Source of the DNA: Thermoanaerobaculia bacterium
Lineage (GTDB): Bacteria > Acidobacteriota > Thermoanaerobaculia > Multivoradales > UBA5704
Direction: 5' to 3'
Assembly (NCBI GenBank): GCA_044226625.1
Contig: JBGAGQ010000001.1
Span: 128,001-192,000 of the forward strand
DNA: 64,000 nt
Both the position numbers and the translations under genes were made by a program. This document shows positions 1 through 64,000 of this stretch, in pieces. The notes under the pieces were generated by a model that was not told the origin of the DNA, searched no databases, and saw only the letters and a program-made list of their open reading frames with translations. How positions within the stretch are numbered: position 1 is the first letter of the stretch; the number at the start of each line of letters is the position of its first letter.

Positions 1-1349
1 AGGCGGAGCACCAACATGTTGGTAAAGAAGCCGACCAGTCCCTCGCTCGCCGGATGGAGCCGGCCGGCGAACGGCACCGAATGGAGCTGGTCGCGTTGCC
101 ACGAGCGGCGGTAGAGCAGCGCGCCCCAGGCGGCGAGAAGGGTCATGAACAGCGTGGCGCCGTGGCCGCGGGCAAGCTCCGCCAGTCCGGCGAGCCGATC
201 GGATGCGAGGAAGAACGAGCGGCTCGCCCCGGGGTTTCGCCCGCCGCGCCCCGCCACGGCGGCCCGATCGGCGATCCCTTCGAGGTGCTGCGGCGCATCG
301 CGCAGCTGGCGTTCCCAGAACGACAGAAGCTCCCGGCCCCGCTCCCCCTCGATCGCCGCGTCCTGGTGGGCGGCGACGTCCGCGTACTGGAGCTCGAGCG
401 GCAGAAACGGCGGCGGTGCGGCCGAGGCGTTGTGGCGAAACGCGCGGTAGAGAGTCGCCAGCTCGCGCAACATGACGCCGATCGACCAACCGTCGGAGGC
501 GATGTGATGCATCGTCAGTACGAACCGATGTCCGGCGGCCCCGAGCAGCAAGCCGCCGCGGAGCATCGCGTCACGCGCGAGGTCGAAGGGTCGCCGCAGA
601 AGTTCCTCGGTGAGCGTGTGCTCCATGCCGGCGAACCGGCGGGGATCGAGCGCCGATCCGTCGATCGTCGCAAACGGCGGCCGCAGCGCTGGATCGACGA
701 TCTGATGCGGCTCGCCGTCGATCGCCTCGAAGCGGGTGCGCAGCACCTCGTGCCGCTCACCGAGCGCGTCGAGCGCGCGACGGAGAGCGGCAACGTCTGG
801 CGAATGCTCGCGCAGGCGGACGACGACCAGCAGGTTGTAGCTCGCGTCCCCCGCGTCGCCCCCCTCCGCCGCCGCTCGAAGCCGATCGAGGTACCAGAGC
901 TGGCGCTGCGCGAGCGACGCCGGGAGCGGCTCGCCCCGCGGGAGACGCACCGGACCGGGCGGAGTGCCGAGCGGGCCTTCGATCCGATCCCGCTCCCGAT
1001 CGTTCGCAGCTGCTGGACCGACGCCCCGCTCCCCTGGCTCCTCGAGCGCCCGCGCCATCGCTCCGAGCGTCGGATGCTCGAACAACAGCCGCGGCGGGAC
1101 CTCGCGCCCTAATCGCTCGCGCACGCGCAGGAGGAGCTGCAGGGCGTGGAGCGAGTGCCCCCCCGATTCGAAGAAGTCGTCGTCGAGGGAGACCTCGGCG
1201 CGGCCGAGGACCTCGCGCCAAAGGTCGGCGAGGCGCAGTTCGAGCGGACTTTCGGGCGTTCGATTCCTCCGTTCCGCGCCATCGCCGATCCGGTCGAGCG
1301 GCCCAGCCTCACCCGCCGATGCGACGGCGCACGACCCCCTGTCCGTCAC
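1..1349 (-). CDS. Non-ribosomal peptide synthetase, N-terminal PCP(T)-C didomain; runs off the left edge
   Basis: Not in the ORF track because its 3' end is open. Manual translation from GTG at 1349 (GTGA overlap with the SDR stop): ...ELRLADLWREVLG...DDDFFESGGHSL (phosphopantetheine site), then C-domain motifs SLAQRQLWYL, RHEVLRTRF, HHIASDGWS, LVGFFTNMLVLR. Confidence 0.93.
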   Translation of the reverse strand, partial: MTDRGSCAVASAGEAGPLDRIGDGAERRNRTPESPLELRLADLWREVLGRAEVSLDDDFFESGGHSLHALQLLLRVRERLGREVPPRLLFEHPTLGAMARALEEPGERGVGPAAANDRERDRIEGPLGTPPGPVRLPRGEPLPASLAQRQLWYLDRLRAAAEGGDAGDASYNLLVVVRLREHSPDVAALRRALDALGERHEVLRTRFEAIDGEPHQIVDPALRPPFATIDGSALDPRRFAGMEHTLTEELLRRPFDLARDAMLRGGLLLGAAGHRFVLTMHHIASDGWSIGVMLRELATLYRAFRHNASAAPPPFLPLELQYADVAAHQDAAIEGERGRELLSFWERQLRDAPQHLEGIADRAAVAGRGGRNPGASRSFFLASDRLAGLAELARGHGATLFMTLLAAWGALLYRRSWQRDQLHSVPFAGRLHPASEGLVGFFTNMLVLR

Positions 1350-2290
1350 GTGCTGACCACGTAGGCGCCGCCGTTCACGGTCAGGTTGTTGCCGGTCGAA
1401 AACGCCGCCCGGCCCGACAGGAACAGGTCGATCGCCTCGAACAACTCGTCCGGCTCGCCGTAGCGCGCCATCGGAAACCCATTGAGAATCCGTCCGCGCA
1501 TCGCTTCGACGCTCGGCAGGTGGGAGAGCCCGGCGTCGATCATCCCGGGCGAGACCGCGTTGATGCTCACCCCGAAGCGCCCGAGCTCCGGCGCGAGATC
1601 GCGCACGAAATGGAGCAGCATCGACTTCGAGACCTTGTAGGGCACGGGATCGAAGACGTCCGGGTTGAGCGCGCCCGAGCTCGACTGGAGGACGATCGCC
1701 CGCCGCCGCCGCAGGTTGTCGAGCCGAGCCTCGGGCCGCGCCCAGCGCCGGCCGAGCTCGTGGAGCGCCTCCCACACGGAGAGCGCGTTCACTTGGACGA
1801 GCGCACGCATCGAGTCGCCTCCGAAGCTCGACGGCGGGCCAACGCGGACGGTAGCGCCGTCCGGCTCGAACGTCGTCGTGCCATGGTTGAACAGGACGGC
1901 GTCGATCTCGGCTGCGCAGTCACCGGACGGGTCGAGCAGCCGGCGGAACGCCGCACCGAAAGCGCCCGGCACGGCGGCGTCGGCGACGAAGCCGTGCAGC
2001 CGGTCGGCGGCGCCGACGATCCCCTCGGCGAGCGGCGCGATGCGTTCCTCGCCGACGCCGAAGCTCGCGTGGGCGAAAACGGTCGCCCCCCGCTCGAGCC
2101 AGCGGCGAGCGAGCGCCGCGCCGATGCCGCGGCTCGCGCCCGTCACCACGACGCTGCGGCCGGCCCAGGAACCGGCTATCTCCGCCTCGGCCCCTGGCTC
2201 GAGCGCGTCGAAGGGGAGGCGAAGCTCGACGCCCGCGGCCGAGTCGCCCCGCTCAAGAATCGCTGCCGGTCGCACGGTAGGCCTCGCCAT
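1346..2290 (-). CDS. Short-chain dehydrogenase/reductase (SDR)
   Basis: TGASRGIG Rossmann motif, YKVSK catalytic YxxxK, NAVSPG, TGNNLTVNGG. Start uncertain (2290 or 2329). Confidence 0.88.
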   Translation of the reverse strand: MARPTVRPAAILERGDSAAGVELRLPFDALEPGAEAEIAGSWAGRSVVVTGASRGIGAALARRWLERGATVFAHASFGVGEERIAPLAEGIVGAADRLHGFVADAAVPGAFGAAFRRLLDPSGDCAAEIDAVLFNHGTTTFEPDGATVRVGPPSSFGGDSMRALVQVNALSVWEALHELGRRWARPEARLDNLRRRRAIVLQSSSGALNPDVFDPVPYKVSKSMLLHFVRDLAPELGRFGVSINAVSPGMIDAGLSHLPSVEAMRGRILNGFPMARYGEPDELFEAIDLFLSGRAAFSTGNNLTVNGGAYVVST

Positions 2291-3368
2291 AGAACTTTCG
2301 GGTAATTCGCGTGTGGAACGTGAGCGCATCGATCGGCTCGTAACGCGGCCGCTCGAAACACGGCAGGACCTCGACCACGTCGGTCTCGCGCAGATAGACG
2401 AAGAGCGGAAACGAGGTGCGCGGCCGGCGGCGCAGCTCGGGATCGCGCGGCGGGCTCACCCGATGGGTCGAGGACCGGAAGAGGTCGTTGGTGATGCATT
2501 GGAGGTAGTCGCCGGCATTGACCACGATCGTTCCCGGCGCGGGGGTCAGGCGAATCCAGCGGCCGGTTTCACGATGAAAGACCTGGAGGCCCTCGACCGG
2601 GCTCGCCGGCAGCAACGTAAAAAGCGTCACGTCCTCGTGACCGAGCAGACGCGCGGCGCCCAGCTTCTCGTCGCTCTCCGAAAGCCCCTGGTAGTAGTTG
2701 AGGCGCAGGGCGCAGAGCGTGTCGCGCAGACGCTCGTCGTAGAGGTCGACCGGACAGCCCAGCTCGCCTAGGATCGCGCGCATGAGGGGCAAGGCGAGAG
2801 GCGCGAGCGTCTGGTAAAGCCGGCGGAAGAAACGCTCGTCTTCCGAATCGGGCCAGAACCTCGCGAGGGCCTCGGCGCTGCCCCCGGATTCGGCGCCGCC
2901 CCCGAGCTGAAACGCCCGGGTCGCGAAGACCCACCCTTCGACCAGATCCGGGTGCGCCTGGGTCGATTTCTTGAACGGAAAATAGCCCTGATTGACCGAG
3001 CCGTGGCGCTGGGCGAGATACCGCGCCTTGACCTCGGCGGGGGTTCGCTCGAAAAGGTTTCGCGTGCGCCGGTCGGCCTCTTCGAACAGCGCCGGGTCGA
3101 TGCCGTGATCGGTGAGATAGACGAAGCCGACGTCGGAGAGCCCTCGGGTGAGCGCCTCGCCGAAGGCCCGGACGTCCGCGGCGTCGCCGCCGTGAAGGCG
3201 GGCGAGGCTCAGGGTTTCGAGCCGGCTGTCCTCCTCGAATTGCTCTGAAGCCTGCTCGGCGTGAAAGTAAACCTTCACTTTGTCGACCTGCTCGAACCGT
3301 CGGTGATCCAGATTCGTCGTGGCCAGGTGGGGGGTGGCGGGAGCCGCGCCGCCGTCGGGTGCGCTCAT
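2253..3368 (-). CDS. Isopenicillin N synthase-family 2OG-Fe(II) oxygenase
   Basis: GFVYLTDHGI, LRLNYY, HED...H(RV) iron triad, RTS co-substrate motif; RBS CAGGAGG. Confidence 0.9.
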   Translation of the reverse strand: MSAPDGGAAPATPHLATTNLDHRRFEQVDKVKVYFHAEQASEQFEEDSRLETLSLARLHGGDAADVRAFGEALTRGLSDVGFVYLTDHGIDPALFEEADRRTRNLFERTPAEVKARYLAQRHGSVNQGYFPFKKSTQAHPDLVEGWVFATRAFQLGGGAESGGSAEALARFWPDSEDERFFRRLYQTLAPLALPLMRAILGELGCPVDLYDERLRDTLCALRLNYYQGLSESDEKLGAARLLGHEDVTLFTLLPASPVEGLQVFHRETGRWIRLTPAPGTIVVNAGDYLQCITNDLFRSSTHRVSPPRDPELRRRPRTSFPLFVYLRETDVVEVLPCFERPRYEPIDALTFHTRITRKFYGEAYRATGSDS

Positions 3369-3503
3369 CGGGTACGTCCTCCTGGGAGGTAAGGCGTCAA
3401 AGGAGGAGCGGGCCTATCAGCGGGACGAGCGCCTCGTCCGCCGCGTACGTTCGAAGATCGGTTTGGGTCGTGCCCTTCGGGAGGAACGACGCGCCCGCGG
3501 GGA

Positions 3504-5288
<1,785 letters not shown>

Positions 5289-5358
5289 GGTGGTCGAAGT
5301 GTATAGGGGGCCGCCCCCCGGTTCCCTCCCCGACGGGGTCGGCCCTTGAACCGTCCAG

Positions 5359-6465
5359 CTACTGCCCGGAGCTCTTGGGCTCCGGATCGGGCAGGGGGTC
5401 TCGAGCCGGCGGCGCGAGATCGAGCGTCGGAGCCGTCGGGTCGCTGATCGAATAGGAGCGGATCAGCCGGCGAGAAGAAACCGGCTCGCCGTCGCCGCCG
5501 CGCGACTTGAGCGCGTAAGAGACGACGTATCGCGGTTCGATCACCACGCTCTGGCCCGGCCCCGCCTCGTCCGGCATCGCGTACATCACCCTCGCCCACG
5601 CGATGTCGGCGTCGGCCCAGGTCGGCACGTCCTGATGGAGGAACCGTTCGCGCGCCTCGTCGCTCTCGATCCGGCGCACCTGCCAACCGCCCGCGCCGAC
5701 CGGCCGCTCGACACCGTCGGCGCCGATCTGCGAGGCGATCGTCACTCCGCCGAAACGAAACTCGGAGAGATGGCCCGCGACGTCGACCGCGAGGCGCAGG
5801 CCGGCGTTCGCGACCTCGATGCCGCCGATCGATCGGCGCAGCGTGAACCGGTAGTCGACGCGGGTCGACTCGAAGGCCGTACTCTCGACCGTGCCCGCGA
5901 GCCTCCAGGCCGAAGCGACCTCGACGGCCCCCCAGTCGTACTGCCGCGCGTCGACCGCGCCGCTCTCCGCGAGCCGATTGAACGCGGCGTGCGCCACCTC
6001 GCGCGCCGTCGCCTCGGTCACCGGCGCGCCGCTCGGCGAGCCGTAGGCCGAGGCAAGGTCGAGGGCGCGAAACTCGTCGTAAGACGGGAGGTAGCGCACC
6101 TGCCAGGTCGGCGCTCCGGGAATCGAGACCACGAAGCGGCGCACCGCGCCCCCGGGCGCATCCTCAGGATGGACCTCGACGGCGCCGGCCGCCGCGCCGA
6201 ACAGCGCCTGGGCGATCGCCTGAGCGCGCGCGGCGATCTGCTCGGGCGTCTTCGAGACCCAAGTCATCTCGAAGCTCGGCACTAGGTCGCCCACCCGCGG
6301 GTCGCGAGGTTGGGCGCCTACCGGCGCGACGCCGGCGAGAAACAAACCGAGGACGAAGGGGAGACCGAAGGCGAGAGAACGTTTGAAATCGGCTCGGCGG
6401 AACACGAGCGCCCGGGCCGCCGCGGGCCGCAGGAGGTTGAGGAAAGTCCAGGTTTTTCCGTTCAT
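5359..6465 (-). CDS. Hypothetical exported protein, partner of the DUF6345-like gene
   Basis: C-terminal part of track ORF 5359..7407; ATG 6465 preceded by AAGGAG; hydrophobic stretch LAFGLPFVLGLFLAGVAPVGA. Confidence 0.7.
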   Translation of the reverse strand: MNGKTWTFLNLLRPAAARALVFRRADFKRSLAFGLPFVLGLFLAGVAPVGAQPRDPRVGDLVPSFEMTWVSKTPEQIAARAQAIAQALFGAAAGAVEVHPEDAPGGAVRRFVVSIPGAPTWQVRYLPSYDEFRALDLASAYGSPSGAPVTEATAREVAHAAFNRLAESGAVDARQYDWGAVEVASAWRLAGTVESTAFESTRVDYRFTLRRSIGGIEVANAGLRLAVDVAGHLSEFRFGGVTIASQIGADGVERPVGAGGWQVRRIESDEARERFLHQDVPTWADADIAWARVMYAMPDEAGPGQSVVIEPRYVVSYALKSRGGDGEPVSSRRLIRSYSISDPTAPTLDLAPPARDPLPDPEPKSSGQ

Positions 6466-6506
6466 GATCGTTCGAGGCTCCTTGCGTGATGGTGGGTGAA
6501 TTCGCA

Positions 6507-7304
6507 TCAACAGCCGCTCGCGCCGTGGTCGATCATCAACGCGCAAGCGGCTCCGAACGGTTCGGGCGGATCGGTCAGCAAGACGCCCACACGCAGTCGC
6601 GCGGCGTTCTGGATCGCAAGGCAGTCGTTGCCGTTCGCGCCGAAGGTCATGGCGATCGGCGAGTTGTCGCCGGTGAACCAACCCGGCCGGTCCTCCATCT
6701 CCTGGATCCATGCGTGCGCGTTGTCCAGGTTGTTCGTCGCCTCGTAGAAGTCGCGCGGCTGGTCGTTCTTGATCGACGGTGAGTTGTGGTACCCGAACGA
6801 CTGGCGGATCTGATTGCGGAAGTGGCGTTGGAGCGCATTGGTGTTGAGCGTGCAGCTGGTGGCGTACATCGCGTAGTCCGCATGGTCGCCCGCGAGCGTT
6901 CCCAGCCGCGCCTGGGTGTCGAGCGTCACAGTGCACATCCCCAGGCGCATGAAACCGAACTGGAGCAGCGCGCGGTTGCCATGTCCGGCGTAGACCGCGA
7001 GCGTCTTGGAGTCGCCGTAAAGGTCGTCGACGCCCGAGATGCCCGGAAAGGTCTGCTCGTAGAAGTCCTGCGGCCATGCGCTCGCGTTGGTGAAGCGCTG
7101 GCCGGTCCAGCCGTCGTTGACGAGGCTCGTGCGCAGGCTGCTCGTCACGTCGTTCAGGTCTGTGTTCTCGCATCCGTTGCCGGTGAAATCGGTCGATTCG
7201 TCGATGTAGAAGCTCTTGCCCGCCGCGCCGGCTCCTTGGAATGCGGCGAGCCAAGGCAAGCAGAAGAACAGCAAGGCGTACGAAGCACTCCTGAGCGGTC
7301 TCAT
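6507..7304 (-). CDS. Secreted DUF6345-like protein, probable caspase/gingipain-fold His-Cys peptidase
   Basis: Signal peptide; AVYAGHGN and MYATSCTL give the GHG...SC spacing of caspase-hemoglobinase fold proteins; RBS AAAGGAAG. Family recalled, not searched. Confidence 0.65.
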   Translation of the reverse strand: MRPLRSASYALLFFCLPWLAAFQGAGAAGKSFYIDESTDFTGNGCENTDLNDVTSSLRTSLVNDGWTGQRFTNASAWPQDFYEQTFPGISGVDDLYGDSKTLAVYAGHGNRALLQFGFMRLGMCTVTLDTQARLGTLAGDHADYAMYATSCTLNTNALQRHFRNQIRQSFGYHNSPSIKNDQPRDFYEATNNLDNAHAWIQEMEDRPGWFTGDNSPIAMTFGANGNDCLAIQNAARLRVGVLLTDPPEPFGAACALMIDHGASGC

Positions 7305-7443
7305 GGATCAGCTTCCTTTCGATTCCGGCTTCGGAGCCGGGTCCTTGAAGCGCAGGAGGGGATTCCTCCAGCGATGTGCGCACGCGCAGCCTCCCCCTCG
7401 ATCGCACGGAAAGCGGCCGAGGGGGGCGGCCGTCGTGCGGTAA

Positions 7444-9945
7444 CTAGATGCCGGTCGGGCTGGGGCAGGTGAGAAGGGCCGCGCCCGCGTCTCCGGACGA
7501 GGAGGTCCCGGGCGCGCCTCGATCCTGCTCCCCTGCGAGGGCGCGCAACGACTCGCCGTCGATCGGGCGTGCCGTCCAGCCGCCGGCCGCGTCACGAGCG
7601 ACGAGAGCGAAATCGGAGCGCGCAAAGAGCGTGGCGACGACCTCTGCCCCCCCGGCGAGCGTCACGGGCGCGACGAACGGCACCGAGCTTTCGCGAGCCA
7701 ATAGCAGGAGCGACCCTCCCCCTTCGAGGCTCGCCGGGAGCACCGAAGACGGCGAGAACGCCTCGGGTGCCCCCCAGAGCGAGGCGACCGCCTCGCTCCC
7801 TCCGAGAGTGCGGAGGAGGATCGTCGGCTCTCCTCGCAGACAACCGCCTTCGGGACAGGAAGGCGGTGACTCGGCGGGTCCGCCGAGGGCACCGTCCGGG
7901 CAAAACTCCGCGGGAAAACCTTCGAGGCTCGAAAACAGCCCGCAGATCGAGAGGGTCGAGAACGTGCGGAGACGCTCTTCGGGATCGGGAGCGGAGACCG
8001 CGAAGGGAGGCCGGCGGTCGGGGTCGAAATCCGCGCTCGCGACCGGAGCCGGCGGTCCTTCTCCGAGCTCCAGAGCGCACGAGAGCGGCAACGTCGCGGC
8101 GCCCCCGTTGCCGCTCGACGCCTCGGCGCCTAGCCGGGTTCCGATCTGGCGCTCGACGAAGGCGAGCGCCGCCCGGTAGGCCCGCTGCACGGCGGGCTCC
8201 TGCCGATCGAGCGCGAGGCCAATCATCTCTTCGGGCCCCTCGGCGAGATTTCGAATCGGAAACGGACCCGGATCCGGGAACGGATCGAAGAGCGCCGTCT
8301 GCGGTGGGCAGTAGAGGTACAGCCCTTCGACCTTGAAGCATGGGTTCGTCGACGTGCCCGGACCTCCTCCGTCATGCGGCTCCGGATCGTGCCCGTAGGT
8401 ATAGTTGACCACCACGGTTCCCGCCACGCCGCCTCGCGTGACCGCCGGATCCGGTAGCTGGATCGTGATCACCGTGCCGCCGCCCACGGGCGCGGCGACG
8501 TTCCATGAGACGTTGAGCGGCTCGGCACCGTCCATCCACCACTTGACGCCTTTTCCACCGACGTTCACCGACTGGATCACCATCCCGGGCGGCGGTGCCT
8601 GGAGGGGTAGCTTGAGCGAAACTTTGTTGCCCGGTACCTTGAGGCTGCGCACCTCCGAGCCGCACATCCCGGTCTTGCCGAAGTTTCGGTAGTAGAAGGT
8701 CCAGGTCTCGGGTGCGAGACTCACGCGGAGCGCAACGGCGAACGCGGGATGGAGCTCGACGTGTCCGTCGTGCCAGCAGTCCAGACCCGGCACCCCCACC
8801 ACCACGGCAAGCGGCGCGGTGCCAAGCGACTCCCGGATTTTGTCCTTTCCCTTCTGGTCGCTCTCGTGGACGGCGGCGTAAAAATCGTTCCAGAACGCTA
8901 CGCCCGGAAGATTGCCCCGGGTGATCGGTTCGAACGTCTCGCTCTCGTCCTGCTCGAAATGGATGCGAGGGTTGTAGTCGGCGAACTCGCCTTTCGCCGG
9001 ATGCATGTTGAACGTGTAGTCGTCGTCGAAACCGTGGTCCTCGAATTCGACCGGCCCGATCATGATCACCGGGTTGTTGACGAAGTCGATCCGCGAAGGC
9101 CGAGTGAGGCAGGAGAACGAAGTCGTCCGATCGATTTCATGCCGCGTGAAATCGCCTCGTCGCGCGTCGCCATGCTCGCAGAAGTCCTTCGTGTCGGTCT
9201 GGGGCATGCAGCGGCCATCCCAGAAGTGCGCGTCGTAACCGCATTTCAGAGCCTGAATTCCCCAGATCGGATTGATTGGCATCTTGTTCCAGAAACCATT
9301 GATCGGCAGGATGTCGAATCGCTTGAGCGCCGACACGTCCGCGCGCGCCGCGCCGTGGAACACGTTGACGTAAAGGTAAGCCGTCCGCTTCGCGCTCGGT
9401 CGCCCAGTCTGCGGATCGACTAGCGGCCAGGCGATGTCGCACTCGGGATTTCCCGCCAGGTTGTTGTTGACGTCGGCGTACGACGGATTGAGTGCAAACG
9501 GATGGAGATAGCCGAGCTCGAACGAAGCCGGTCCCCAGGCCGAGGCGTCGACGAGCAAGGGCTCGTTGAGCACCGTGGCCAGCTTTCGCTGGCGGCCGAT
9601 GAACTGCGCCGTACCGGACAGATAGATCGTGCCGCCCAGGGAATTGAGATCCTTCGCGTAGGGGCTCCAGCTGCCGTTCGCCTGGACGCAGCCCCCAGCG
9701 TTCGAGATCAGGACCTGGTCGCCGGCACGCACGGCGATCTCGGGTACCCTGACCGGCTCGCCCCAGATCTCGCCGGAGATCGGTGGCTCCTCGATCAGGT
9801 ACTGGTCGAAATTCGGGCTGTCCACGATGCGGCTCACCGTGTACGCCGCGGCGGGCCGAACGCCCGCGAGGAGTGCGGTGAGTGCTACGAGCGCCGCGAG
9901 CGATGGACGAAGATGGATGAAACGTAAGGATTTCTGGCCGGTCAT
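7444..9945 (-). CDS. Large secreted multidomain protein of unknown function (833 aa)
   Basis: Signal peptide ending AAA-YT; RBS AAAGGAG; globular Cys/Trp-rich core with DHGFDDDY, HFEQD and GLDCWHDGHVELHP motifs. Confidence 0.8.
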   Translation of the reverse strand: MTGQKSLRFIHLRPSLAALVALTALLAGVRPAAAYTVSRIVDSPNFDQYLIEEPPISGEIWGEPVRVPEIAVRAGDQVLISNAGGCVQANGSWSPYAKDLNSLGGTIYLSGTAQFIGRQRKLATVLNEPLLVDASAWGPASFELGYLHPFALNPSYADVNNNLAGNPECDIAWPLVDPQTGRPSAKRTAYLYVNVFHGAARADVSALKRFDILPINGFWNKMPINPIWGIQALKCGYDAHFWDGRCMPQTDTKDFCEHGDARRGDFTRHEIDRTTSFSCLTRPSRIDFVNNPVIMIGPVEFEDHGFDDDYTFNMHPAKGEFADYNPRIHFEQDESETFEPITRGNLPGVAFWNDFYAAVHESDQKGKDKIRESLGTAPLAVVVGVPGLDCWHDGHVELHPAFAVALRVSLAPETWTFYYRNFGKTGMCGSEVRSLKVPGNKVSLKLPLQAPPPGMVIQSVNVGGKGVKWWMDGAEPLNVSWNVAAPVGGGTVITIQLPDPAVTRGGVAGTVVVNYTYGHDPEPHDGGGPGTSTNPCFKVEGLYLYCPPQTALFDPFPDPGPFPIRNLAEGPEEMIGLALDRQEPAVQRAYRAALAFVERQIGTRLGAEASSGNGGAATLPLSCALELGEGPPAPVASADFDPDRRPPFAVSAPDPEERLRTFSTLSICGLFSSLEGFPAEFCPDGALGGPAESPPSCPEGGCLRGEPTILLRTLGGSEAVASLWGAPEAFSPSSVLPASLEGGGSLLLLARESSVPFVAPVTLAGGAEVVATLFARSDFALVARDAAGGWTARPIDGESLRALAGEQDRGAPGTSSSGDAGAALLTCPSPTGI

Positions 9946-9980
9946 GAAAATCGCTCCTTTCGCCTTCGGGCGGACGAAAG

Positions 9981-9996
9981 AGCATCGAACGTGCCA
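9981..9996 (-). promoter_or_regulatory. Sigma54 (-24/-12) promoter
   Basis: TGGCACGTTCGATGCT matches TGGCACG-N4-TTGC with correct GG-N10-GC spacing, 35 nt upstream of the 9945 start. Confidence 0.75.
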
Positions 9997-10074
9997 TGGG
10001 ACCGCGAAGGCCGTCCCCCTCTGGGCTTCCCGGGAGAATTCCTCCTCGCTCGTCCCGCGCGCGGGACGGTTCTC

Positions 10075-12480
10075 TCAGTTGCGGGATTCTTCGGCGAGGA
10101 GCGCCTTGGCCTCGGCGAGCGAATTCAGCAGCCCCTCGTCTCCGGGGCGGTTGCGCAGCCCGGTCTCGAAGAAGGCGATCGCCCTCGAGACCTCCGGCCG
10201 CGCCGATCGCCCACGCTTTCGCTCCCAGACCGCGAGGTCGAGGTGAACCAGACCTTCGTCGTTGTCCGCCGCCGCGGAACGCGGCTCGATCCGGCGGGCG
10301 GCGCGGAACTCGCGCGCGGCCTCTTCGAGCCTGGCGCGCGGGTCTTCGCCGCGATCGATCTGGGTCTCGGCGAGGATCAGGATCGACACCCCGAGGTTCA
10401 GATGCGGCATCACCCCGTCGGGCGCCGCCGCCACCGCCTTCCGGCCGCATTCGATCGAGGCGAGCAGGCTCGGCCGGGGATCGATCCCCTGCTTCCGCTC
10501 GTACTCGGCGCTCATGCTGTAGATCGCCGCAAGGTCGTCCCATGCGGTCGAGTTGCCGGGTTCGAGCCGGAGCGCCTGGCGGGCGAGCGCCTCGGCGCGG
10601 GCGAAGATCGGCCGCGGATCTTCTTTCCCCGCCATGCGGCGGTAGCCGCGGTCGCGGTAGATCGCCGACTCGATCGCCCAGGCGCGCGCCCGCTCGGGAT
10701 CGGCGCGGCGCGCCCGACCGCAGGCGGCGACCGCTTGGGCGAACGCCGCCTCGGCGGCGGCCTCGTGCCCCTCCTCGAACGCCTGGACCTGCGCCCAGCG
10801 CCAGCATTCGGCGATGCTCACGTCGGCGTCGCTGCGCGCCACCTCGGCCGCATTCCGATAGGCGAAGAGCGCTTTCCGGAGGTCGGCGAGCGCCCCGTCG
10901 ACCCCGCCTCGCTCCCACCCCTCCTGGGCCTGGATCGCGTGGACGTCGCCTTCGAGCAGCCAAGCCTCGTAGAGGCCCGGATCGGCGCCGTAGGCCTTGG
11001 CGGCCTGGGCGAGCGCGGCGCCGTCGCGCCGCTCGTAGAAATCGATCAGCCCGAGCGCGTATGCGACCTCCGGGCTCGGCCGCGACTCGGGGTTTCGGGG
11101 CAGCGCGGCCTTCAAGTACCGGAGCGCCGGATCGCGCAGCTCCCGCTCGATCGTCCGTCGTCGCTCGGCCCGGCGCTCCGGAGAATCGAGCCGGGCGAGG
11201 GCGGCGAGCTCCGTCTGATAGAGGTGCCCGAGCGCCCTGCCGAGGTCGCTCGCGACCTGCGGCGAACGCTCCCCCGCCGCCCAGGCTGCAGTGAGGTGAC
11301 GCCGCGCCGCCGCCTCGTCGTGAAGCGCGAGATAGCCACGCCCGAGAGCCCCCTGCGCCGGAGGCCGTGCCGCACCGGGAAGGCGATCGAGCCCCGCCTC
11401 GAGCCGCAGCAACTCGGCCCGCGCCGCCCGCCGCTCCGGCCGGGTGTCGTGGAGCGGCAGCAAGTAGGCGCGACGGAGCTGCGCGGCGATCCGCTCGACC
11501 TCCTGACCGTAGCGCTGGGCCGCGACCGCGCCTCGCCGCGCCGCGAGCCGCTCGTTCCAGCCCGCGGCGAGCAGCACGGCGATCGCCGTAAACGCCGCGA
11601 CCGCGACCGCCGAGACCAACCGATGGCGTCGGACGAGGCGCGCCAGGCGTGGCATCCATCCCGGGCCGCGCGCGAGCACCCGCTCGCGGTCGAGGTATCG
11701 ACCGAGATCGTCGGCCAGGGCGCGCGCCGACTCGTAACGTCGCTCACGCTCGGGCTCGAGGCAGCGAAGGATGATCGCCTCGACCTCGGCGGGAAGCTCG
11801 GGGGCGAGCTTCCGCGGCCGCGGGGGCGCGCAGGCGAGCGCCTGCACCAGGGTCTCGGCGGTGCTCTCCCCGGCGAACGGCGGACGCCCGGTGGCCAGCC
11901 GATAGAGAACGGCGCCGAGCGCGAACACGTCGGTCCGCGCGTCGAGCGACCGCACCTCGCCGCGCGCCTGCTCGGGCGAGAGGTAGCCCGGAGTACCGAG
12001 CAGCATACCGGTCTCGGTGAGCCCGTCCGAGTACAGCTCCCGGGCGAGGCCGAAATCGACCACCCGGGGTCGCTTCGTGCCGTCGGCCGCGGTCTCGATC
12101 AGGATGTTCGTCGGTTTGAGGTCGCGATGGATCATGCCGATCGCGTGCGCGGAATCGACCGCTCCGGCGACGCGGCGCACGAGGTCGAGCCCTTCGGCAA
12201 GAGAGAGCGAGGGGGCCGCCGCTTCGAGCGTTTGTCCCTCGACGTACTCCATCGCGATGTAGGGCCGGCCGTCGAGCTCGCCCACCTCGTACACCTTGGC
12301 GACCAGCTCATGCTCCACTCGCGCCTGCGACCGCGCCTCGAGTAGGAACCGCTCGATCGATCGAGGATCCGCCGCGCGCAAGAATTTGAGCGCGACGAAG
12401 CGGCCGAGACGTGGATCGAAGGCGCGATAGACCTCTCCCGTGCTCCCCTCGCCGAGCGGCACCGCCGTTTCGAAGCGCAT
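10075..12480 (-). CDS. Membrane Ser/Thr protein kinase with C-terminal TPR repeats
   Basis: GEGSTGEVY, VALK, HRDLKPTN, DFGLAR, GTPGYLSPEQ; TM helix LVSAVAVAAFTAIAVLLAAG; helical TPR-like tail; ATG 12480 follows TATACT. Confidence 0.93.
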   Translation of the reverse strand: MRFETAVPLGEGSTGEVYRAFDPRLGRFVALKFLRAADPRSIERFLLEARSQARVEHELVAKVYEVGELDGRPYIAMEYVEGQTLEAAAPSLSLAEGLDLVRRVAGAVDSAHAIGMIHRDLKPTNILIETAADGTKRPRVVDFGLARELYSDGLTETGMLLGTPGYLSPEQARGEVRSLDARTDVFALGAVLYRLATGRPPFAGESTAETLVQALACAPPRPRKLAPELPAEVEAIILRCLEPERERRYESARALADDLGRYLDRERVLARGPGWMPRLARLVRRHRLVSAVAVAAFTAIAVLLAAGWNERLAARRGAVAAQRYGQEVERIAAQLRRAYLLPLHDTRPERRAARAELLRLEAGLDRLPGAARPPAQGALGRGYLALHDEAAARRHLTAAWAAGERSPQVASDLGRALGHLYQTELAALARLDSPERRAERRRTIERELRDPALRYLKAALPRNPESRPSPEVAYALGLIDFYERRDGAALAQAAKAYGADPGLYEAWLLEGDVHAIQAQEGWERGGVDGALADLRKALFAYRNAAEVARSDADVSIAECWRWAQVQAFEEGHEAAAEAAFAQAVAACGRARRADPERARAWAIESAIYRDRGYRRMAGKEDPRPIFARAEALARQALRLEPGNSTAWDDLAAIYSMSAEYERKQGIDPRPSLLASIECGRKAVAAAPDGVMPHLNLGVSILILAETQIDRGEDPRARLEEAAREFRAARRIEPRSAAADNDEGLVHLDLAVWERKRGRSARPEVSRAIAFFETGLRNRPGDEGLLNSLAEAKALLAEESRN

Positions 12481-12713
12481 CTCCAATTCAGTATAGAGAG
12501 AGGAGCCCGTCGGCCGAACCGCCCGCCGAGAGGGTTTCGACGAGTCGCCCGGGAATCCGTCGCCAATCCACCGTTTCGATTGACACCCCGATCGGCCGTC
12601 CGTAGACTCCTCGCCGCCTCTCCCGAGAAGTCCCAGGGTCCCCCTACATCGCCGACAGCGCCGCATGATGCGGCGTCATGTGTGCCTCCCATGATGGGAG
12701 GAAGGAGGTCGGA

Positions 12714-13739
12714 ATGATTCGTGGAGCGAAGTTTCTCATTGTAGCGACGGCCGCTCTCGCGGCCGGAACCGTGGCCGGGTGGGCCGCCCCCGGCGATCTA
12801 GCGACCCGCATCCAGGCGGATCGCGCCTCGATCGGAGCGGGCCAGGACGTAACCCTTCGGGTCACCCTCCGCAACACCTCCGCGAAGGACGTCGCGATCC
12901 CCTATTGGCAGACGCCCGTGCGCGGCATCTACGCGAACCTCTTCGAGGTCGAGCGCAACGGCCAACCGGTCGCCTACATCGGACGCCTCTCCAAGTGGGC
13001 GGCGCCGCGGGCGGAGGACCTCGTGACCATCCCGGCGGGCGGCGTCGTCCGCGCGAAGGTCGAGCTGTCGGCGGCCTACGACATCACGCGCACCGGCGAG
13101 TACACGTTCCGCCTTCGCGGCGACGAGGGTGCCAGCAAGCGCGCCTCGAACGCGGTCTCGATCGCGATCGACCGTGACGCCAACGATTTCGTCGATTTCC
13201 TGGCCCAGGCCGAAGCCGAGGCCGACGCCGCGGGGCGCTACCTGACGCCGAGCTACGTCTCCTGCTCTTCGTCGCGCCAGTCCACCCTCGTCTCGGCGCT
13301 CTCCGCCGCGCAGACGATGGCGCAGCGGGCCAAGGCGTTCACCAACGCGGGTACCACCGGCACCGCGTGGACCACCTGGTTCGGCACCTACAACTCGTCG
13401 CGCTACGCGACGGTCAACACCCACTACAACAACATCTACAGCACCTTCACGACCAAGACCGTCACCTTCTACTGCGACTGCACGGATAGCGCGTACGCCT
13501 ACGTCTATCCGAACCAGCCCTACAAGATCCACCTGTGCAACGCGTTCTGGTCCGCGCCGCTCACCGGCACCGACTCGAAGGGCGGCACCCTGGTCCACGA
13601 GACGAGCCACTTCTCCGTCGTCGCGAGCACGGACGACTGGGCCTACGGCCAGACCGCCTGCCGCAGCCTCGCCACCTCGAACCCGAGCCGCGCGATCGAT
13701 AACGCCGACTCGCACGAGTACTTCGCCGAAGCGCGGTAA
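12714..13739 (+). CDS. M35 (deuterolysin / Lys-specific) secreted metalloendopeptidase
   Basis: Signal peptide, prodomain, HETSH, TDDWAYG and NADSHEYF aspzincin motifs; RBS AAGGAGG. Confidence 0.93.
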   Translation: MIRGAKFLIVATAALAAGTVAGWAAPGDLATRIQADRASIGAGQDVTLRVTLRNTSAKDVAIPYWQTPVRGIYANLFEVERNGQPVAYIGRLSKWAAPRAEDLVTIPAGGVVRAKVELSAAYDITRTGEYTFRLRGDEGASKRASNAVSIAIDRDANDFVDFLAQAEAEADAAGRYLTPSYVSCSSSRQSTLVSALSAAQTMAQRAKAFTNAGTTGTAWTTWFGTYNSSRYATVNTHYNNIYSTFTTKTVTFYCDCTDSAYAYVYPNQPYKIHLCNAFWSAPLTGTDSKGGTLVHETSHFSVVASTDDWAYGQTACRSLATSNPSRAIDNADSHEYFAEAR

Positions 13740-13762
13740 AGGAAAACCGATCTGATGTTCTC

Positions 13763-13791
13763 AAGGGCGAGCCCGCGGGCTCGCCCTTTTT
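13763..13791 (+). terminator. Rho-independent terminator
   Basis: AAGGGCGAGCCC-GC-GGGCTCGCCCTT followed by TTT, just after the M35 gene. Confidence 0.85.
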
Positions 13792-13843
13792 CATGAAAGT
13801 GGGGTGCCGGGATCTCCGCGCGCACCTGCTAGAATCCCAAGGC

Positions 13844-14044
13844 ATGCAGGACTCCTTCGTCACCCGAAAAGCTCGCCTTGCCGACCTCGACGATTCGTTC
13901 GATCGCGAGTTCTGGAGCCGCGAAACCCCATCGCGCCGCCTCGAGCTGGTGTGGGAGATTTCCGAGCGTGCGTACGCGCTCGGGGGAAAACTTCCGGATG
14001 AATCGGGACGCCCGCGATCTGTTGCGCGCCTTCATCGACCATGA
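13844..14044 (+). CDS. Small putative antitoxin-like partner of the nucleotidyltransferase
   Basis: 66 aa, DREFW...TPSRRLELVWE pattern; overlaps the next gene; TGcTAGAAT 8 nt before ATG. Confidence 0.65.
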   Translation: MQDSFVTRKARLADLDDSFDREFWSRETPSRRLELVWEISERAYALGGKLPDESGRPRSVARLHRP

Positions 14045-14450
14045 GGTCCGCTTTCTTCTGGTAGGAGCCCACGCCGTCGGCTTCTACGCGGAGCCACGCG
14101 CAACCGGCGATCTCGATCTCTTCACCGATCCGACCCCCGAAAACGCCGTACGCGCCTTTGCCGCACTCGAAGCCTTCGGCGCTCCCCTCCACGACCTCTC
14201 GACCGAAGATCTGGCCACGCCCGGGATCGTCTTCCAGATGGGATTCCCACCCTATAGGATCGATGTCCTTACCGAAATCTCGGGAGTTTCGTTCGAGGAA
14301 GCCTGGAAGGATCGCCGGTTTGCTACCCTCGGCGAGCTTCAACTGCCGGTGATCGGCCACCAAGCGCTGATCGAGAACAAGCGCGCTACCGGCCGCCCCA
14401 AAGACCTCCTCGACCTCGACCTTCTAGAAAAACACGGCGGTCCTCAATAG
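13998..14450 (+). CDS. Nucleotidyltransferase (AbiEii/DUF6036-like)
   Basis: LLVGAHAV...PRATGDLD and C-terminal K.ATGRPKDLLDL motifs. Confidence 0.82.
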   Translation: MNRDARDLLRAFIDHEVRFLLVGAHAVGFYAEPRATGDLDLFTDPTPENAVRAFAALEAFGAPLHDLSTEDLATPGIVFQMGFPPYRIDVLTEISGVSFEEAWKDRRFATLGELQLPVIGHQALIENKRATGRPKDLLDLDLLEKHGGPQ

Positions 14451-14488
14451 GGACTCCCTGGCAAGGGAGGGTCGCCCGAGTCCCTGTC

Positions 14489-15496
14489 CTACCGCCGCTC
14501 TCCCCGCACGAAGCTCCAGCCGAAGCGGCCTTTGACGCAGAGGTTTCCCGAGGTCACGAACTGGTCGAGAGGTGAGGTGACCTTGACGATCTTCTCGTCC
14601 TGAGCGTGCAGCGTCAGGGTGCAGCCGACGCCACAGTAGGGGCAGATGGTGTCGGTCGTGGACTGCTTCGATTCGTCCCAGTTCCCTTCGGCGCGGAGAT
14701 CGTGCTCGGCCTTGCCCATCAGCGCTCCGGTCGGGCAGACGCCGATGCAGTTGCCGCAGAAGACGCAGGCCGATTCGGGCAGCGGCACCGCGTACTCGGT
14801 CGAGATCCGCGCGTCGAAGCCGCGACCCGCGACCGCGATCGCGAAGGTGTTCTGGGCGTCCTCGCCGCACGCCTCGACGCATTTGTAGCAGAGGATGCAC
14901 TTGCTGTAGTCGCGCACGTAGAGGTCGTTGTCGACCTTCACCGGCTGATGCACGGTACCGGCCGTCGCGCCGTCCCCCGCCTCGTGAGCGCCCGGCCGCG
15001 CGGCATCTCGCTCTCCGGCGCTCGCGCGCGGCGCGGGAGGGCCGAAACGCTCGGGCTTCGCGCCGTAACGAACCATGTACTCCTGGATCGTTGGAGCCGT
15101 CGATACGTCCACCGACGAGGTGAGCAGCTCGAGCACCATCCGACGCGCGAGACGGACCCGCTCGGAATCGGTCCGGATGACCATCCCCGGCTCGACCTTC
15201 CGGGAACAGGCCGGCACCAGCGTGCGCGACCCTTCGAGCTCGACCACGCAGATGCGGCAGACGTTCACGGGTTCGAGCGTTTCGAGGTAGCAGAGCGTCG
15301 GCGTGTCGATGCCGATCGAGCGTCCGGCTTCGAGGATCGTCCGGCCCTGCTCGACCGCGACGGCGGCGCCGTCGATCGTGATCTCGACCTTCGGCCGCTC
15401 CGCACGTTCCGGCAAGATCGGGAGCGGACCGCGCGGTACCGGAATGCGCAGGTCGGGAGCTGCCGTGGGGCTCGGCTGGCCCGGCTGTTCGATCAC
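14489..15496 (-). CDS. Formate dehydrogenase iron-sulfur subunit (NuoG/FdsA N-terminal-like: 2Fe-2S plus 4Fe-4S clusters)
   Basis: GTG 15496 overlaps the upstream TGA; PTLCY...CRICVVE...PACS; CILCYKCVEAC; CVFCGNCIGVCP; TICPYCGVGC...NLCVKGRFG. Confidence 0.92.
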   Translation of the reverse strand: MIEQPGQPSPTAAPDLRIPVPRGPLPILPERAERPKVEITIDGAAVAVEQGRTILEAGRSIGIDTPTLCYLETLEPVNVCRICVVELEGSRTLVPACSRKVEPGMVIRTDSERVRLARRMVLELLTSSVDVSTAPTIQEYMVRYGAKPERFGPPAPRASAGERDAARPGAHEAGDGATAGTVHQPVKVDNDLYVRDYSKCILCYKCVEACGEDAQNTFAIAVAGRGFDARISTEYAVPLPESACVFCGNCIGVCPTGALMGKAEHDLRAEGNWDESKQSTTDTICPYCGVGCTLTLHAQDEKIVKVTSPLDQFVTSGNLCVKGRFGWSFVRGERR

Positions 15497-17325
15497 GAAA
15501 AGATCCTCCAACGGGAAAGCGCCGACTCGACCGCCGAGGACGCCGTGTGGCCGAGGCCGCAGATCGACGCGTCGCGCATCGCCTGCCCCAGCTCCTTGAG
15601 CAACGCCAGCTCCTGGTCCACCGAGCCCAGCGGCCGCTTGCGCGCCAGCCGCTCGAGGACCTCTTCCTGACGCTCGGTCCCCACCCGGCAGGGGACGCAC
15701 TGGCCGCACGACTCGTCGCGGAAAAAACGGGCGATGCGCAGCAGGACGTCGGGCAGGTCCGCCGTCTCGTCGAACACCAATACGACGCCGGAGCCGAGCG
15801 CCGCCCCCGCGCCGCGGAGGCCTTCGAACGTCAACGGCACGTCGAGGTCCGCCGGCCCGAGGAAGCCGCCCGCCGCGCCGCCCATCAGAACGGCTCGCAT
15901 CTCGCCGGTGGCCCCGCCCGCAAGATCGAGCAGATCGCGCAGCGTCGCGCCGAACGTAAGCTCGTAGACGCCGGGCCGCGCCACGGCGCCCGAGAGGCAG
16001 AACAGCTTCGTGCCCGTCGAGCCGGAGGTGCCGATCGCCGCGTACGCCGCGCCGCCGTCGCGCACGATCCAGGGGACGTTCACGAGGGTCTCGACGTTGT
16101 TGACCACGGTCGGCCGGCCGAACAAGCCCGCTTGGGTGGGGAACGGCGGTTTGTTCCGCGGCTCGCCGCGGTACCCCTCGATCGAGTTGAAGAGCGCCGT
16201 CTCCTCGCCGCAGATGTAGGCCCCGGCGCCGCGGAAGAGGTGGAGGTCGAATGCGACGCCGCGACCGAGGACGTTGGCCCCCAGATGGCCGCGCGCGCGA
16301 GCCGCGGCGATCGCGTGCTCCATCGTCTCCCAGGCGAGCGGATATTCGCCGCGCAGGTAGAGGTACCCTTCGGTCGCGCCGATCGCGAAGCCGGCAATGG
16401 TCATCGCCTCGATCAGCGCGAACGGATCTCCCTCGATCAGCACGCGGTCTTTGAACGTCCCGGGCTCCGACTCGTCGGCATTGCAGACGAGGAGCGGAGG
16501 ACGGCCGGCATCGCGCGCGCTCTGCCATTTGCGCCCGGCGGGGAATGCCGCGCCGCCGCGGCCGAGCAGCTTGCTCGCGAGCACCTCCTCGACCACCCGC
16601 TCCGGACCGAGATCGAACGCCTTGGCGAGCGCGGCATATCCGCCAGCGGCGAGATAGTCGTCGAGGCTCCGCGGGTCGACCCGGCCCACTCGGGAAAGGA
16701 GGCGCAGCTTCGGATCGCCCGCCTGAGGCACCGAGCGCGCCGTCTGGAGCTCGTCGGGCGCCCCACCGACCTCCGGCTCGACCAGCGCCTTGCGCACCGA
16801 GGCAACCGTGGCCGGCGCGATCACCCGCTCGCCGTGCGCCGCACCCGCGACGGAAAGGAGCGCGGCGGGCGCCCGCTCGCAGAGTCCCAGACAGGGGCTC
16901 CTCAGGAAGGTCGCGGACGACGGGATCACGCCGGTCGAGGACAAGACCTCCAACAGGTCCTCCGCGCCGCGCGTCCGGCAGGCGACGTCGTCGCAGACGT
17001 GGACCACGATCGGCGGCCGGGGCACGGTCGAGAAGAGGGCATAGAACGAGGCGACGCCGTAGCTTTCGGCGGGAGGCAGACCGAGCCGCAGGCTCGCGTA
17101 ATTGAGCGCTCCGGCGCTGATCCAGCCGATCCGGGTCTGGATCGAATGGAGCGTCGGAAGCAGGCGGTGGCGCGCCTGAGCGGCGAGGCCGCCGCCGGAG
17201 GTGCGGCCGTCGGTCTCGACGTCGCGCGCTCCCCCGACCCAAGCGGAGGGGGGAGGCCCCAGCTCGGCGTCGACCGCGGCCCGCTCTTCGACGGTCGGCT
17301 GGTCCTCGGTGAAATGCAGATCCAA
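15493..17325 (-). CDS. NuoE-NuoF fused NAD(H) diaphorase subunit (FdsG+FdsB-like)
   Basis: CDDVAC...CLGLC 2Fe-2S; GRGGAAFP, NADESEPG, AYICGEETAL, ESCGQCVPCR...SICGLG; TTG start with GAGGAG. Confidence 0.93.
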   Translation of the reverse strand: MDLHFTEDQPTVEERAAVDAELGPPPSAWVGGARDVETDGRTSGGGLAAQARHRLLPTLHSIQTRIGWISAGALNYASLRLGLPPAESYGVASFYALFSTVPRPPIVVHVCDDVACRTRGAEDLLEVLSSTGVIPSSATFLRSPCLGLCERAPAALLSVAGAAHGERVIAPATVASVRKALVEPEVGGAPDELQTARSVPQAGDPKLRLLSRVGRVDPRSLDDYLAAGGYAALAKAFDLGPERVVEEVLASKLLGRGGAAFPAGRKWQSARDAGRPPLLVCNADESEPGTFKDRVLIEGDPFALIEAMTIAGFAIGATEGYLYLRGEYPLAWETMEHAIAAARARGHLGANVLGRGVAFDLHLFRGAGAYICGEETALFNSIEGYRGEPRNKPPFPTQAGLFGRPTVVNNVETLVNVPWIVRDGGAAYAAIGTSGSTGTKLFCLSGAVARPGVYELTFGATLRDLLDLAGGATGEMRAVLMGGAAGGFLGPADLDVPLTFEGLRGAGAALGSGVVLVFDETADLPDVLLRIARFFRDESCGQCVPCRVGTERQEEVLERLARKRPLGSVDQELALLKELGQAMRDASICGLGHTASSAVESALSRWRIFS

Positions 17326-17335
17326 TCGTCTCTCC

Positions 17336-19276
17336 TCAGCTCGGAACGAGAGCGGGGGCCGCTTCGGCCACCCGATCGAGCCGGATCGCCGTCGCCTTGA
17401 ACTCCGCCGTCCCCGAGCGGGGATCGACCGCGTCTACGGTCAGGTCGTTGGTCGCCATCTGATCCGGAAAGTGAAGGGTCATGAACGCCAGGCCCGGGCG
17501 CAAGCCGAGATCGAACCGGACCGGTGCGAGGACCGAGCCGCGCCGCGAGCTGACCTTCACGGTCTCGCCTTCGGCCACGCCCCAACGCGCACCGTCCTCC
17601 GGCGCGAGGTCGATCGTGGGACCGCTCCGGCGCGGGTAGCGGTAGGCGCCGGTCTGGACGCCGGTGTTGTAGGAGTCGAGGTGCCGGCCCGTGGTCAGGC
17701 GGAGCGGGAAGATCTCGTCCAGCGGATCGACCGGATCGACCTGCTCGACGCACGAGAACGGCGCCCTGGGCCCGAGCACCGGACGCTGCCAGAGGCGCGA
17801 GTGCAGAAACAGCTCGCCCGGATGGCTCTCGTCGTAGCAGGGCCACGGAATGCCGCCCATCGCCTCCAAGCGCGGATAGGTCATGCCGGCGTGGATCGGC
17901 GACAGCGACCGGAGCTCGTCCCAGACCTTCTCGGCCGACGCCTCGCCCCAGTCGTGCCCGAGGCGCCGCGCGAGGTCGAACAGCACGTCGAGATCGTCGC
18001 GAACGCCGGGCGGCGGGGCGACCGCGCGCCGGACCCGCTGGACCTTGCGCTCGCTGCTGGTGACCGTCCCTTCGGACTCGCACCAGCCGGCGGCGGCGGG
18101 CAGGATCACGTCGGCGACCTCGGCGGTCTTGGTGAACAGGATGTCCTGGACCACCAGCAGTTCGAGGCCGGACAGGAGTTTGAGCGCCCGGTGCCGGTCG
18201 GCCTCGGAGTCGGCGGGGTTTTCGCCGATCACGTAGAGCGTCGTGAGGTCGCCGTGCTCCATCGCCTCGAACATCTGCGAGAGATGCCAGCCGCGCTTCG
18301 GCGGGATCGCAACGCCCCAGGCAGCCTCGAACTTCGCGCGCAGCGCGTCGTTTTCGACGTGCTGGATTCCGGGCAGACGGTCCGGCAGGGCTCCCATGTC
18401 GCCGCCGCCCTGGACGTTGTTCTGCCCGCGCAGCGGATTCAAGCCCGAGCCGTAGCGCCCGACGTGGCCGCAGAGCAGGGCGAGGTTGATCAGCGAGACC
18501 ACGTTGTCGACGCCGTGATGGTGCTCGGTGATGCCGAGCGTCCAGCAGAGCTCCGCCGTCTTCGCCTTCGCGTAGGTCTCGGCCACCTTGGTGATCAGCG
18601 CGGCCGGCACGCCGGTGGTCCGCTCCGCATACTCCAGGGTGTAGCGCTCGACGTGCGCCCGGTAGGCCTCGAAGTCGCTCGTGGCGTTCTCGACGAACTC
18701 CCGATCGTGCCAACCGTTGGCGATGACCTCACGGCCGATCGCGTTGGCGAGCGCGATGTCGGTGCCGACGTCGATCCCGAGCCAGAGGTCCGCCCACTGA
18801 GCGGAAGTGGTCCGGCGCGGATCGACGACGATCAGCTTCGCTCCCTTGTGGAGCGCCTTCAGGACGTGGTGGAAGAAGATCGGATGCGTTTCACGGGCAT
18901 TGCTGCCCCAGAGGATGACGAGATCCGTGTCCTCCACCTCGCGGTAGGAACTGGTGCTGCCCCCTGCTCCGAAGACCGTCGCCAGACCGACGACGCTAGG
19001 AGCGTGTCACGTTCGGTTGCAGCTATCGATGTTGTTGCTGCCCATCACCACGCGGGTGAACTTCTGCGCCGTGAAGTTCATCTCGTTCGTCGTCTTCGAG
19101 CAGGAGAACAACCCGAACGGCGAGCGCTCCGCGGTCTTCCCCTTTTCGATCGCGCGAGCGAACCCCGCGGCGACCCGATCGAGAGCCTCGTCCCAGGAGG
19201 CTTCGCGAAGGGTGCCCCCCTTTCCTCCCTCGCGGACGAACGGGGTCAGGAGTCGAGAGTTGCGCTTCGGCAGCAT
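17336..19276 (-). CDS. fdhF: Selenocysteine-containing formate dehydrogenase catalytic (Mo/W-bisPGD) subunit, 646 aa
   Basis: Track ORFs 19007..19591 and 17336..18937 join in frame across TGA 19007-19009: SNNIDSCNRT-U-HAPSVVGL (active-site U-H); LRGQNNVQG; C-terminal LTTGR and TAEFK; SD GAGGT before ATG 19276. Confidence 0.9.
18966..19009 (-). promoter_or_regulatory. UGA Sec codon and bacterial SECIS hairpin
   Basis: UGA, 11 nt spacer CACGCUCCUAG, stem CGUCGUC/GGCGACG with GGUCU loop, lower stem GCUCC/GGAGC; same geometry as the E. coli fdhF SECIS. Confidence 0.88.
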
Positions 19277-19476
19277 GGCGGCACCTCGGATCTTGGGTCG
19301 TTGCCCCGGATTCGGATCGGATCGGCGGCGGAGCACCGCCCGGTCTTGGGGTCGGGGAAGTCTACACCGGGGTCCCGCGGGGCGGCGCGGGACGAGGCGA
19401 AGAAACCCATCCCTTTCCACATCGTAAGAAGAGAGAAGATTCGATCGGCCGCCGGATGGCCAGGAGGACGTCGAAG

Positions 19477-21273
19477 ATGCACATCCCGACGAGGAAAGAT
19501 TCGCTTCCGATCCTTGGTTCGCTCTTGCTCGCCGCGGCCGTCGGTGCCGCGCCTCCGGTCTCGGCCGAGACCGCACCGAAAAGCGCCCCAACGAAATCCG
19601 CGCCGAGCCTCGAGCTCACGCCCTGCACGATCGAAGGGGTGTCGATCCCCGTCCGTTGCGGCCGATACGAGGTGTTCGAGCACCGCGAAGCGAAGAGCGG
19701 GCGGAAGATCGCGCTCAAGGTTGTCGTGCTCCCGGCGACCGGGCCGAATCCCGCACCCGATCCGATCGTCTTCTTCGCCGGCGGCCCGGGCGAGGGGGTG
19801 ACCGACTACGCGCCGGGGGTCGCAAGGAGCGGGATGGTCAAGAAGCGCGACGTCGTCCTGGTCGACGTGCGCGGTACCGGCGGCTCGAATCCCCTCACCT
19901 GCCCGTACCAGACCGACGGCTCCCGCCAGCTCGACCTGCTCGAAGAATTCCTGCCGCTCGAAGGGGTCAAGGCCTGCCGCGCAAAGCTCGAAACGTCGAA
20001 CGATCTTTCGACTTACGTGACTCCGGTTCTGGTCGACGACGTCCACGAGGTGGTCACCGCCCTGGGCTACGACAAGGTCAACCTGTCGGGCGGCTCTTAC
20101 GGCACGTATGCAAGCCAGGCTTACATGCGGCGACATCCCGAAGGGGTCCGGACCGCGATCCTCGAAGGGGTGGTGGCGTTCGACACGCGGCTACCGCTCG
20201 AAGTCGCGCGCAACGCGCAGGCGGCGCTCGACGGCCTCCTCGCCGAGTGCGCCGCCGAAGCGCCCTGCGCCGCCGCCTTCCCCGACCTCGCGGGAGACTT
20301 GCGCACGGTGCTCACGCGCATCAAGGAAAAGCCCGGGCGGGCGACGGTCGTCGATCCCAAGACCGGCAAGGACACCGAGCGCGAGCTCTCCTGGGCGGTC
20401 GTGATCCAGACCCTCCGCTACATGAGCTATTCCTCGGCGAGCGCACAGGAGATCCCGCTCGCGATCCATCTCGCGGCCCACGGCGACTGGTCGATCTTCG
20501 CCCGCAACGCCACGGTGTACGGCGGCGCCCTCGGCGGCATGCCCGACGGCCTCTATCTCTCCGTCACCTGCCCCGAGGACGTGGCGCGCATCCGCGACGA
20601 GGACGTAGCCGCCGCCGTCGCCGGCACTTACCTCGGCGACTACCGGATCCGCCAGCAACGCGGGGCCTGCGCCCTCTGGCCCAAGACGAAGCTGGCCGCA
20701 GACTTCTGGGAGCCGCTCCACTCCTCGATCCCAACGCTCGTGATCAACGGCGAGCGCGATCCGGTAACTCCGGTCAAGGACGCAGTCCTGGTGGCGAAGG
20801 GGTTGTCCAACAGCCGCACGATCATCGTGCCGGACGGCGCCCACGGCTCGGACGGCCTGGAGGGCCTCGATTGCCTCGACGAGATCCAGGGACGGTTCGT
20901 CGATCAGGCGGGCTTCGACGGTCTCGACATCGAGGGGTGCCTCGCTAAGATCCGGCGTCCCCCCTTCCCCACCGCGCCTCCCGCCAAGGCGATCGAGCTG
21001 TCGGCAGAAGAGAAGGAACGCTACGTCGGCACCTACGCAGCGACCGAGCCGCCGCTCGAAATGAAGGTCCGGCTCGACAACGGGCTCCTGTTCGCCGACT
21101 CACCGCTCTCCCCGAACCTCCGCATCTCTCCGCTCTCTCCGAGCGAGTTTCGCATCGACGGCGCGCCGTTCGGGTACGGCTTGCGGTTCGAGATCGCGGC
21201 GGACGGCCCCGCGGCGGCGCTGATCCTGGTCGAGCCGGGACCGAAGGAGACCCGGCTCGCCCGGAAGCCTTAG
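19477..21273 (+). CDS. Secreted alpha/beta hydrolase (TAP-like / S33 peptidase) with a C-terminal beta domain
   Basis: Signal peptide; GGPG, DVRGTG, GGSYG nucleophile, GERDP, AHG; tail YVGTY resembles DUF3471. Confidence 0.88.
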   Translation: MHIPTRKDSLPILGSLLLAAAVGAAPPVSAETAPKSAPTKSAPSLELTPCTIEGVSIPVRCGRYEVFEHREAKSGRKIALKVVVLPATGPNPAPDPIVFFAGGPGEGVTDYAPGVARSGMVKKRDVVLVDVRGTGGSNPLTCPYQTDGSRQLDLLEEFLPLEGVKACRAKLETSNDLSTYVTPVLVDDVHEVVTALGYDKVNLSGGSYGTYASQAYMRRHPEGVRTAILEGVVAFDTRLPLEVARNAQAALDGLLAECAAEAPCAAAFPDLAGDLRTVLTRIKEKPGRATVVDPKTGKDTERELSWAVVIQTLRYMSYSSASAQEIPLAIHLAAHGDWSIFARNATVYGGALGGMPDGLYLSVTCPEDVARIRDEDVAAAVAGTYLGDYRIRQQRGACALWPKTKLAADFWEPLHSSIPTLVINGERDPVTPVKDAVLVAKGLSNSRTIIVPDGAHGSDGLEGLDCLDEIQGRFVDQAGFDGLDIEGCLAKIRRPPFPTAPPAKAIELSAEEKERYVGTYAATEPPLEMKVRLDNGLLFADSPLSPNLRISPLSPSEFRIDGAPFGYGLRFEIAADGPAAALILVEPGPKETRLARKP

Positions 21274-21275
21274 CG

Positions 21276-21400
21276 GGCTGCTGAAAAACTCCATCGTCGC
21301 AAGAGATTCCCTGCGGGCGCCCCTCGTAACTCGCTGAGCTCAGACAGACTCGGGGTCGTCCTCTGGAACTTTGCGAAGTAGAGAGAGTTTTTCAGCAGCC
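21276..21400. mobile_element. 125 bp MITE-like element with perfect 16 bp terminal inverted repeats
   Basis: GGCTGCTGAAAAACTC...GAGTTTTTCAGCAGCC; no coding capacity; a homologous copy lies at 30882..31002. Confidence 0.75.
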
Positions 21401-21515
21401 TAGGGGACCGGACATCGTTCGGACGAGCACCTCGACCCTCGTGGCCCGCGCCTCTCCCCGGAGAGGCGCGGGCGTGTTCTGATCTGAAGGCTTCGCCCAC
21501 CGATTCGCTCAGGAG

Positions 21516-23960
21516 GTGACCACGATGTCGACCGCGAGCTCGAGCCCCTGGATCGCCGACCTCCGTCACGCGGCGCGCGCTCTCGCGAAACGCCCCGGAT
21601 TCACCCTCATGGCCGTCGCGACGCTCGCCCTCGCGATCGGGGCGAACGCCGGGATGTTCGGCGTCATCCACACGGTCCTGCTCGATCCGCTGCCGTACGC
21701 AAACGCCGACCGGCTGGTCGAGATCGCCGGCACCGCGCCGGGCTCCGATTTCCCGGCGGAGTTCGCGGTGGCGCCCGAGTTCTACCTCGAATACCGCGAG
21801 CGCTCGAAGCTGCTCGAAGACGTCGCGATCTACAACTCGTTCACCTCGACCCTCCGGGTCGGCGACCGGGTCGAGCGCATCCGCATGTCGGCCCCGACCA
21901 ACTCGCTCTACTCGACGCTCGGCGCCCGCCCGCGCCTCGGCCGGTTGCCCGTCCCCGCCGATGAGTCGCACACGGTGGTGATCGGCGACGAGCTCTGGCG
22001 AACCTGGTTCGGCGCCGACCCGGCGGTGGTCGGCAAGACCTTCGACGTTTCGGGCGAGCGGCGCCAGGTAATTGGCGTCATGGGCCCGGAGTTCAAGTTC
22101 CCCAACGACGGCACCCTGCTCTGGATCTCGCGGGAGCTCCGCGCGAGCGAGATCGAGCCCGGCAACTTCGGCTCTCGACTGGTCGGGCGGATCGCCCCCG
22201 GCGCCTCGCTGGACGCGGTGGCGAACGAGCTGACCACGATCGCCCGCGATCTCCCAGAGCGCTTCGGCGGACCAGCGACCTACGAGCGCCTGATCGGCCA
22301 GCACCGCGCGCTGGTCCGGCCGCTCCTCGACGAGATGCTCGGACCGGCGGCGAAATCGCTCTGGGTGCTCGTGGTCGCCGTGGTCCTCGTGCTGCTGATC
22401 GCCTGCGCGAACGTCACGAACCTCTTCATGGTGCGCGCGGAAGGGCGCCTGCGCGACCTCGCGATCCGGCGCGCCGTAGGCGCATCGCGGGGGCAGGTGA
22501 TCCGCGTCCAGCTCGCCGAAACGCTGGTGGTGGCGGCGCTCGCCGGAGTCTTCGCCGCGCTGCTCGCCGGCCTAGCGCTGCCGATCTTCCTGCGCATGGC
22601 GCCACGCATTCCGCGGCTCGACGAGGTCCATGTGGACGGCGCGACCCTCGCCTTCACGGCCGTCGCGGCCCTGCTCTCGGGCCTCGCGTGCGGACTGATC
22701 CCCGCATGGCGCGCCTCCGGCCAGGATCCGCTCGGCCGCCTGCGGGAAGGTGGGCGGAGCGCGACCCCCGGCCGTCGTCTGCTCAGAGACGGGTTGGTCG
22801 TCGGGCAGACCGCCCTCGCTCTCTTCCTGCTGATCGGCTCGGGACTCCTGGTACGCAGCTTCCACGCGCTCCGCGACGTCGACCCCGGCTACGACACGCG
22901 CGACGTGTTCACCTTCCAGTTCGCCCCCGAGCAGGAGAATCTCCACGACGGCCCCTCGTGGGCGCGTTTCCATCTCGCGTTCCTCGACCGGCTGGCCGCC
23001 GTGCCCGGGATCCAGTCGGTCGGCCTGGTCGAGAACGTTCCGCTCAACGAGGGAACGAACGACGACCGCTTCCGGAGCGAGGAGATGGCGGCCGATCCGG
23101 ACGCCGGGCCGCTCCTCCATTACACCTGGAGCGCCGGGAGCTACTTCCGCACGATGGGCATCTCCGTGCTCGAAGGGCGGACGCTCACGGCCGACGATCA
23201 GCTGGGCGGCGGCGCAGTCAACGTGGTGATCAGCCGCTCCGCCGCGCGTCTGCTCTGGCCGGGCAAGAGCGCCCTCGGCCGCCGGCTCCAGCCGCACAGC
23301 GAGCCGGAGGCCTGGTTCACCGTGGTGGGCGTGGTCGACGACGTGCTGCAGGACGACTTCCGTGACGCGCCAGAGGCGCTGGTCTACTTGCCGCTCGCGG
23401 GTCCGAAACCCGACAGCTGGCAGGTCACCTCTCCCGCCTACGTGCTCAAGACCGCGCGCGCCGAGGTGATCGCCCCGGAGATCCGCGAGCTGGTCCGCGC
23501 GGTCGCGCCGGAGGCGCCGATGTACCGGGTCTACACGATGGCGGGGCTCGCCGCCGATTCGATGACGAACCTCTCGTTCACCATGCTCACGCTCGGCGTG
23601 CTCTCCGGGCTCGCCCTGCTGCTCGGCGCGATCGGACTCTACGGCGTCCTCTCGTACGCGGTCGCAGAGCGAAAGCGAGAGATCGGCGTCCGCATGGCGC
23701 TCGGCGCCACGGCCGGTGCGGTGCGCCGGATGGTGATCGCCCAAGGCGCCGGAGTCGTCGGTCTCGGGCTCCTGATCGGCCTCGCGGCCTCGCTCGCTTC
23801 GTCCCGGGTGGTCGCGAGCCTGCTCTACGGCGTCAAGGCGTCGGACCCGGCGACCTTCGCCGCCATGTCCCTGCTGATGGCGGCCGTCGGCGTCTTCGCC
23901 TGCTACCTACCGGCGCAACGGGCATCGAACGTCGATCCGCTGGAGGCGCTGCGCGACTGA
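21516..23960 (+). CDS. ABC transporter permease, duplicated MacB/FtsX (ADOP type)
   Basis: DLRHAARAL.KRPGFT, LLIACANV, AIRRAVGA, REIGVRMALGA, VDPLEALR; no adjacent ATPase. Confidence 0.92.
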   Translation: MTTMSTASSSPWIADLRHAARALAKRPGFTLMAVATLALAIGANAGMFGVIHTVLLDPLPYANADRLVEIAGTAPGSDFPAEFAVAPEFYLEYRERSKLLEDVAIYNSFTSTLRVGDRVERIRMSAPTNSLYSTLGARPRLGRLPVPADESHTVVIGDELWRTWFGADPAVVGKTFDVSGERRQVIGVMGPEFKFPNDGTLLWISRELRASEIEPGNFGSRLVGRIAPGASLDAVANELTTIARDLPERFGGPATYERLIGQHRALVRPLLDEMLGPAAKSLWVLVVAVVLVLLIACANVTNLFMVRAEGRLRDLAIRRAVGASRGQVIRVQLAETLVVAALAGVFAALLAGLALPIFLRMAPRIPRLDEVHVDGATLAFTAVAALLSGLACGLIPAWRASGQDPLGRLREGGRSATPGRRLLRDGLVVGQTALALFLLIGSGLLVRSFHALRDVDPGYDTRDVFTFQFAPEQENLHDGPSWARFHLAFLDRLAAVPGIQSVGLVENVPLNEGTNDDRFRSEEMAADPDAGPLLHYTWSAGSYFRTMGISVLEGRTLTADDQLGGGAVNVVISRSAARLLWPGKSALGRRLQPHSEPEAWFTVVGVVDDVLQDDFRDAPEALVYLPLAGPKPDSWQVTSPAYVLKTARAEVIAPEIRELVRAVAPEAPMYRVYTMAGLAADSMTNLSFTMLTLGVLSGLALLLGAIGLYGVLSYAVAERKREIGVRMALGATAGAVRRMVIAQGAGVVGLGLLIGLAASLASSRVVASLLYGVKASDPATFAAMSLLMAAVGVFACYLPAQRASNVDPLEALRD

Positions 23961-24000
23961 CGCATCGGAACGGCTCACGCGGATCCGGCTCGGCGCCTTC

Positions 24001-26706
24001 TCAACGGAAGGCGCCGAGCAGCGCTTCGAGCGCCGGCAGCGCCTCCGGGATCGCCTTGTCCAGCTTCTTCCGGCAATCCGAATCGAATTCCTGAGGCCCG
24101 GCCTGGAGCTCGAGGTCTCGCTCGGCATCGAAGAAGAGGGGGCAGTTGCGTGCTCCTTTCTCGTGGCTGTCGACCCGGGCGAAAAACCCCGCCAACCCGG
24201 TGACCGTGAGGTTCGCGAGCGCCCGCTCGGTCGCGCGGCCCTCCGCCGAGAGACCTTCGAAGCCGGCGAACGAGAAGACGACGACTCGGGGTTTCCCGTC
24301 CTCCGGCCACCAACCGTAGAGGTTCAGCCACTCGCTGTCGCGCATCCAGTGGCGGGTGATACAGATCAGAAGGTCCACCCGGAGCTCGCCGGGCTTCTTC
24401 TCCAATCGCTGCGCCAGCCGGTCAGCAGATAGATAGGGCGTGCCGTCCGGCGCGGGGGGATCGAGATCCCAAACGTCCAGGGGTGGCGAAAGGGTCACCA
24501 GCTCGAAGGCGAACGCGCTTTGGACGTGGTTCATGGTCTCGAGCGTCGACTCGAGAGAAGGGAAAACTCCGTCGATGTCCAGAACCGCCACGCGAGCCAT
24601 CCGGCCGCTCGTCGCCTGCCGCCTCTGCTGCCGACCAGCCCCTTCCGGGAACGGCACGAACGCCGAGGTCGCCTCGACGAGGGTCATGTGGGGATCGCGG
24701 GCATAAACCACGGGAATCGCCCAATCGATCGCCTCCCCGCCCGAGTAATTGACGGAGATGCGCGCCTCCCGCGCCGCCTGGCCCAGCGATAGACCGTGCG
24801 CGAGCGACCAATAGAAATATTGGGCGAACGAGGTGGCGGACGAATCGAGCACGCTGTATTGGTTGGCGACCAGGGCCGGAAGTCCCCGCGCCACCAGCGA
24901 CTGGGCCACCCCCTTGTTGAAGTCGGAGAGAGATCCCGTTCCGGTCTGGCAGGCGTTCAAAAACACCAGACTGACACCGCGTTGGCAGAGGATCTCCCGC
25001 ACGGAGCGCTCGGAGAGTCGCACAGCGCCGCCTCGATCGTCCTCGAAGACCAGGAACCCTTCCCGCGCCTCGTCATCGAACCCGCCGTGTCCGATGAAGT
25101 GGACGACCTGAAACTCCCCTGTCGCCAACCGGCCTTGGAGCACCGCCGGCGTCACCCGCGCTTCGACCTCGATCACCGCCAGCCCCGCCTCGACGAGGGG
25201 CGCGAAGCCGCGACCGATGACCTCCTCCTCCTGCGCGACGGACAGGCGCTCGAAGGCGACCGGCTGCGCCGAGACGACCAGGATGCGGAGCGGGCCGCCG
25301 CGCGGCGGCACCGCGTCTGCCGGCACCGCCGTGAGCACGTTGCGGACGAAATGCACCTCCTCGGTCGCGAGGAAGCTCTGCCGCGCCTGGTCGTACGCGA
25401 ACTCCCACGGCTTCTCGGCGATCCAAGGGATCATCGAGGTGAAGACGAAGTCGAGGCGGCCCGTCGCCTGCCGCGTCCGCGCCACGTCGTAGAGACGTCG
25501 CACGTCGCCCTGGAAAAGGGTGTCGAAAAGCCTCCGGCCGAAGGCGAGCAGCTCCTCGTCGGTGGGGAGCGATCCGCGCTGCCGGTTGGTGTACCCCTTG
25601 AGGCGCTCGTGCAGCGCGATGATCTTGCCGAACTCGGTGGACTCTTCGTCCTCCTCCTTGCGCAGGCGCAACGAAGCGGTGACCCTCGCGCCGCAGAAGC
25701 TCGCGAACAGGCGGGCGAAACGTCGATCCAAGCTGCCCTGTCCCGTGTCACCGTCGAAATCGTCCAGCACCACCAGATGGAACGCCTCGTGATCGGAAGC
25801 GCGGGCGGGCGCTCGTCCGGGGGCCGCCAGAACCTGGGCCCGTTCGGAGGCGGTACCCGCCGCGAGCGACGCGAGCGGAAGGGCTGGCGCCTGCTGGGGA
25901 GCGGCCGGCTTGAGCGCGCCCGCCTTCGGGTAGACCTTCGCCGCGAAGGCGAAATCCTTTTCGTTGATGTCCGTGCCGCCAACGATCGGTTCGCCGTCTT
26001 TGGTGATCTCTCCGGGGATCTGATAGCACATGATCGAGGTCGGGTCGGCTTCGGTCGTGCCGAAGATCGATTTCGCGGCAAGCGGCGTGAGCACCTGCTG
26101 GATCGTCTCCTCGCGGGTCCAACCCTGGTCCCGATCGTAGAACGCGATCGCCTTCTTTCGATCGATCCGCCGCACCAGCTCCCGCCGCATGTGCTCGTGA
26201 TCGAACCCGAGCGTATGCCCCGTCTCGTGCCGCACGACGCGGCGAAACTCCGCCTCCGAGACCTTCATCGTGAACCCTTCGAGGTTCATCGTCGGCTGGG
26301 CGTCGTCGATCGCCAGGATGTCGGTCCCGATCAACGACCAATACCCCGCCGACTCCGCCGGGCTGTCGAGGCGGGCGATCCGCACCTGCCCCGTCCCCGC
26401 CGTTTCCGTGAAGCTTACGTTCGCGGTCTGATTCCAGGCGTTCATGTGCGACAGGATGCGCGTCCGGAGATCTTTCGGCGGGTTGTCCAGAAACTGGACT
26501 GTCAGCCGAACGCCTGAAGCCGGCCACCGGTTGCCGACCACCAACGCCAGGCGGCGCGGCCCTCCTCGCCTCCCCGGAGGGGTCCGCAGCACGGTATGGC
26601 TCTCGAACGCGTTCTCCGGATTGATCGAGAGCGCGTGGCGTTGCGCCCTCTCGGCTTGTTCCGGAGTCAAGACTCTCGTGCGGCAGGCGATGAAGGGCGC
26701 GGGCAT
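24001..26706 (-). CDS. Astacin-like metalloprotease fused to a CHAT (caspase-like) domain and a C-terminal domain
   Basis: HETGHTLGFDHEH with SIMCY Met-turn; CHAT motifs PWE, VHFIGHG, VFLNAC, WAIPVVY. Confidence 0.88.
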   Translation of the reverse strand: MPAPFIACRTRVLTPEQAERAQRHALSINPENAFESHTVLRTPPGRRGGPRRLALVVGNRWPASGVRLTVQFLDNPPKDLRTRILSHMNAWNQTANVSFTETAGTGQVRIARLDSPAESAGYWSLIGTDILAIDDAQPTMNLEGFTMKVSEAEFRRVVRHETGHTLGFDHEHMRRELVRRIDRKKAIAFYDRDQGWTREETIQQVLTPLAAKSIFGTTEADPTSIMCYQIPGEITKDGEPIVGGTDINEKDFAFAAKVYPKAGALKPAAPQQAPALPLASLAAGTASERAQVLAAPGRAPARASDHEAFHLVVLDDFDGDTGQGSLDRRFARLFASFCGARVTASLRLRKEEDEESTEFGKIIALHERLKGYTNRQRGSLPTDEELLAFGRRLFDTLFQGDVRRLYDVARTRQATGRLDFVFTSMIPWIAEKPWEFAYDQARQSFLATEEVHFVRNVLTAVPADAVPPRGGPLRILVVSAQPVAFERLSVAQEEEVIGRGFAPLVEAGLAVIEVEARVTPAVLQGRLATGEFQVVHFIGHGGFDDEAREGFLVFEDDRGGAVRLSERSVREILCQRGVSLVFLNACQTGTGSLSDFNKGVAQSLVARGLPALVANQYSVLDSSATSFAQYFYWSLAHGLSLGQAAREARISVNYSGGEAIDWAIPVVYARDPHMTLVEATSAFVPFPEGAGRQQRRQATSGRMARVAVLDIDGVFPSLESTLETMNHVQSAFAFELVTLSPPLDVWDLDPPAPDGTPYLSADRLAQRLEKKPGELRVDLLICITRHWMRDSEWLNLYGWWPEDGKPRVVVFSFAGFEGLSAEGRATERALANLTVTGLAGFFARVDSHEKGARNCPLFFDAERDLELQAGPQEFDSDCRKKLDKAIPEALPALEALLGAFR

Positions 26707-26922
26707 GGGGGCTCCTCTCTCCAGGCCGTTCGATGGATCGAAGGACCGCGATCGTCGATGCCAGGATCGAACCGGGGGACGGACTCGGTTCTCGAATTTC
26801 GGACTCGTGGGTCTCGTCTAATGGAGAGAGTGCCGCCCGAGGTGCCAAGGGGCGACCGGCCGGCCAAGGGCGACCGCGACGAACCCACCGCCGCGCGTCG
26901 CCGACCTCCCGCAGGCTCCTCG

Positions 26923-26948
26923 GTAACCGGAATCCCCCCTCCGGCATA
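26923..26948 (+). promoter_or_regulatory. ECF-type promoter motif, copy 1
   Basis: GTAAC-N13-CCGGCATA, about 100 nt upstream of the YHS gene; recurs at 31009 and 38365. Confidence 0.65.
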
Positions 26949-27049
26949 ACCCACCCCGAGCACGGCTTCCGCGGCCCTTCGCCGCATCCATCGAAAAGCA
27001 CGACGGCGGTTTCGATTTCGGGCGCGTTCGCGCCCCTGAGGAGACTTGT

Positions 27050-27946
27050 GTGAAAAACCTGGCTCGGCTCGCCCTACGGGTTACGGCCCTGACCCTCTTA
27101 CTCGCTCCGCTCGGCGTACGCGCCGAGGAGAAGGATCTCTTCGGCGACGCGCTGGCGACCACCCGCGTGGTGGTCAACAAGACCAAGGACGGTGTGGCCC
27201 TTCAAGGCTATGACGCGGTCGCCTACCTTACCGACAACAAACCGGTGGAGGGCTCGCCCAAGCTCCGTTCACGCTACAAGGGGGCGATCTACCAGTTCGC
27301 CACGTCCGAGCACAAGATGATGTTCGACGCCGATCCGGCCAGATACGAGCCGCAGTTCGGCGGCTATTGCGGCTACGCCGCATCGATCAACCGGCTGTCG
27401 CCGATCGATCCCAAGATCTTCCAGGTGCTCGACGGCCGCCTCGTGCTCCAGCACAACCAGAAGGCGTGGAACCTGTGGAACGAAGACGTTCCGGGAAACC
27501 TCGCGAAAGCCGACGCCAACTGGCCTGGCCTGGTCGATCGCAACGGCACCGGCGGCAAGGTTCTGGTCAACGTCGACAAAGACGGCGTCGCCCTCGAAGG
27601 GCACGATCCGGTTGCCTATTTCACGGTCGGCAAGCCGGTGAAGGGCGATCCCACGATCGACGCGGTCTACAACGGCGCGCGCTATTTCTTCTCGTCCAAG
27701 GAGAACCGCGAGACCTTCGAGCGCGCCCCCGCTCACTACGCACCGCAGTTCGGCGGCTTCTGCGGGTACGCGGCGTCGATCCACAAGGTCTCACCGGTCG
27801 ACGTGAACATCTTTCAGATCATCAACGATCGCCTGGTGCTGCAACACACGCCCAAGGCCTACAACCTGTTCAACGAAGACCCGCAGACGAACCTCAAGAA
27901 GGCCGATGCGAATTGGCCGGACCTGACCGAAAAAAACGGTCACTGA
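27050..27946 (+). CDS. Secreted tandem YHS-domain protein (YHS (seleno)protein family, Cys form)
   Basis: Two repeats of ALxGxDxVAY...G...Y.F...F...P..Y.PQFGG(Y/F)CGYAA...KADANWP; signal peptide. Confidence 0.85.
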   Translation: MKNLARLALRVTALTLLLAPLGVRAEEKDLFGDALATTRVVVNKTKDGVALQGYDAVAYLTDNKPVEGSPKLRSRYKGAIYQFATSEHKMMFDADPARYEPQFGGYCGYAASINRLSPIDPKIFQVLDGRLVLQHNQKAWNLWNEDVPGNLAKADANWPGLVDRNGTGGKVLVNVDKDGVALEGHDPVAYFTVGKPVKGDPTIDAVYNGARYFFSSKENRETFERAPAHYAPQFGGFCGYAASIHKVSPVDVNIFQIINDRLVLQHTPKAYNLFNEDPQTNLKKADANWPDLTEKNGH

Positions 27947-28044
27947 AACACCGGCCCTGACCATTCGAAAGGGAGCGGAGGCACGCTCCGCCCCTACCTC
28001 TTTAGCCATCCGCTTTTCTGAACACCATTCGAGGAGAAGATCCC

Positions 28045-28545
28045 ATGAAGAGAACGCCCCTTCGGCGCCTGGCCCTCGCGCTCGTCGCCTTTGCCCTTCC
28101 CGCGCTCGCCCAGGCCCAGAGCCCGACCTCGGACGAGAAGAACCTGACCCTCGAAGGCGCCAAGCAGGTGCTCGCCGCCGCGATCGTCGTCGCGAAGAAC
28201 GACGACTCGAAGACCGGCGCGATCGCCGTAGTCGATCGGAGCGGCAATCTGATCGCGCTCGAACGGCTCGACGGCACGTTCCCCGCCGCTGGCCAAGTCG
28301 CGACCGGCAAGGCACGCACCGCCGCTCTGTTTCAAAAAGCCACTCGGAATTTCGAGGACAGCATTAACAAGGGGCGCACCGCTCTCGTCGCGGTCGACGG
28401 CATGACCCCCTTGAAGGGTGGCGTGCCGATCGTGATCGACGGCAAGATCGTAGGCGCCGTCGGGGTGAGCGGGGCCGCGAGCCAGGACCGCGACGACGAG
28501 ATCGCCACGGCGGGAGCCGGGGCGTTCGCCGCCGCGGGGCACTGA
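28045..28545 (+). CDS. GlcG/HbpS family heme-binding protein, exported
   Basis: IAVVD.SG.L...RLDG, ATGKARTA, GGVPI...GAVGVSG...D; signal peptide. Confidence 0.9.
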   Translation: MKRTPLRRLALALVAFALPALAQAQSPTSDEKNLTLEGAKQVLAAAIVVAKNDDSKTGAIAVVDRSGNLIALERLDGTFPAAGQVATGKARTAALFQKATRNFEDSINKGRTALVAVDGMTPLKGGVPIVIDGKIVGAVGVSGAASQDRDDEIATAGAGAFAAAGH

Positions 28546-28556
28546 GGATCGGGACG

Positions 28557-30179
28557 ATGACGAAGAAGAGCCTCTTCCTCCTCGCTCTCGCCGCGCCTCT
28601 GCTCGGAGATTGGAGCGGCGCGGCTTCGGCACAGACGACCGGCGACGTGCCGATCGGCCGGCCGGACGCGGTGATCGACCTTGCCACGAAAGAGGGCGCG
28701 GCGGTCGTCGCCGCGACCTGGCGCTACGCCGACGCTCAGATCGTCGAGGTCGATCATCGCGCCCCGGGGCCGGATCTCAAAGCCTCCGGCGCGCCGGTGA
28801 AGACGCACGACCTCGTGCCGCACGCCGGAGACGCCGACTTCTCCGACGCCGCGTGGCCGGCGATCGAACCCGAGACACTCAAAGCGCGACGGGGCAACGG
28901 CCGCACCAGCTTCGGCTGGTATCGCCTGACGCTTACGCTTCCCGAAGCGTTCGGCGCGCTGCCGGCCGCCGGAACGGCGGTCGTGTTCGAGACCGTCGTC
29001 GACGACTACGCCGAGGTCTGGGTGGACAGCCGGCTGCCGCTCGTGCTCGGGCAGCAGGGGGGCGCGCTGATCCACGGCTTCAACGCGCCGAATCGGGTGG
29101 TCCTCACCCGCGACGCCAAGCCCGGTCAAACGTTCCACGTCGCGGTCTTCGCCGCGAACGGCCCGCTCTCGTCGGCGCCAGGCAATTTCATCTGGATGCG
29201 CTCGGCGACGCTCGACGTCTACCGTCCGGGCCGGCTCGGCCACGGCCAGGAGGTCGCGACCGAGATCGCCCGTCGGGATCCAAGGCTCGACGCGATCGTC
29301 GCTCCTGGCACGATGATCGAGCGGCTCGCTTCGGGCTTCTCATTCACCGAAGGTCCGGTCTGGGTAAAGGACGGCGGCTACCTGCTCTTCTCCGATCCCA
29401 ACGAGAACACCATCTACCGCTATTCGACCGACGGTCAGATTTCGATCTACCGGTCGCACAGCGGCTACACCGGTCTCGACGTTGGGATCTATCACCAGCC
29501 CGGCTCGAACGGCTTGACGCTGGACCGGGAAGGGCGCCTGACGATCGACGAGCATGGCAACCGGCGCGTGACGAGGCTCGAGAAGAACGGCACCCTCACC
29601 GTCCTCGCCGACCGATACGAAGGCAAACGGCTGAACAGCCCGAACGACCTCGTCTACCGCTCGGACGGCGCGCTCTACTTCACCGATCCGCCGTTCGGCC
29701 TGCCGAAGGTCTACGACGATCCGGGCAAGGAGCTCCCGACGAGCGGCGTCTTCCTCCTCCGCGACAGAAAGCTTGCGCGCGTCGCCGACGACCTCAAAGG
29801 ACCGAACGGGCTCGCGTTTTCGCCCGACGAGAAATTCCTTTACGTCTCGAACTGGGACGAGAAGAAGAAGATCGTCCAGCGCTATCCGGTCGCCGCCGAC
29901 GGCACGCTGGGCGTCGGCACGACCTTCGCCGATCTGACGAGCGTGCCCGGCGAGGAGGCACTCGACGGCTTGAAGGTGGACCGGGACGGCAACGTCTACG
30001 TCTCCGGCCCCGGCGGGCTCTCGATCTACGCCGCCGACGGCACGGCGCTCGGAACCCTCAAGGGCCCCGAGCTTCCCGCGAATTTCGCCTGGGGCGACGA
30101 CGACGGCAAAGCGCTCTACCTCACCGCTCGAACCGGGCTCTACCGGATTCGCTTGAAGGTCGAGGGGATTCGGCCGTAG
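28557..30179 (+). CDS. SMP-30/gluconolactonase family protein with an N-terminal beta-sandwich domain
   Basis: FTEGPVW, LLFSD, GSNGL, LNSPNDL, YFTDPP, PNGLAFSPD, DGLKVD; N-terminal WYR...VDDYAEVWV. Confidence 0.9.
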   Translation: MTKKSLFLLALAAPLLGDWSGAASAQTTGDVPIGRPDAVIDLATKEGAAVVAATWRYADAQIVEVDHRAPGPDLKASGAPVKTHDLVPHAGDADFSDAAWPAIEPETLKARRGNGRTSFGWYRLTLTLPEAFGALPAAGTAVVFETVVDDYAEVWVDSRLPLVLGQQGGALIHGFNAPNRVVLTRDAKPGQTFHVAVFAANGPLSSAPGNFIWMRSATLDVYRPGRLGHGQEVATEIARRDPRLDAIVAPGTMIERLASGFSFTEGPVWVKDGGYLLFSDPNENTIYRYSTDGQISIYRSHSGYTGLDVGIYHQPGSNGLTLDREGRLTIDEHGNRRVTRLEKNGTLTVLADRYEGKRLNSPNDLVYRSDGALYFTDPPFGLPKVYDDPGKELPTSGVFLLRDRKLARVADDLKGPNGLAFSPDEKFLYVSNWDEKKKIVQRYPVAADGTLGVGTTFADLTSVPGEEALDGLKVDRDGNVYVSGPGGLSIYAADGTALGTLKGPELPANFAWGDDDGKALYLTARTGLYRIRLKVEGIRP

Positions 30180-30187
30180 CTGCCCAC

Positions 30188-30217
30188 GGAAGCCGCCGTT
30201 CTAGGACGGCGGCTTCC
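30188..30217. repeat. REP-like palindrome or terminator
   Basis: GGAAGCCGCCGT-TCTAGG-ACGGCGGCTTCC, perfect 12 bp stem immediately after the lactonase stop. Confidence 0.6.
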
Positions 30218-30308
30218 TCTGTCTCTGAGGCCCCAGCTCGGCGAAGTCCAAAGGCTTGGGTCTATACTTGGCTCGGAATCGGCCGGTGCCGATTCGGAGA
30301 CCTCGAAG

Positions 30309-30545
30309 ATGCCCAACCCTGCGAACGTGACTTTCCAACAGGCCCTCGAAATCGTCGAAGGGTTGCCGGAAGACCAACAGGGAGAGCTGATCGAGATCGT
30401 CCGCAACCGGCAGAGAGAGCTACGCCGGGAGGCTCTGGCGGCTGGCGTCGAGGGCGCCCGCGCCGAGCTCGCCCGCGGCGACGTTCGGCGAGGTTCGGTC
30501 GGAGACCTTCTCCTTGAGCTGGCCGAAACCGAGAACGACGAGTGA
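30309..30545 (+). CDS. Putative type II antitoxin
   Basis: 78 aa acidic helical protein; GTGA overlap with the toxin gene. Confidence 0.75.
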   Translation: MPNPANVTFQQALEIVEGLPEDQQGELIEIVRNRQRELRREALAAGVEGARAELARGDVRRGSVGDLLLELAETENDE

Positions 30546-30826
30546 GGGAGCTCGTCTGGAGCAACACCTTTCGCCGCGCACTGCGGCGGACGCTCAAGCG
30601 ACAACCTCAAGCCCTCGTGGACATCACGGAAGCCCTGCGCCTGTTGCAGGAAAATCTTTTCGCTCCCCAGTTGGCCACTCACAAACTCAAGGGAAAGTTG
30701 GCCGGAATTTGGGCGTGCAGCGCCGGGTACGATCTACGCATTCTGTTTGAGTTGGTCGCGAACCCTGATCGCGCCGAAGAAGACCTGTTCCTGCTGGAGA
30801 TCGGCACCCACGACGAAGTGTACTGA
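30542..30826 (+). CDS. RelE/YafQ-family mRNA interferase toxin
   Basis: FRRALRR...L.THKLKG.L.G.WACS.GYDLRILF...IGTHDEVY. Confidence 0.88.
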   Translation: MRELVWSNTFRRALRRTLKRQPQALVDITEALRLLQENLFAPQLATHKLKGKLAGIWACSAGYDLRILFELVANPDRAEEDLFLLEIGTHDEVY

Positions 30827-30881
30827 GGCGGCATTCTAAGTTTGGTGCCCTTCGGCGCATCTCCGCTGCAAACTTCCAGAA

Positions 30882-31002
30882 GGCTTCTGGATAAGTCCTT
30901 CATCGCGGGATTCTCTGCGGGCGTCCCGCTTACTCGCTTCCCTCGGAAACCTCGGGGGCGTCCTCGGGGACACTGAGACGTGGGGAGAGTTTCTCAGCAG
31001 CC
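30882..31002. mobile_element. Degenerate second copy of the MITE-like element
   Basis: GGCTTCTGGATAAGTCC...GATTCTCTGCGGGCG...ACTCGCT...CTCGGGGGCGTCCTC...GAGTTTCTCAGCAGCC, colinear with 21276..21400. Confidence 0.65.
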
Positions 31003-31008
31003 TGCCCA

Positions 31009-31034
31009 GTAACGATTTCCTCCCGACCGGCATA
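31009..31034 (+). promoter_or_regulatory. ECF-type promoter motif, copy 2
   Basis: GTAAC-N13-CCGGCATA upstream of glucose dehydrogenase. Confidence 0.65.
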
Positions 31035-31098
31035 CATCGGGGCAATCGGGCATCGCCTGGTTCCCTTTGGCCGCACCCTACGAGGAGATTTGAATCCC

Positions 31099-32199
31099 AT
31101 GAAAGCCATCGCCGTCATCCCCGGCGCCGCCGGTAGCATCCATCTGCGCGACGTTCCGACGCCGCGCGTCGAGGACGTCCCCGACGGTCGGGGCGTTTTG
31201 GTCAAGGTCCTGCGCGTCGGCGTCGACGGCACAGACAAGGAAATCAACGCGGCCGAGTACGGCGCTCCGCCGCCGGGGGACGACTTTCTGATCCTCGGCC
31301 ACGAGAGCTTCGGCCAGGTGGTCGCGGTCGGACCGGCGGTCCATGAATTCAAGCCGGGCGACTTCGTGGTGGCGACCGTGCGCCGTCCCGGTTCGAGCCT
31401 CTACGACAAGATCGGCCTTCAGGACATGACGACCGACGACGTCTATTTCGAGCGCGGCATCAACCTGCGCCACGGCTACCTCGCCGAGTACTACGCCGAC
31501 GCGGCCGACTATCTGATCCGCATCCCGGCGGGCCTCAAAGAGGTGGGCGTGCTCATGGAGCCGTCGAGCGTCGCCCAGAAGGCGATCGGCCAGGCTTGGG
31601 AGATCCAGCGCCGGATGAAGGTCTGGCGTCCGCGGCGCGCCGCGGTCCTCGGCACCGGCACGCTCGGCCTGCTCGCCGCGCTCTCTCTGCGCCTGCGCGG
31701 TCTCGAAGTGGTCGCGTTCGGCCGCACGCCGCGCCCCTACCTGAACGCCGATCTCCTCGAAGCGATCGGCGCCGCCTACCTTTCGACCGCGGACGTGAGC
31801 CTGACCGAGGCGTCGAAGACCCACGGACCGTTCGACTTCATCCTCGAAGGGACCGGTTTCTCGCCGCTCGTCTTCGAGGCGATGGGGGCGCTCGCCAAGA
31901 ACGGCGTGCTCGCGATGGTTTCCATCAGCGGCGGCGACCGCCACGTCGAGATCCCCTCGGACCAGATCAATCAGGGGTTCGTGCTCGGCAACAAAGTCGC
32001 GTTCGGCAGCGTCAACGCAAGCCGCGAGGACTTCGAGCGCGGCGCCGAGGACCTCGCGTCGGCCGAGCTCTCGTGGCCCGGTTGGCTCGGCAAGCTGCTC
32101 ACCCACCCGATCGAAGGGCTCGAGAACTACGCGCAGATGATCGAAACCCTGACTCACGGTCAAGGGGCGATCAAAGTCTTCGTGAACGTCGCGAGCTGA
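31099..32199 (+). CDS. Zn-dependent (MDR) glucose 1-dehydrogenase, archaeal type
   Basis: GVDGTDKEI, LGHES, VATVRRP, ERGI, EPSSV..K, GTGTLG, GSVNA, IKV. Confidence 0.88.
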   Translation: MKAIAVIPGAAGSIHLRDVPTPRVEDVPDGRGVLVKVLRVGVDGTDKEINAAEYGAPPPGDDFLILGHESFGQVVAVGPAVHEFKPGDFVVATVRRPGSSLYDKIGLQDMTTDDVYFERGINLRHGYLAEYYADAADYLIRIPAGLKEVGVLMEPSSVAQKAIGQAWEIQRRMKVWRPRRAAVLGTGTLGLLAALSLRLRGLEVVAFGRTPRPYLNADLLEAIGAAYLSTADVSLTEASKTHGPFDFILEGTGFSPLVFEAMGALAKNGVLAMVSISGGDRHVEIPSDQINQGFVLGNKVAFGSVNASREDFERGAEDLASAELSWPGWLGKLLTHPIEGLENYAQMIETLTHGQGAIKVFVNVAS

Positions 32200-32211
32200 G
32201 GCGAACCTCCC

Positions 32212-34887
32212 ATGATCCTCGACAAGAACGCGGAACGCCTTCGGATCGCCGAGGCCGACCGGGGCGAGAAGCCCTGGCGCCTGTGGGGTCCCTATCTCTC
32301 CGAGCGCCAGTGGGGCACCGTGCGCGAGGACTACAGCCCCCACGGCAGTGCGTGGGACTTCTTTCCGCACGACCACGCGAGAAGTCGCGCCTATCGCTGG
32401 GGCGAGGACGGCCTCGCCGGGATCTCGGACGAGAACCAACTGCTCTGCTTCTCGCTCGCGCTCTGGAACGGCCGCGACCCGATCTTGAAGGAGCGCCTTT
32501 TCGGTCTCGCCGGCCCGGAGGGGAACCACGGCGAGGACGTCAAGGAGGTCTACTACTACCTCGACGCGACGCCCACCTCGTCGTACGTCGAGATGCTCTA
32601 CAAGTATCCGCAGGCCGAGTATCCGTACGCCTGGCTGGTCGAAGAGAACCGGCGTCGCGGCAAGCTCGATCCCGAGTTCGAGCTGATCGACACGGGGGTG
32701 TTCGCCGAGGATCGCTATTTCGACGTGACCGTGCGGTCGGCCAAGGCCGACGCCGAGGACCTGCTGATCGAGATCGAGGTCGCGAACCGGGGTTCCGAGG
32801 CGGCGCGAATCACCGTGCTGCCGCAGCTCACGTTCCGCAACGTCTGGAGCTGGGGGCGTTCGAACGATCCGAAGCCGGAATTCACGGGCGTGGCGGGCGG
32901 CGCGCGGGTGCGCGCGTTCCATCCCGGGATCGGCACGATGTACGCGGCCTTCGAGAGATTCGCGGGCAAGGAGCCCGAGCTGCTCTTCTGCGAAAACGAG
33001 ACGAACGTGCCGAAGCTGTTCGGCGCGCCCGCCCAGGGTCCGTTCAAGGACGGCATCCACGAAGCGGTGATCCACGGCAACCGCGACGCGGTCCACGCCG
33101 AGCCCATGGGGACGAAGATGGTGGCACGCTTCGACGCCGAGATTCCCGACGGTTCCTCGCGGACGTTTCGCCTGCGCCTCGCCAGGACCCTTCCGGCCGA
33201 TCCGTTCGCCGGTTTCGCTGCCACGTTCGCCGCGCGCCGAGCCGAGGCCGACGCGTTCTACGACGCCATACCGAGCGCGGCGAGCGATGCCGCCGCGCGC
33301 CGGGTGCAACGGCAGGCCTACGCGGGGCTGCTCTGGAGCAAACAGCTCTACCTGTTCGACATCCCGGAATGGCTCGCGGGCGACCCGGGGCAGCCCGCGC
33401 CGCCGCCCGAGCGGAAGCATGGCCGCAACAGCGAGTGGACGCATCTCAATAACTCGCGCGTGATGTCGATGCCGGACGCCTGGGAATACCCCTGGTACGC
33501 CGCCTGGGACCTCGCGTTCCACTGCGTGCCGCTTGCCGAGATCGATCCGGAGTGGGCCAAGGAGCAGCTCGTGCTGCTCACCCGCGAGTGGTACATGCAT
33601 CCGAACGGTCAGCTCCCCGCCTACGAGTGGGCGTTCGGCGACGTGAACCCTCCCGTCCATGCGTGGGCAGCGCTCAAGGTCTACGAGATTGACCGGCAGG
33701 CGAACGGCCGGGCCGACCGCGCGTTCCTCGAACGGGTGTTCCACAAATTGATGCTCAATTTCACCTGGTGGGTGAACCGCAAGGACGCCGAGGGGCGCAA
33801 CGTCTTCCAGGGCGGCTTCCTCGGCCTCGACAACATCGGCGTGTTCGACCGCAGCTCGGAGCTGCCGACGGGCGGGCACATCGACCAGGCGGACGGCACC
33901 GGCTGGATGGCGATGTACAGCTTGAACCTGATGCGGATCGCCCTGGAGCTCGCGCTCGAAAATCCGGTCTACGAGGACATCGCGACCAAGTTCTTCGAGC
34001 ACTTCCTCTACATCGCCGCCGCGCTTGCGAACCTGGGCGGCCAGGGGGACGAGGCGATCGACTTCTGGGACGAAGAGGACCAATTCTTCTACGACGTCCT
34101 GCATCTTCCCGAAGGGGGCCCTGACGGCCGCCACGAGCGGCTGCGGGTCCGATCGATGGTCGGTCTGATCCCGATGTACGCGGTCGAGGTGATCGAGGCG
34201 GAGCTGCTCGAAAAGCTGCCGGGCTTCGCCGCCCGGCTCAAATGGTTCCTGAGCTATCGGCCGGATCTCGCGCAGCTCGTCTCGCGCTTCCACGAGCCGG
34301 GCAATGGCGACCGCCGGTTGCTGTCGTTGCTGCGCCGCCACCGGTTGAACAACGTGCTCAAGAAGGTGCTCGACGAGACCGAATTCCTGTCGCCGCACGG
34401 CGTGCGCGCGCTGTCGCGCCATCACGCGGAGCATCCGTACGTCCTCGACGTCAACGGCCAGCGCTTCTCGGTCAACTATCAGCCGGGCGAATCGGAGTCG
34501 GGTCTGTTCGGCGGCAACTCGAACTGGCGCGGTCCCGTCTGGTTCCCGGTCAACTACCTTCTCATCGAGTCGTTGCGCCGTTTCGACCGCTATTACGGCG
34601 ACGACTTCTCGATCGAATGCCCGACCGGCTCGGGGAACCGGATGAACCTCGGCCAGGTGGCGGACGAGCTCTCGCGCCGACTCGGCAGCTTGTTCCTGGA
34701 AGACGGCGACGGGCGGAAGCCGGTGTTCGGCGGCGACGAAAAGATGCAACGCGACCCGCACTTCAAGGACCACCTGCTGTTCTACGAGTACTTCCACGGC
34801 GACAGCGGACGCGGCGTGGGCGCTTCGCACCAGACCGGATGGACGGCGCTGGTGGCCGACTTGTTCCGCCGCAAGAGCGAGCCATGA
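32212..34887 (+). CDS. GH63 / MGH1-like glucosidase
   Basis: [65 protein letters not shown]. Confidence 0.92.
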
Positions 34888-36917
34888 GGTTCGAAGGGAG
34901 CGTCTGCACCGACTTTGATCGCTCCTCCACTCTCGAATGGCTGGAGGCGAACGGCCTCGGTGGCTGGGCGAGCTCGACGGTCTCGGGCGCCCACACCCGT
35001 CGCTACCATGGCCTGTTGGTCGCGGCGACCGAGCCGCCGGTCGGGCGCAAGGTCCTGCTGTCGCGGCTGGACGAGACGATTGAGGTCGAAGGCGCACGCT
35101 TCGACCTCGGCGCGAACCGCTTCCCGGGAGCGATCCATCCGCGCGGCTTCGAGCGAATCGTTCGCTATCGCCAAGAGCCGTTCCCGACCTGGGAGTACGA
35201 GGCCGGCGCCGCGCGTCTGACCAAGACGATCGCCGCGGTCCGCCTGCCGACCGACGAGAACGCGACGGTCGTCCTCTACGAGGTGCCAGAATCGAGCGCG
35301 CCGTTTCGCCTTCTCCTCCGGCCGTTCTTCGCCAGCCGCGATTTTCACGCGCTCGGGCACGCCAACGACTTCGTTCTTCGCGAGGGGAGCTTCGCCGACG
35401 GGACGCTCCGCTACCAAAGCTACGACGGCCTGCCCGAAGTTTTCGTCCACGTCCCGGGCAGCTCGTTCGCTCCCAGCCCCGACTGGTGGCATCGCTTCGA
35501 ATACGCCCAGGAACGGGAGCGCGGGCTCGATTTCGAGGAGGATCTCTTCACCCCCGGAGCGTTCGATATCTCGGTCTCTCCGGGCCGGAAGCTCGCCGTC
35601 CTGATCTCGACCGCTCCGCCCGAAGGACGCGACGCCGGAAAGCTGGTCGATGTTGAGCATCGCCGACGCAAAAAGGTGCTCGCGCCGTTCGCGGCGGCCG
35701 AGCCGTTCGTCCGTTCGCTCGCTCTCGCCGCCGACGCCTTCGTTGTCCGCCGTGGCCAACCGGGATTGGGGCTCTCAACCGTCATCGCCGGCTACCCCTG
35801 GTTTTCCGATTGGGGGCGCGATTCGATGATCGCCCTCCCGGGCCTTTGCCTCACGACCGGCCGCTTCGCCGAGGCGAAAGGCATCCTGCGCGCCTTCGCG
35901 GCCGCCGTGAGCGAAGGGATGTTGCCGAACCGATTTCCGGACCGCGCCGACGAGGCGCCCGAGTACAACACGGTCGACGCCACGCTCTGGTTCTTCGTCG
36001 CGGTCTGGGACTATCTGGAAGCCACCGGCGACACCGCGTTCGTACGCGACGAGCAGCTGCCGGTCTTCGAGGAGATCCTCGCCTGGCACGATCGCGGCAC
36101 GCGCCATGGCATCCGGGTCGTTCAGGACGGCCCGCTCGAGGGCTTGCTCCACGCGGGCGAGCCGGGAGTCCAGCTCACCTGGATGGACGCGAAGGTGGGC
36201 GATTGGGTGGTGACGCCGCGCACCGGTTTTCCGGTAGAGATCCAGGCGCTCTGGGCGAACGCGCTCGCGATCACCGCCGAGCTCGCCGACCGCTTCGGCG
36301 AAACGGCGAAAGGCGACGCGCTGAGACGCCGCGCCGAGAGCGTCCGGTCACGCTTCGCCGAAACGTTCTGGAATGAGGAGCTCGGCGGGCTCTACGACGT
36401 GGTAGGCGACGAAGGGAGCGACGCGAGCGTGCGGCCGAATCAGATCTTTGCCCTCTCGCTCCCGTTCCCGCTCCTCTCCGGCCCGCGCGCGGAACGGCTG
36501 CTCGCGCTCGTCGAAGCGAAGCTCCTCACGCCGCGCGGCCTGCGCACGCTGTCGCCCGACGACCCGCGCTATCGGCCGATCTACGTCGGCGGTCCGCTCG
36601 AACGGGACGGCGCCTACCACCAGGGGACCGTCTGGTCCTGGCTGCTCGGTCCATACGTCACCGCGCTCGTCCGCGTCCGCGGAGAGGAAGGGAGGCGGCA
36701 AGGGCGAGAGATTCTCGACCGCTTCGCGCCGCACCTGCTCGAGGCCGGGCTCGGCACGGTCTCCGAGATCTTCGATGCCGAGCCTCCGCACGCACCGCGC
36801 GGCTGCCCGGCGCAGGCCTGGAGCGTCGCCGAGCTACTGCGCGCCGCGGTCGAGATCGCCCCGGAGAGTCCTAGCAAAGGAGATTCGGAAACCGGCGGCG
36901 AAGGAAGCGTGCCGTGA
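34884..36917 (+). CDS. Amylo-alpha-1,6-glucosidase (glycogen debranching enzyme)
   Basis: ATGA overlap at 34884; [59 protein letters not shown]. Confidence 0.92.
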
Positions 36918-37720
36918 ACCGGATCGCCCGCAGTCTGCGCGAGCATTGGCCCGAGGTGCTGATCGAGGGCTTCCTTCTCGGCGCTTTCATGATCTCCGCG
37001 GGAGGTTTCGCGACTCTCCTCTACTCGCCCCATTCGCCGCTCGCGCACCGGCTTCCCGACGGGCTCCTCCGCGACGCGCTGATGGGGCTCGCGATGGGGG
37101 CCACCGCGATCGCGCTCATCTACTCCCCGTGGGGACAGCGCTCCGGCGCGCACTTCAACCCGTCGGTGACGCTCACCTTCCTTCGCCTGGGCAAAATCGA
37201 CCCGGCGGACGCGATGCTCTACGTCGTCGGCCAATCGCTCGGCGGCATTCTCGGCGTGATCGCGATCGGCGCCCTGCTCGGCTCGCCGTTCACCGATCCG
37301 CCGGTGCGCTCGGTCGCGACACTACCGGGTCCCGCCGGGCCGAGCGTCGCCTTCGCCGCCGAGGTCGCGATCTCCGCGCTGCTCATGACCGTCGTGCTCT
37401 GGGTCTCGAACAGCCGCTTCGCCCGCGCCACCGGGGTGCTCTGCGGCGCGCTCGTCGCCGTCTTCATCACGTTCGAGGCACCCCTATCAGGGATGAGCAT
37501 GAACCCGGCGCGGAGCCTCGCCTCCGCCGTCCCCTCGGGCATCTGGGACGGCTTCTGGATCTATCTCATCGCCCCGCCGCTCGGCATGCTCCTCGCCGCC
37601 GAAACCTACCGAGCCGTACGCGGCATCGAGCGCGTCTATTGCGCAAAGTTCCACCATCCCGACGACCACCGCTGCATTTTCCGCTGCCGCTACTGCGAAT
37701 CCCCGGGAGCGAACGTCTAG
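36914..37720 (+). CDS. MIP family channel (aquaporin-like) with a Cys/His-rich tail
   Basis: SGAHFNPSVT and GMSMNPARS loops; six TM helices; tail CAKFHHPDDHRCIFRCRYC. Confidence 0.92.
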   Translation: MNRIARSLREHWPEVLIEGFLLGAFMISAGGFATLLYSPHSPLAHRLPDGLLRDALMGLAMGATAIALIYSPWGQRSGAHFNPSVTLTFLRLGKIDPADAMLYVVGQSLGGILGVIAIGALLGSPFTDPPVRSVATLPGPAGPSVAFAAEVAISALLMTVVLWVSNSRFARATGVLCGALVAVFITFEAPLSGMSMNPARSLASAVPSGIWDGFWIYLIAPPLGMLLAAETYRAVRGIERVYCAKFHHPDDHRCIFRCRYCESPGANV

Positions 37721-37744
37721 TCTCGCTCCGGCCGGTTGCGCAGC

Positions 37745-38286
37745 CTTCGAACCCCTCCCCCTCTGGCGGCCTTTCAGGCCGCGGTATTGGGTTGCCTTCC
37801 TACCCAGGGCATCGGCCTTCGGCCTCAGCCCTGGGCTGGAATCTTCCGGCCCGTTGGGCCGGGCGCACAGGACCACGGTCCAGATGGATCCGTCGTGGAA
37901 CCCCTTTCCCTGCACGGGCGGCCAGCGCGCCGTGCGAACCTGCCCGGCCCTCGGTCCATCGGCCTCGAACCGGGGCGGCCCGTGGATCGCGGTTCCCCAC
38001 AGGGGCCTATTGGTCCATCGGTCTTGACCGGGGCGGCCCGTGGATCGCGCGCCGGCCAGCGCGCCGTGCGAAACCTGCCCAGCCCTCGTTCCATCGGCAT
38101 CCAACCGGGGCGGCCCGTGGATCGCGGTTCCCCACAGGGGCCTATTGGTCCATCGGTCTCGACCGGGGCGGCCCAACGGGCCGCAAGAACCTAGCCCAGG
38201 GCTGAGGCCGAAGGCCGATGCCCTGGGTAGCGAGCCCCCCATCTAAAGCGGCCTGAAAGGCCGCCAGAGTAGGGAGGAGTTCGAAG
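37745..38286. repeat. Nested REP/BIME-like palindromic element with an internal tandem repeat
   Basis: Perfect inverted pairs 37761-37782/38248-38269 (22 bp), 37800-37837/38193-38230 (38 bp) and 37847-37861/38169-38183; interior 134 bp-period duplication starting at 37920 and 38054. Confidence 0.85.
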
Positions 38287-38364
38287 CGGAACCCGGTTCC
38301 CCACGCGCGCCTCTCGGTCCATCGGTAGCGAGAACCGCTCCCCCCCCAGAGCGGAATGAAACGA

Positions 38365-38389
38365 GTAACCCATTCCGATTCCCGGCATA
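38365..38389 (+). promoter_or_regulatory. ECF-type promoter motif, copy 3
   Basis: GTAAC-N12-CCGGCATA, then SD GGAGG before ATG 38416. Confidence 0.65.
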
Positions 38390-38415
38390 CCTTACGGGCG
38401 GGAGGAAACAGAGCT

Positions 38416-39993
38416 ATGGAGCATTACGACGTCGTCATCATCGGATCGGGTGCCGGAGGGGGCACTCTGGCTTGGTCGCTCGCGAAGACCGGCAAGAAGA
38501 TCCTGATCCTCGAGCGGGGCGACTACGTGCCGCGCGAAAAAGAGAACTGGAGCACGCGGGCGGTCAACGTCGAGGGGCGTTACAACACGAAGGAAACCTG
38601 GAAGGACTGCAACGGTGAGCCGCTCCACCCGCATACGAACTACTTCGTCGGCGGCAATACGAAGTTCTACGGCGCGGCCCTCTTCCGCCTGCGGCGCGAG
38701 GACTTCGGGGAGCTGCGCCATCACGGCGGGATCTCCCCGGCTTGGCCGGTCGGCTACGACGAGATGGAGCCCTGGTATACGAAGGCCGAACACCTTTATC
38801 AGGTGCATGGCGAGCGCGGCGTCGACCCGACCGAGCCCGACTCATCGGCCCCTTACCTTTATCCCGCGATCCGCCACGAGCCGCGGATCCAGCAGCTCCA
38901 CGACGATTGGGTGAAGATGGGGCATCGCCCGTTCCACGTGCCGCTCGGCGTGCGCCTCGACGAAAAGAATCCTCGCACCTCGCCGTGCATCCGCTGCGAG
39001 ACCTGCGACGGCCACCCTTGCCTGATTGGCGCGAAGTCCGACGCGCAGACGATCTGCGTCGACCCGGCGCTCGCGCATGAGAACGTCACCCTGCTCACCC
39101 GCGCCTACGTCTCCCGCTTGGAGACCGACCCCTCCGGCCGCTCGATCTCCGCCGTCCACGTCGAACGCGAGGCGCCCGACGGCACGATCCGCGAGAGCTT
39201 CTCGGGCGACCTCGTCGTCGTCTCGGCCGGCGCGATCAACTCGGCGGCGCTCCTGCTCCGCTCGGCTTCGGACCGCCATCCGAACGGCCTCGCGAACGGC
39301 TCCGACGTCGTCGGCCGCCATTACATGGGGCACGTCAACTCGGTCCTGATGGCGATCTCCAAATGCCCGAACCCGACGGTGTTCCAAAAGACGCTTGCGT
39401 TGAACGACTTCTACTTCGGCTCGCCGGAGTGGCAGTACCCGATGGGGCACATCTCGTTCGTCGGCAAGCTCGACGCGGTGACGCTATCGGCGGGCGCACC
39501 GCCGTTCGCTCCCGGCTGGACGCTCGACCTCATGGCGCGCCACTCGCTCGACTTCTGGCTCACCTCGGAAGACCTGCCCGACCCGAACAACCGGGTGACG
39601 CTCGACCCGCGGGGCAACATCGTCCTGAGCTACAAGCCGAACAACGAGGAAGGACACAAGCGCCTCACGGCCAAGCTCAAAGAGCTGATGAAGGGCCAGA
39701 CGAAATGCGGCGTCCATGGGCACGAGTGCCACGAAGGGATCTTCTCCCGCAGCCTCTACGCCGGGCAGCGGATTCCCCTCGCCGGTGTCGCGCACCAGAA
39801 TGGCACGATCCGCTTCGGGACCGATCCGAAGACCTCGGCGCTCGACCGCGATTGCAGAGCTCACGAGGTCGAAAACCTTTACGTCGCCGACGGCAGCTTT
39901 TTCCCGTCGAGCGCGGCGGTCAATCCCGCGCTCACCATCATGGCGAACGCCCTGCGCGTGGGTGCGCATCTCGCCGAGCGCCTCGGCGCGTGA
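38416..39993 (+). CDS. GMC family FAD oxidoreductase
   Basis: IIGSGAGGG, LERG, VGGNTKFYG, CIRCETCDG, AGAINSA.LL..S, AHQNGT, NLYVADGS, NPALTIMANA. Confidence 0.93.
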   Translation: MEHYDVVIIGSGAGGGTLAWSLAKTGKKILILERGDYVPREKENWSTRAVNVEGRYNTKETWKDCNGEPLHPHTNYFVGGNTKFYGAALFRLRREDFGELRHHGGISPAWPVGYDEMEPWYTKAEHLYQVHGERGVDPTEPDSSAPYLYPAIRHEPRIQQLHDDWVKMGHRPFHVPLGVRLDEKNPRTSPCIRCETCDGHPCLIGAKSDAQTICVDPALAHENVTLLTRAYVSRLETDPSGRSISAVHVEREAPDGTIRESFSGDLVVVSAGAINSAALLLRSASDRHPNGLANGSDVVGRHYMGHVNSVLMAISKCPNPTVFQKTLALNDFYFGSPEWQYPMGHISFVGKLDAVTLSAGAPPFAPGWTLDLMARHSLDFWLTSEDLPDPNNRVTLDPRGNIVLSYKPNNEEGHKRLTAKLKELMKGQTKCGVHGHECHEGIFSRSLYAGQRIPLAGVAHQNGTIRFGTDPKTSALDRDCRAHEVENLYVADGSFFPSSAAVNPALTIMANALRVGAHLAERLGA

Positions 39994-40004
39994 GGAATCG
40001 AATC

Positions 40005-41057
40005 ATGAAAACTTTTTCTCCCCATCGGCTTTCGAACGCGGTCCGGTTCGCACTCGCCGCCTTTGTTCTCCTCCTTCTTCCGCTCGCGGCCTCGGCCGCG
40101 GCCCCGCCGAGGGTCGGCGCGGTCGGCTTCACCGTCTCCGACCTCGACGCAGAAGTGGCGTTCTTCACCGACACCCTCGGGTTCGAGAAGGTTTCCGAGC
40201 GCGAGGTGATGGGCGACGTCTATGAGAATCTCTTCGGGGTATTCGGTCTCCGCGCGCGGGTGGCCCGGCTTCGGCTCGGCACCGAGGTGGTCGAGCTGAC
40301 CGAGGTCCTCACCCCGCGCGGCCGGGCGATCCCGATCGACGCCAAGAGCAACGACCGATGGTTCCAGCACATCGCGCTCGTCGTCTCCGACATGGACGCG
40401 GCGTACGCGAAGCTGCGGGCGGCCAAGGTCCGGCACGTCTCGACCGCGCCGCAACGGCTGCCCGACTGGAACCCGAACGCCGGAGGAATCCGCGCGTTCT
40501 ACTTCCAGGATCCCGACGGCCACAACCTGGAGGTGATCTGGTATCCGCCCGGCAAGGGGAATCCGCGCTGGCAGGATCGCAGCGCGGAGGATCGGGGCAA
40601 GCTCTTCCTTGGCATCGACCACACGGCGATCGTGGTCTCCGACACCGACGCGAGCCTTGCGTTCTATCGCGACCGGCTCGGGCTTTCGGTCGCCGGCGCG
40701 AGCGACAACTATGGCACCGAGCAGGAGCACCTGAACCAAGTGTTCGGCGCCCACCTGCGAATCACCGCGCTCCGGGGCTCCGGCGGTCCGGGAATCGAAT
40801 TCCTCGAATACCTCACGCCGCGCGGCGGCCGGCCGACGCCGCCCGACCTCGCGGTGAACGACCTCGCGCATTGGCAGACCACCCTGGTACTCCCCGAGCC
40901 CAAAGCGCTGGACGGGCTCGCGGCGCGCTTCGCCGAGGCGCGGGTCCCGTTCGTTTCCCTCGGAATCGTCGGGCTCCCCGAGGCTGAGCTCGGCTTCCAT
41001 CGGGGATTCCAGGTCCTCGACCCGGACGGCCACGCCTTCGCGGTCGTCGAACCGTAA
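40005..41057 (+). CDS. Exported two-domain VOC/glyoxalase family protein
   Basis: Signal peptide; FQHIALVVSD, YFQDPDGHNLE, GIDHTAIVV, IEFLEY, DPDGH. Confidence 0.88.
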   Translation: MKTFSPHRLSNAVRFALAAFVLLLLPLAASAAAPPRVGAVGFTVSDLDAEVAFFTDTLGFEKVSEREVMGDVYENLFGVFGLRARVARLRLGTEVVELTEVLTPRGRAIPIDAKSNDRWFQHIALVVSDMDAAYAKLRAAKVRHVSTAPQRLPDWNPNAGGIRAFYFQDPDGHNLEVIWYPPGKGNPRWQDRSAEDRGKLFLGIDHTAIVVSDTDASLAFYRDRLGLSVAGASDNYGTEQEHLNQVFGAHLRITALRGSGGPGIEFLEYLTPRGGRPTPPDLAVNDLAHWQTTLVLPEPKALDGLAARFAEARVPFVSLGIVGLPEAELGFHRGFQVLDPDGHAFAVVEP

Positions 41058-41095
41058 ACCCATTCCCTAGATACGAACCACGAAAGAGAACCGCG

Positions 41096-41500
41096 ATGAG
41101 CACTCTTACGAAAACCCAGAACCGGATCAGCTGGCTGCTGCAGATCGTCGTGGCCGCGATCCTCGTCCAAACCCTCTATTTCAAATTCACCGGCGCGCCC
41201 GAGTCGGTCTACATCTTCTCGACCCTCGGCCTCGAACCGGTTGGCCGGATCGGCTCCGGCATCGCCGAGCTGATCGCGGCGTTGCTCCTGCTCATCCCGG
41301 GCACCGCGGTCTACGGCGGGCTGATCACCATGGGCGTACTCGCCGGGGCGATCGTCTCCCACCTGACCAAGCTCGGTATCGAAGTTCAAGGAGACGGCGG
41401 ACTGCTGTTCGGCCTCGCTCTCGTCTGCTTCGTGGGCGGCGCGATCGTCGTCTGGCTCCACCGGCGGGAGCTGCCGATCGTCGGGGCGCGATTTCGCTAA
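41096..41500 (+). CDS. DoxX family membrane protein
   Basis: QTLYFKFTG.PES..IF..LG.EP.GRIG.G..E; GAI.SHL; four TM helices. Confidence 0.85.
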   Translation: MSTLTKTQNRISWLLQIVVAAILVQTLYFKFTGAPESVYIFSTLGLEPVGRIGSGIAELIAALLLLIPGTAVYGGLITMGVLAGAIVSHLTKLGIEVQGDGGLLFGLALVCFVGGAIVVWLHRRELPIVGARFR

Positions 41501-42423
41501 CGCCCCGCTCGCGCGTTCCTCTTCAGCCCTTCGAGCTTCGCCCGCTTGAGCGGACTGCCGCGAAAGCGGGCGACGTACTCCTCCCGCCCGAGCGCGAGCA
41601 GGCCCGCGAGGTCGAGCCCGGCCCGCTCGGGGGGGAGACGAAGCTCGGGGTGATCGGCACCCTGCGGCGCGGCGTTCCACGGGCAGACCTCTTGGCAGGC
41701 GTCGCAGCCGAAGACCCAACCGTCGAGGCCTTCCGCGATGCCCGGAGGAAAGTCGCCCCGGTGCTCGATCGTCCAATAGCTGATGCAGCGGTTCGCGTCC
41801 AACCGATAGGGCTCGACGAGCGCCCCGGTCGGACACGCTTCGAGACAGCGGGTACAGCTTCCGCAGAGGTCCGCGAGCGGCAGGTCGGGCGCCAGGTCGA
41901 GCGTCGTGAATACTTCGCCCAGCAGGAACCAGGAGCCCGCCTCCGGGTGGAGCAGAAGGGTGTTCTTGCCGATCGCGCCAAGGCCGGCGCGCGCCGCGAG
42001 CTCGCGTTCGAGCACCGGGGCGGTGTCGATCGCATAGCGCGCCTTGCTGTCGGGAAACTCCGCCTCGATCCGGTCGCAGAGCGGCTTGAGCCGTCTTTTC
42101 ATCAGGTCGTGGTAATCGACGCCACGCGCATAGCGGGCGACGCGCGGCCAGAGGTCTCCCGCCGGCTCCTCCTCCCCGTCGAGCGGCGCGTATTGGAGGG
42201 CAACGCAGACAGCGCTCCGCGCTCCTTCGAAAAACCGCGACGGATCGAGCCGCGCTTCGAGCCGGTTGGCCATCCAGGCCATTCCTGCCTGCTCCCCCCG
42301 CTCGAGCCACCGAACGAGAGCCGGCCCATGCTCGATCGGCTCGAGGCTCGCCACCCCGGCGCGGTCGAATCCGGCGTCGAGCGCCCAGGCCTTGAGCCGC
42401 TCGGCGATCTCGCGCGGCGTCAT
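41497..42423 (-). CDS. queG: tRNA epoxyqueuosine(34) reductase
   Basis: VARYARG.DYH, DTAPVLER, GKN, CGSCTRCLEACPTGA, CISYWTIE, GCDACQEVCPWN; ATG 42423 overlaps the upstream stop. Confidence 0.94.
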   Translation of the reverse strand: MTPREIAERLKAWALDAGFDRAGVASLEPIEHGPALVRWLERGEQAGMAWMANRLEARLDPSRFFEGARSAVCVALQYAPLDGEEEPAGDLWPRVARYARGVDYHDLMKRRLKPLCDRIEAEFPDSKARYAIDTAPVLERELAARAGLGAIGKNTLLLHPEAGSWFLLGEVFTTLDLAPDLPLADLCGSCTRCLEACPTGALVEPYRLDANRCISYWTIEHRGDFPPGIAEGLDGWVFGCDACQEVCPWNAAPQGADHPELRLPPERAGLDLAGLLALGREEYVARFRGSPLKRAKLEGLKRNARAGR

Positions 42424-43346
42424 CCGATCCGCACCCCGAGCGCCCGCCACTCCTCGGCGGCCTTCGGGGGAAGCCCCTCGCCGGTCGGGAAGACTGTGTG
42501 CAGCCGGTCGAACGGCAGGCGAGAGCGGGAGAACGGGACACGCTGGGCGCGCCGTGCGCGCTCGAACAGCTCGACCAGCTCGACCGCGGAGCCGAGATGA
42601 ACAGTCGACCGCCCCCAGGCGGCGCTCGCCGCGCGGGCGGAAGGATCGGGCTCGAACAGGCAGGCGGCCCCGGAGCGAACGGCCCAATCGAGGAACGGCC
42701 GCTCAGCGAGCGCTCGCGACGGGGAGCCGACCACCGCGATCTCCCGCCGGGAAGAGAAAGACGGCGCCGGATTCGCGGCCACAGGGCGCTCGAACCGCTT
42801 CGCCGCCTCGGCGATTTCCTCCGGCGTGGCGATCCGGGCGCATCCGTCCGCTTCGATCAAAGCGCCGCCGTCTCCGTTCCGATCCGGTAGGACGCCGGAT
42901 AGGGTGAGCGGATCGGGCATTTCGACCGTCGGTACGGTCGCGCTCGGCGCGAAACCGGGCAGGGAGACGAACGCCCGTGCGCCGAGGCGCGCGAGCTCGG
43001 GATCGCGCTCGGGTTCAGAATCGAGGGGGCCGACCGGCACCGCGGCGCGGCCGGTCGCCCGGATCGCTAGATCGACGAGCAGGGAGGAGAGGCCCGCGGT
43101 CGCGGGAAAGCCGACCGGCACCCCGGAGGGAAGCCCGGCGAGCCGGCTACCGACACCGCCGACCCGCTCGGCCGTCTCCCGGTAGGAAAGCCAGCGCCAA
43201 TCGAGCCCGCGAACGAAGAAGAGGAACGGCCGCTCCGGCGTTGCGGCCGCCGCCCTCGCGAGCGCGGCAATCATGCCGAGCGGGTCGATCCCGTTGGGCG
43301 CCTCGGGTGCGCTGAGCGCCTCAGGCAACCCGGACTGCCGAGGCAT
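42420..43346 (-). CDS. Hypothetical protein, degenerate AMP-binding-like fold
   Basis: PERPFLFF...WRWLSYRE..ERV resembles acyl-CoA ligase N-termini; no YTSGTTG loop; translationally coupled to queG. Confidence 0.5.
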   Translation of the reverse strand: MPRQSGLPEALSAPEAPNGIDPLGMIAALARAAAATPERPFLFFVRGLDWRWLSYRETAERVGGVGSRLAGLPSGVPVGFPATAGLSSLLVDLAIRATGRAAVPVGPLDSEPERDPELARLGARAFVSLPGFAPSATVPTVEMPDPLTLSGVLPDRNGDGGALIEADGCARIATPEEIAEAAKRFERPVAANPAPSFSSRREIAVVGSPSRALAERPFLDWAVRSGAACLFEPDPSARAASAAWGRSTVHLGSAVELVELFERARRAQRVPFSRSRLPFDRLHTVFPTGEGLPPKAAEEWRALGVRIG

Positions 43347-43365
43347 GGGGCTATCCGTCCGGTGC

Positions 43366-43644
43366 CTACCCGGAGGCCTTCTTCATAGCGGCGGTCATCT
43401 TCGTTTCGATGACGCCGCGCATCATGCTTGCCGGGGGCCCGAGGTGGGCGCGCCCGACCAGCTTGCCCGGTTCGAGGGCGATCGTCCCTTTCGCCCCGGG
43501 GCCCGAGAGGTTGCAGACCTCCCCCTCCCAGGTCCATTTGAGCATGCCGCCGGGGAACTGCGCCTTGAGCGCCGCGTCGAGGGCCGGGCGCACTTCCGAC
43601 ATCGAAGCCTTCTCGGTCGGCGTCTCCAAAGTCATGTCGCTCAT
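43366..43644 (-). CDS. Polyhydroxyalkanoic acid system (PHA_gran_rgn)-like small protein
   Basis: 92 aa; WTWEG....SGPGAKG.I...L.PPASMMRG.IE pattern. Confidence 0.6.
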   Translation of the reverse strand: MSDMTLETPTEKASMSEVRPALDAALKAQFPGGMLKWTWEGEVCNLSGPGAKGTIALEPGKLVGRAHLGPPASMMRGVIETKMTAAMKKASG

Positions 43645-43746
43645 GGCGCGAGACGGTACCACAGGGTGGTCGCTCGGGACCTTCGCGGGAGCCCCGCGAC
43701 CCCGTCGCGTTGACGACGCCTCGGGCGCTTCATAGGATCGACGCCC

Positions 43747-44829
43747 ATGTCTTCGGCAAAAGCGTTTCGAGTGGTCTGCCTCCTCGCGATCCTGGGGGCC
43801 GGCGCGGTGAGTGCCGCGTTCGCCGTGCCAGCGATCGTCCAGGGCCAGGGAGGAGCGCGCCTCCTCCTCGATTCCGGGGCGCTCGTCGACCTCCAGCGGG
43901 CACCCGGCCTCCCCCGGGGGACGACCTTCGAGTCGGCCACCGGAACCGACGCTTCCTGGATCGCGCTCGGCTCCCGCCGGACGGGCGAGCGGCAGCAGCT
44001 GGTCCTCCTCGCCGGGCAAGGGGCCACGGGCACGCCGCGGGTACTCCCCGCGCCTCCCTCCGGGGCTCCGATCCAGGCCCACGCGATCCCTCTACTGGCC
44101 GGGCGGGCGCTCGAAGGGTTGGCCTGGTTCGAGGGGACGGATCAGCGCTCGTTCGCGGTCAAAGCGGCGCGTTACCGAGCCGGACGCTGGACGTCCGTTC
44201 GAACGATCTCGCCTCCGGGACCGGGAAGCCAGCTCGCGTTGACCACAGCACGCCTCTCGGACGGCTCGTACGCGCTCGCCTGGAGCGCTTTCGACGGCGA
44301 GGACGACGAGATCCTCTGGAGCCGCGGGCGAGTCGGGGGCGGCTGGACCGCGCCGCGGCCGGCCGCCGAGGGCAATCGGGTGCCAGACATCACGCCCGCG
44401 CTGGTCGCGACCGGCTCCGGCGTGCTCCTCGCCTGGTGCCGTTTCGACGGCAACGATTACCGGGTCGTGACCGCCACCCTCGCCGGCGAGCGCCTCGACC
44501 ATTGGACGGCGGCGCGAGCGGTCGGCGGCCCGGGGTCGGTCTTCCCGACGCTCGAGCGCTCGGAGGATGCCGTCCGCCTGCTCGCGAAGACCGCTGTGCC
44601 CCGCGGCTGGCTGGCGATCGAGCTCGACGCGCAAGGCCGACCGATGCGCCGCGCCGCGATCTCGACCGCCGGAACCCCGGTGGCCGACCGCACCGACCGG
44701 CCGCGTTTGCTCCCCACCGCGGCCGGCGCCGTTACCTTCCGCTTCGCCGATCTCGGCGAGGACGGCCCCGACAGCCGACGGAAACGTGCGGACCTCGACC
44801 TCTCGGCCCGCTGGAGCGAAGAGCCATGA
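43747..44829 (+). CDS. Hypothetical secreted protein with beta-propeller-like repeats
   Basis: Signal peptide; repeated LAW..FDG.D / W..P units; ATGA coupling to the next gene. Confidence 0.7.
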   Translation: MSSAKAFRVVCLLAILGAGAVSAAFAVPAIVQGQGGARLLLDSGALVDLQRAPGLPRGTTFESATGTDASWIALGSRRTGERQQLVLLAGQGATGTPRVLPAPPSGAPIQAHAIPLLAGRALEGLAWFEGTDQRSFAVKAARYRAGRWTSVRTISPPGPGSQLALTTARLSDGSYALAWSAFDGEDDEILWSRGRVGGGWTAPRPAAEGNRVPDITPALVATGSGVLLAWCRFDGNDYRVVTATLAGERLDHWTAARAVGGPGSVFPTLERSEDAVRLLAKTAVPRGWLAIELDAQGRPMRRAAISTAGTPVADRTDRPRLLPTAAGAVTFRFADLGEDGPDSRRKRADLDLSARWSEEP

Positions 44830-45989
44830 GCCGCGCGGCGCTTCCGATCACCGCGCTCCTCGGCGCGGCGCTGCTGCTGCCTGCTCCCGGCCGAGCGCAG
44901 AATCGCTACATCGCGTTCGGCGACAGCATCACCTTCGGCGTCGGCGACGACTCGACCCGTCCGCGTTCGGAGATGGGCTACCCGGGCCGCCTGGACGAGC
45001 TGCTGGCCACGCGCGGCATTCCGGGCGCGACGGTGATCAACGCGGGCCTGGGCAACGAGGCGACGACCGAGGCGGTGACCCGCATCGACCAGGTGCTGGG
45101 AGACAACCGGGCCGACGTCCTCCTGCTGATGGAAGGGACGAACGACATCAACGCCCAGGTGTCGGTCGAGACCATCACGTTCAACCTCCAACGCATCGCG
45201 ACCAAGGCAGAAGCGGCCGGGCTCCGGGTGATCCACGGCACGATCATCCCCCGGTTGCCGAGCGCCAACCGGGACGGCGACAACCGCATTGCCGCGCAGC
45301 TCGCCGCCTCGCTGCGAAACCTCGCGTGGAGCGAGCGGCGCAGCCTCGCGGATCCGTTCGAGGTCTTCCTCTATCAGACCCCCAACGCGTTCACCACGCT
45401 TTACGTCGGCGGCGACGACAAGCTCCACCCGAACGCCGCCGGCTACGACAAGCTCGCCGAGGTCTGGGCCGACCAGATCGCCGCGATCGACAAGGTGCCG
45501 CCGGTGGTTGGCTCGGTCGCCCCGGCGGACCGGTCCTCGGACGTTCCCGCCGACGTCACCCTCCGGCTCGGCCTGCTCGATTTCGGCAAGGGGATCGATC
45601 TCGCTTCGACCCGGGTGGTCGTCAACGGCCAAGAGGTAGGCGCCCTCGTCTCCGGCGACTCGCAGCGGGCGGAGATCAGCTACCGTCCCACGATGCCGTT
45701 TTCGGGCGTCGTCACATTCGGGTTTCGCTCCCGCGACCTCGCGAACCCCGCCAACACGGTCGACCGCGAGGTGTCGCGGTTCATCATCGCCGGCACCCAG
45801 TTCCTCACCGGCGACATCGACCAGGACGGCCGGGTGGACGGCGAGGACATGATCCTCCTCGCCCTCGCGTTCGGGTCCCGTCGCGGCGAAACCCGCTTCC
45901 TGCGCGCCGCCGACTTCGACGGCAACAGCGTGGTCGACGGCCTCGACCTGGCCGCGCTGTCGGCGAATTTCGGCCAGCGAACGTTCTAG
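44826..45989 (+). CDS. Secreted SGNH/GDSL hydrolase with Ig-like and dockerin-like domains
   Basis: AFGDSIT, NAG, EGTND, DKLHPN; tail GDIDQDGRVDGED...ADFDGNSVVDGLD. Confidence 0.88.
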   Translation: MSRAALPITALLGAALLLPAPGRAQNRYIAFGDSITFGVGDDSTRPRSEMGYPGRLDELLATRGIPGATVINAGLGNEATTEAVTRIDQVLGDNRADVLLLMEGTNDINAQVSVETITFNLQRIATKAEAAGLRVIHGTIIPRLPSANRDGDNRIAAQLAASLRNLAWSERRSLADPFEVFLYQTPNAFTTLYVGGDDKLHPNAAGYDKLAEVWADQIAAIDKVPPVVGSVAPADRSSDVPADVTLRLGLLDFGKGIDLASTRVVVNGQEVGALVSGDSQRAEISYRPTMPFSGVVTFGFRSRDLANPANTVDREVSRFIIAGTQFLTGDIDQDGRVDGEDMILLALAFGSRRGETRFLRAADFDGNSVVDGLDLAALSANFGQRTF

Positions 45990-46031
45990 CCGGGCGCTGC
46001 CGGTCTCCCGACCGATCGCCCGACGGCCCTC

Positions 46032-46436
46032 ATGCCCGGATATTCAGGCACCCCGCTGGTGGGCAAGCTCGGGATCAAACCGGGCGCCCAGGTCTTCCTC
46101 TCCGGCGCGCCGGAGGATTACCTCGCACTCGTCTCCCCCTTGCCCGAAGGGGTGAGCTTCGCCCCGAAGGTCTCGGCGAAAACGGCGTTCGTCCATCACT
46201 TTTCAACCCGCGCAGCCGAGCTGGCCAAAGCGCTCGCCGACTACCGGAAAAAGCTCGGTCCCGAATCGGTGGTCTGGGTCTCGTGGCCGAAGAAGGCGTC
46301 GAAGGTGCCGACCGACATCACCGAGGACTCGATCCGCGAGATCGCCCTGCCGCTCGGCTGGGTAGACGTCAAAGTCTGCGCGGTGACCGACGTCTGGTCG
46401 GGCCTGAAGCTCGTCGTGCGCAAAGAGCTGCGGTAG
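46032..46436 (+). CDS. DUF3052 family protein
   Basis: GYSGTPL..KLGIK...WVSWPKKAS...VDVKVCAV...WSGLK. Confidence 0.85.
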   Translation: MPGYSGTPLVGKLGIKPGAQVFLSGAPEDYLALVSPLPEGVSFAPKVSAKTAFVHHFSTRAAELAKALADYRKKLGPESVVWVSWPKKASKVPTDITEDSIREIALPLGWVDVKVCAVTDVWSGLKLVVRKELR

Positions 46437-46440
46437 GCCT

Positions 46441-47175
46441 TCAGGGCAGCCGGCGCGCCACGAGGTCCTGGCCGTTCTGGCGGAACTTCAACGACCGTAC
46501 GGTACCTTCCCCGTCTCGGACGAACGACACGCGCCATCCCTGGCCCGGCGCGAAGAAGGTCGATGCGTCCTCGGCTTCGAGCGCTTCCTTCTCGAGACCG
46601 GTCGATTGCACGAACAACCGAGCCCCTTCGCGAGTCACCGTGTCGACCAGGCCCGGGGCGTACTCGTAGCGTCCGACGTACGCGTCGAGGATGGACGCCG
46701 CCACGGGAACCGTCGGCGGATCCGAGGGATTGACGACGTCCGCCCCACCGATCAGCTTCCAAGTCCCTTCGCGGTGGAGGTAGGTCTCCGTGCGCCATAG
46801 GTCGAGGTCGAGCCTCTGCGCGCCGATCTCGGTGAATTCGGTGATCCGGTAGCGCGCGATCGCCACCTCGCCGTGAGTCCGGACGCTCCAATCGCGGATC
46901 TCGCCGTAGCCATTGCGGACCGGGGCCGGGCGCGCCAGGATCTCCTTGACCAGCCCCTCACGGGTCGAGCCCGCGCACACACAAACCGGATCCACGTAGC
47001 TCTTCCAGGCCTCGACGTCGCGACGCGCGTAGGCGTCCAGCCGCTCGCGGACCAACTGCCGGAGATTCTCCGCGGAGGGCGCGCTCGGAGCTTTCGCGGC
47101 ACGCAGCGGCAGCGATGGGATCCCCAGGCCAATTCCGAGGCACAAGGTGAGACCGAAACGCCGGATCGTGCTCAT
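46441..47175 (-). CDS. Secreted NTF2/DUF4440-like plus DUF3471-like protein
   Basis: Signal peptide; NTF2-like strand pattern ending TETY....WK; LDAYVGRYE domain. Confidence 0.7.
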   Translation of the reverse strand: MSTIRRFGLTLCLGIGLGIPSLPLRAAKAPSAPSAENLRQLVRERLDAYARRDVEAWKSYVDPVCVCAGSTREGLVKEILARPAPVRNGYGEIRDWSVRTHGEVAIARYRITEFTEIGAQRLDLDLWRTETYLHREGTWKLIGGADVVNPSDPPTVPVAASILDAYVGRYEYAPGLVDTVTREGARLFVQSTGLEKEALEAEDASTFFAPGQGWRVSFVRDGEGTVRSLKFRQNGQDLVARRLP

Positions 47176-47420
47176 CGAACGTCCTCCCAAGTCGCGATCG
47201 AGCCGATCGGAGGTCGGCCGGTCGAGGCGGGAATCCTACGACGGATGCCGTCCGTCCACCGTCCGGCTCCGCCCCTGACTCCTCGACGGCAGGGCCCATC
47301 CCACGCGCCCGAGCGACGCCAGGCCCGCACAGCTCGTAAGTAAAGGCAGAGACCCGACCGGCCGGCGGTATGCGAGGGATTCGCCCCGCGTCCCACCGAG
47401 CCCTCTTTCGAGGATCGAAC

Positions 47421-48647
47421 ATGCCCATGCGCACTCTCCCAAGCCCGAGCTCCCTGACCGCCATCGGTGTGCTCGCCTGCCTCGCCGCAGCCCCGGCACC
47501 GGCTCAAGCTCCCCTGCGACAGGCGGTCCTGTCGACCCAACCCGCGAGCACGGCGGGTTTCGCCTCGGTACCGGGAGGCGTGGCGGTCACCTGGTCGGAA
47601 ACCCGTCCGGATCGACCGTTGCCACGCAACGTTCTGCGCGCCGTCCGCCTCGACGAACGTCTCTCGACCCGGCTCTCCTTCGCCGTCGCGAACGACCGAA
47701 GCGGGCCCGAGACCTACTTTCAGTGCCCGGTGGTGGCGCGGGTCGGCGAGGACCGGATGGTGTTCGCCTGGTTGGCGACGACCACGGCCGGGCGGCGGAT
47801 CGCCTATCGAATGACGACTCTCGACGGCGCTCTCGCCTCGCCGGTGCGCTACGCCGAGAAAGAGACGCCGGAACGCGACGCGTTCTGTCCCCAGGTCGAC
47901 GGCTGGACGGGAGGTTTCGCGCTGTCCTGGCCGAGCGGCCCACGGACGGGCCCCCTCATCTCGTTCTATGCCCGGTCTTTCGATCGAAACGGAGCGCCCG
48001 TCTCCCCACGCGTGCAGATGCAGGCCGAAGCTCCGGCCGTCGGCTTTCCGGCAGGTATCGCGGTCGATCGCCGGGGCCATTTCACAGTTTCGTGGACGAT
48101 CCTCGGTCCCGGCGGAAGCTTCCCCGCCCGGTTGCGGATGAGGCGTTTCCTGCGGAACGGAATCCCGACCGCGGGCCCGATCGACGTGTCGACTCGGACG
48201 ACCGAAAGCGCCGCGCTCAGCCGGTTCGGCCGGGGCGCCCACGAAGGGGTGGAGATTGTCTGGCGCAGCCCGACCGAGAGCGGCCCGGGGTCGATTCGGG
48301 TCCAACGCTTCGACCGGCAGCTCCGGCCGCTCGCCCCCTCCCGCGAGGTGGCCCGCAGCGGGGTCTTCGGGCTGCCGGTCCTGCGGGTCGACGACGCGGG
48401 GCGGAGCGCGATCGGCTGGGAGCCCGAAGGGACCCGGCAGAATGGCCTCTTCGTCGACGCAACGCTCGCCCCGTGCGGCCGGCCGTTCCCGCTACAGATC
48501 GATCGCGCGGTGAGCGCCGTCAACCTCGCGTTCTCCGCGCGCGACCAGATCGCGGCGGGTTTGGTCGAAGAAAACGCGCAGAACATCCGCCGGCTCGTCG
48601 TGCGCAGCTACTCCCTCTCCTCATGCCCCGAGGGCGGCGTGCCGTAG
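47421..48647 (+). CDS. Hypothetical secreted beta-repeat protein
   Basis: Signal peptide ending APAQA; repeats of V.W...I..(R/Q)RFD..G.P. Confidence 0.65.
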   Translation: MPMRTLPSPSSLTAIGVLACLAAAPAPAQAPLRQAVLSTQPASTAGFASVPGGVAVTWSETRPDRPLPRNVLRAVRLDERLSTRLSFAVANDRSGPETYFQCPVVARVGEDRMVFAWLATTTAGRRIAYRMTTLDGALASPVRYAEKETPERDAFCPQVDGWTGGFALSWPSGPRTGPLISFYARSFDRNGAPVSPRVQMQAEAPAVGFPAGIAVDRRGHFTVSWTILGPGGSFPARLRMRRFLRNGIPTAGPIDVSTRTTESAALSRFGRGAHEGVEIVWRSPTESGPGSIRVQRFDRQLRPLAPSREVARSGVFGLPVLRVDDAGRSAIGWEPEGTRQNGLFVDATLAPCGRPFPLQIDRAVSAVNLAFSARDQIAAGLVEENAQNIRRLVVRSYSLSSCPEGGVP

Positions 48648-48664
48648 CTTTGGCTACCCGCCGA

Positions 48665-49057
48665 CTAAACGGCTTTCGCAGCCCGGGTAATCAGCTCCTC
48701 GAGGACTCCCAGGTCGACGTCGGCGAGCCGCTTCAGATAGAGGCACGACCCCTTGCTGCGCTTGTGCTTGCCCAGGCGAGCGAGAAGCTCCTCGTCCAGG
48801 CTCACGTAGAGCGTCAGGTCCGACTTCCGCGGGGAGAATGCCACGACCGGCCAGTCGTTCTCTTTCCCGTCGGCGTATTTCATCCGGTAGGAACCGAAGC
48901 CGACGATGCTCGGCCCCCACATGACCGGTCGCTCGCCGGTCGCCTTCTCGAACATGCGAACCAGGGCGCGGCAGTCCTCGCGGCGGGAATCTGGGGCCTG
49001 GGCGGCGATGAAATCGTCGACGCTCGCGTCGGTCGGTCGGGTCTTCGGCTCGGGCAT
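48665..49057 (-). CDS. DUF1801 (YdhG-like) protein
   Basis: MWGPSIVGFGSY, FSPRK, LGKHK.SKGSCLY. Confidence 0.88.
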   Translation of the reverse strand: MPEPKTRPTDASVDDFIAAQAPDSRREDCRALVRMFEKATGERPVMWGPSIVGFGSYRMKYADGKENDWPVVAFSPRKSDLTLYVSLDEELLARLGKHKRSKGSCLYLKRLADVDLGVLEELITRAAKAV

Positions 49058-49087
49058 GCGGGGTCTCCTCCGTCGTTCAAATCGCGG

Positions 49088-49426
49088 TCACGCGGACCGC
49101 GCCTGGGAAAACTCGGATTCGAGCCGCCAGAAGCTCCGCTCCGGCGGGCCTTCGAACAGGTCTCCGGCTTTCACCTTGAACGCCAGAAGATGCGGCGTCT
49201 CGAGATGCGGTCCGAGATAGGCCTCGCGGCTCGTCCACTCCTCGACGAGGAGGATGCGCGCGGGGTCCGCCGGATCCCGGAGGAGGCGGATCGCGAAGCA
49301 GTCGGGCTCCAGCGCGACCACCGTGGCGATCAGGTCGGTCAGCTCGCTGACGGCGGTGTCCACCCCCTCGGGCCGAGCCCGATAGGCGATGACGACGATG
49401 GTGGGCGGAATCGCCGCTTCGCTCAT
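49088..49426 (-). CDS. Antibiotic biosynthesis monooxygenase (ABM) family protein
   Basis: EPDC.....D..DP..ILLVEEW.S......HL..PH; ATGA overlap with the upstream gene. Confidence 0.8.
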   Translation of the reverse strand: MSEAAIPPTIVVIAYRARPEGVDTAVSELTDLIATVVALEPDCFAIRLLRDPADPARILLVEEWTSREAYLGPHLETPHLLAFKVKAGDLFEGPPERSFWRLESEFSQARSA

Positions 49427-50412
49427 GGGCGGCACGCGTAGGGCGACTGGGCGAGGGCCGCGGCGTAGATCGCATGGGCCTCGGCGGTCGGGTGGGGGTC
49501 TTCGTGGCTCACCCAATATCGCTCGCCGGGGCCGGGCGGAAACTCGTGCGAAGGGTCGATCACCTCGAAGCCGTTCGCCTTCGCGAGCTCGGCGACCCGG
49601 CCGAACAGCCCCTTGAACGGGCCGAAGTCCTTCGGCTCGTGCAGCTCCGGCAGCAGCAGCACCGTCCCGGGGATGCCGTCCTGGCGAAGGATCTCCCCGA
49701 GCTGGGCCATCTCGCGCTTCGTCGCCTCCCAGCCAGGCAGGCCGTCCTTGTAGAGGCCCTGATAGTACGGCTCGTAATGCTGGTAGGGACCGGAGAGGCG
49801 TTGCATGCGCGCCGACGCCAAGGAGATCAGCGAAGAGTGCCAAAAGAACGGGTTGAAGTTGGGCACCGGGTCGGCCTCTGCGTCGTTGTAGGAGTAGCCG
49901 AGGATCACCCATTTCGGCTTCATCGGCCGGAGGCGAGCCTCGTATCGCTTCACCTCCATCGAGGTGTTGCAGTTACCGATGCCGGCGTTCAAGACGGTCG
50001 CCCGCGGCGCCCCCTCCTTCGGGCACTGGACCGCGAGCAGGCGCTCGAGCTGCGCGGGGAACGTGTCCTTCTCCGCCGCACCCCAGCCGAACGTCACCGA
50101 ATCCCCGAGGGCGATCACCAGGCGGTCGTCCTTCGTGCGCCCGGCTTCGGTCGCCGGATCGGCGCGGCGGTTTCCCGCCTCGTCGGTGCGAACGGTGACC
50201 CCCATCAGCAGCTCGTCCGCGTTCGGCCGGTGCTCCTCGACCACGCCGGGAACGTCGGACTCGATCTTGATCAACTTGGCGTAGCGCCACATCTCGACGT
50301 CGAAGACGTGGAACGAGTACTTGGAGAGGAGCCGGAGCGCGACCTCGGCGACGAGCAGGGTCACGAACAGGCTGATCGACAGGACGAGAAGGCTTTTGAG
50401 CAGTTTGTTCAC
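49423..50412 (-). CDS. Membrane-anchored SGNH/GDSL hydrolase
   Basis: N-terminal TM; LGDSVTFG, NAG, YND, DPHP. Confidence 0.88.
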   Translation of the reverse strand: MNKLLKSLLVLSISLFVTLLVAEVALRLLSKYSFHVFDVEMWRYAKLIKIESDVPGVVEEHRPNADELLMGVTVRTDEAGNRRADPATEAGRTKDDRLVIALGDSVTFGWGAAEKDTFPAQLERLLAVQCPKEGAPRATVLNAGIGNCNTSMEVKRYEARLRPMKPKWVILGYSYNDAEADPVPNFNPFFWHSSLISLASARMQRLSGPYQHYEPYYQGLYKDGLPGWEATKREMAQLGEILRQDGIPGTVLLLPELHEPKDFGPFKGLFGRVAELAKANGFEVIDPSHEFPPGPGERYWVSHEDPHPTAEAHAIYAAALAQSPYACRP

Positions 50413-50555
50413 CGAAGACCTCGAGGGTACGGCGGAGGGTCCCGCCAGGTGAGTTCAGGACCGCCGAACGATAGCTCAACTCGGGTTCGGCACCCCACCC
50501 CGACGCCGGACGGACTTCCTCCGTAGACCTAGGTATAAAAGGGGTACTTCTCGTT

Positions 50556-50592
50556 GATCGGGGGCTCGGCATTCCGAGCCCCCCCGATCTTT
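50556..50592 (+). terminator. Strong hairpin, possible terminator, between divergent genes
   Basis: GATCGGGGGCTCGG-CATT-CCGAGCCCCCCCGATC followed by TTT. Confidence 0.5.
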
Positions 50593-50649
50593 CGGTTCCG
50601 AGCCGCCCCAGCCCCCCTCCACCGGCGGGCGCGGCGGTATGATGCGGTC

Positions 50650-51405
50650 ATGCCGCTTTCCGTCGTCACCTGGAACGTCAACGGCGTCCGCGCGCGCGCC
50701 GAGCAGGTGCTCGCGCTGCTCGCCAACGATCGGCCGGACGTGCTCTGTCTGCAAGAGATCAAAGCCGTGCCGGAGAAGGTCCCCGCCCCTTTGATCGACC
50801 ACCCGGGCTACTGGTCTCTCTGGCACGGAGCCGGGGGGTATTCGGGCGTTTCGCTTCTCCTCGCCAAGGCGCGCTTTCCAGAGACCCCAAAATTCGAGCA
50901 TCCGGCGTTCGACATGGAGACCCGCGTCGTCACCGCCGAGGCGGAGGGGATGCTGTTCGCCTCGATCTACGTACCGAACGGCGGCAAGGACTACGCGGCG
51001 AAGATCGCGTTCCTCCACCAGATGCGCGATTGGGCGGGGACACTGCGGGAAAACGAGCGGCCGACATTCCTCTGCGGTGACTTCAACATCGCGCGTGAGC
51101 TACGCGATGTCCATCCGAAGGAACGGAAGCCGGATCAGATCGGCACCCGCCCTGAGGAGCGCGCTTTGCTCGAAGAGATCTTCGGCCACGGATTGACGGA
51201 CGTTGGCCGAGCCCTCGATCCGGACAACGACAATCTCTTCACCTGGTGGGCGCCCTGGCGCAACCTTCGGCAGAGGAACATCGGCTGGCGGATCGACTAC
51301 GTGGCAGCCAGCCACGCCGCCGCCGCCCAGGCGACCGGAAGCCGGGTGCTGGCCGATTACGGCACCAGCGACCACGCTCCCGTAGTAGCCGAGTTCGGGC
51401 TCTGA
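50650..51405 (+). CDS. xth: Exodeoxyribonuclease III / AP endonuclease
   Basis: TWNVNG, LQEIK, GYSGV, YVPNG, GDFN, FTWW, GWRIDY, SDHAP. Confidence 0.93.
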   Translation: MPLSVVTWNVNGVRARAEQVLALLANDRPDVLCLQEIKAVPEKVPAPLIDHPGYWSLWHGAGGYSGVSLLLAKARFPETPKFEHPAFDMETRVVTAEAEGMLFASIYVPNGGKDYAAKIAFLHQMRDWAGTLRENERPTFLCGDFNIARELRDVHPKERKPDQIGTRPEERALLEEIFGHGLTDVGRALDPDNDNLFTWWAPWRNLRQRNIGWRIDYVAASHAAAAQATGSRVLADYGTSDHAPVVAEFGL

Positions 51406-51481
51406 GCCCGACACCCGAGACGCCAAGCGTCTGCGGGACGTCATGTTTCGGTAAGACGAGAACCGCTATCATCAGTCCGTC

Positions 51482-51850
51482 ATGCCCCGCCGCATCGCCG
51501 GAGCCCTGACGCTCCTCACCCTGGTCGCCGCGGTGTTCGCGTCCGCTCCGGCGGTCGCCGCGGACGACTGCTGCGGTAAGGCTTGCTTCTGCCGGCATGA
51601 GACCGCGGCGGCGCGCGGCGCATCCTGCGCGCTCCGCAAGGGGAATCCGTGCGGCGTCCGGCACCCTCTGCCGGCGGCTCGCGCGAGCGCACCCGAGCGT
51701 CCCGCCCTTCCGCTCAAGCGGGAGGCGTCGCTCCTGCCTCCCCTCGAGCCGTCGCCTCTCCGAGGCCTGCGATCGCAGCCTCGCACGAGCGCACCGCCGG
51801 ATGATCCAGCCACTCCGCCGCCGCGCCCCCTCTCCTCCGTCGCCGCCTGA
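51482..51850 (+). CDS. Small Cys-rich exported protein with a Pro-rich C-terminus (CutF/DUF2946-like)
   Basis: Signal peptide, CCGKACFC, tail PATPPPRP; sits upstream of an outer-membrane protein gene. Confidence 0.55.
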   Translation: MPRRIAGALTLLTLVAAVFASAPAVAADDCCGKACFCRHETAAARGASCALRKGNPCGVRHPLPAARASAPERPALPLKREASLLPPLEPSPLRGLRSQPRTSAPPDDPATPPPRPLSSVAA

Positions 51851-51948
51851 ACCTCGTCCCCGCGCACCGTTGTCGAGGCCGGTCTCCCGGTCCCTGCCTG
51901 CGCGCGCGGAAACTCGTTCAACAGTTTTCGATCTCGGAGGAGATCTCC

Positions 51949-52953
51949 ATGCTCCACGTTTTCCGGCGCCCGGTCCGCGTTCCGGGTCGCCTTTTCGCGT
52001 TCGCGCTCGGCGCGGCCGCCTTCGCCTCGTTCGTCCTCGCCTCCCCCGCCCTCGGCTGCTCGATGTGCCGCTGCGGCGATCCCACCTTCAACGCCCTCGG
52101 CACGGACGTCTACGCCCAGGGGAACTTCCGCATCGCGATCGACGGCGAGCGCTTCGAAAAGGAGCAGGCCGTCTCCGAGCACCACGGCCCTGAAGACGGC
52201 ACGGTGGAGAGCACTGACGGAGAGGAACACACCGCCAGCGAGGCGCAGGTCGAGCGGCGGGTGACCGCGACGCTCTCTTATGCCTTCGATCGGGTGAACC
52301 TGGTCGCCCGCCTCCCCTGGAGCGACCGCACGCTCGAGACGATCGGCGAGCCGGGGAGCGAGAGCTCGAACGGTCTCGCCGACCCGGAGCTCTACGCGCT
52401 GGTCCGCCTGTGGTCCGCGCCGTTCGTGGGCGACCTCGGTCGGCGCGCCTGGATCTCGGCTGTGGGCGGCGTCAAGACCGCCTGGGGAGAGAACGACCTC
52501 AAGTCCGGCGGCGAGCGCCTGGAGGAGCACCTCCAGCCCGGCACCGGCTCGACCGACTGGTTCGGCGGCTTCTCGGGCGTCTACCTTTTCGATTCCAGAT
52601 CTTCGCTGTTCGGCTCGCTCCAGTTCCGCAAGATGGGGACGAACGACTTCGGCTATCGCTACGGCGACGTCCGGCTCGCCAACCTCGGCTATAAGCGGAA
52701 GCTTGGCAAGCGGCTCGACGCGAGCCTGGAAGCAAATTACCGCGACGCCGACCGCGACCGGATCAGCGCCGAGGAAGGGATCGACCCGAACACCGGAGGC
52801 TCGGTGCTCTACCTGTCGCCCAGGCTCTCCGCCGACTTCGGCCACGGCCTCGTCGGTCGCCTTTCCTTCCAGATTCCGGTCGCCGACAACCTCGACGGTG
52901 ATCAGACCGAGAAGACGGTCGCGAACTTTGGGTTGACGTTCCTGGTGCGGTAG
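51949..52953 (+). CDS. Outer-membrane beta-barrel transporter-like protein with an N-terminal Cys motif
   Basis: Signal peptide then CSMCRCG; His/acidic loop; GLAD, GVKTAWG, LQPGTGS.D; amphipathic strands. Confidence 0.72.
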   Translation: MLHVFRRPVRVPGRLFAFALGAAAFASFVLASPALGCSMCRCGDPTFNALGTDVYAQGNFRIAIDGERFEKEQAVSEHHGPEDGTVESTDGEEHTASEAQVERRVTATLSYAFDRVNLVARLPWSDRTLETIGEPGSESSNGLADPELYALVRLWSAPFVGDLGRRAWISAVGGVKTAWGENDLKSGGERLEEHLQPGTGSTDWFGGFSGVYLFDSRSSLFGSLQFRKMGTNDFGYRYGDVRLANLGYKRKLGKRLDASLEANYRDADRDRISAEEGIDPNTGGSVLYLSPRLSADFGHGLVGRLSFQIPVADNLDGDQTEKTVANFGLTFLVR

Positions 52954-53005
52954 GAACCGACATTTTTGTACACCATGCCGGCGTTTTACGCCGTAAAATG
53001 CCGGT

Positions 53006-54169
53006 ATGGTGAGCAGAAAAGTCTTCCACCGGATCACCGCGGCGCCCAGGTCCAGTTTCTTCCTGTTCGGCGCGCGCGGGGTCGGCAAGAGCACCTGGGC
53101 TCGTGAAACGTTTCCGGAGGCTCATCGCTTCGACCTGCTCGACGAGGGGCGGTTTCAAAGCTACCTCTCCGATCCGGGGCTCTTCGGCAGCGAGCTTCGC
53201 GCGTTCAAACCGGGAAGCCAGGTGGTAGTGGACGAGGTCCAGCGGATTCCTGGGCTGTTGAACGAGGTCCACCGCGCGATCGAGGAGCTGGATCTGCGCT
53301 TCGCCCTTCTCGGATCGAGCGCACGAAAGCTCAAGACCGCGGGCACGAACCTACTGGCTGGCCGCGCGCTCTGGCGCACGATGTTCCCCTTCGTCCCCGA
53401 GGAGCTGGGAGCGGCCTTCGACCTGGCGACCACGTTGGAATTTGGCAGCATTCCCCTGGTCGTCGCCTCGGAAGCGCGCGCCGAAACCTTGGAAGCCTAC
53501 GTCCAGCTTTACCTGCGCGAAGAGATCCGGGGTGAGGCGTTGGTGCGGAACCTACCGGGGTTCGTCCGCTTCCTGCCGATCGCCGCTTTAGCCCACGGGC
53601 AGGCCATCAACGTCGCCGGGATCGCCCGCGATTCCGGCACAGCGCGGCCCACGGTCCAGGGCTACCTCGAGATCCTCGAAGACACCCTGCTCGCGTGGCG
53701 GCTTTCGGCGTTCGAATCGAAGCTACGGATCCGGGAGAGGAAGCACTCCAAGCTCTACTGGCTCGATCCGGGCCTCGTTCGGGCGATCAAGAAGCAGAGC
53801 GGCCCGGTCTCCGCGGAAGAAGCCGGAGCCCTTTTCGAGGGGTGGATCCACATGCTGCTCCGCGCCTACGGCGAAGCGGGCTCGCTGTTCGACGAGATCA
53901 CCTATTGGGCACCGGCCGAATCGCGCTCGGTGGAAGTCGACTTCCTCATCGAGCGAGGCGGCGAGCACCTGGCGATCGAGGTGAAGGCGGGCGAGCGCTT
54001 CGCGACCGGCTGGCTTGCCGGGTTGAAGGCGATCGGCGACCTACCGCGGCTCGCGCGCCGCATCCTCGTCTATACCGGCGAGCGCGAACTTCGCACCCCC
54101 GAAGGGATCGAGGTCTGGCCGCTGACCAAGTTCTTGGCGGCGCTGGCTGAAGGCAACCTCTGGCCCTGA
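53006..54169 (+). CDS. AAA+ ATPase with DUF4143 and a PD-(D/E)XK-like C-terminus
   Basis: GARGVGKST, VDEVQ, LGSS, LAGR, KLYWLDPG, EVDF...AIEVK. Confidence 0.9.
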   Translation: MVSRKVFHRITAAPRSSFFLFGARGVGKSTWARETFPEAHRFDLLDEGRFQSYLSDPGLFGSELRAFKPGSQVVVDEVQRIPGLLNEVHRAIEELDLRFALLGSSARKLKTAGTNLLAGRALWRTMFPFVPEELGAAFDLATTLEFGSIPLVVASEARAETLEAYVQLYLREEIRGEALVRNLPGFVRFLPIAALAHGQAINVAGIARDSGTARPTVQGYLEILEDTLLAWRLSAFESKLRIRERKHSKLYWLDPGLVRAIKKQSGPVSAEEAGALFEGWIHMLLRAYGEAGSLFDEITYWAPAESRSVEVDFLIERGGEHLAIEVKAGERFATGWLAGLKAIGDLPRLARRILVYTGERELRTPEGIEVWPLTKFLAALAEGNLWP

Positions 54170-54226
54170 GCTTGCCTCAGGTGATCAACCACTCGGCGCC
54201 TGCCACTCTTTAACCTGCGACGTTGC

Positions 54227-54694
54227 CTAGATCTGCCCGGTCCGCGCTGCGTGGATGAAGTCGACATACGGCGGCTCGTGCCCGGCGCGGCGTAGGTCGG
54301 CGAGGATCTGCGCGCGGTGGTGGACACCGTGGAAGATCGTCTGGCCGAGGATGTCGCCGACGCTATTGGTCCACGTCTCGCCGAGGGAGTTCACATAGAC
54401 GACCTTCAGGTCGAGATCCGCCTCTTCGAGGGTTTCGACTTCCTTTCTCCAAAGCTCGGCGGCCTCGACGAGCTCGCGCGCGACCGCGGCAAGATCGAGA
54501 TCCGGCCAGACGGCGAGGGGACTCCCTTCCCTTCGGATGCGCGCGAGCCAGAGACGGAGGACCCCCGCCACGTGGGCCAGCGTTCCTAGCGTTGCGAACG
54601 GCGGGGAAGGCAGCCCTTCGAGCGCGGTCAGGATCTCGCGGTTCGCCCAGGCGTCGAAGGCGAGCTGGCGGCGAATTTCTTTCAGACGATTCAT
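54227..54694 (-). CDS. DinB family protein
   Basis: WAN, H...LW..R, HGVHHRAQI. Confidence 0.88.
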   Translation of the reverse strand: MNRLKEIRRQLAFDAWANREILTALEGLPSPPFATLGTLAHVAGVLRLWLARIRREGSPLAVWPDLDLAAVARELVEAAELWRKEVETLEEADLDLKVVYVNSLGETWTNSVGDILGQTIFHGVHHRAQILADLRRAGHEPPYVDFIHAARTGQI

Positions 54695-54752
54695 GCCGGA
54701 CAGCCTATCTCGGAGGTCGCGACGCAACTTCTCGGCTCGCCGTCCGTACCCC

Positions 54753-54805
54753 TTGACGACAACTGTCGTCACGAGTATCTTCCCGCCTGACGACAGATGT
54801 AGGCA
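54753..54805 (+). promoter_or_regulatory. Sigma70 promoter overlapped by two BlaI-type operator dyads
   Basis: TTGACG-17 nt-TATCTT; perfect palindrome TGACGACA-AC-TGTCGTCA (54754-54771) and TGACGACA-GA-TGTAGGCA (54788-54805), both with the ACA-N2-TGT core. Confidence 0.85.
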
Positions 54806-54820
54806 ACCCAGGAGGAGCCC

Positions 54821-55222
54821 GTGACCCCAGACGCTTCCGTTCCGAAATCGATCGGCGATCAGGAGCTGGCGCTGCTCCGTTTCCTCGCCGACCGTGGCCC
54901 TCTCTCGGTGGGAGAAGCGGCGGAGGAATACGGCGCGCCGCGCGATCTAGCGCGCTCGACCGTGCTCACGATGATGGAGCGACTGCGCGCCAAGGGGCAC
55001 CTCGAGCGCAACAGCGACGGCGGCGTCTACCGCTACCAGACCTTGCAGCGCCCGGCCGAGCTGATGCGCGGCCTCGTCGGGCAATTCGTCGATCGCGCGC
55101 TCGGCGGCTCGGTCTCGCCGTTCGTGAGCTACCTCGCGGAGCGCGGCGAGGTCTCGGACGTCGAGCTTTCGGAGCTCGAACGCCTGGTCGAGCAGCTGCA
55201 GGAAAAGCGGAGGGATTCATGA
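54821..55222 (+). CDS. BlaI/MecI/CopY family repressor
   Basis: E...L..L, STVLTMMERL..KG.L.R, FVD...GGS...V..L; SD AGGAGGAG. Confidence 0.92.
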   Translation: MTPDASVPKSIGDQELALLRFLADRGPLSVGEAAEEYGAPRDLARSTVLTMMERLRAKGHLERNSDGGVYRYQTLQRPAELMRGLVGQFVDRALGGSVSPFVSYLAERGEVSDVELSELERLVEQLQEKRRDS

Positions 55223-57096
55223 GCAACGCCGCCTTCGTCCCCGCGACCCTCGAAGCGCTCGGTCGGCTCTCCTGCCTCCTCGCGCCCCTCGGCCGGGCAA
55301 CCCTTTTCGGGGGACTGCTCGCGGGCCTCGTCTGGGGCCTCGCTCGGAAAGCGCGCCGCCTGCCCGCAGGGCTCCTCGCCGCGATCTGGTGGGTGGTGGG
55401 CTTCCAGTTCCTGCTCGCGCTCGCCTGGCGCGAGCCGATCGTACTGCCGCTCCTGCCGGCGCGAGCGGAGCGGGCCACCCCCTCTCCGGTCCTCTCCGTG
55501 TCGCCGGAGACAAGGGTTTCGGCCGTGGAGCCTGCTGCCACCAGCCAGGAACCGCGCGGAACGGCCACCGATCCATCGGGACCGCCAACGGTCCGAAGCT
55601 CGAGCGGATTCGATACGCGCCCCCTCGCTTCCGCCCTCGTGATCGTCTGGCTGCTCGGTTGCCTGGCCCAGGGCCCGCGGACGTGGAGATCGCTCGCCGC
55701 CGCATGGCGTCTTCGACGTTCGGCTCGCCCCGTCGACGACCCCGAGCTGCTCGCCCGCGCCGGCTCGATCGCGGCCCGTCTCGGCCTCCACAAAGCGCCT
55801 CCGATCGCCTTTTCCGCCGAGGTGCGGGTGCCGCAGATCATGGGGCTGATGCGCCCCGTCGTGCTGCTCCCCGAGGGGCTCGCCGGATCGGATCTCGAGC
55901 TCGTGCTGGGTCACGAGTTGGCCCATCTGGTACGCCGAGATCTCTGGCTCGGGCTCGTGCCCGCCCTCGCCGAACGGCTGTTTTTTTTCCATCCGCTCGC
56001 TCGGCTCGCCGCGCGCGAGTACGCCCTCGCGTGCGAGGCGGCGTGCGACGCCCGCATGCTCGCAGCCCTCGAAGCTCCCGCCGCACGGTACGGGCATCTC
56101 CTGCTCCGCTTCGGCGTGGTTCCGCGCCAAGCCGCCTTCGCGGCGACCGGCGCTTCCCCGACGTACCTCCACTTGAAAAGGAGACTCCTCATGCTGCAGA
56201 ACTCCGCCCCCGCCGGGCGGCGAGCCCTGCCATGGCTGGCGCTGCTGGCCGCCGTCGGCTTGGTCGCCGCATCCCCCTTCCGGTTGATCGCGAAGCCCCG
56301 TCCCCAGGACGCCGAGCCTCGAACGGATGGAGCGGTCGTCGCGGAAACGCGCACCGTCTCGACGAACGAAGGTTCGACCACCCAGTACTCGTATTCCTAT
56401 AGCTACGCCTCCAACGACCGGACGGCTCCCCCTCCCCCGCCGGCGCCGCCCGCTCTCCCCGCACCTCCCGCACCTCCCGCCCCACCGAAACCGCCGAAGG
56501 ATTCGCGTCACGCGTCGATCTGGAGCTCCGACGACGACGGCAACTCGTACGTGGTGCTCTCGGGCGAGAACTCCTCGATGTCTGGGTCTCCCCGCGACCT
56601 GGGTCGGGCAGAGTCTTACCGGAAGGGCGGCGGCGATCTGATTTGGTTCGAGCGGAACGGCCAGGAGTACGTGATCCGCGATGCGGCACTGGTCAAGGCG
56701 GCGCAGGATGCCTTCCAGCCGGTCTCCGATCTGGGGGAAAAGCAGGGCGCGCTCGGCGCGGAGCAAGGCAAGCTCGGCGCCAAGCAGGGTGAGATGGGTG
56801 CCAAGCAAGGCGAACTGGGCGCGAAGATGGGCGCGCTCGCCGCTCGACAAGGCGCGCTGCGGCGCGACGACGACGAAGGGTCCGACGCGCTCGAGGAGCA
56901 GATGGAAGAGCTCGGCCGCCAGCAGGAAGAGCTGGGTCGGAAGCAGGACGAGCTCGGCCGGCAACAGGACGCCCTGGGTAAGAAACAGGACGAACTGGGC
57001 CGGAAGCAAGAGGAGGCCTCGAAAACCGCGGAGCGCCAGCTCCAGAAGCTGATGGACGAGGCGATCGCCAGCGGGAAGGCCGAGAAAGTTCACTAG
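55219..57096 (+). CDS. M56 (BlaR1-type) membrane metallopeptidase with a heptad-repeat C-terminal tail
   Basis: HELAH..R.D, FFFHP, E.ACD, LKRRL; Pro-rich linker; LGxxQxE repeats. Confidence 0.92.
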   Translation: MSNAAFVPATLEALGRLSCLLAPLGRATLFGGLLAGLVWGLARKARRLPAGLLAAIWWVVGFQFLLALAWREPIVLPLLPARAERATPSPVLSVSPETRVSAVEPAATSQEPRGTATDPSGPPTVRSSSGFDTRPLASALVIVWLLGCLAQGPRTWRSLAAAWRLRRSARPVDDPELLARAGSIAARLGLHKAPPIAFSAEVRVPQIMGLMRPVVLLPEGLAGSDLELVLGHELAHLVRRDLWLGLVPALAERLFFFHPLARLAAREYALACEAACDARMLAALEAPAARYGHLLLRFGVVPRQAAFAATGASPTYLHLKRRLLMLQNSAPAGRRALPWLALLAAVGLVAASPFRLIAKPRPQDAEPRTDGAVVAETRTVSTNEGSTTQYSYSYSYASNDRTAPPPPPAPPALPAPPAPPAPPKPPKDSRHASIWSSDDDGNSYVVLSGENSSMSGSPRDLGRAESYRKGGGDLIWFERNGQEYVIRDAALVKAAQDAFQPVSDLGEKQGALGAEQGKLGAKQGEMGAKQGELGAKMGALAARQGALRRDDDEGSDALEEQMEELGRQQEELGRKQDELGRQQDALGKKQDELGRKQEEASKTAERQLQKLMDEAIASGKAEKVH

Positions 57097-58612
57097 CCCC
57101 CCCGCTTCCGCTGCCTCACGCCGGCCGCTCCGGCTGGCTCAGATCTCGCCCGACAGTGCCTCCCCCTGACGACCCGCCAAGGGCGCCGAGCGACAGCTCC
57201 GCCCGTTCGCGGTCGTTCATCGGGGAGGCACGCTCGGGGAAACGCCGCTCCTAGGCGTCCTTCCCCTCGGTTCCCAGGCTTGGATCGCGGCAGGACGAAA
57301 CGGCCGGCCGAGCCACCGTGAGATACTCTGGGCTCAAGAGTCCCTCGCTCCGGTTCCAACTCTTCCCGAGCGGCGCTTCCCCACGCGAGCCTTTCATGCC
57401 CTCCGAGTCCAACGTCCCCGCGCGCCCCGAAACCCAGGAACCCGGCTTCCACGACCTGCAGCTTTCTCCCGCGGTGCTGCGGGCGCTCGACGACGTCGGT
57501 TACGAGACCCCATCGCCGATCCAGGCCGCGACTGATCCCGCCGCACCTCCCGCCCCACCGAAACCGCCGAAGGATTCGCGTCACGCGTCGATCTGGAGGC
57601 TCCGACGACGACGGCAACTCGTACGTGGTGCTCTCGGGCGAGAACTCCTCGATGTCTGGGTCTCCCGCGACCTGGGTCGGGCAGAGTCCTACCGGAAGGG
57701 CGGCGGCGACCTGATTTGGTTCGAGCGGAACGGCCAGGAGTACGTGATCCGCGACGCGGCGTTGATCAAGGCGGCGCAGGATGCCTTCCAGCCGGTCTCC
57801 GAGCTGGGCGAAAAGCAGGGCGCCCTCGGCGCGGAGCAGGGCAAGATCGGCGCTAAGCAGGGTGAGCTCGGTGCCAAGCAAGGCGAGCTGGGCGCGAGGA
57901 TCGGCGCGCTCGCCGCACAACAGAGTGAGCTGCGACACAACGACGACGAAGGGTCCGACGCGCTCGAGCGGCAGAGAGATGAGCTCGGCCGCCAACAGGA
58001 CCAGCTGGGTCGGAAGCAGGACGAGCTCTCACGGCAACAAGACGCCCTCAGCAGGAAGCAAGACGATCTGAGCCGCAGGCAAGAGGAGGCGTCGAAAGCC
58101 GCGGAGCGCCAGCTCAAGAAGCTGATGGACGAGGCGGTCGCGAGCGGCAAGGCCGAAAAAGTCCACTAACCTTCGCCCCGCTTCCGCTGCCTCACGCCGG
58201 CCGCTCCGGCTGGCTCAGATCTCGCCCGACAGTGGATTTCTTTGACGCCCCCGCCGCGGGTGCCGAGCGACAGCTCCGCCCGTGCGCGGTCGTTCATCGG
58301 GGAGGCACGCTCGTGGAAACGCCGCTCCTAGGCGTCCTTCCCCTCGGTTCCCAGGCTTGGATCGCGGCAGGAGATACTGTGAGCCACCGTGAGATACTCT
58401 GGGCTCAAGAGTCCTTGCTCCGGTTCTGCTCCTCCCGAGCGGCGCACCCCCACGCGAGCCCTTCATGCCCTCCGAGTCCAACGTCCCCGCGCGCCCCGAA
58501 ACCCAGGAACCCGGCTTCCACGACCTGCAGCTTTCTCCCGCGGTGCTGCGGGCGCTCGACGACGTCGGTTACGAGACCCCATCGCCGATCCAGGCCGCGA
58601 CGATCCCGCCGC
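56468..58612 (+). repeat. Direct tandem duplication of about 1.07 kb (M56 3' part, intergenic region, deaD 5' part)
   Basis: Unit 1 is 56468..57540, unit 2 is 57541..58612; the junction uses CCGC microhomology; the copies differ by substitutions and indels. Confidence 0.92.
57396..58169 (+). pseudogene. Chimeric ORF: DeaD N-terminus fused to a second copy of the M56 C-terminal tail
   Basis: MPSESNV...GYETPSPIQAAT joined to PPAPPKPPKD...KAEKVH, with a compensated +1/-1 frameshift near 57598-57666. Confidence 0.6.
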
Positions 58613-60274
58613 TGCTCGCGGGAAAAGATCTCGTCGGACAGGCGCAAACCGGCACGGGAAAGACGGCGGCTTTCGCGCTGCCGATCCTCACCCGGCTTAC
58701 CTCCAAGGCCACGAAACCGCAGGCCCTCGTGCTTACCCCGACGCGGGAGCTCGCGATCCAGGTGGCCGAGGCGTTCCAGCGCTACGCGGCGCACGTGCCT
58801 GGGTTCCACGTCCTGCCGATCTACGGCGGCCAAAGCTACGGACCGCAGCTCTCCGCCCTCCGCCGCGGCGTCCACGTCGTAGTCGGGACGCCGGGGCGCA
58901 TCCTCGACCATCTCGAAAAGGCCTCGCTCGATCTGTCGGGGATCGCCACGCTGGTGCTCGACGAGGCGGACGAGATGCTGCGCATGGGGTTCATCGAGGA
59001 CGTCGAGACGATCCTAGAAAAGACCCCGCCGGAACGTCAGGTCGCGCTCTTCTCGGCCACCATGCCGGCGCCGATCCGGCGGATCGCCCAGAAGCACCTC
59101 GACGCACCGGTCGAGGTGACGATCCGCGGCACGACGACGACCGCGCCGAAGATCCGCCAGCGCTACTGGCTGGTCGGCGGCATGCACAAGCTCGACGCGC
59201 TCACCCGGATCCTGGAGGTCGAGCCGTTCGAAGCGATGATCGTCTTCGCGCGCACCAAGCTCTCGTGCGCCGAGCTCGCCGAGCGGCTGGAGGCGCGCGG
59301 CTTCGCTGCCGCTCCGATCCACGGGGACATGCAGCAGGCGATGCGCGAAAAGACCATCGCCCGCTTGAAGGACGGCCAGCTCGACATCCTGGTCGCGACC
59401 GACGTCGCCGCCCGAGGCCTCGACGTCGACCGGATCAGCCACGTCCTGAACTACGACATTCCGAACGACACCGAGGCGTACGTTCACCGCATCGGCCGCA
59501 CCGGCCGCGCGGGACGGAGCGGCGAGGCGATCCTGTTCGTCACCCCGCGCGAGCGGACGATGCTCGCGGCGATCGAGCGCGCGACGCGCCAGAAGATCGA
59601 GCCGATGGAGCTCCCCTCGATCGAGGCGGTGAACGACCAACGGATCGGCAAGTGGAAGCGCCAGCTCACCGAGACGCTCGCCAAAGAGGGGCTCGAGCCG
59701 TTTCAAAAGCTGGTCGAGCAGTACGAACGCGAGCACGACGTCCCGGTGCTCGAGATCGCGGCGGCACTCGCCCGAATGGCGCACGGCGACGCGCCGCTGC
59801 TGCTGGAGAAGGCCGCGCCAACTCCAAGGCCCCGGCCGAAAGCCCAACCGGCATTGCCCTGGACTTCGAAACCATCCACCCAGCCGCAGCGCGGCGGTCC
59901 GCGAACGCCCGCGCCGACGGCCGCTCGGCGTGGCGAGTCCGCCGCGCCACCGGTTTCTCGGCGCGGCGAGACCAGCTCGCCTCGTTTGGCCTCCGCGAGC
60001 CTCGCCCGGTTTCGCGCGCTATCGGGTCGAGGTGGGAAGCGACCACGGCGCCAAGCCCGGCAACCTGGTCGGAGCGATCACCAACGAAGCGGGCCTCGAA
60101 AGCCGGCACATCGGCCGGATCGAGCTCCGCGACGATCATTCCTTCGTCGAGCTGCCGGTGGGCCTTTCGAGCGCGACGCTCCGGCACCTGCAGAACGTCC
60201 GCGTCGCCGGACAGCGCCTCGCGATCTCCCGCGAGCGCGACCTTCCGAAACGGCCCAAACCCAAAGGAACGTAG
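58465..60274 (+). CDS. deaD: DEAD-box RNA helicase (DeaD/CsdA), apparently frameshifted before the C-terminal domain
   Basis: GYETPSPIQ, AQTGTGKT, PTRELA, DEAD, SAT, ARGLD, HRIGRTGR; the DbpA-type domain YRVEVG...PGNLVGAITNEAG lies in the +1 frame, ending at 60274. Confidence 0.88.
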
Positions 60275-60383
60275 AGAACGTAGAGACGCCCCAGGCCCGC
60301 GGGAAGGATCGTGGATCACCGAACCGGAGACGCCCCGACGTCCGTGGTCCAGGAGAGATCGGTGGCAAGGTACTGGGGCGTCT

Positions 60384-60923
60384 CTACATCGGGTCTCGGC
60401 CTGGGTGGAGGGAAATCCGAGCGGGCGGGTCGTCCACGCGGAACGACAGCGGTCGCGGATCGCCGAGGCCGCGCAGCAGGACGTGATTCACTTGAGAAGG
60501 CTCGACTTCGAACAGCACGCGGTCGATCAAATCGAAATCGCCTTCGACCCCCGTCACTTTGAAGTACAGCCAGGCCTCGCGGTAGCTCACCTCGCGCCCG
60601 ACCCGTTCGATCGGCAAAGGCTTGCCACCCGGCGGGGTCACGAGAAAACGCGAGGCGAGGTAGCCGACGATCTCCCGTTCCGCCTCGGGCGACTCGAGCG
60701 GCAGCCGCCTGCCCGAGATCCTCTGGAGGGCGCCCTCGAGCTCCTCGGGCACGACCGCGAGCGCCACTTCGAGGCAGCGGCACTCGACGCGATAGTCGAC
60801 CTCGGCGTGGCTCGCGTGAAACGGATGGGCGGCTACCGGAACGGCGCTCCCGAATCCCGCGAGCAGGAGGAGCGCCGCCGGCAGCCCTGTCGTCGCGACC
60901 GGCCGTCTCGACCCTGGGCTCAA
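60384..60923 (-). CDS. DUF6702-like secreted protein
   Basis: Signal peptide then AHPFH.S; LFE..P.Q.N; coupled to the M1 gene. Confidence 0.7.
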   Translation of the reverse strand: MSPGSRRPVATTGLPAALLLLAGFGSAVPVAAHPFHASHAEVDYRVECRCLEVALAVVPEELEGALQRISGRRLPLESPEAEREIVGYLASRFLVTPPGGKPLPIERVGREVSYREAWLYFKVTGVEGDFDLIDRVLFEVEPSQVNHVLLRGLGDPRPLSFRVDDPPARISLHPGRDPM

Positions 60924-63331
60924 GGCTTCGGCGTCTCCCCGGATCCCTGGCGCATGGGGTTCGGCTTCTCGTCCGGCTTGAACAGCTGGAAGCGCGTCTT
61001 GCCCGGCCGCGCCGGCCAGCCGTTGTTCGAGAGGTTGGAGTCCGCCGTCTCGAGCCGCGGATCGATCTCGATGCCGGTGATCTCCTGGTCCTCGATGAAC
61101 AGCTTGGTCACCCGCTCCGCGTTGTAGCGCCAGATCTCGGCTGGAAGGGTGAGGTCACGGTGCGAGCCGTCGGCGTAGCTGATGCGCAACGGGAGGGGTG
61201 TCACGAGACCTCCGCGATTGACGAAATCGACCGTGAAGAAACGCTTCTTCGAGGCGAGCACCGATTTCTCCGACGCGTCCAGCGAAGCGAGGAGCTTTTG
61301 GTAGTCCGCCGAATCCTTCGGCGTCACGCGATACTCGTCGAGCTGGTTGTAGAAGTCGGAGAGCTCCGGCCGCGCCTCGATCCGCTTCGGCTGCGCCGCG
61401 TTGCGCTCGGCCGAGAGCGTCTTCGGCTCGGCGTCGTCGTACGCCTTTTGGCGCAGCTTCGCCCCCTCCGGCTCGCCGGAATCGAGCACGTATTCGCGCA
61501 CGTTTTCGACCCCGACGTCGACGTGGCCGGTGCCGTAGAACCAGCCGCGCCAGAACCAGTCGAGGTCGACGCCCGACGCGTCCTCCATGGTGCGGAAGAA
61601 GTCGGCCGGCGTCGGATGCTTGAACTTCCAGCGCCGCGCGTACTCGCGGAACGCGAAATCGAACAGCTCGCGGCCGAGGACGCTCTCGCGCAGGATGTTG
61701 AGCGCGGTCGCCGGCTTGCCGTAGGCGTTGCTGCCGAACTGGAGCACCGATTCGGAGTTGGTCATGATCGGCACCTGATCGGCCGAAACCATGTAGGAGA
61801 CGATGTCCTTCGGCTCGCCGCGGCGCGACGGGTAGTCCTTCTCCCACGACTGCTCGGCGAGGTATTGGAGGAAGGTGTTCAGCCCCTCGTCCATCCAGGT
61901 CCACTGCCGCTCGTCGGAGTTCACGATCATCGGGAAGTAGTTGTGGCCCACCTCGTGGATCACCACCGAGATCAGACCGTACTTGCTCCGTTTCCAGGTT
62001 TTTTCCTTGTCCGACGGCTCGCCCCAGTAGGTCTTGTCCTCGTAGGGGCGCGGCTGGTTGAAGCAGATCATCGGGTATTCCATGCCGCCGACCGGGCCGT
62101 TCACCGAGATCGCGACCGGATATGGGAAGTCGAAGGTGTATTTCGAATAGCTCTCGATCGTGTGCGCGACCGCCTCGGTCGAATACCGGCTCCAGAGCGG
62201 ATCTCCTTCGTTCGGAAAGAACGACATCGCGAGCACCCGCTTCGGTCCGCTCTGGACCCCCATCGCATCCCAGATGAACTTGCGCGAGCTGGCGAACGCG
62301 ACGTCCCGGACGTCTTCGGCATGGAAGCGCCACACCCTGCGCCCGGGCGCCTTCACGTAGGTCCGGCGCTCGCGAGCGGCGGCCTCCTCCGGCGTGATCA
62401 CGTAGACCGGCTTGTCGCTTTTCGCGGCGCGCGCGAGCCGTTCGCGCTCCTCGACCGAGAGCACCTCCCCCGGGTTCTGGAGCAGGCCGGTGGCCGCGAC
62501 CACGTGATCTTCCGGCACGTCGATCGAGAGGTCGTAGTCGCCCAGATCGAGCGTGAACTCGCCGGAGCCGAGGTACTGCTTGTGCTGCCACCCTTGGTAG
62601 TCGAGGTAGGCGGCCATCCGCGGATAGAACTGGGCGATCTCGTAGATCGCGTTGCCGTCCTCAAACGCCTCGTAGCCGGTGCGCGCGCGGATCTTCGTGC
62701 CGTCGATGACGTTGAAGGCAAAAGCCACCCGAAAGACGAACGTCCCTCCGGGCAAAAGCGGGGTCGGCAGGTCGATCCGCATCATCGTCTTGACCGGGGT
62801 CGCGCGGAGCGGCGTCCCCTTGTCGTCGGTCACCGACGCGATCTCGAATCCACCCTGAAAGCTGTTCATCTCCAGCCGCTGCGCGAGGTCGTCGTAGCCG
62901 ATCTCGTCCCAGGTCGACGGCGCGGCCTGGGTGACCACGCTGTCGCTGTCCGGGCGGAAACGATTCTGGTCGAGCTGCAACCATAGGTAGGACAGCGTGT
63001 GCGGCGAGCGGTTGCGGTAGGTGATCCGCTCCTTACCCTCGATCCGGCGCTTCGCGTCGTCGAGGCGGACGTCGATCTGGTAGTCGGCCTGCTGCTGCCA
63101 GTACTGGGGGCCCGGGGCGCCCGAGGCGAGACGCGTCTCGGTGGGGGTCGGCAGCAGCCATTCGAGCTGCGCGAACGCCTCGGCGCCGGTGCCCGCCCCG
63201 GGGGTCGCCGGTTCAGGAGACTTGCTCGGCAGCGGCTGCGCGCCCGCCGAGAGAGCGAACGCGGCGCCGATCGACGCGGCAAAGAGAACGACACGGCGGA
63301 CGAAGGAGATCGGGCGCGGACGGCTGGGCAT
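60920..63331 (-). CDS. M1 family metallopeptidase
   Basis: YWQQ.ADY, GGMEYP, HEVGH-X18-E (WMDEG), AYGKPA. Confidence 0.93.
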   Translation of the reverse strand: MPSRPRPISFVRRVVLFAASIGAAFALSAGAQPLPSKSPEPATPGAGTGAEAFAQLEWLLPTPTETRLASGAPGPQYWQQQADYQIDVRLDDAKRRIEGKERITYRNRSPHTLSYLWLQLDQNRFRPDSDSVVTQAAPSTWDEIGYDDLAQRLEMNSFQGGFEIASVTDDKGTPLRATPVKTMMRIDLPTPLLPGGTFVFRVAFAFNVIDGTKIRARTGYEAFEDGNAIYEIAQFYPRMAAYLDYQGWQHKQYLGSGEFTLDLGDYDLSIDVPEDHVVAATGLLQNPGEVLSVEERERLARAAKSDKPVYVITPEEAAARERRTYVKAPGRRVWRFHAEDVRDVAFASSRKFIWDAMGVQSGPKRVLAMSFFPNEGDPLWSRYSTEAVAHTIESYSKYTFDFPYPVAISVNGPVGGMEYPMICFNQPRPYEDKTYWGEPSDKEKTWKRSKYGLISVVIHEVGHNYFPMIVNSDERQWTWMDEGLNTFLQYLAEQSWEKDYPSRRGEPKDIVSYMVSADQVPIMTNSESVLQFGSNAYGKPATALNILRESVLGRELFDFAFREYARRWKFKHPTPADFFRTMEDASGVDLDWFWRGWFYGTGHVDVGVENVREYVLDSGEPEGAKLRQKAYDDAEPKTLSAERNAAQPKRIEARPELSDFYNQLDEYRVTPKDSADYQKLLASLDASEKSVLASKKRFFTVDFVNRGGLVTPLPLRISYADGSHRDLTLPAEIWRYNAERVTKLFIEDQEITGIEIDPRLETADSNLSNNGWPARPGKTRFQLFKPDEKPNPMRQGSGETPKP

Positions 63332-63512
63332 GGTTCGAGCCTCTCGAGAGAAGGGACGATCGAGGATACGGAACCCGAGCGCGGGAGTTTAGCGCGGGAC
63401 GGCCCACCCCTCCGTCGCCTTGGGACGAAGGCCTTGGGCGCCCCGCTCGCTACCGCAGGCGGCGTGCCTGCCTCCGCCCCTACGTTCGCGTCGAGCCGGA
63501 TCGAAGCGATTT

Positions 63513-64000
63513 CTAGGTCGATTCGACGCCGGGCTCCGCCGGCATCGGCATGTCGTCTTCGGCCTTCGCACGGCGGCGTCGGAACGGCGCCGCGATCCGT
63601 CGCGTGAGCAGGTCGATCTCGGCGTACAACCAGAGCTTCAAACCGCGCGCGACCATCTTGAAGGGCGCGTAGCCCAGCTCGAACCGGGCGACCAGCCGGC
63701 GGCCGTCGTTCCGTTCGCCAGCCACGCCGAGCGCCCGCCGCCCCTCGGCGATCGCCTTGAACCGCCGGTTGTAGAGGTGGAGCATCCAGTAGCTGAGGAA
63801 CGCCTCCCGCGGCCCGAGGACCGGCATCCAATGGAAACGCTTGAGGATCCGATACGCGGGCATGACCAGGAAGATGAAGTACTGGCCGGTGTCGATCAAC
63901 ATCGCGGCCGAGGCGAGGTCGAACTCGCCCATGTAGTAGTACTTGTCGCGATAGATCGACTCGAAGAAGCGGCGATAGGAGCGGAGGAACGTCTCGTTGT
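63513..64000 (-). CDS. C-terminal part of a possible flavin-dependent halogenase/oxidoreductase (5' end outside the window)
   Basis: Open to the window edge: NETFLRSYRRFFESIYRDKYYYMGEFDL...YNRRF..IA; resembles halogenase-family C-termini from memory; no FAD motif visible. Confidence 0.45.
   Translation of the reverse strand, partial: NETFLRSYRRFFESIYRDKYYYMGEFDLASAAMLIDTGQYFIFLVMPAYRILKRFHWMPVLGPREAFLSYWMLHLYNRRFKAIAEGRRALGVAGERNDGRRLVARFELGYAPFKMVARGLKLWLYAEIDLLTRRIAAPFRRRRAKAEDDMPMPAEPGVEST

Follow-up and report, generated by a model that had tools for sequence, protein, structure and literature searches.

Three copies of a bipartite motif (P1, P2 and P3; Table 1) precede the three units of a ten-gene cluster in the 64,000-nt stretch of acidobacterial DNA analysed here (the window). 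The best explanation is that P1-P3 are read by a SigF/NrsF-type sigma factor encoded on another contig, C11, and it is probable that this sigma factor drives the ten-gene module. The regulatory system is of a known type (SigF/NrsF), and the module that it would drive is conserved and undescribed.

Table 1. Promoters, genes and inserted elements in the window, and the sigma factor operon on contig C11
Feature	Coordinates	Strand	Details
Promoter P1	26923-26948	+	GTAACC-N13-CGGCATA; 101 nt 5' of YHS start codon (P1-P3 distances are from motif end to start codon)
YHS x2 protein	27050-27946	+	Pfam YHS 56.8 bits; NCBIfam NF041384 'YHS domain-containing (seleno)protein' 246.8 bits
HbpS/GlcG-like protein	28045-28545	+	PF03928 106.4 bits
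SMP-30/gluconolactonase-like (SGL) beta-propeller	28557-30179	+	PF08450 128.9 bits
Type II toxin-antitoxin pair	30309..30826	+	inserted
Antitoxin	30309-30545	+	78 aa; overlaps toxin gene
YafQ/RelE-type toxin	30542-30826	+	94 aa
Dispersed repeat copy	30873-31007	.	~130 nt; ends just before P2
Promoter P2	31009-31034	+	GTAACG-N13-CGGCATA; 64 nt 5' of glucose dehydrogenase start codon
Glucose 1-dehydrogenase, medium-chain (archaeal-type)	31099-32199	+	PF16912 165 bits
GH63/MGH1-like glycoside hydrolase	32212-34887	+	891 aa; PF22422 77.7 bits, PF03200 31.2 bits
Archaeal-type glycogen debranching enzyme (amylo-alpha-1,6-glucosidase), GDE_N+GDE_C	34884-36917	+	PF06202 392.5 bits, PF12439 234.6 bits
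MIP-family channel	36914-37720	+	PF00230 101 bits
Palindromic repeat family block	37721-38364	.	644 nt; before P3
Promoter P3	38365-38389	+	GTAACC-N12-CGGCATA; 26 nt 5' of GMC start codon
GMC flavoprotein dehydrogenase	38416-39993	+	Pfam match
Two-domain VOC (glyoxalase/dioxygenase-fold) protein	40005-41057	+	PF00903 87.3 bits, two stretches
DoxX-like (DoxX_2) membrane protein	41096-41500	+	PF13564 25.3 bits, just under 26.3-bit cut-off
Promoter of sigma operon	C11:35335-35360
ECF sigma gene	C11, about 35372-35950		Sigma70_r2 + r4_2 only
NrsF-family anti-sigma gene	C11:35947-36639		PF06532 54.1 bits (cut-off 26.8 bits)

The promoter motif

A pattern search of the whole window for GTAAC-N{12,13}-CCGGCATA returned exactly three matches, all on the + strand, confirming the three copies of the original prediction. 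The pattern was present in none of 100 dinucleotide-preserving shuffles of the window (expected number, 0), and in the 6,602,936 bases of the genome the strict form was found only at these sites, all 3 of which fall within 11.5 kb. P1 is located in the gap between the YHS gene and a divergent CHAT-domain gene, and a GGAG-type ribosome (Shine-Dalgarno) site is found between motif and start codon at each of P1, P2 and P3. The looser form GTAAC-N13/14-CGGCA[ACT]A was found at 10 sites in the genome, and its reversed-sequence control at 2. Of these 10 sites of the looser form, nine are upstream of a correctly oriented gene and one is inside a CDS, hence the motif is not as frequent in coding sequences as upstream of genes. 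The assignment of P1-P3 as ECF-type promoters of the GTAAC (SigF, ECF16) class, and of the three units to one regulon, is supported.

A sigma factor operon with the same motif

A genome scan for motif sites upstream of an ECF gene located the P1-P3 motif on contig C11, just upstream of an ECF sigma gene and an NrsF-family (PF06532) anti-sigma gene, in agreement with the predicted role of the motif as an ECF-type promoter common to the three units. Only 11 nt separate the motif from the earliest start codon available to the sigma gene, the stop of which overlaps the NrsF start. The NrsF protein has six hydrophobic segments and only two Cys (Cys139 and Cys189), 50 residues apart, both of which are kept in 5/5 homologues whose aligned stretch spans both positions. 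A sixth homologue, on contig C2 (a partial HSP starting at the first Cys), likewise retains both. NCBIfam matches to the sigma protein were generic and below cut-off, giving no ECF16 assignment from the sigma sequence itself, and the ECF16-like assignment is made because of the linked NrsF gene and the promoter. The sigma factor reading P1-P3 is thus likely to be a SigF/NrsF-type (ECF16-like) protein encoded outside the window.

A conserved motif upstream of genes need not be a promoter, and P1-P3 could instead be operators bound by a conventional repressor or activator. However, the motif is bipartite and non-palindromic, and across the 9 orthologous sites in congeners the spacer is fixed in length (12-13 nt) and free in sequence, as would be expected of a -35 and a -10 box. 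Published ECF16 promoters also have this -35 box and this spacing, the motif precedes the sigma operon in 5/5 genomes having it, and no sigma-70-like promoter was found 5' of any of the three units, making an operator extremely improbable.

A second SigF/NrsF pair is present in this genome on contig C2, with GTAACC-N15-GCAAAT upstream, and the assignment of sites to one or the other paralogue in this genome is therefore provisional. The sites could be read wholly or partly by the C2 paralogue, or by both sigma factors, as both operons have a GTAACC -35 box with the same spacing and little different -10 boxes (GCATA and GCAAAT), and cross-talk between the ECF16 paralogues EcfF and EcfS has been proposed in B. 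japonicum (PMC3420878). However, CGGCATA is found in the C11 promoter as in P1-P3, and the C2 promoter has AGCAAATA instead. In addition, searches with the C11 NrsF protein, which detect the C2 copy in this genome (E 4e-15), found only one NrsF match per congener carrying the cluster and the motif. Reading by the C2 paralogue, in whole or in part, is considered distinctly unlikely, and the C11 sigma factor is preferred.

Promoters and insertions in related genomes

The whole cluster is syntenic in three congeners, where both boxes of P1-P3 are kept at 9/9 positions and the spacers have diverged. The promoter of the sigma operon similarly keeps TGTAACCGCCGC...GCGGCATAGGAGG in 4/4 congeners possessing the operon, with a diverged spacer and upstream flank. 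Four congeners have the sigma factor, and their counts of GTAAC-N13/14-CGGCATA are 5, 4, 5 and 7 (reversed-pattern control 0, 0, 0 and 1); sigma factor, cluster and this motif are all absent from the congener G002 (0 sites; control 0). A looser GCAMA pattern was no commoner in the congeners than its reversed control, and weak sites were therefore called from conservation and not from counts.

The second and third copies had been predicted to restart transcription after inserted elements, and both do directly follow real insertions. The toxin-antitoxin pair upstream of P2, which the congeners G001 and G004 lack at the same junction, is followed by a copy of a repeat with blastn matches at 75-86% identity on 10 other contigs. 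The block before P3 has inverted arms (37761-37861 and 38169-38269) and internal 135-nt direct repeats, and belongs to a palindromic family with members on 12 contigs. It is absent from the MIP-GMC junction in 3/3 congeners. The toxin-antitoxin pair and the repeat element before P2 and P3 are evidently insertions specific to this genome. However, the promoters predate them, as P2 and P3 are found at the same gene junctions in congeners without the insertions and are therefore not restarts created by insertion. In G001, the lactonase stop codon falls within the -35 box of P2, and in the congeners the MIP reading frame extends at its 3' end into P3. On this comparison, P1-P3 are evidently ancestral, with P2 and P3 ancestral internal promoters.

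Genes of the cluster

Pfam, NCBIfam and PDB matches agree with the gene content and enzyme families originally predicted. Four of the 10 proteins (YHS, GlcG-like, SGL lactonase and VOC) have a signal peptide, and none was found in the glucose dehydrogenase, GH63, GDE or GMC proteins. The YHS protein has 2 Cys, one per repeat (GG[YF]CGYAAS). The SGL protein matches PDB entry 3e5z at E 6e-41 (named 'putative gluconolactonase') and also 3dr2 (named 'exported gluconolactonase'), and no family match was found for its N-terminal domain of ~230 aa. The glucose dehydrogenase matches 2b5v (E 1.5e-56), itself named 'glucose dehydrogenase', and 2cd9 (E 2.5e-35), and the debranching enzyme, the gene for which starts within an overlap with the GH63 stop codon, matches TIGR01561 in NCBIfam at 446.4 bits, above cut-off. 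PDB matches were marginal only for the GH63/MGH1-like hydrolase and weak only for the VOC protein. The DoxX-like protein has four hydrophobic segments and 85-87% identical orthologues in congeners, and its gene, the last of the ten, faces a convergent QueG-like gene. In Pfam searches, no gluconate dehydratase, kinase or KDG aldolase, and no small or cytochrome subunits of the solved GMC relatives, were found encoded in the cluster.

The GMC protein matches the 'glucose dehydrogenase' 6a2u_B (E 7.5e-31) and the 'fructose dehydrogenase large subunit' 7w2j (E 1.3e-29), and includes a cluster of four Cys (CIRCETCDGHPC, residues 191-202), which presumably holds an iron-sulfur cluster. The best PDB matches of the MIP channel are NIP2-1 and AQP4, indicating an aquaporin-like and not a GlpF-like protein. 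These relatives, the existence of oxidases among GMC enzymes and the adjacency of the MIP, GMC and VOC genes in most loci having them would suit a peroxide system, in which a GMC oxidase makes H2O2 from sugar that the hydrolases release, the channel passes it and the exported proteins of heme and Cys type deal with it outside. However, the closest solved GMC relatives are dehydrogenases passing electrons to an iron-sulfur cluster and not to O2, and this GMC protein has the Cys cluster, so such a system is very unlikely.

Other members of the regulon

In this genus, sequence and comparison assign to the regulon the three window units, an esterase locus, a DedA/VTT membrane protein, a Ser/Thr kinase and a periplasmic MsrA. 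The motif is found before the esterase gene in this genome (G000), G001, G003 and G004, before the DedA gene in G001, G003, G004 and G006, and before the kinase gene in G000, G001, G003 and G006, where the G001 and G003 sites were assigned from near-identical site sequence, the downstream gene not having been fetched. It also precedes msrA in G000, G004 and G006, and a cytochrome b561 and molybdopterin oxidoreductase pair in G000. MsrA, a periplasmic methionine sulfoxide reductase, is a classical ECF16 target.

Downstream of the esterase gene, in the same orientation, are Ferric_reduct/Rieske and GNAT genes. In Terriglobia loci, the sugar module is adjoined by homologues of Ferric_reduct/Rieske, GNAT, VTT, TANGO2, DinB_2 and a 381-aa unknown protein, all homologues of genes beside the esterase-site locus (C81) in this genome, and YHS and DoxX genes are also found beside it there. 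Because homologues of the C81 neighbours adjoin the sugar module in these loci, the regulon is, as judged from gene neighbourhoods, functionally coherent.

Conservation and proposed output of the module

The predicted co-location of the genes in other genomes extends beyond the congeners, as the gene set is conserved beside glucose dehydrogenase in many bacterial phyla, without this promoter. In 78 non-congener loci, GH63, GMC and VOC genes were each found within 10 kb of glucose dehydrogenase in 43-47, GDE in 40, SGL in 20 and GlcG-like genes in 15. The gene set had not been recognised as a described pathway, and none was found in a literature search either.

The original prediction was of a linear route, in which glucose released from glycogen or glucosyl/mannosyl osmolytes is oxidised by the dehydrogenase or the GMC enzyme and the resulting lactone is hydrolysed by the SGL lactonase, with the channel and the exported proteins coupled to the route. 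The enzyme families all agree with this prediction, the best solved SGL relatives are named gluconolactonases, one of them exported, and SGL and GlcG-like genes do occur near the dehydrogenase. However, they do so far less than GH63, GMC, VOC and GDE. As the SGL protein has a signal peptide and the glucose dehydrogenase and GMC proteins have none, lactone and lactonase would occupy different compartments, and gluconate dehydratase, kinase and aldolase are missing from the cluster. While the enzyme families stand, the route as a whole is rather unlikely.

In the preferred explanation, a six-helix membrane anti-sigma factor with two conserved Cys would hold the C11 sigma factor inactive, as in the SigF/NrsF and EcfF/OsrA systems, until an oxidant or thiol-reactive agent (in the characterised systems e.g. 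peroxide, reactive chlorine, chromate or cadmium) inactivates it. The freed sigma factor would then transcribe its own operon and every GTAACC-N13-CGGCA(T/A/C)A promoter. Induction of the regulon by stress is predicted from homology only.

In a tentative reading, the output could be divided into two halves. A cytoplasmic half (GH63-like, GDE, glucose dehydrogenase and GMC) would release free glucose from stored alpha-glucan or glucosyl solutes and oxidise it without ATP cost to give NAD(P)H and reduced flavin. An exported and membrane half (YHS Cys, HbpS-like, lactonase-fold propeller, VOC, DoxX and MIP proteins) would act on the envelope in the same stress. The similarity of the glucose dehydrogenase to solved glucose dehydrogenases, of the GMC protein to catalytic subunits of FAD glucose/fructose dehydrogenases and of GDE to TIGR01561 favours this reading; the export of the lactonase, as opposed to the cytoplasmic sugar dehydrogenases, and the GMC protein without small or cytochrome subunits count against it.

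Comparison with known systems

As in Caulobacter crescentus SigF/NrsF (PMC3511200), the ECF sigma gene overlaps a gene for a DUF1109/NrsF six-helix anti-sigma factor, the operon has its own motif, and 16 nt separate a GTAACC -35 box from the -10 core. The two Cys of NrsF are 50 residues apart, as in characterised NrsF proteins (Cys131/181 and Cys129/179). However, the -10 core here is CATA, CAAA or CACA, whereas the Caulobacter promoter is GTAACC-N16-CGAA (PMC3511200) and that of B. japonicum is GTAAC(g,a)-N14-15-(c,t)CG(t,a) (PMC3420878). Both regulons are small and dispersed and include a DoxX-family protein (here of the DoxX_2 family, just under the Pfam cut-off) and periplasmic redox proteins, but the host here is an acidobacterium and not a proteobacterium, and glycoside hydrolases and sugar dehydrogenases are the dominant members of its regulon, in which the DUF692, DUF2063 and DUF2282 genes are missing.

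Autoregulation from a GTAAC-type promoter, as predicted here, is also described for B. japonicum EcfF/OsrA and Azospira suillum SigF/NrsF (PMC3420878, PMC4436054). In B. japonicum, the annotation had placed the sigma start codon too far 5' (PMC3420878); here, the motif is close to the first possible start. Methionine sulfoxide reductases are shared with both regulons, which are centred on methionine sulfoxide repair (MsrA/B, YedYZ, MrpX), a minor part here. In this genus, three of the strongest sites would instead drive the sugar module.

Glucose dehydrogenases of the 2b5v/2cd9 type we take to represent archaeal non-phosphorylative glucose oxidation. As in that pathway, a medium-chain glucose 1-dehydrogenase with Glu_dehyd_C is found near a lactonase-fold protein. 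However, the cluster is without gluconate dehydratase/KDG aldolase, the lactonase is exported, and the dehydrogenase is combined with two hydrolases (GH63 and GDE), a GMC enzyme and a channel. The GMC protein aligns nearly full length with the catalytic subunits of membrane-bound FAD glucose/fructose dehydrogenase complexes (PDB 6a2u, 7w2j). Unlike these, it has no signal peptide and no adjacent small Tat-signal or cytochrome c subunit, and its constant neighbours are instead the exported VOC protein and the MIP channel.

Predicted promoter motif of the cluster

The pattern GTAAC-N{12,13}-CCGGCATA was found exactly three times in the window (P1, P2 and P3; see table), upstream of the three units of a cluster of ten genes encoding, in order, YHS, GlcG/HbpS-like, SMP-30/gluconolactonase-like (SGL), glucose dehydrogenase (GDH), GH63-like, glycogen debranching enzyme (GDE), MIP, GMC, VOC and DoxX proteins. 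No match occurred in any of 100 dinucleotide-preserving shuffles of the window, and a search of the whole host genome (G000; 6.6-Mb assembly, 67.7% G+C) returned the same three sites alone. The three copies are thus as claimed in the original prediction, and the ten genes it named were recovered with Pfam and NCBIfam, with starts corrected for GDE and VOC. A GGAG-type ribosome site is present at the start of the first gene of each unit.

The -35 box reads GTAACC at four of the five strongest sites and GTAACG at P2, and CATA follows this box at a distance of 16 nt in four of the strongest sites and 15 nt in P3. A comparison of 20 sites from five genomes showed the -10 block CGGCATA, which becomes CGGCAAA or CGGCACA at weaker sites, in every one. 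Relaxing the search to GTAAC-N14-16-GGCATA added two sites genome-wide, one on contig C11 and the other upstream of a gene for a Cys-rich secreted protein without a family match. The pattern GTAAC-N13/14-CGGCA[ACT]A identified 10 sites in G000 vs 2 for the reversed control, and nine of the 10 lie upstream of a correctly oriented gene and one inside a CDS. The sites at C45 and P3 that had been tagged as lying in a gene were checked by eye, as GC3-based calling had set several starts wrongly. With three strict sites per 6.6 Mb and about 10 at the relaxed consensus, the promoter is highly specific, and the regulon can therefore be read from sequence alone.

A sigma-70 scan yielded no sigma-70-like promoter in front of any of the three units, and shuffled sequence had more terminator-like sites. 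A reading as an RNA element was dropped, as no Rfam family reached its gathering score between positions 26000 and 42000 of the window. An origin of the motif copies as a chance repeat or a mobile-element remnant was discarded, since the sequences flanking the sites do not align with one another and congeners keep both boxes at the corresponding junctions.

Coordinates of motif copies, junction elements and other features in the window, in the host genome G000 and in its congeners
Feature	Sequence	Coordinates	Strand	Remarks
P1, upstream of YHS unit	Window	26923	+	101 nt to start codon
P2, upstream of GDH unit	Window	31009	+	64 nt to start codon
P3, upstream of GMC unit	Window	38365	+	26 nt to start codon
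Gene divergent from P1	Window	24001-26706	-	901-aa protein, astacin-like peptidase region and CHAT domain; no regulon link seen
Junction upstream of P2	Window	30180-31008		Antitoxin and YafQ/RelE-type toxin, then dispersed repeat
Dispersed repeat upstream of P2	Window	30873-31007		~130 nt; unit on 10 other contigs
Junction upstream of P3	Window	37721-38364		644 nt of palindromic repeat family (12 contigs); unit ~100 nt, often in tandem arrays
Site upstream of sigma operon	G000 C11	35335		11 nt to first possible sigma start
Second SigF/NrsF pair (L010)	G000 C2	7682-8967		GTAACC-N15-GCAAAT upstream
Site upstream of secreted MsrA	G000 C113	68276		GCAAA type
Site upstream of cytochrome b561 and molybdopterin oxidoreductase pair	G000 C45	13725		GCAAA type; pair MsrPQ-like
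One-mismatch variant site	G000 C9	74442-74467		GAAACC-N13-CGGCAAA, about 105 nt upstream of second YHS-domain gene
Small reading frame with Cys-rich tail	L136 (on G000 C81)	3560-3763	+	Repeated CxxxC units; just upstream of DinB_2-TANGO2-VTT
Rearranged cluster (L034)	G006 C50	1-18000		GDH of fused N- and C-terminal remnants
Partial GlcG/HbpS-like match	G001 (L032)	about 4850-5074		Residues 19-92 (tblastn)
Partial GlcG/HbpS-like match	G004 (L033)	about 4406-4576		Residues 97-153 (tblastn)

Conservation in congeners

All ten genes are syntenic in the congeners G001, G003 and G004, which carry GDH orthologues of 90-91% identity, and the P1-P3 motif is found at nine of nine junctions with diverged spacers, though congeners are kin and such co-occurrence counts are non-independent. 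A deleted remnant of GDH was found in G006, and elsewhere in the family GDH has distant paralogues only, which share about 46% identity at most across short segments. A search with the pattern GTAAC-N13/14-CGGCATA found five sites in G001, four in G003, five in G004, seven in G006 and none in G002, vs 0, 0, 0, 1 and 0 for the reversed pattern. The count for GTAACC-N14/15-GCAMA in the congeners was uninformative (3, 5, 5, 2 and 1 matches vs 5, 5, 8, 2 and 15 with the pattern reversed), and a single match was therefore retained only if it preceded an orthologous gene.

The original prediction held that copies 2 and 3 restart transcription just after inserted elements. Both copies do directly follow such elements, but G001, G003 and G004 carry promoters at the same junctions with other insertions or none. 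Upstream of P2, an unrelated insertion of ~620 nt is present in G003 and a stretch of 36 nt in G004, and there is no extra sequence in G001, where the TAA stop of the lactonase gene falls inside the P2 -35 hexamer. P3 overlaps the last MIP codons in all three congeners. The position was therefore described correctly, but the implied causality, a restart brought about by the insertions, was not. The P1-P3 promoters are ancestral, and the insertions are not.

The lactonase-P2 junction is a hot spot for insertions (seen in the window and in loci L031, L032 and L033). In the rearranged cluster of G006, the MIP, GMC and VOC genes are missing and DoxX directly follows GDE, and an extra P2 copy with the 5' end of GDH lies 10 kb away behind a lactonase remnant. 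The GlcG/HbpS-like gene was matched in part only in G001 and G004, which may reflect decay or frameshifts.

A candidate sigma factor and anti-sigma factor

The C11 site precedes a 192-aa sigma reading frame with regions 2 and 4 only (Sigma70_r2, 53.2 bits; Sigma70_r4_2, 41.2 bits), the product of which matched generic ECF models alone in NCBIfam, all below cut-off. This frame ends in an overlap with the start of a gene for a 230-aa NrsF-family protein (PF06532, 54.1 bits vs a cut-off of 26.8) with six hydrophobic segments in a Kyte-Doolittle scan and exactly two Cys residues, at 139 and 189. Both Cys residues are kept in five of five homologues whose aligned stretch spans the two positions, and also in a sixth, a partial HSP from C2 that starts at the first Cys. 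G000 has 43 Sigma70_r2 matches and only two NrsF loci, the second being the SigF/NrsF pair on C2.

Orthologues of the C11-type NrsF with 67-70% identity were found in four of the seven congeners (G001, G003, G004 and G006), and none was found in G002 (98% complete), G005 (85%) or G007 (89%). The sigma promoter in these four genomes keeps TGTAACCGCCGC and GCGGCATAGGAGG, with differences in the upstream flank and in the 8-nt core of the spacer. As the target motif is located upstream of its own sigma operon in G000 and in all four congeners with the operon, the operon is predicted to be autoregulated from the target promoter. The C11 pair and the motif together have the predicted design of an ECF16 system.

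Other genes with the motif

Outside the window, where gene calls came from a crude GC3 filter and were checked by eye, further G000 sites precede an esterase gene (PF00756) with Ferric_reduct+Rieske and GNAT (Acetyltransf_5) genes downstream of it in the same orientation, a Ser/Thr kinase gene, the secreted MsrA gene, the cytochrome b561 and molybdopterin oxidoreductase pair, and a gene for a 159-aa secreted protein without a family match. Orthologues of the esterase gene carry the motif in G001, G003 and G004, and a DedA/VTT gene carries it in these three and in G006, the G000 counterpart reading GAAACC...CGGCAAA. The kinase orthologue carries it in G006, and near-identical site sequences occur in G001 and G003, where the kinase is presumed from the site alone. 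The msrA gene carries the motif in G004 and G006 as well.

In G004 and G006, which gave one NrsF match each, a single sigma factor probably recognises all three variants, CATA, CACA and CAAA. The same sigma factor probably also controls msrA, the classical ECF16 target. In G000, where a second SigF/NrsF pair is present and the sites preceding msrA and the MsrPQ-like pair are of the same GCAAA type as the site of that pair, the classical methionine-repair targets and the sugar module may be split between two paralogous sigma factors.

Distribution of the module in other phyla

With one genome per species scanned, at least 557 relatives of GDH were found. The best 80 of these at least 557 loci, at 62-91% identity, belong by record title to Terriglobia, Blastocatellia, Pyrinomonadaceae, Vicinamibacterales, Gemmatimonadota, Methylomirabilota/NC10, Rokubacteria, Dadabacteria, Bacteroidota, Ignavibacteria and others. 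Neighbours were counted within 10 kb around GDH in 78 of the 80, one congener-like locus, to which GDE (start 34884) is 77% identical, and one duplicate being excluded. Genes for GH63 (47 of 78 loci), VOC (45), GMC (43), GDE (40) and MIP (33) were the most frequent, followed by SGL (20), GlcG (15) and DoxX (15). Many of the contigs are short; 41 loci extend the full 10 kb to either side, and at least three of five core partners were present in 27 of these and all five in 12.

The wider module was defined by Pfam on two model loci and by tblastn. Downstream of the module, the Terriglobia model locus has a 381-aa unknown gene and then TANGO2, VTT/DedA, DinB_2-like, DoxX, YHS, GNAT and Ferric_reduct+Rieske genes, and these companions recur in 11-16 loci. 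Their homologues in G000 cluster on contig C81, adjoining the esterase site. The promoter regulon and the Terriglobia neighbourhood thus converge on the same genes, which independently supports the view that module and companions form one functional unit. The module to which the regulon leads comprises about 10-18 genes and is conserved in phyla ranging from Acidobacteriota to Gemmatimonadota, Methylomirabilota and Bacteroidota, and one sigma factor with one promoter provides a concrete handle on its role. No description of such a module was found in the literature, searched at the level of titles and abstract openings.

The product of the second YHS-domain gene of G000, on C9, is 39% identical to that of the Terriglobia locus. 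The small reading frame on C81 could encode a metal-binding or modified peptide.

The sequence GTAACC-N12-14-[CG]G[CG]CATA was found in only one of the 80 GDH loci, the congener-like one, which makes the promoter genus-specific. GTAAC occurred upstream of GDH in about 4 of 22 loci inspected from other phyla, which is near chance and not an enrichment. Of 79 loci, 25 have an ECF-like reading frame; in four NC10-type loci it is found immediately upstream in the same orientation, and in five Acidoferrales-type loci it is divergent from the MIP gene. An NrsF gene was present in none of the GDH loci examined, and a sample of 151 genomes from the phylum included 17 with NrsF.

Four Acidoferrales-type loci (L115, L117, L124 and L133) share a conserved GGACGCAAC box upstream of MIP, beside the divergent ECF sigma gene. 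In three NC10-type loci (L068, L086 and L110), a housekeeping promoter resembling TTGACA-N17-TAGTCT is located upstream of an operon of the sigma gene, a small ORF and GDH.

Predicted enzymes and possible output

The family-level assignments of the cluster proteins are firm. GDH matches PF16912 at 165 bits and solved glucose dehydrogenases in the PDB at E 1.5e-56, GDE scores above the TIGR01561 cut-off, the SGL domain matches gluconolactonases, and the MIP protein is aquaporin-like. GMC matches 6a2u_B at E 7.5e-31 over residues 4-519, its relatives being catalytic subunits of FAD glucose/fructose dehydrogenases, and has a four-Cys cluster CIRCETCDGHPC at residues 191-202. Signal peptides were predicted for the YHS, GlcG-like, SGL and VOC proteins and for none of GDH, GH63, GDE and GMC.

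The original prediction had glucose released and then oxidised by a dehydrogenase or GMC followed by the lactonase. The split of signal peptides across the cluster proteins, which places the lactonase apart from the dehydrogenases, argues against this single linear pathway. The cluster does resemble non-phosphorylative glucose oxidation in having a predicted glucose 1-dehydrogenase, but the compartments differ, and neither gluconate dehydratase nor KDG aldolase was found among the ten genes with Pfam and NCBIfam. It likewise resembles the FAD glucose/fructose dehydrogenase complexes in having a catalytic-subunit homologue with a Cys cluster, but no Tat-signal small subunit or cytochrome c subunit is adjacent, GMC being flanked by P3 and then by VOC and DoxX.

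On the reading that we prefer, though with fairly low confidence, the cytoplasmic half would free glucose hydrolytically and oxidise it for reducing power, with the exported and membrane half acting on the envelope. A broader reading, which we consider unlikely, is that the MIP-GMC-VOC-GH63-GDH-GDE core and its companions (an exported YHS Cys/Sec protein, HbpS-like protein, lactonase-fold propeller, DoxX, DedA/VTT, TANGO2, DinB_2, GNAT and a Ferric_reduct-Rieske membrane protein) form one undescribed multi-phylum stress pathway. Stored glucan or glucosyl solutes would yield reducing power without ATP, to be passed across the membrane for envelope repair or detoxification, and the pathway would be wired independently in each lineage to a different ECF sigma factor, one linked to NrsF in the host genus and other types immediately adjacent to the module in NC10-type and Acidoferrales-type loci.

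Comparison with characterised ECF16 systems

To our knowledge, all SigF/NrsF (ECF16) systems characterised so far are from Proteobacteria. Their regulons there are small and serve methionine sulfoxide repair or encode metal-stress peptides. The system described here would be an acidobacterial version of the ECF16 switch with an altered -10 box, in which the regulon consists mostly of glucan/glucoside hydrolases and two sugar dehydrogenases, and would thereby connect oxidant sensing at the envelope with carbohydrate reserves. The sigma/promoter pair may be usable as an orthogonal expression part.

Published work gives GTAACC-N16-CGAA as the sigma-F site of Caulobacter, where NrsF requires Cys131 and Cys181 (PMC3511200), and GTAAC(g,a)-N14-15-(c,t)CG(t,a) as the EcfF site of Bradyrhizobium japonicum, EcfF being autoregulated, with a start codon once annotated too far upstream, and OsrA requiring Cys129 and Cys179 (PMC3420878). 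Reactive chlorine species are given as the signal for SigF/NrsF of Azospira (PMC4436054). As in the Caulobacter and B. japonicum proteins, the two Cys residues of the C11 NrsF protein are ~50 residues apart (139/189 vs 131/181 and 129/179). The G000 form GTAACC-N16-CATA (N15 at P3) shares with the Caulobacter site the GTAACC -35 box and the ~16 nt to the -10 core. The -35 box and spacing agree with ECF16 but the -10 box does not, as its core is of the CATA type in G000 whereas CGAA or (c,t)CG(t,a) has been published.
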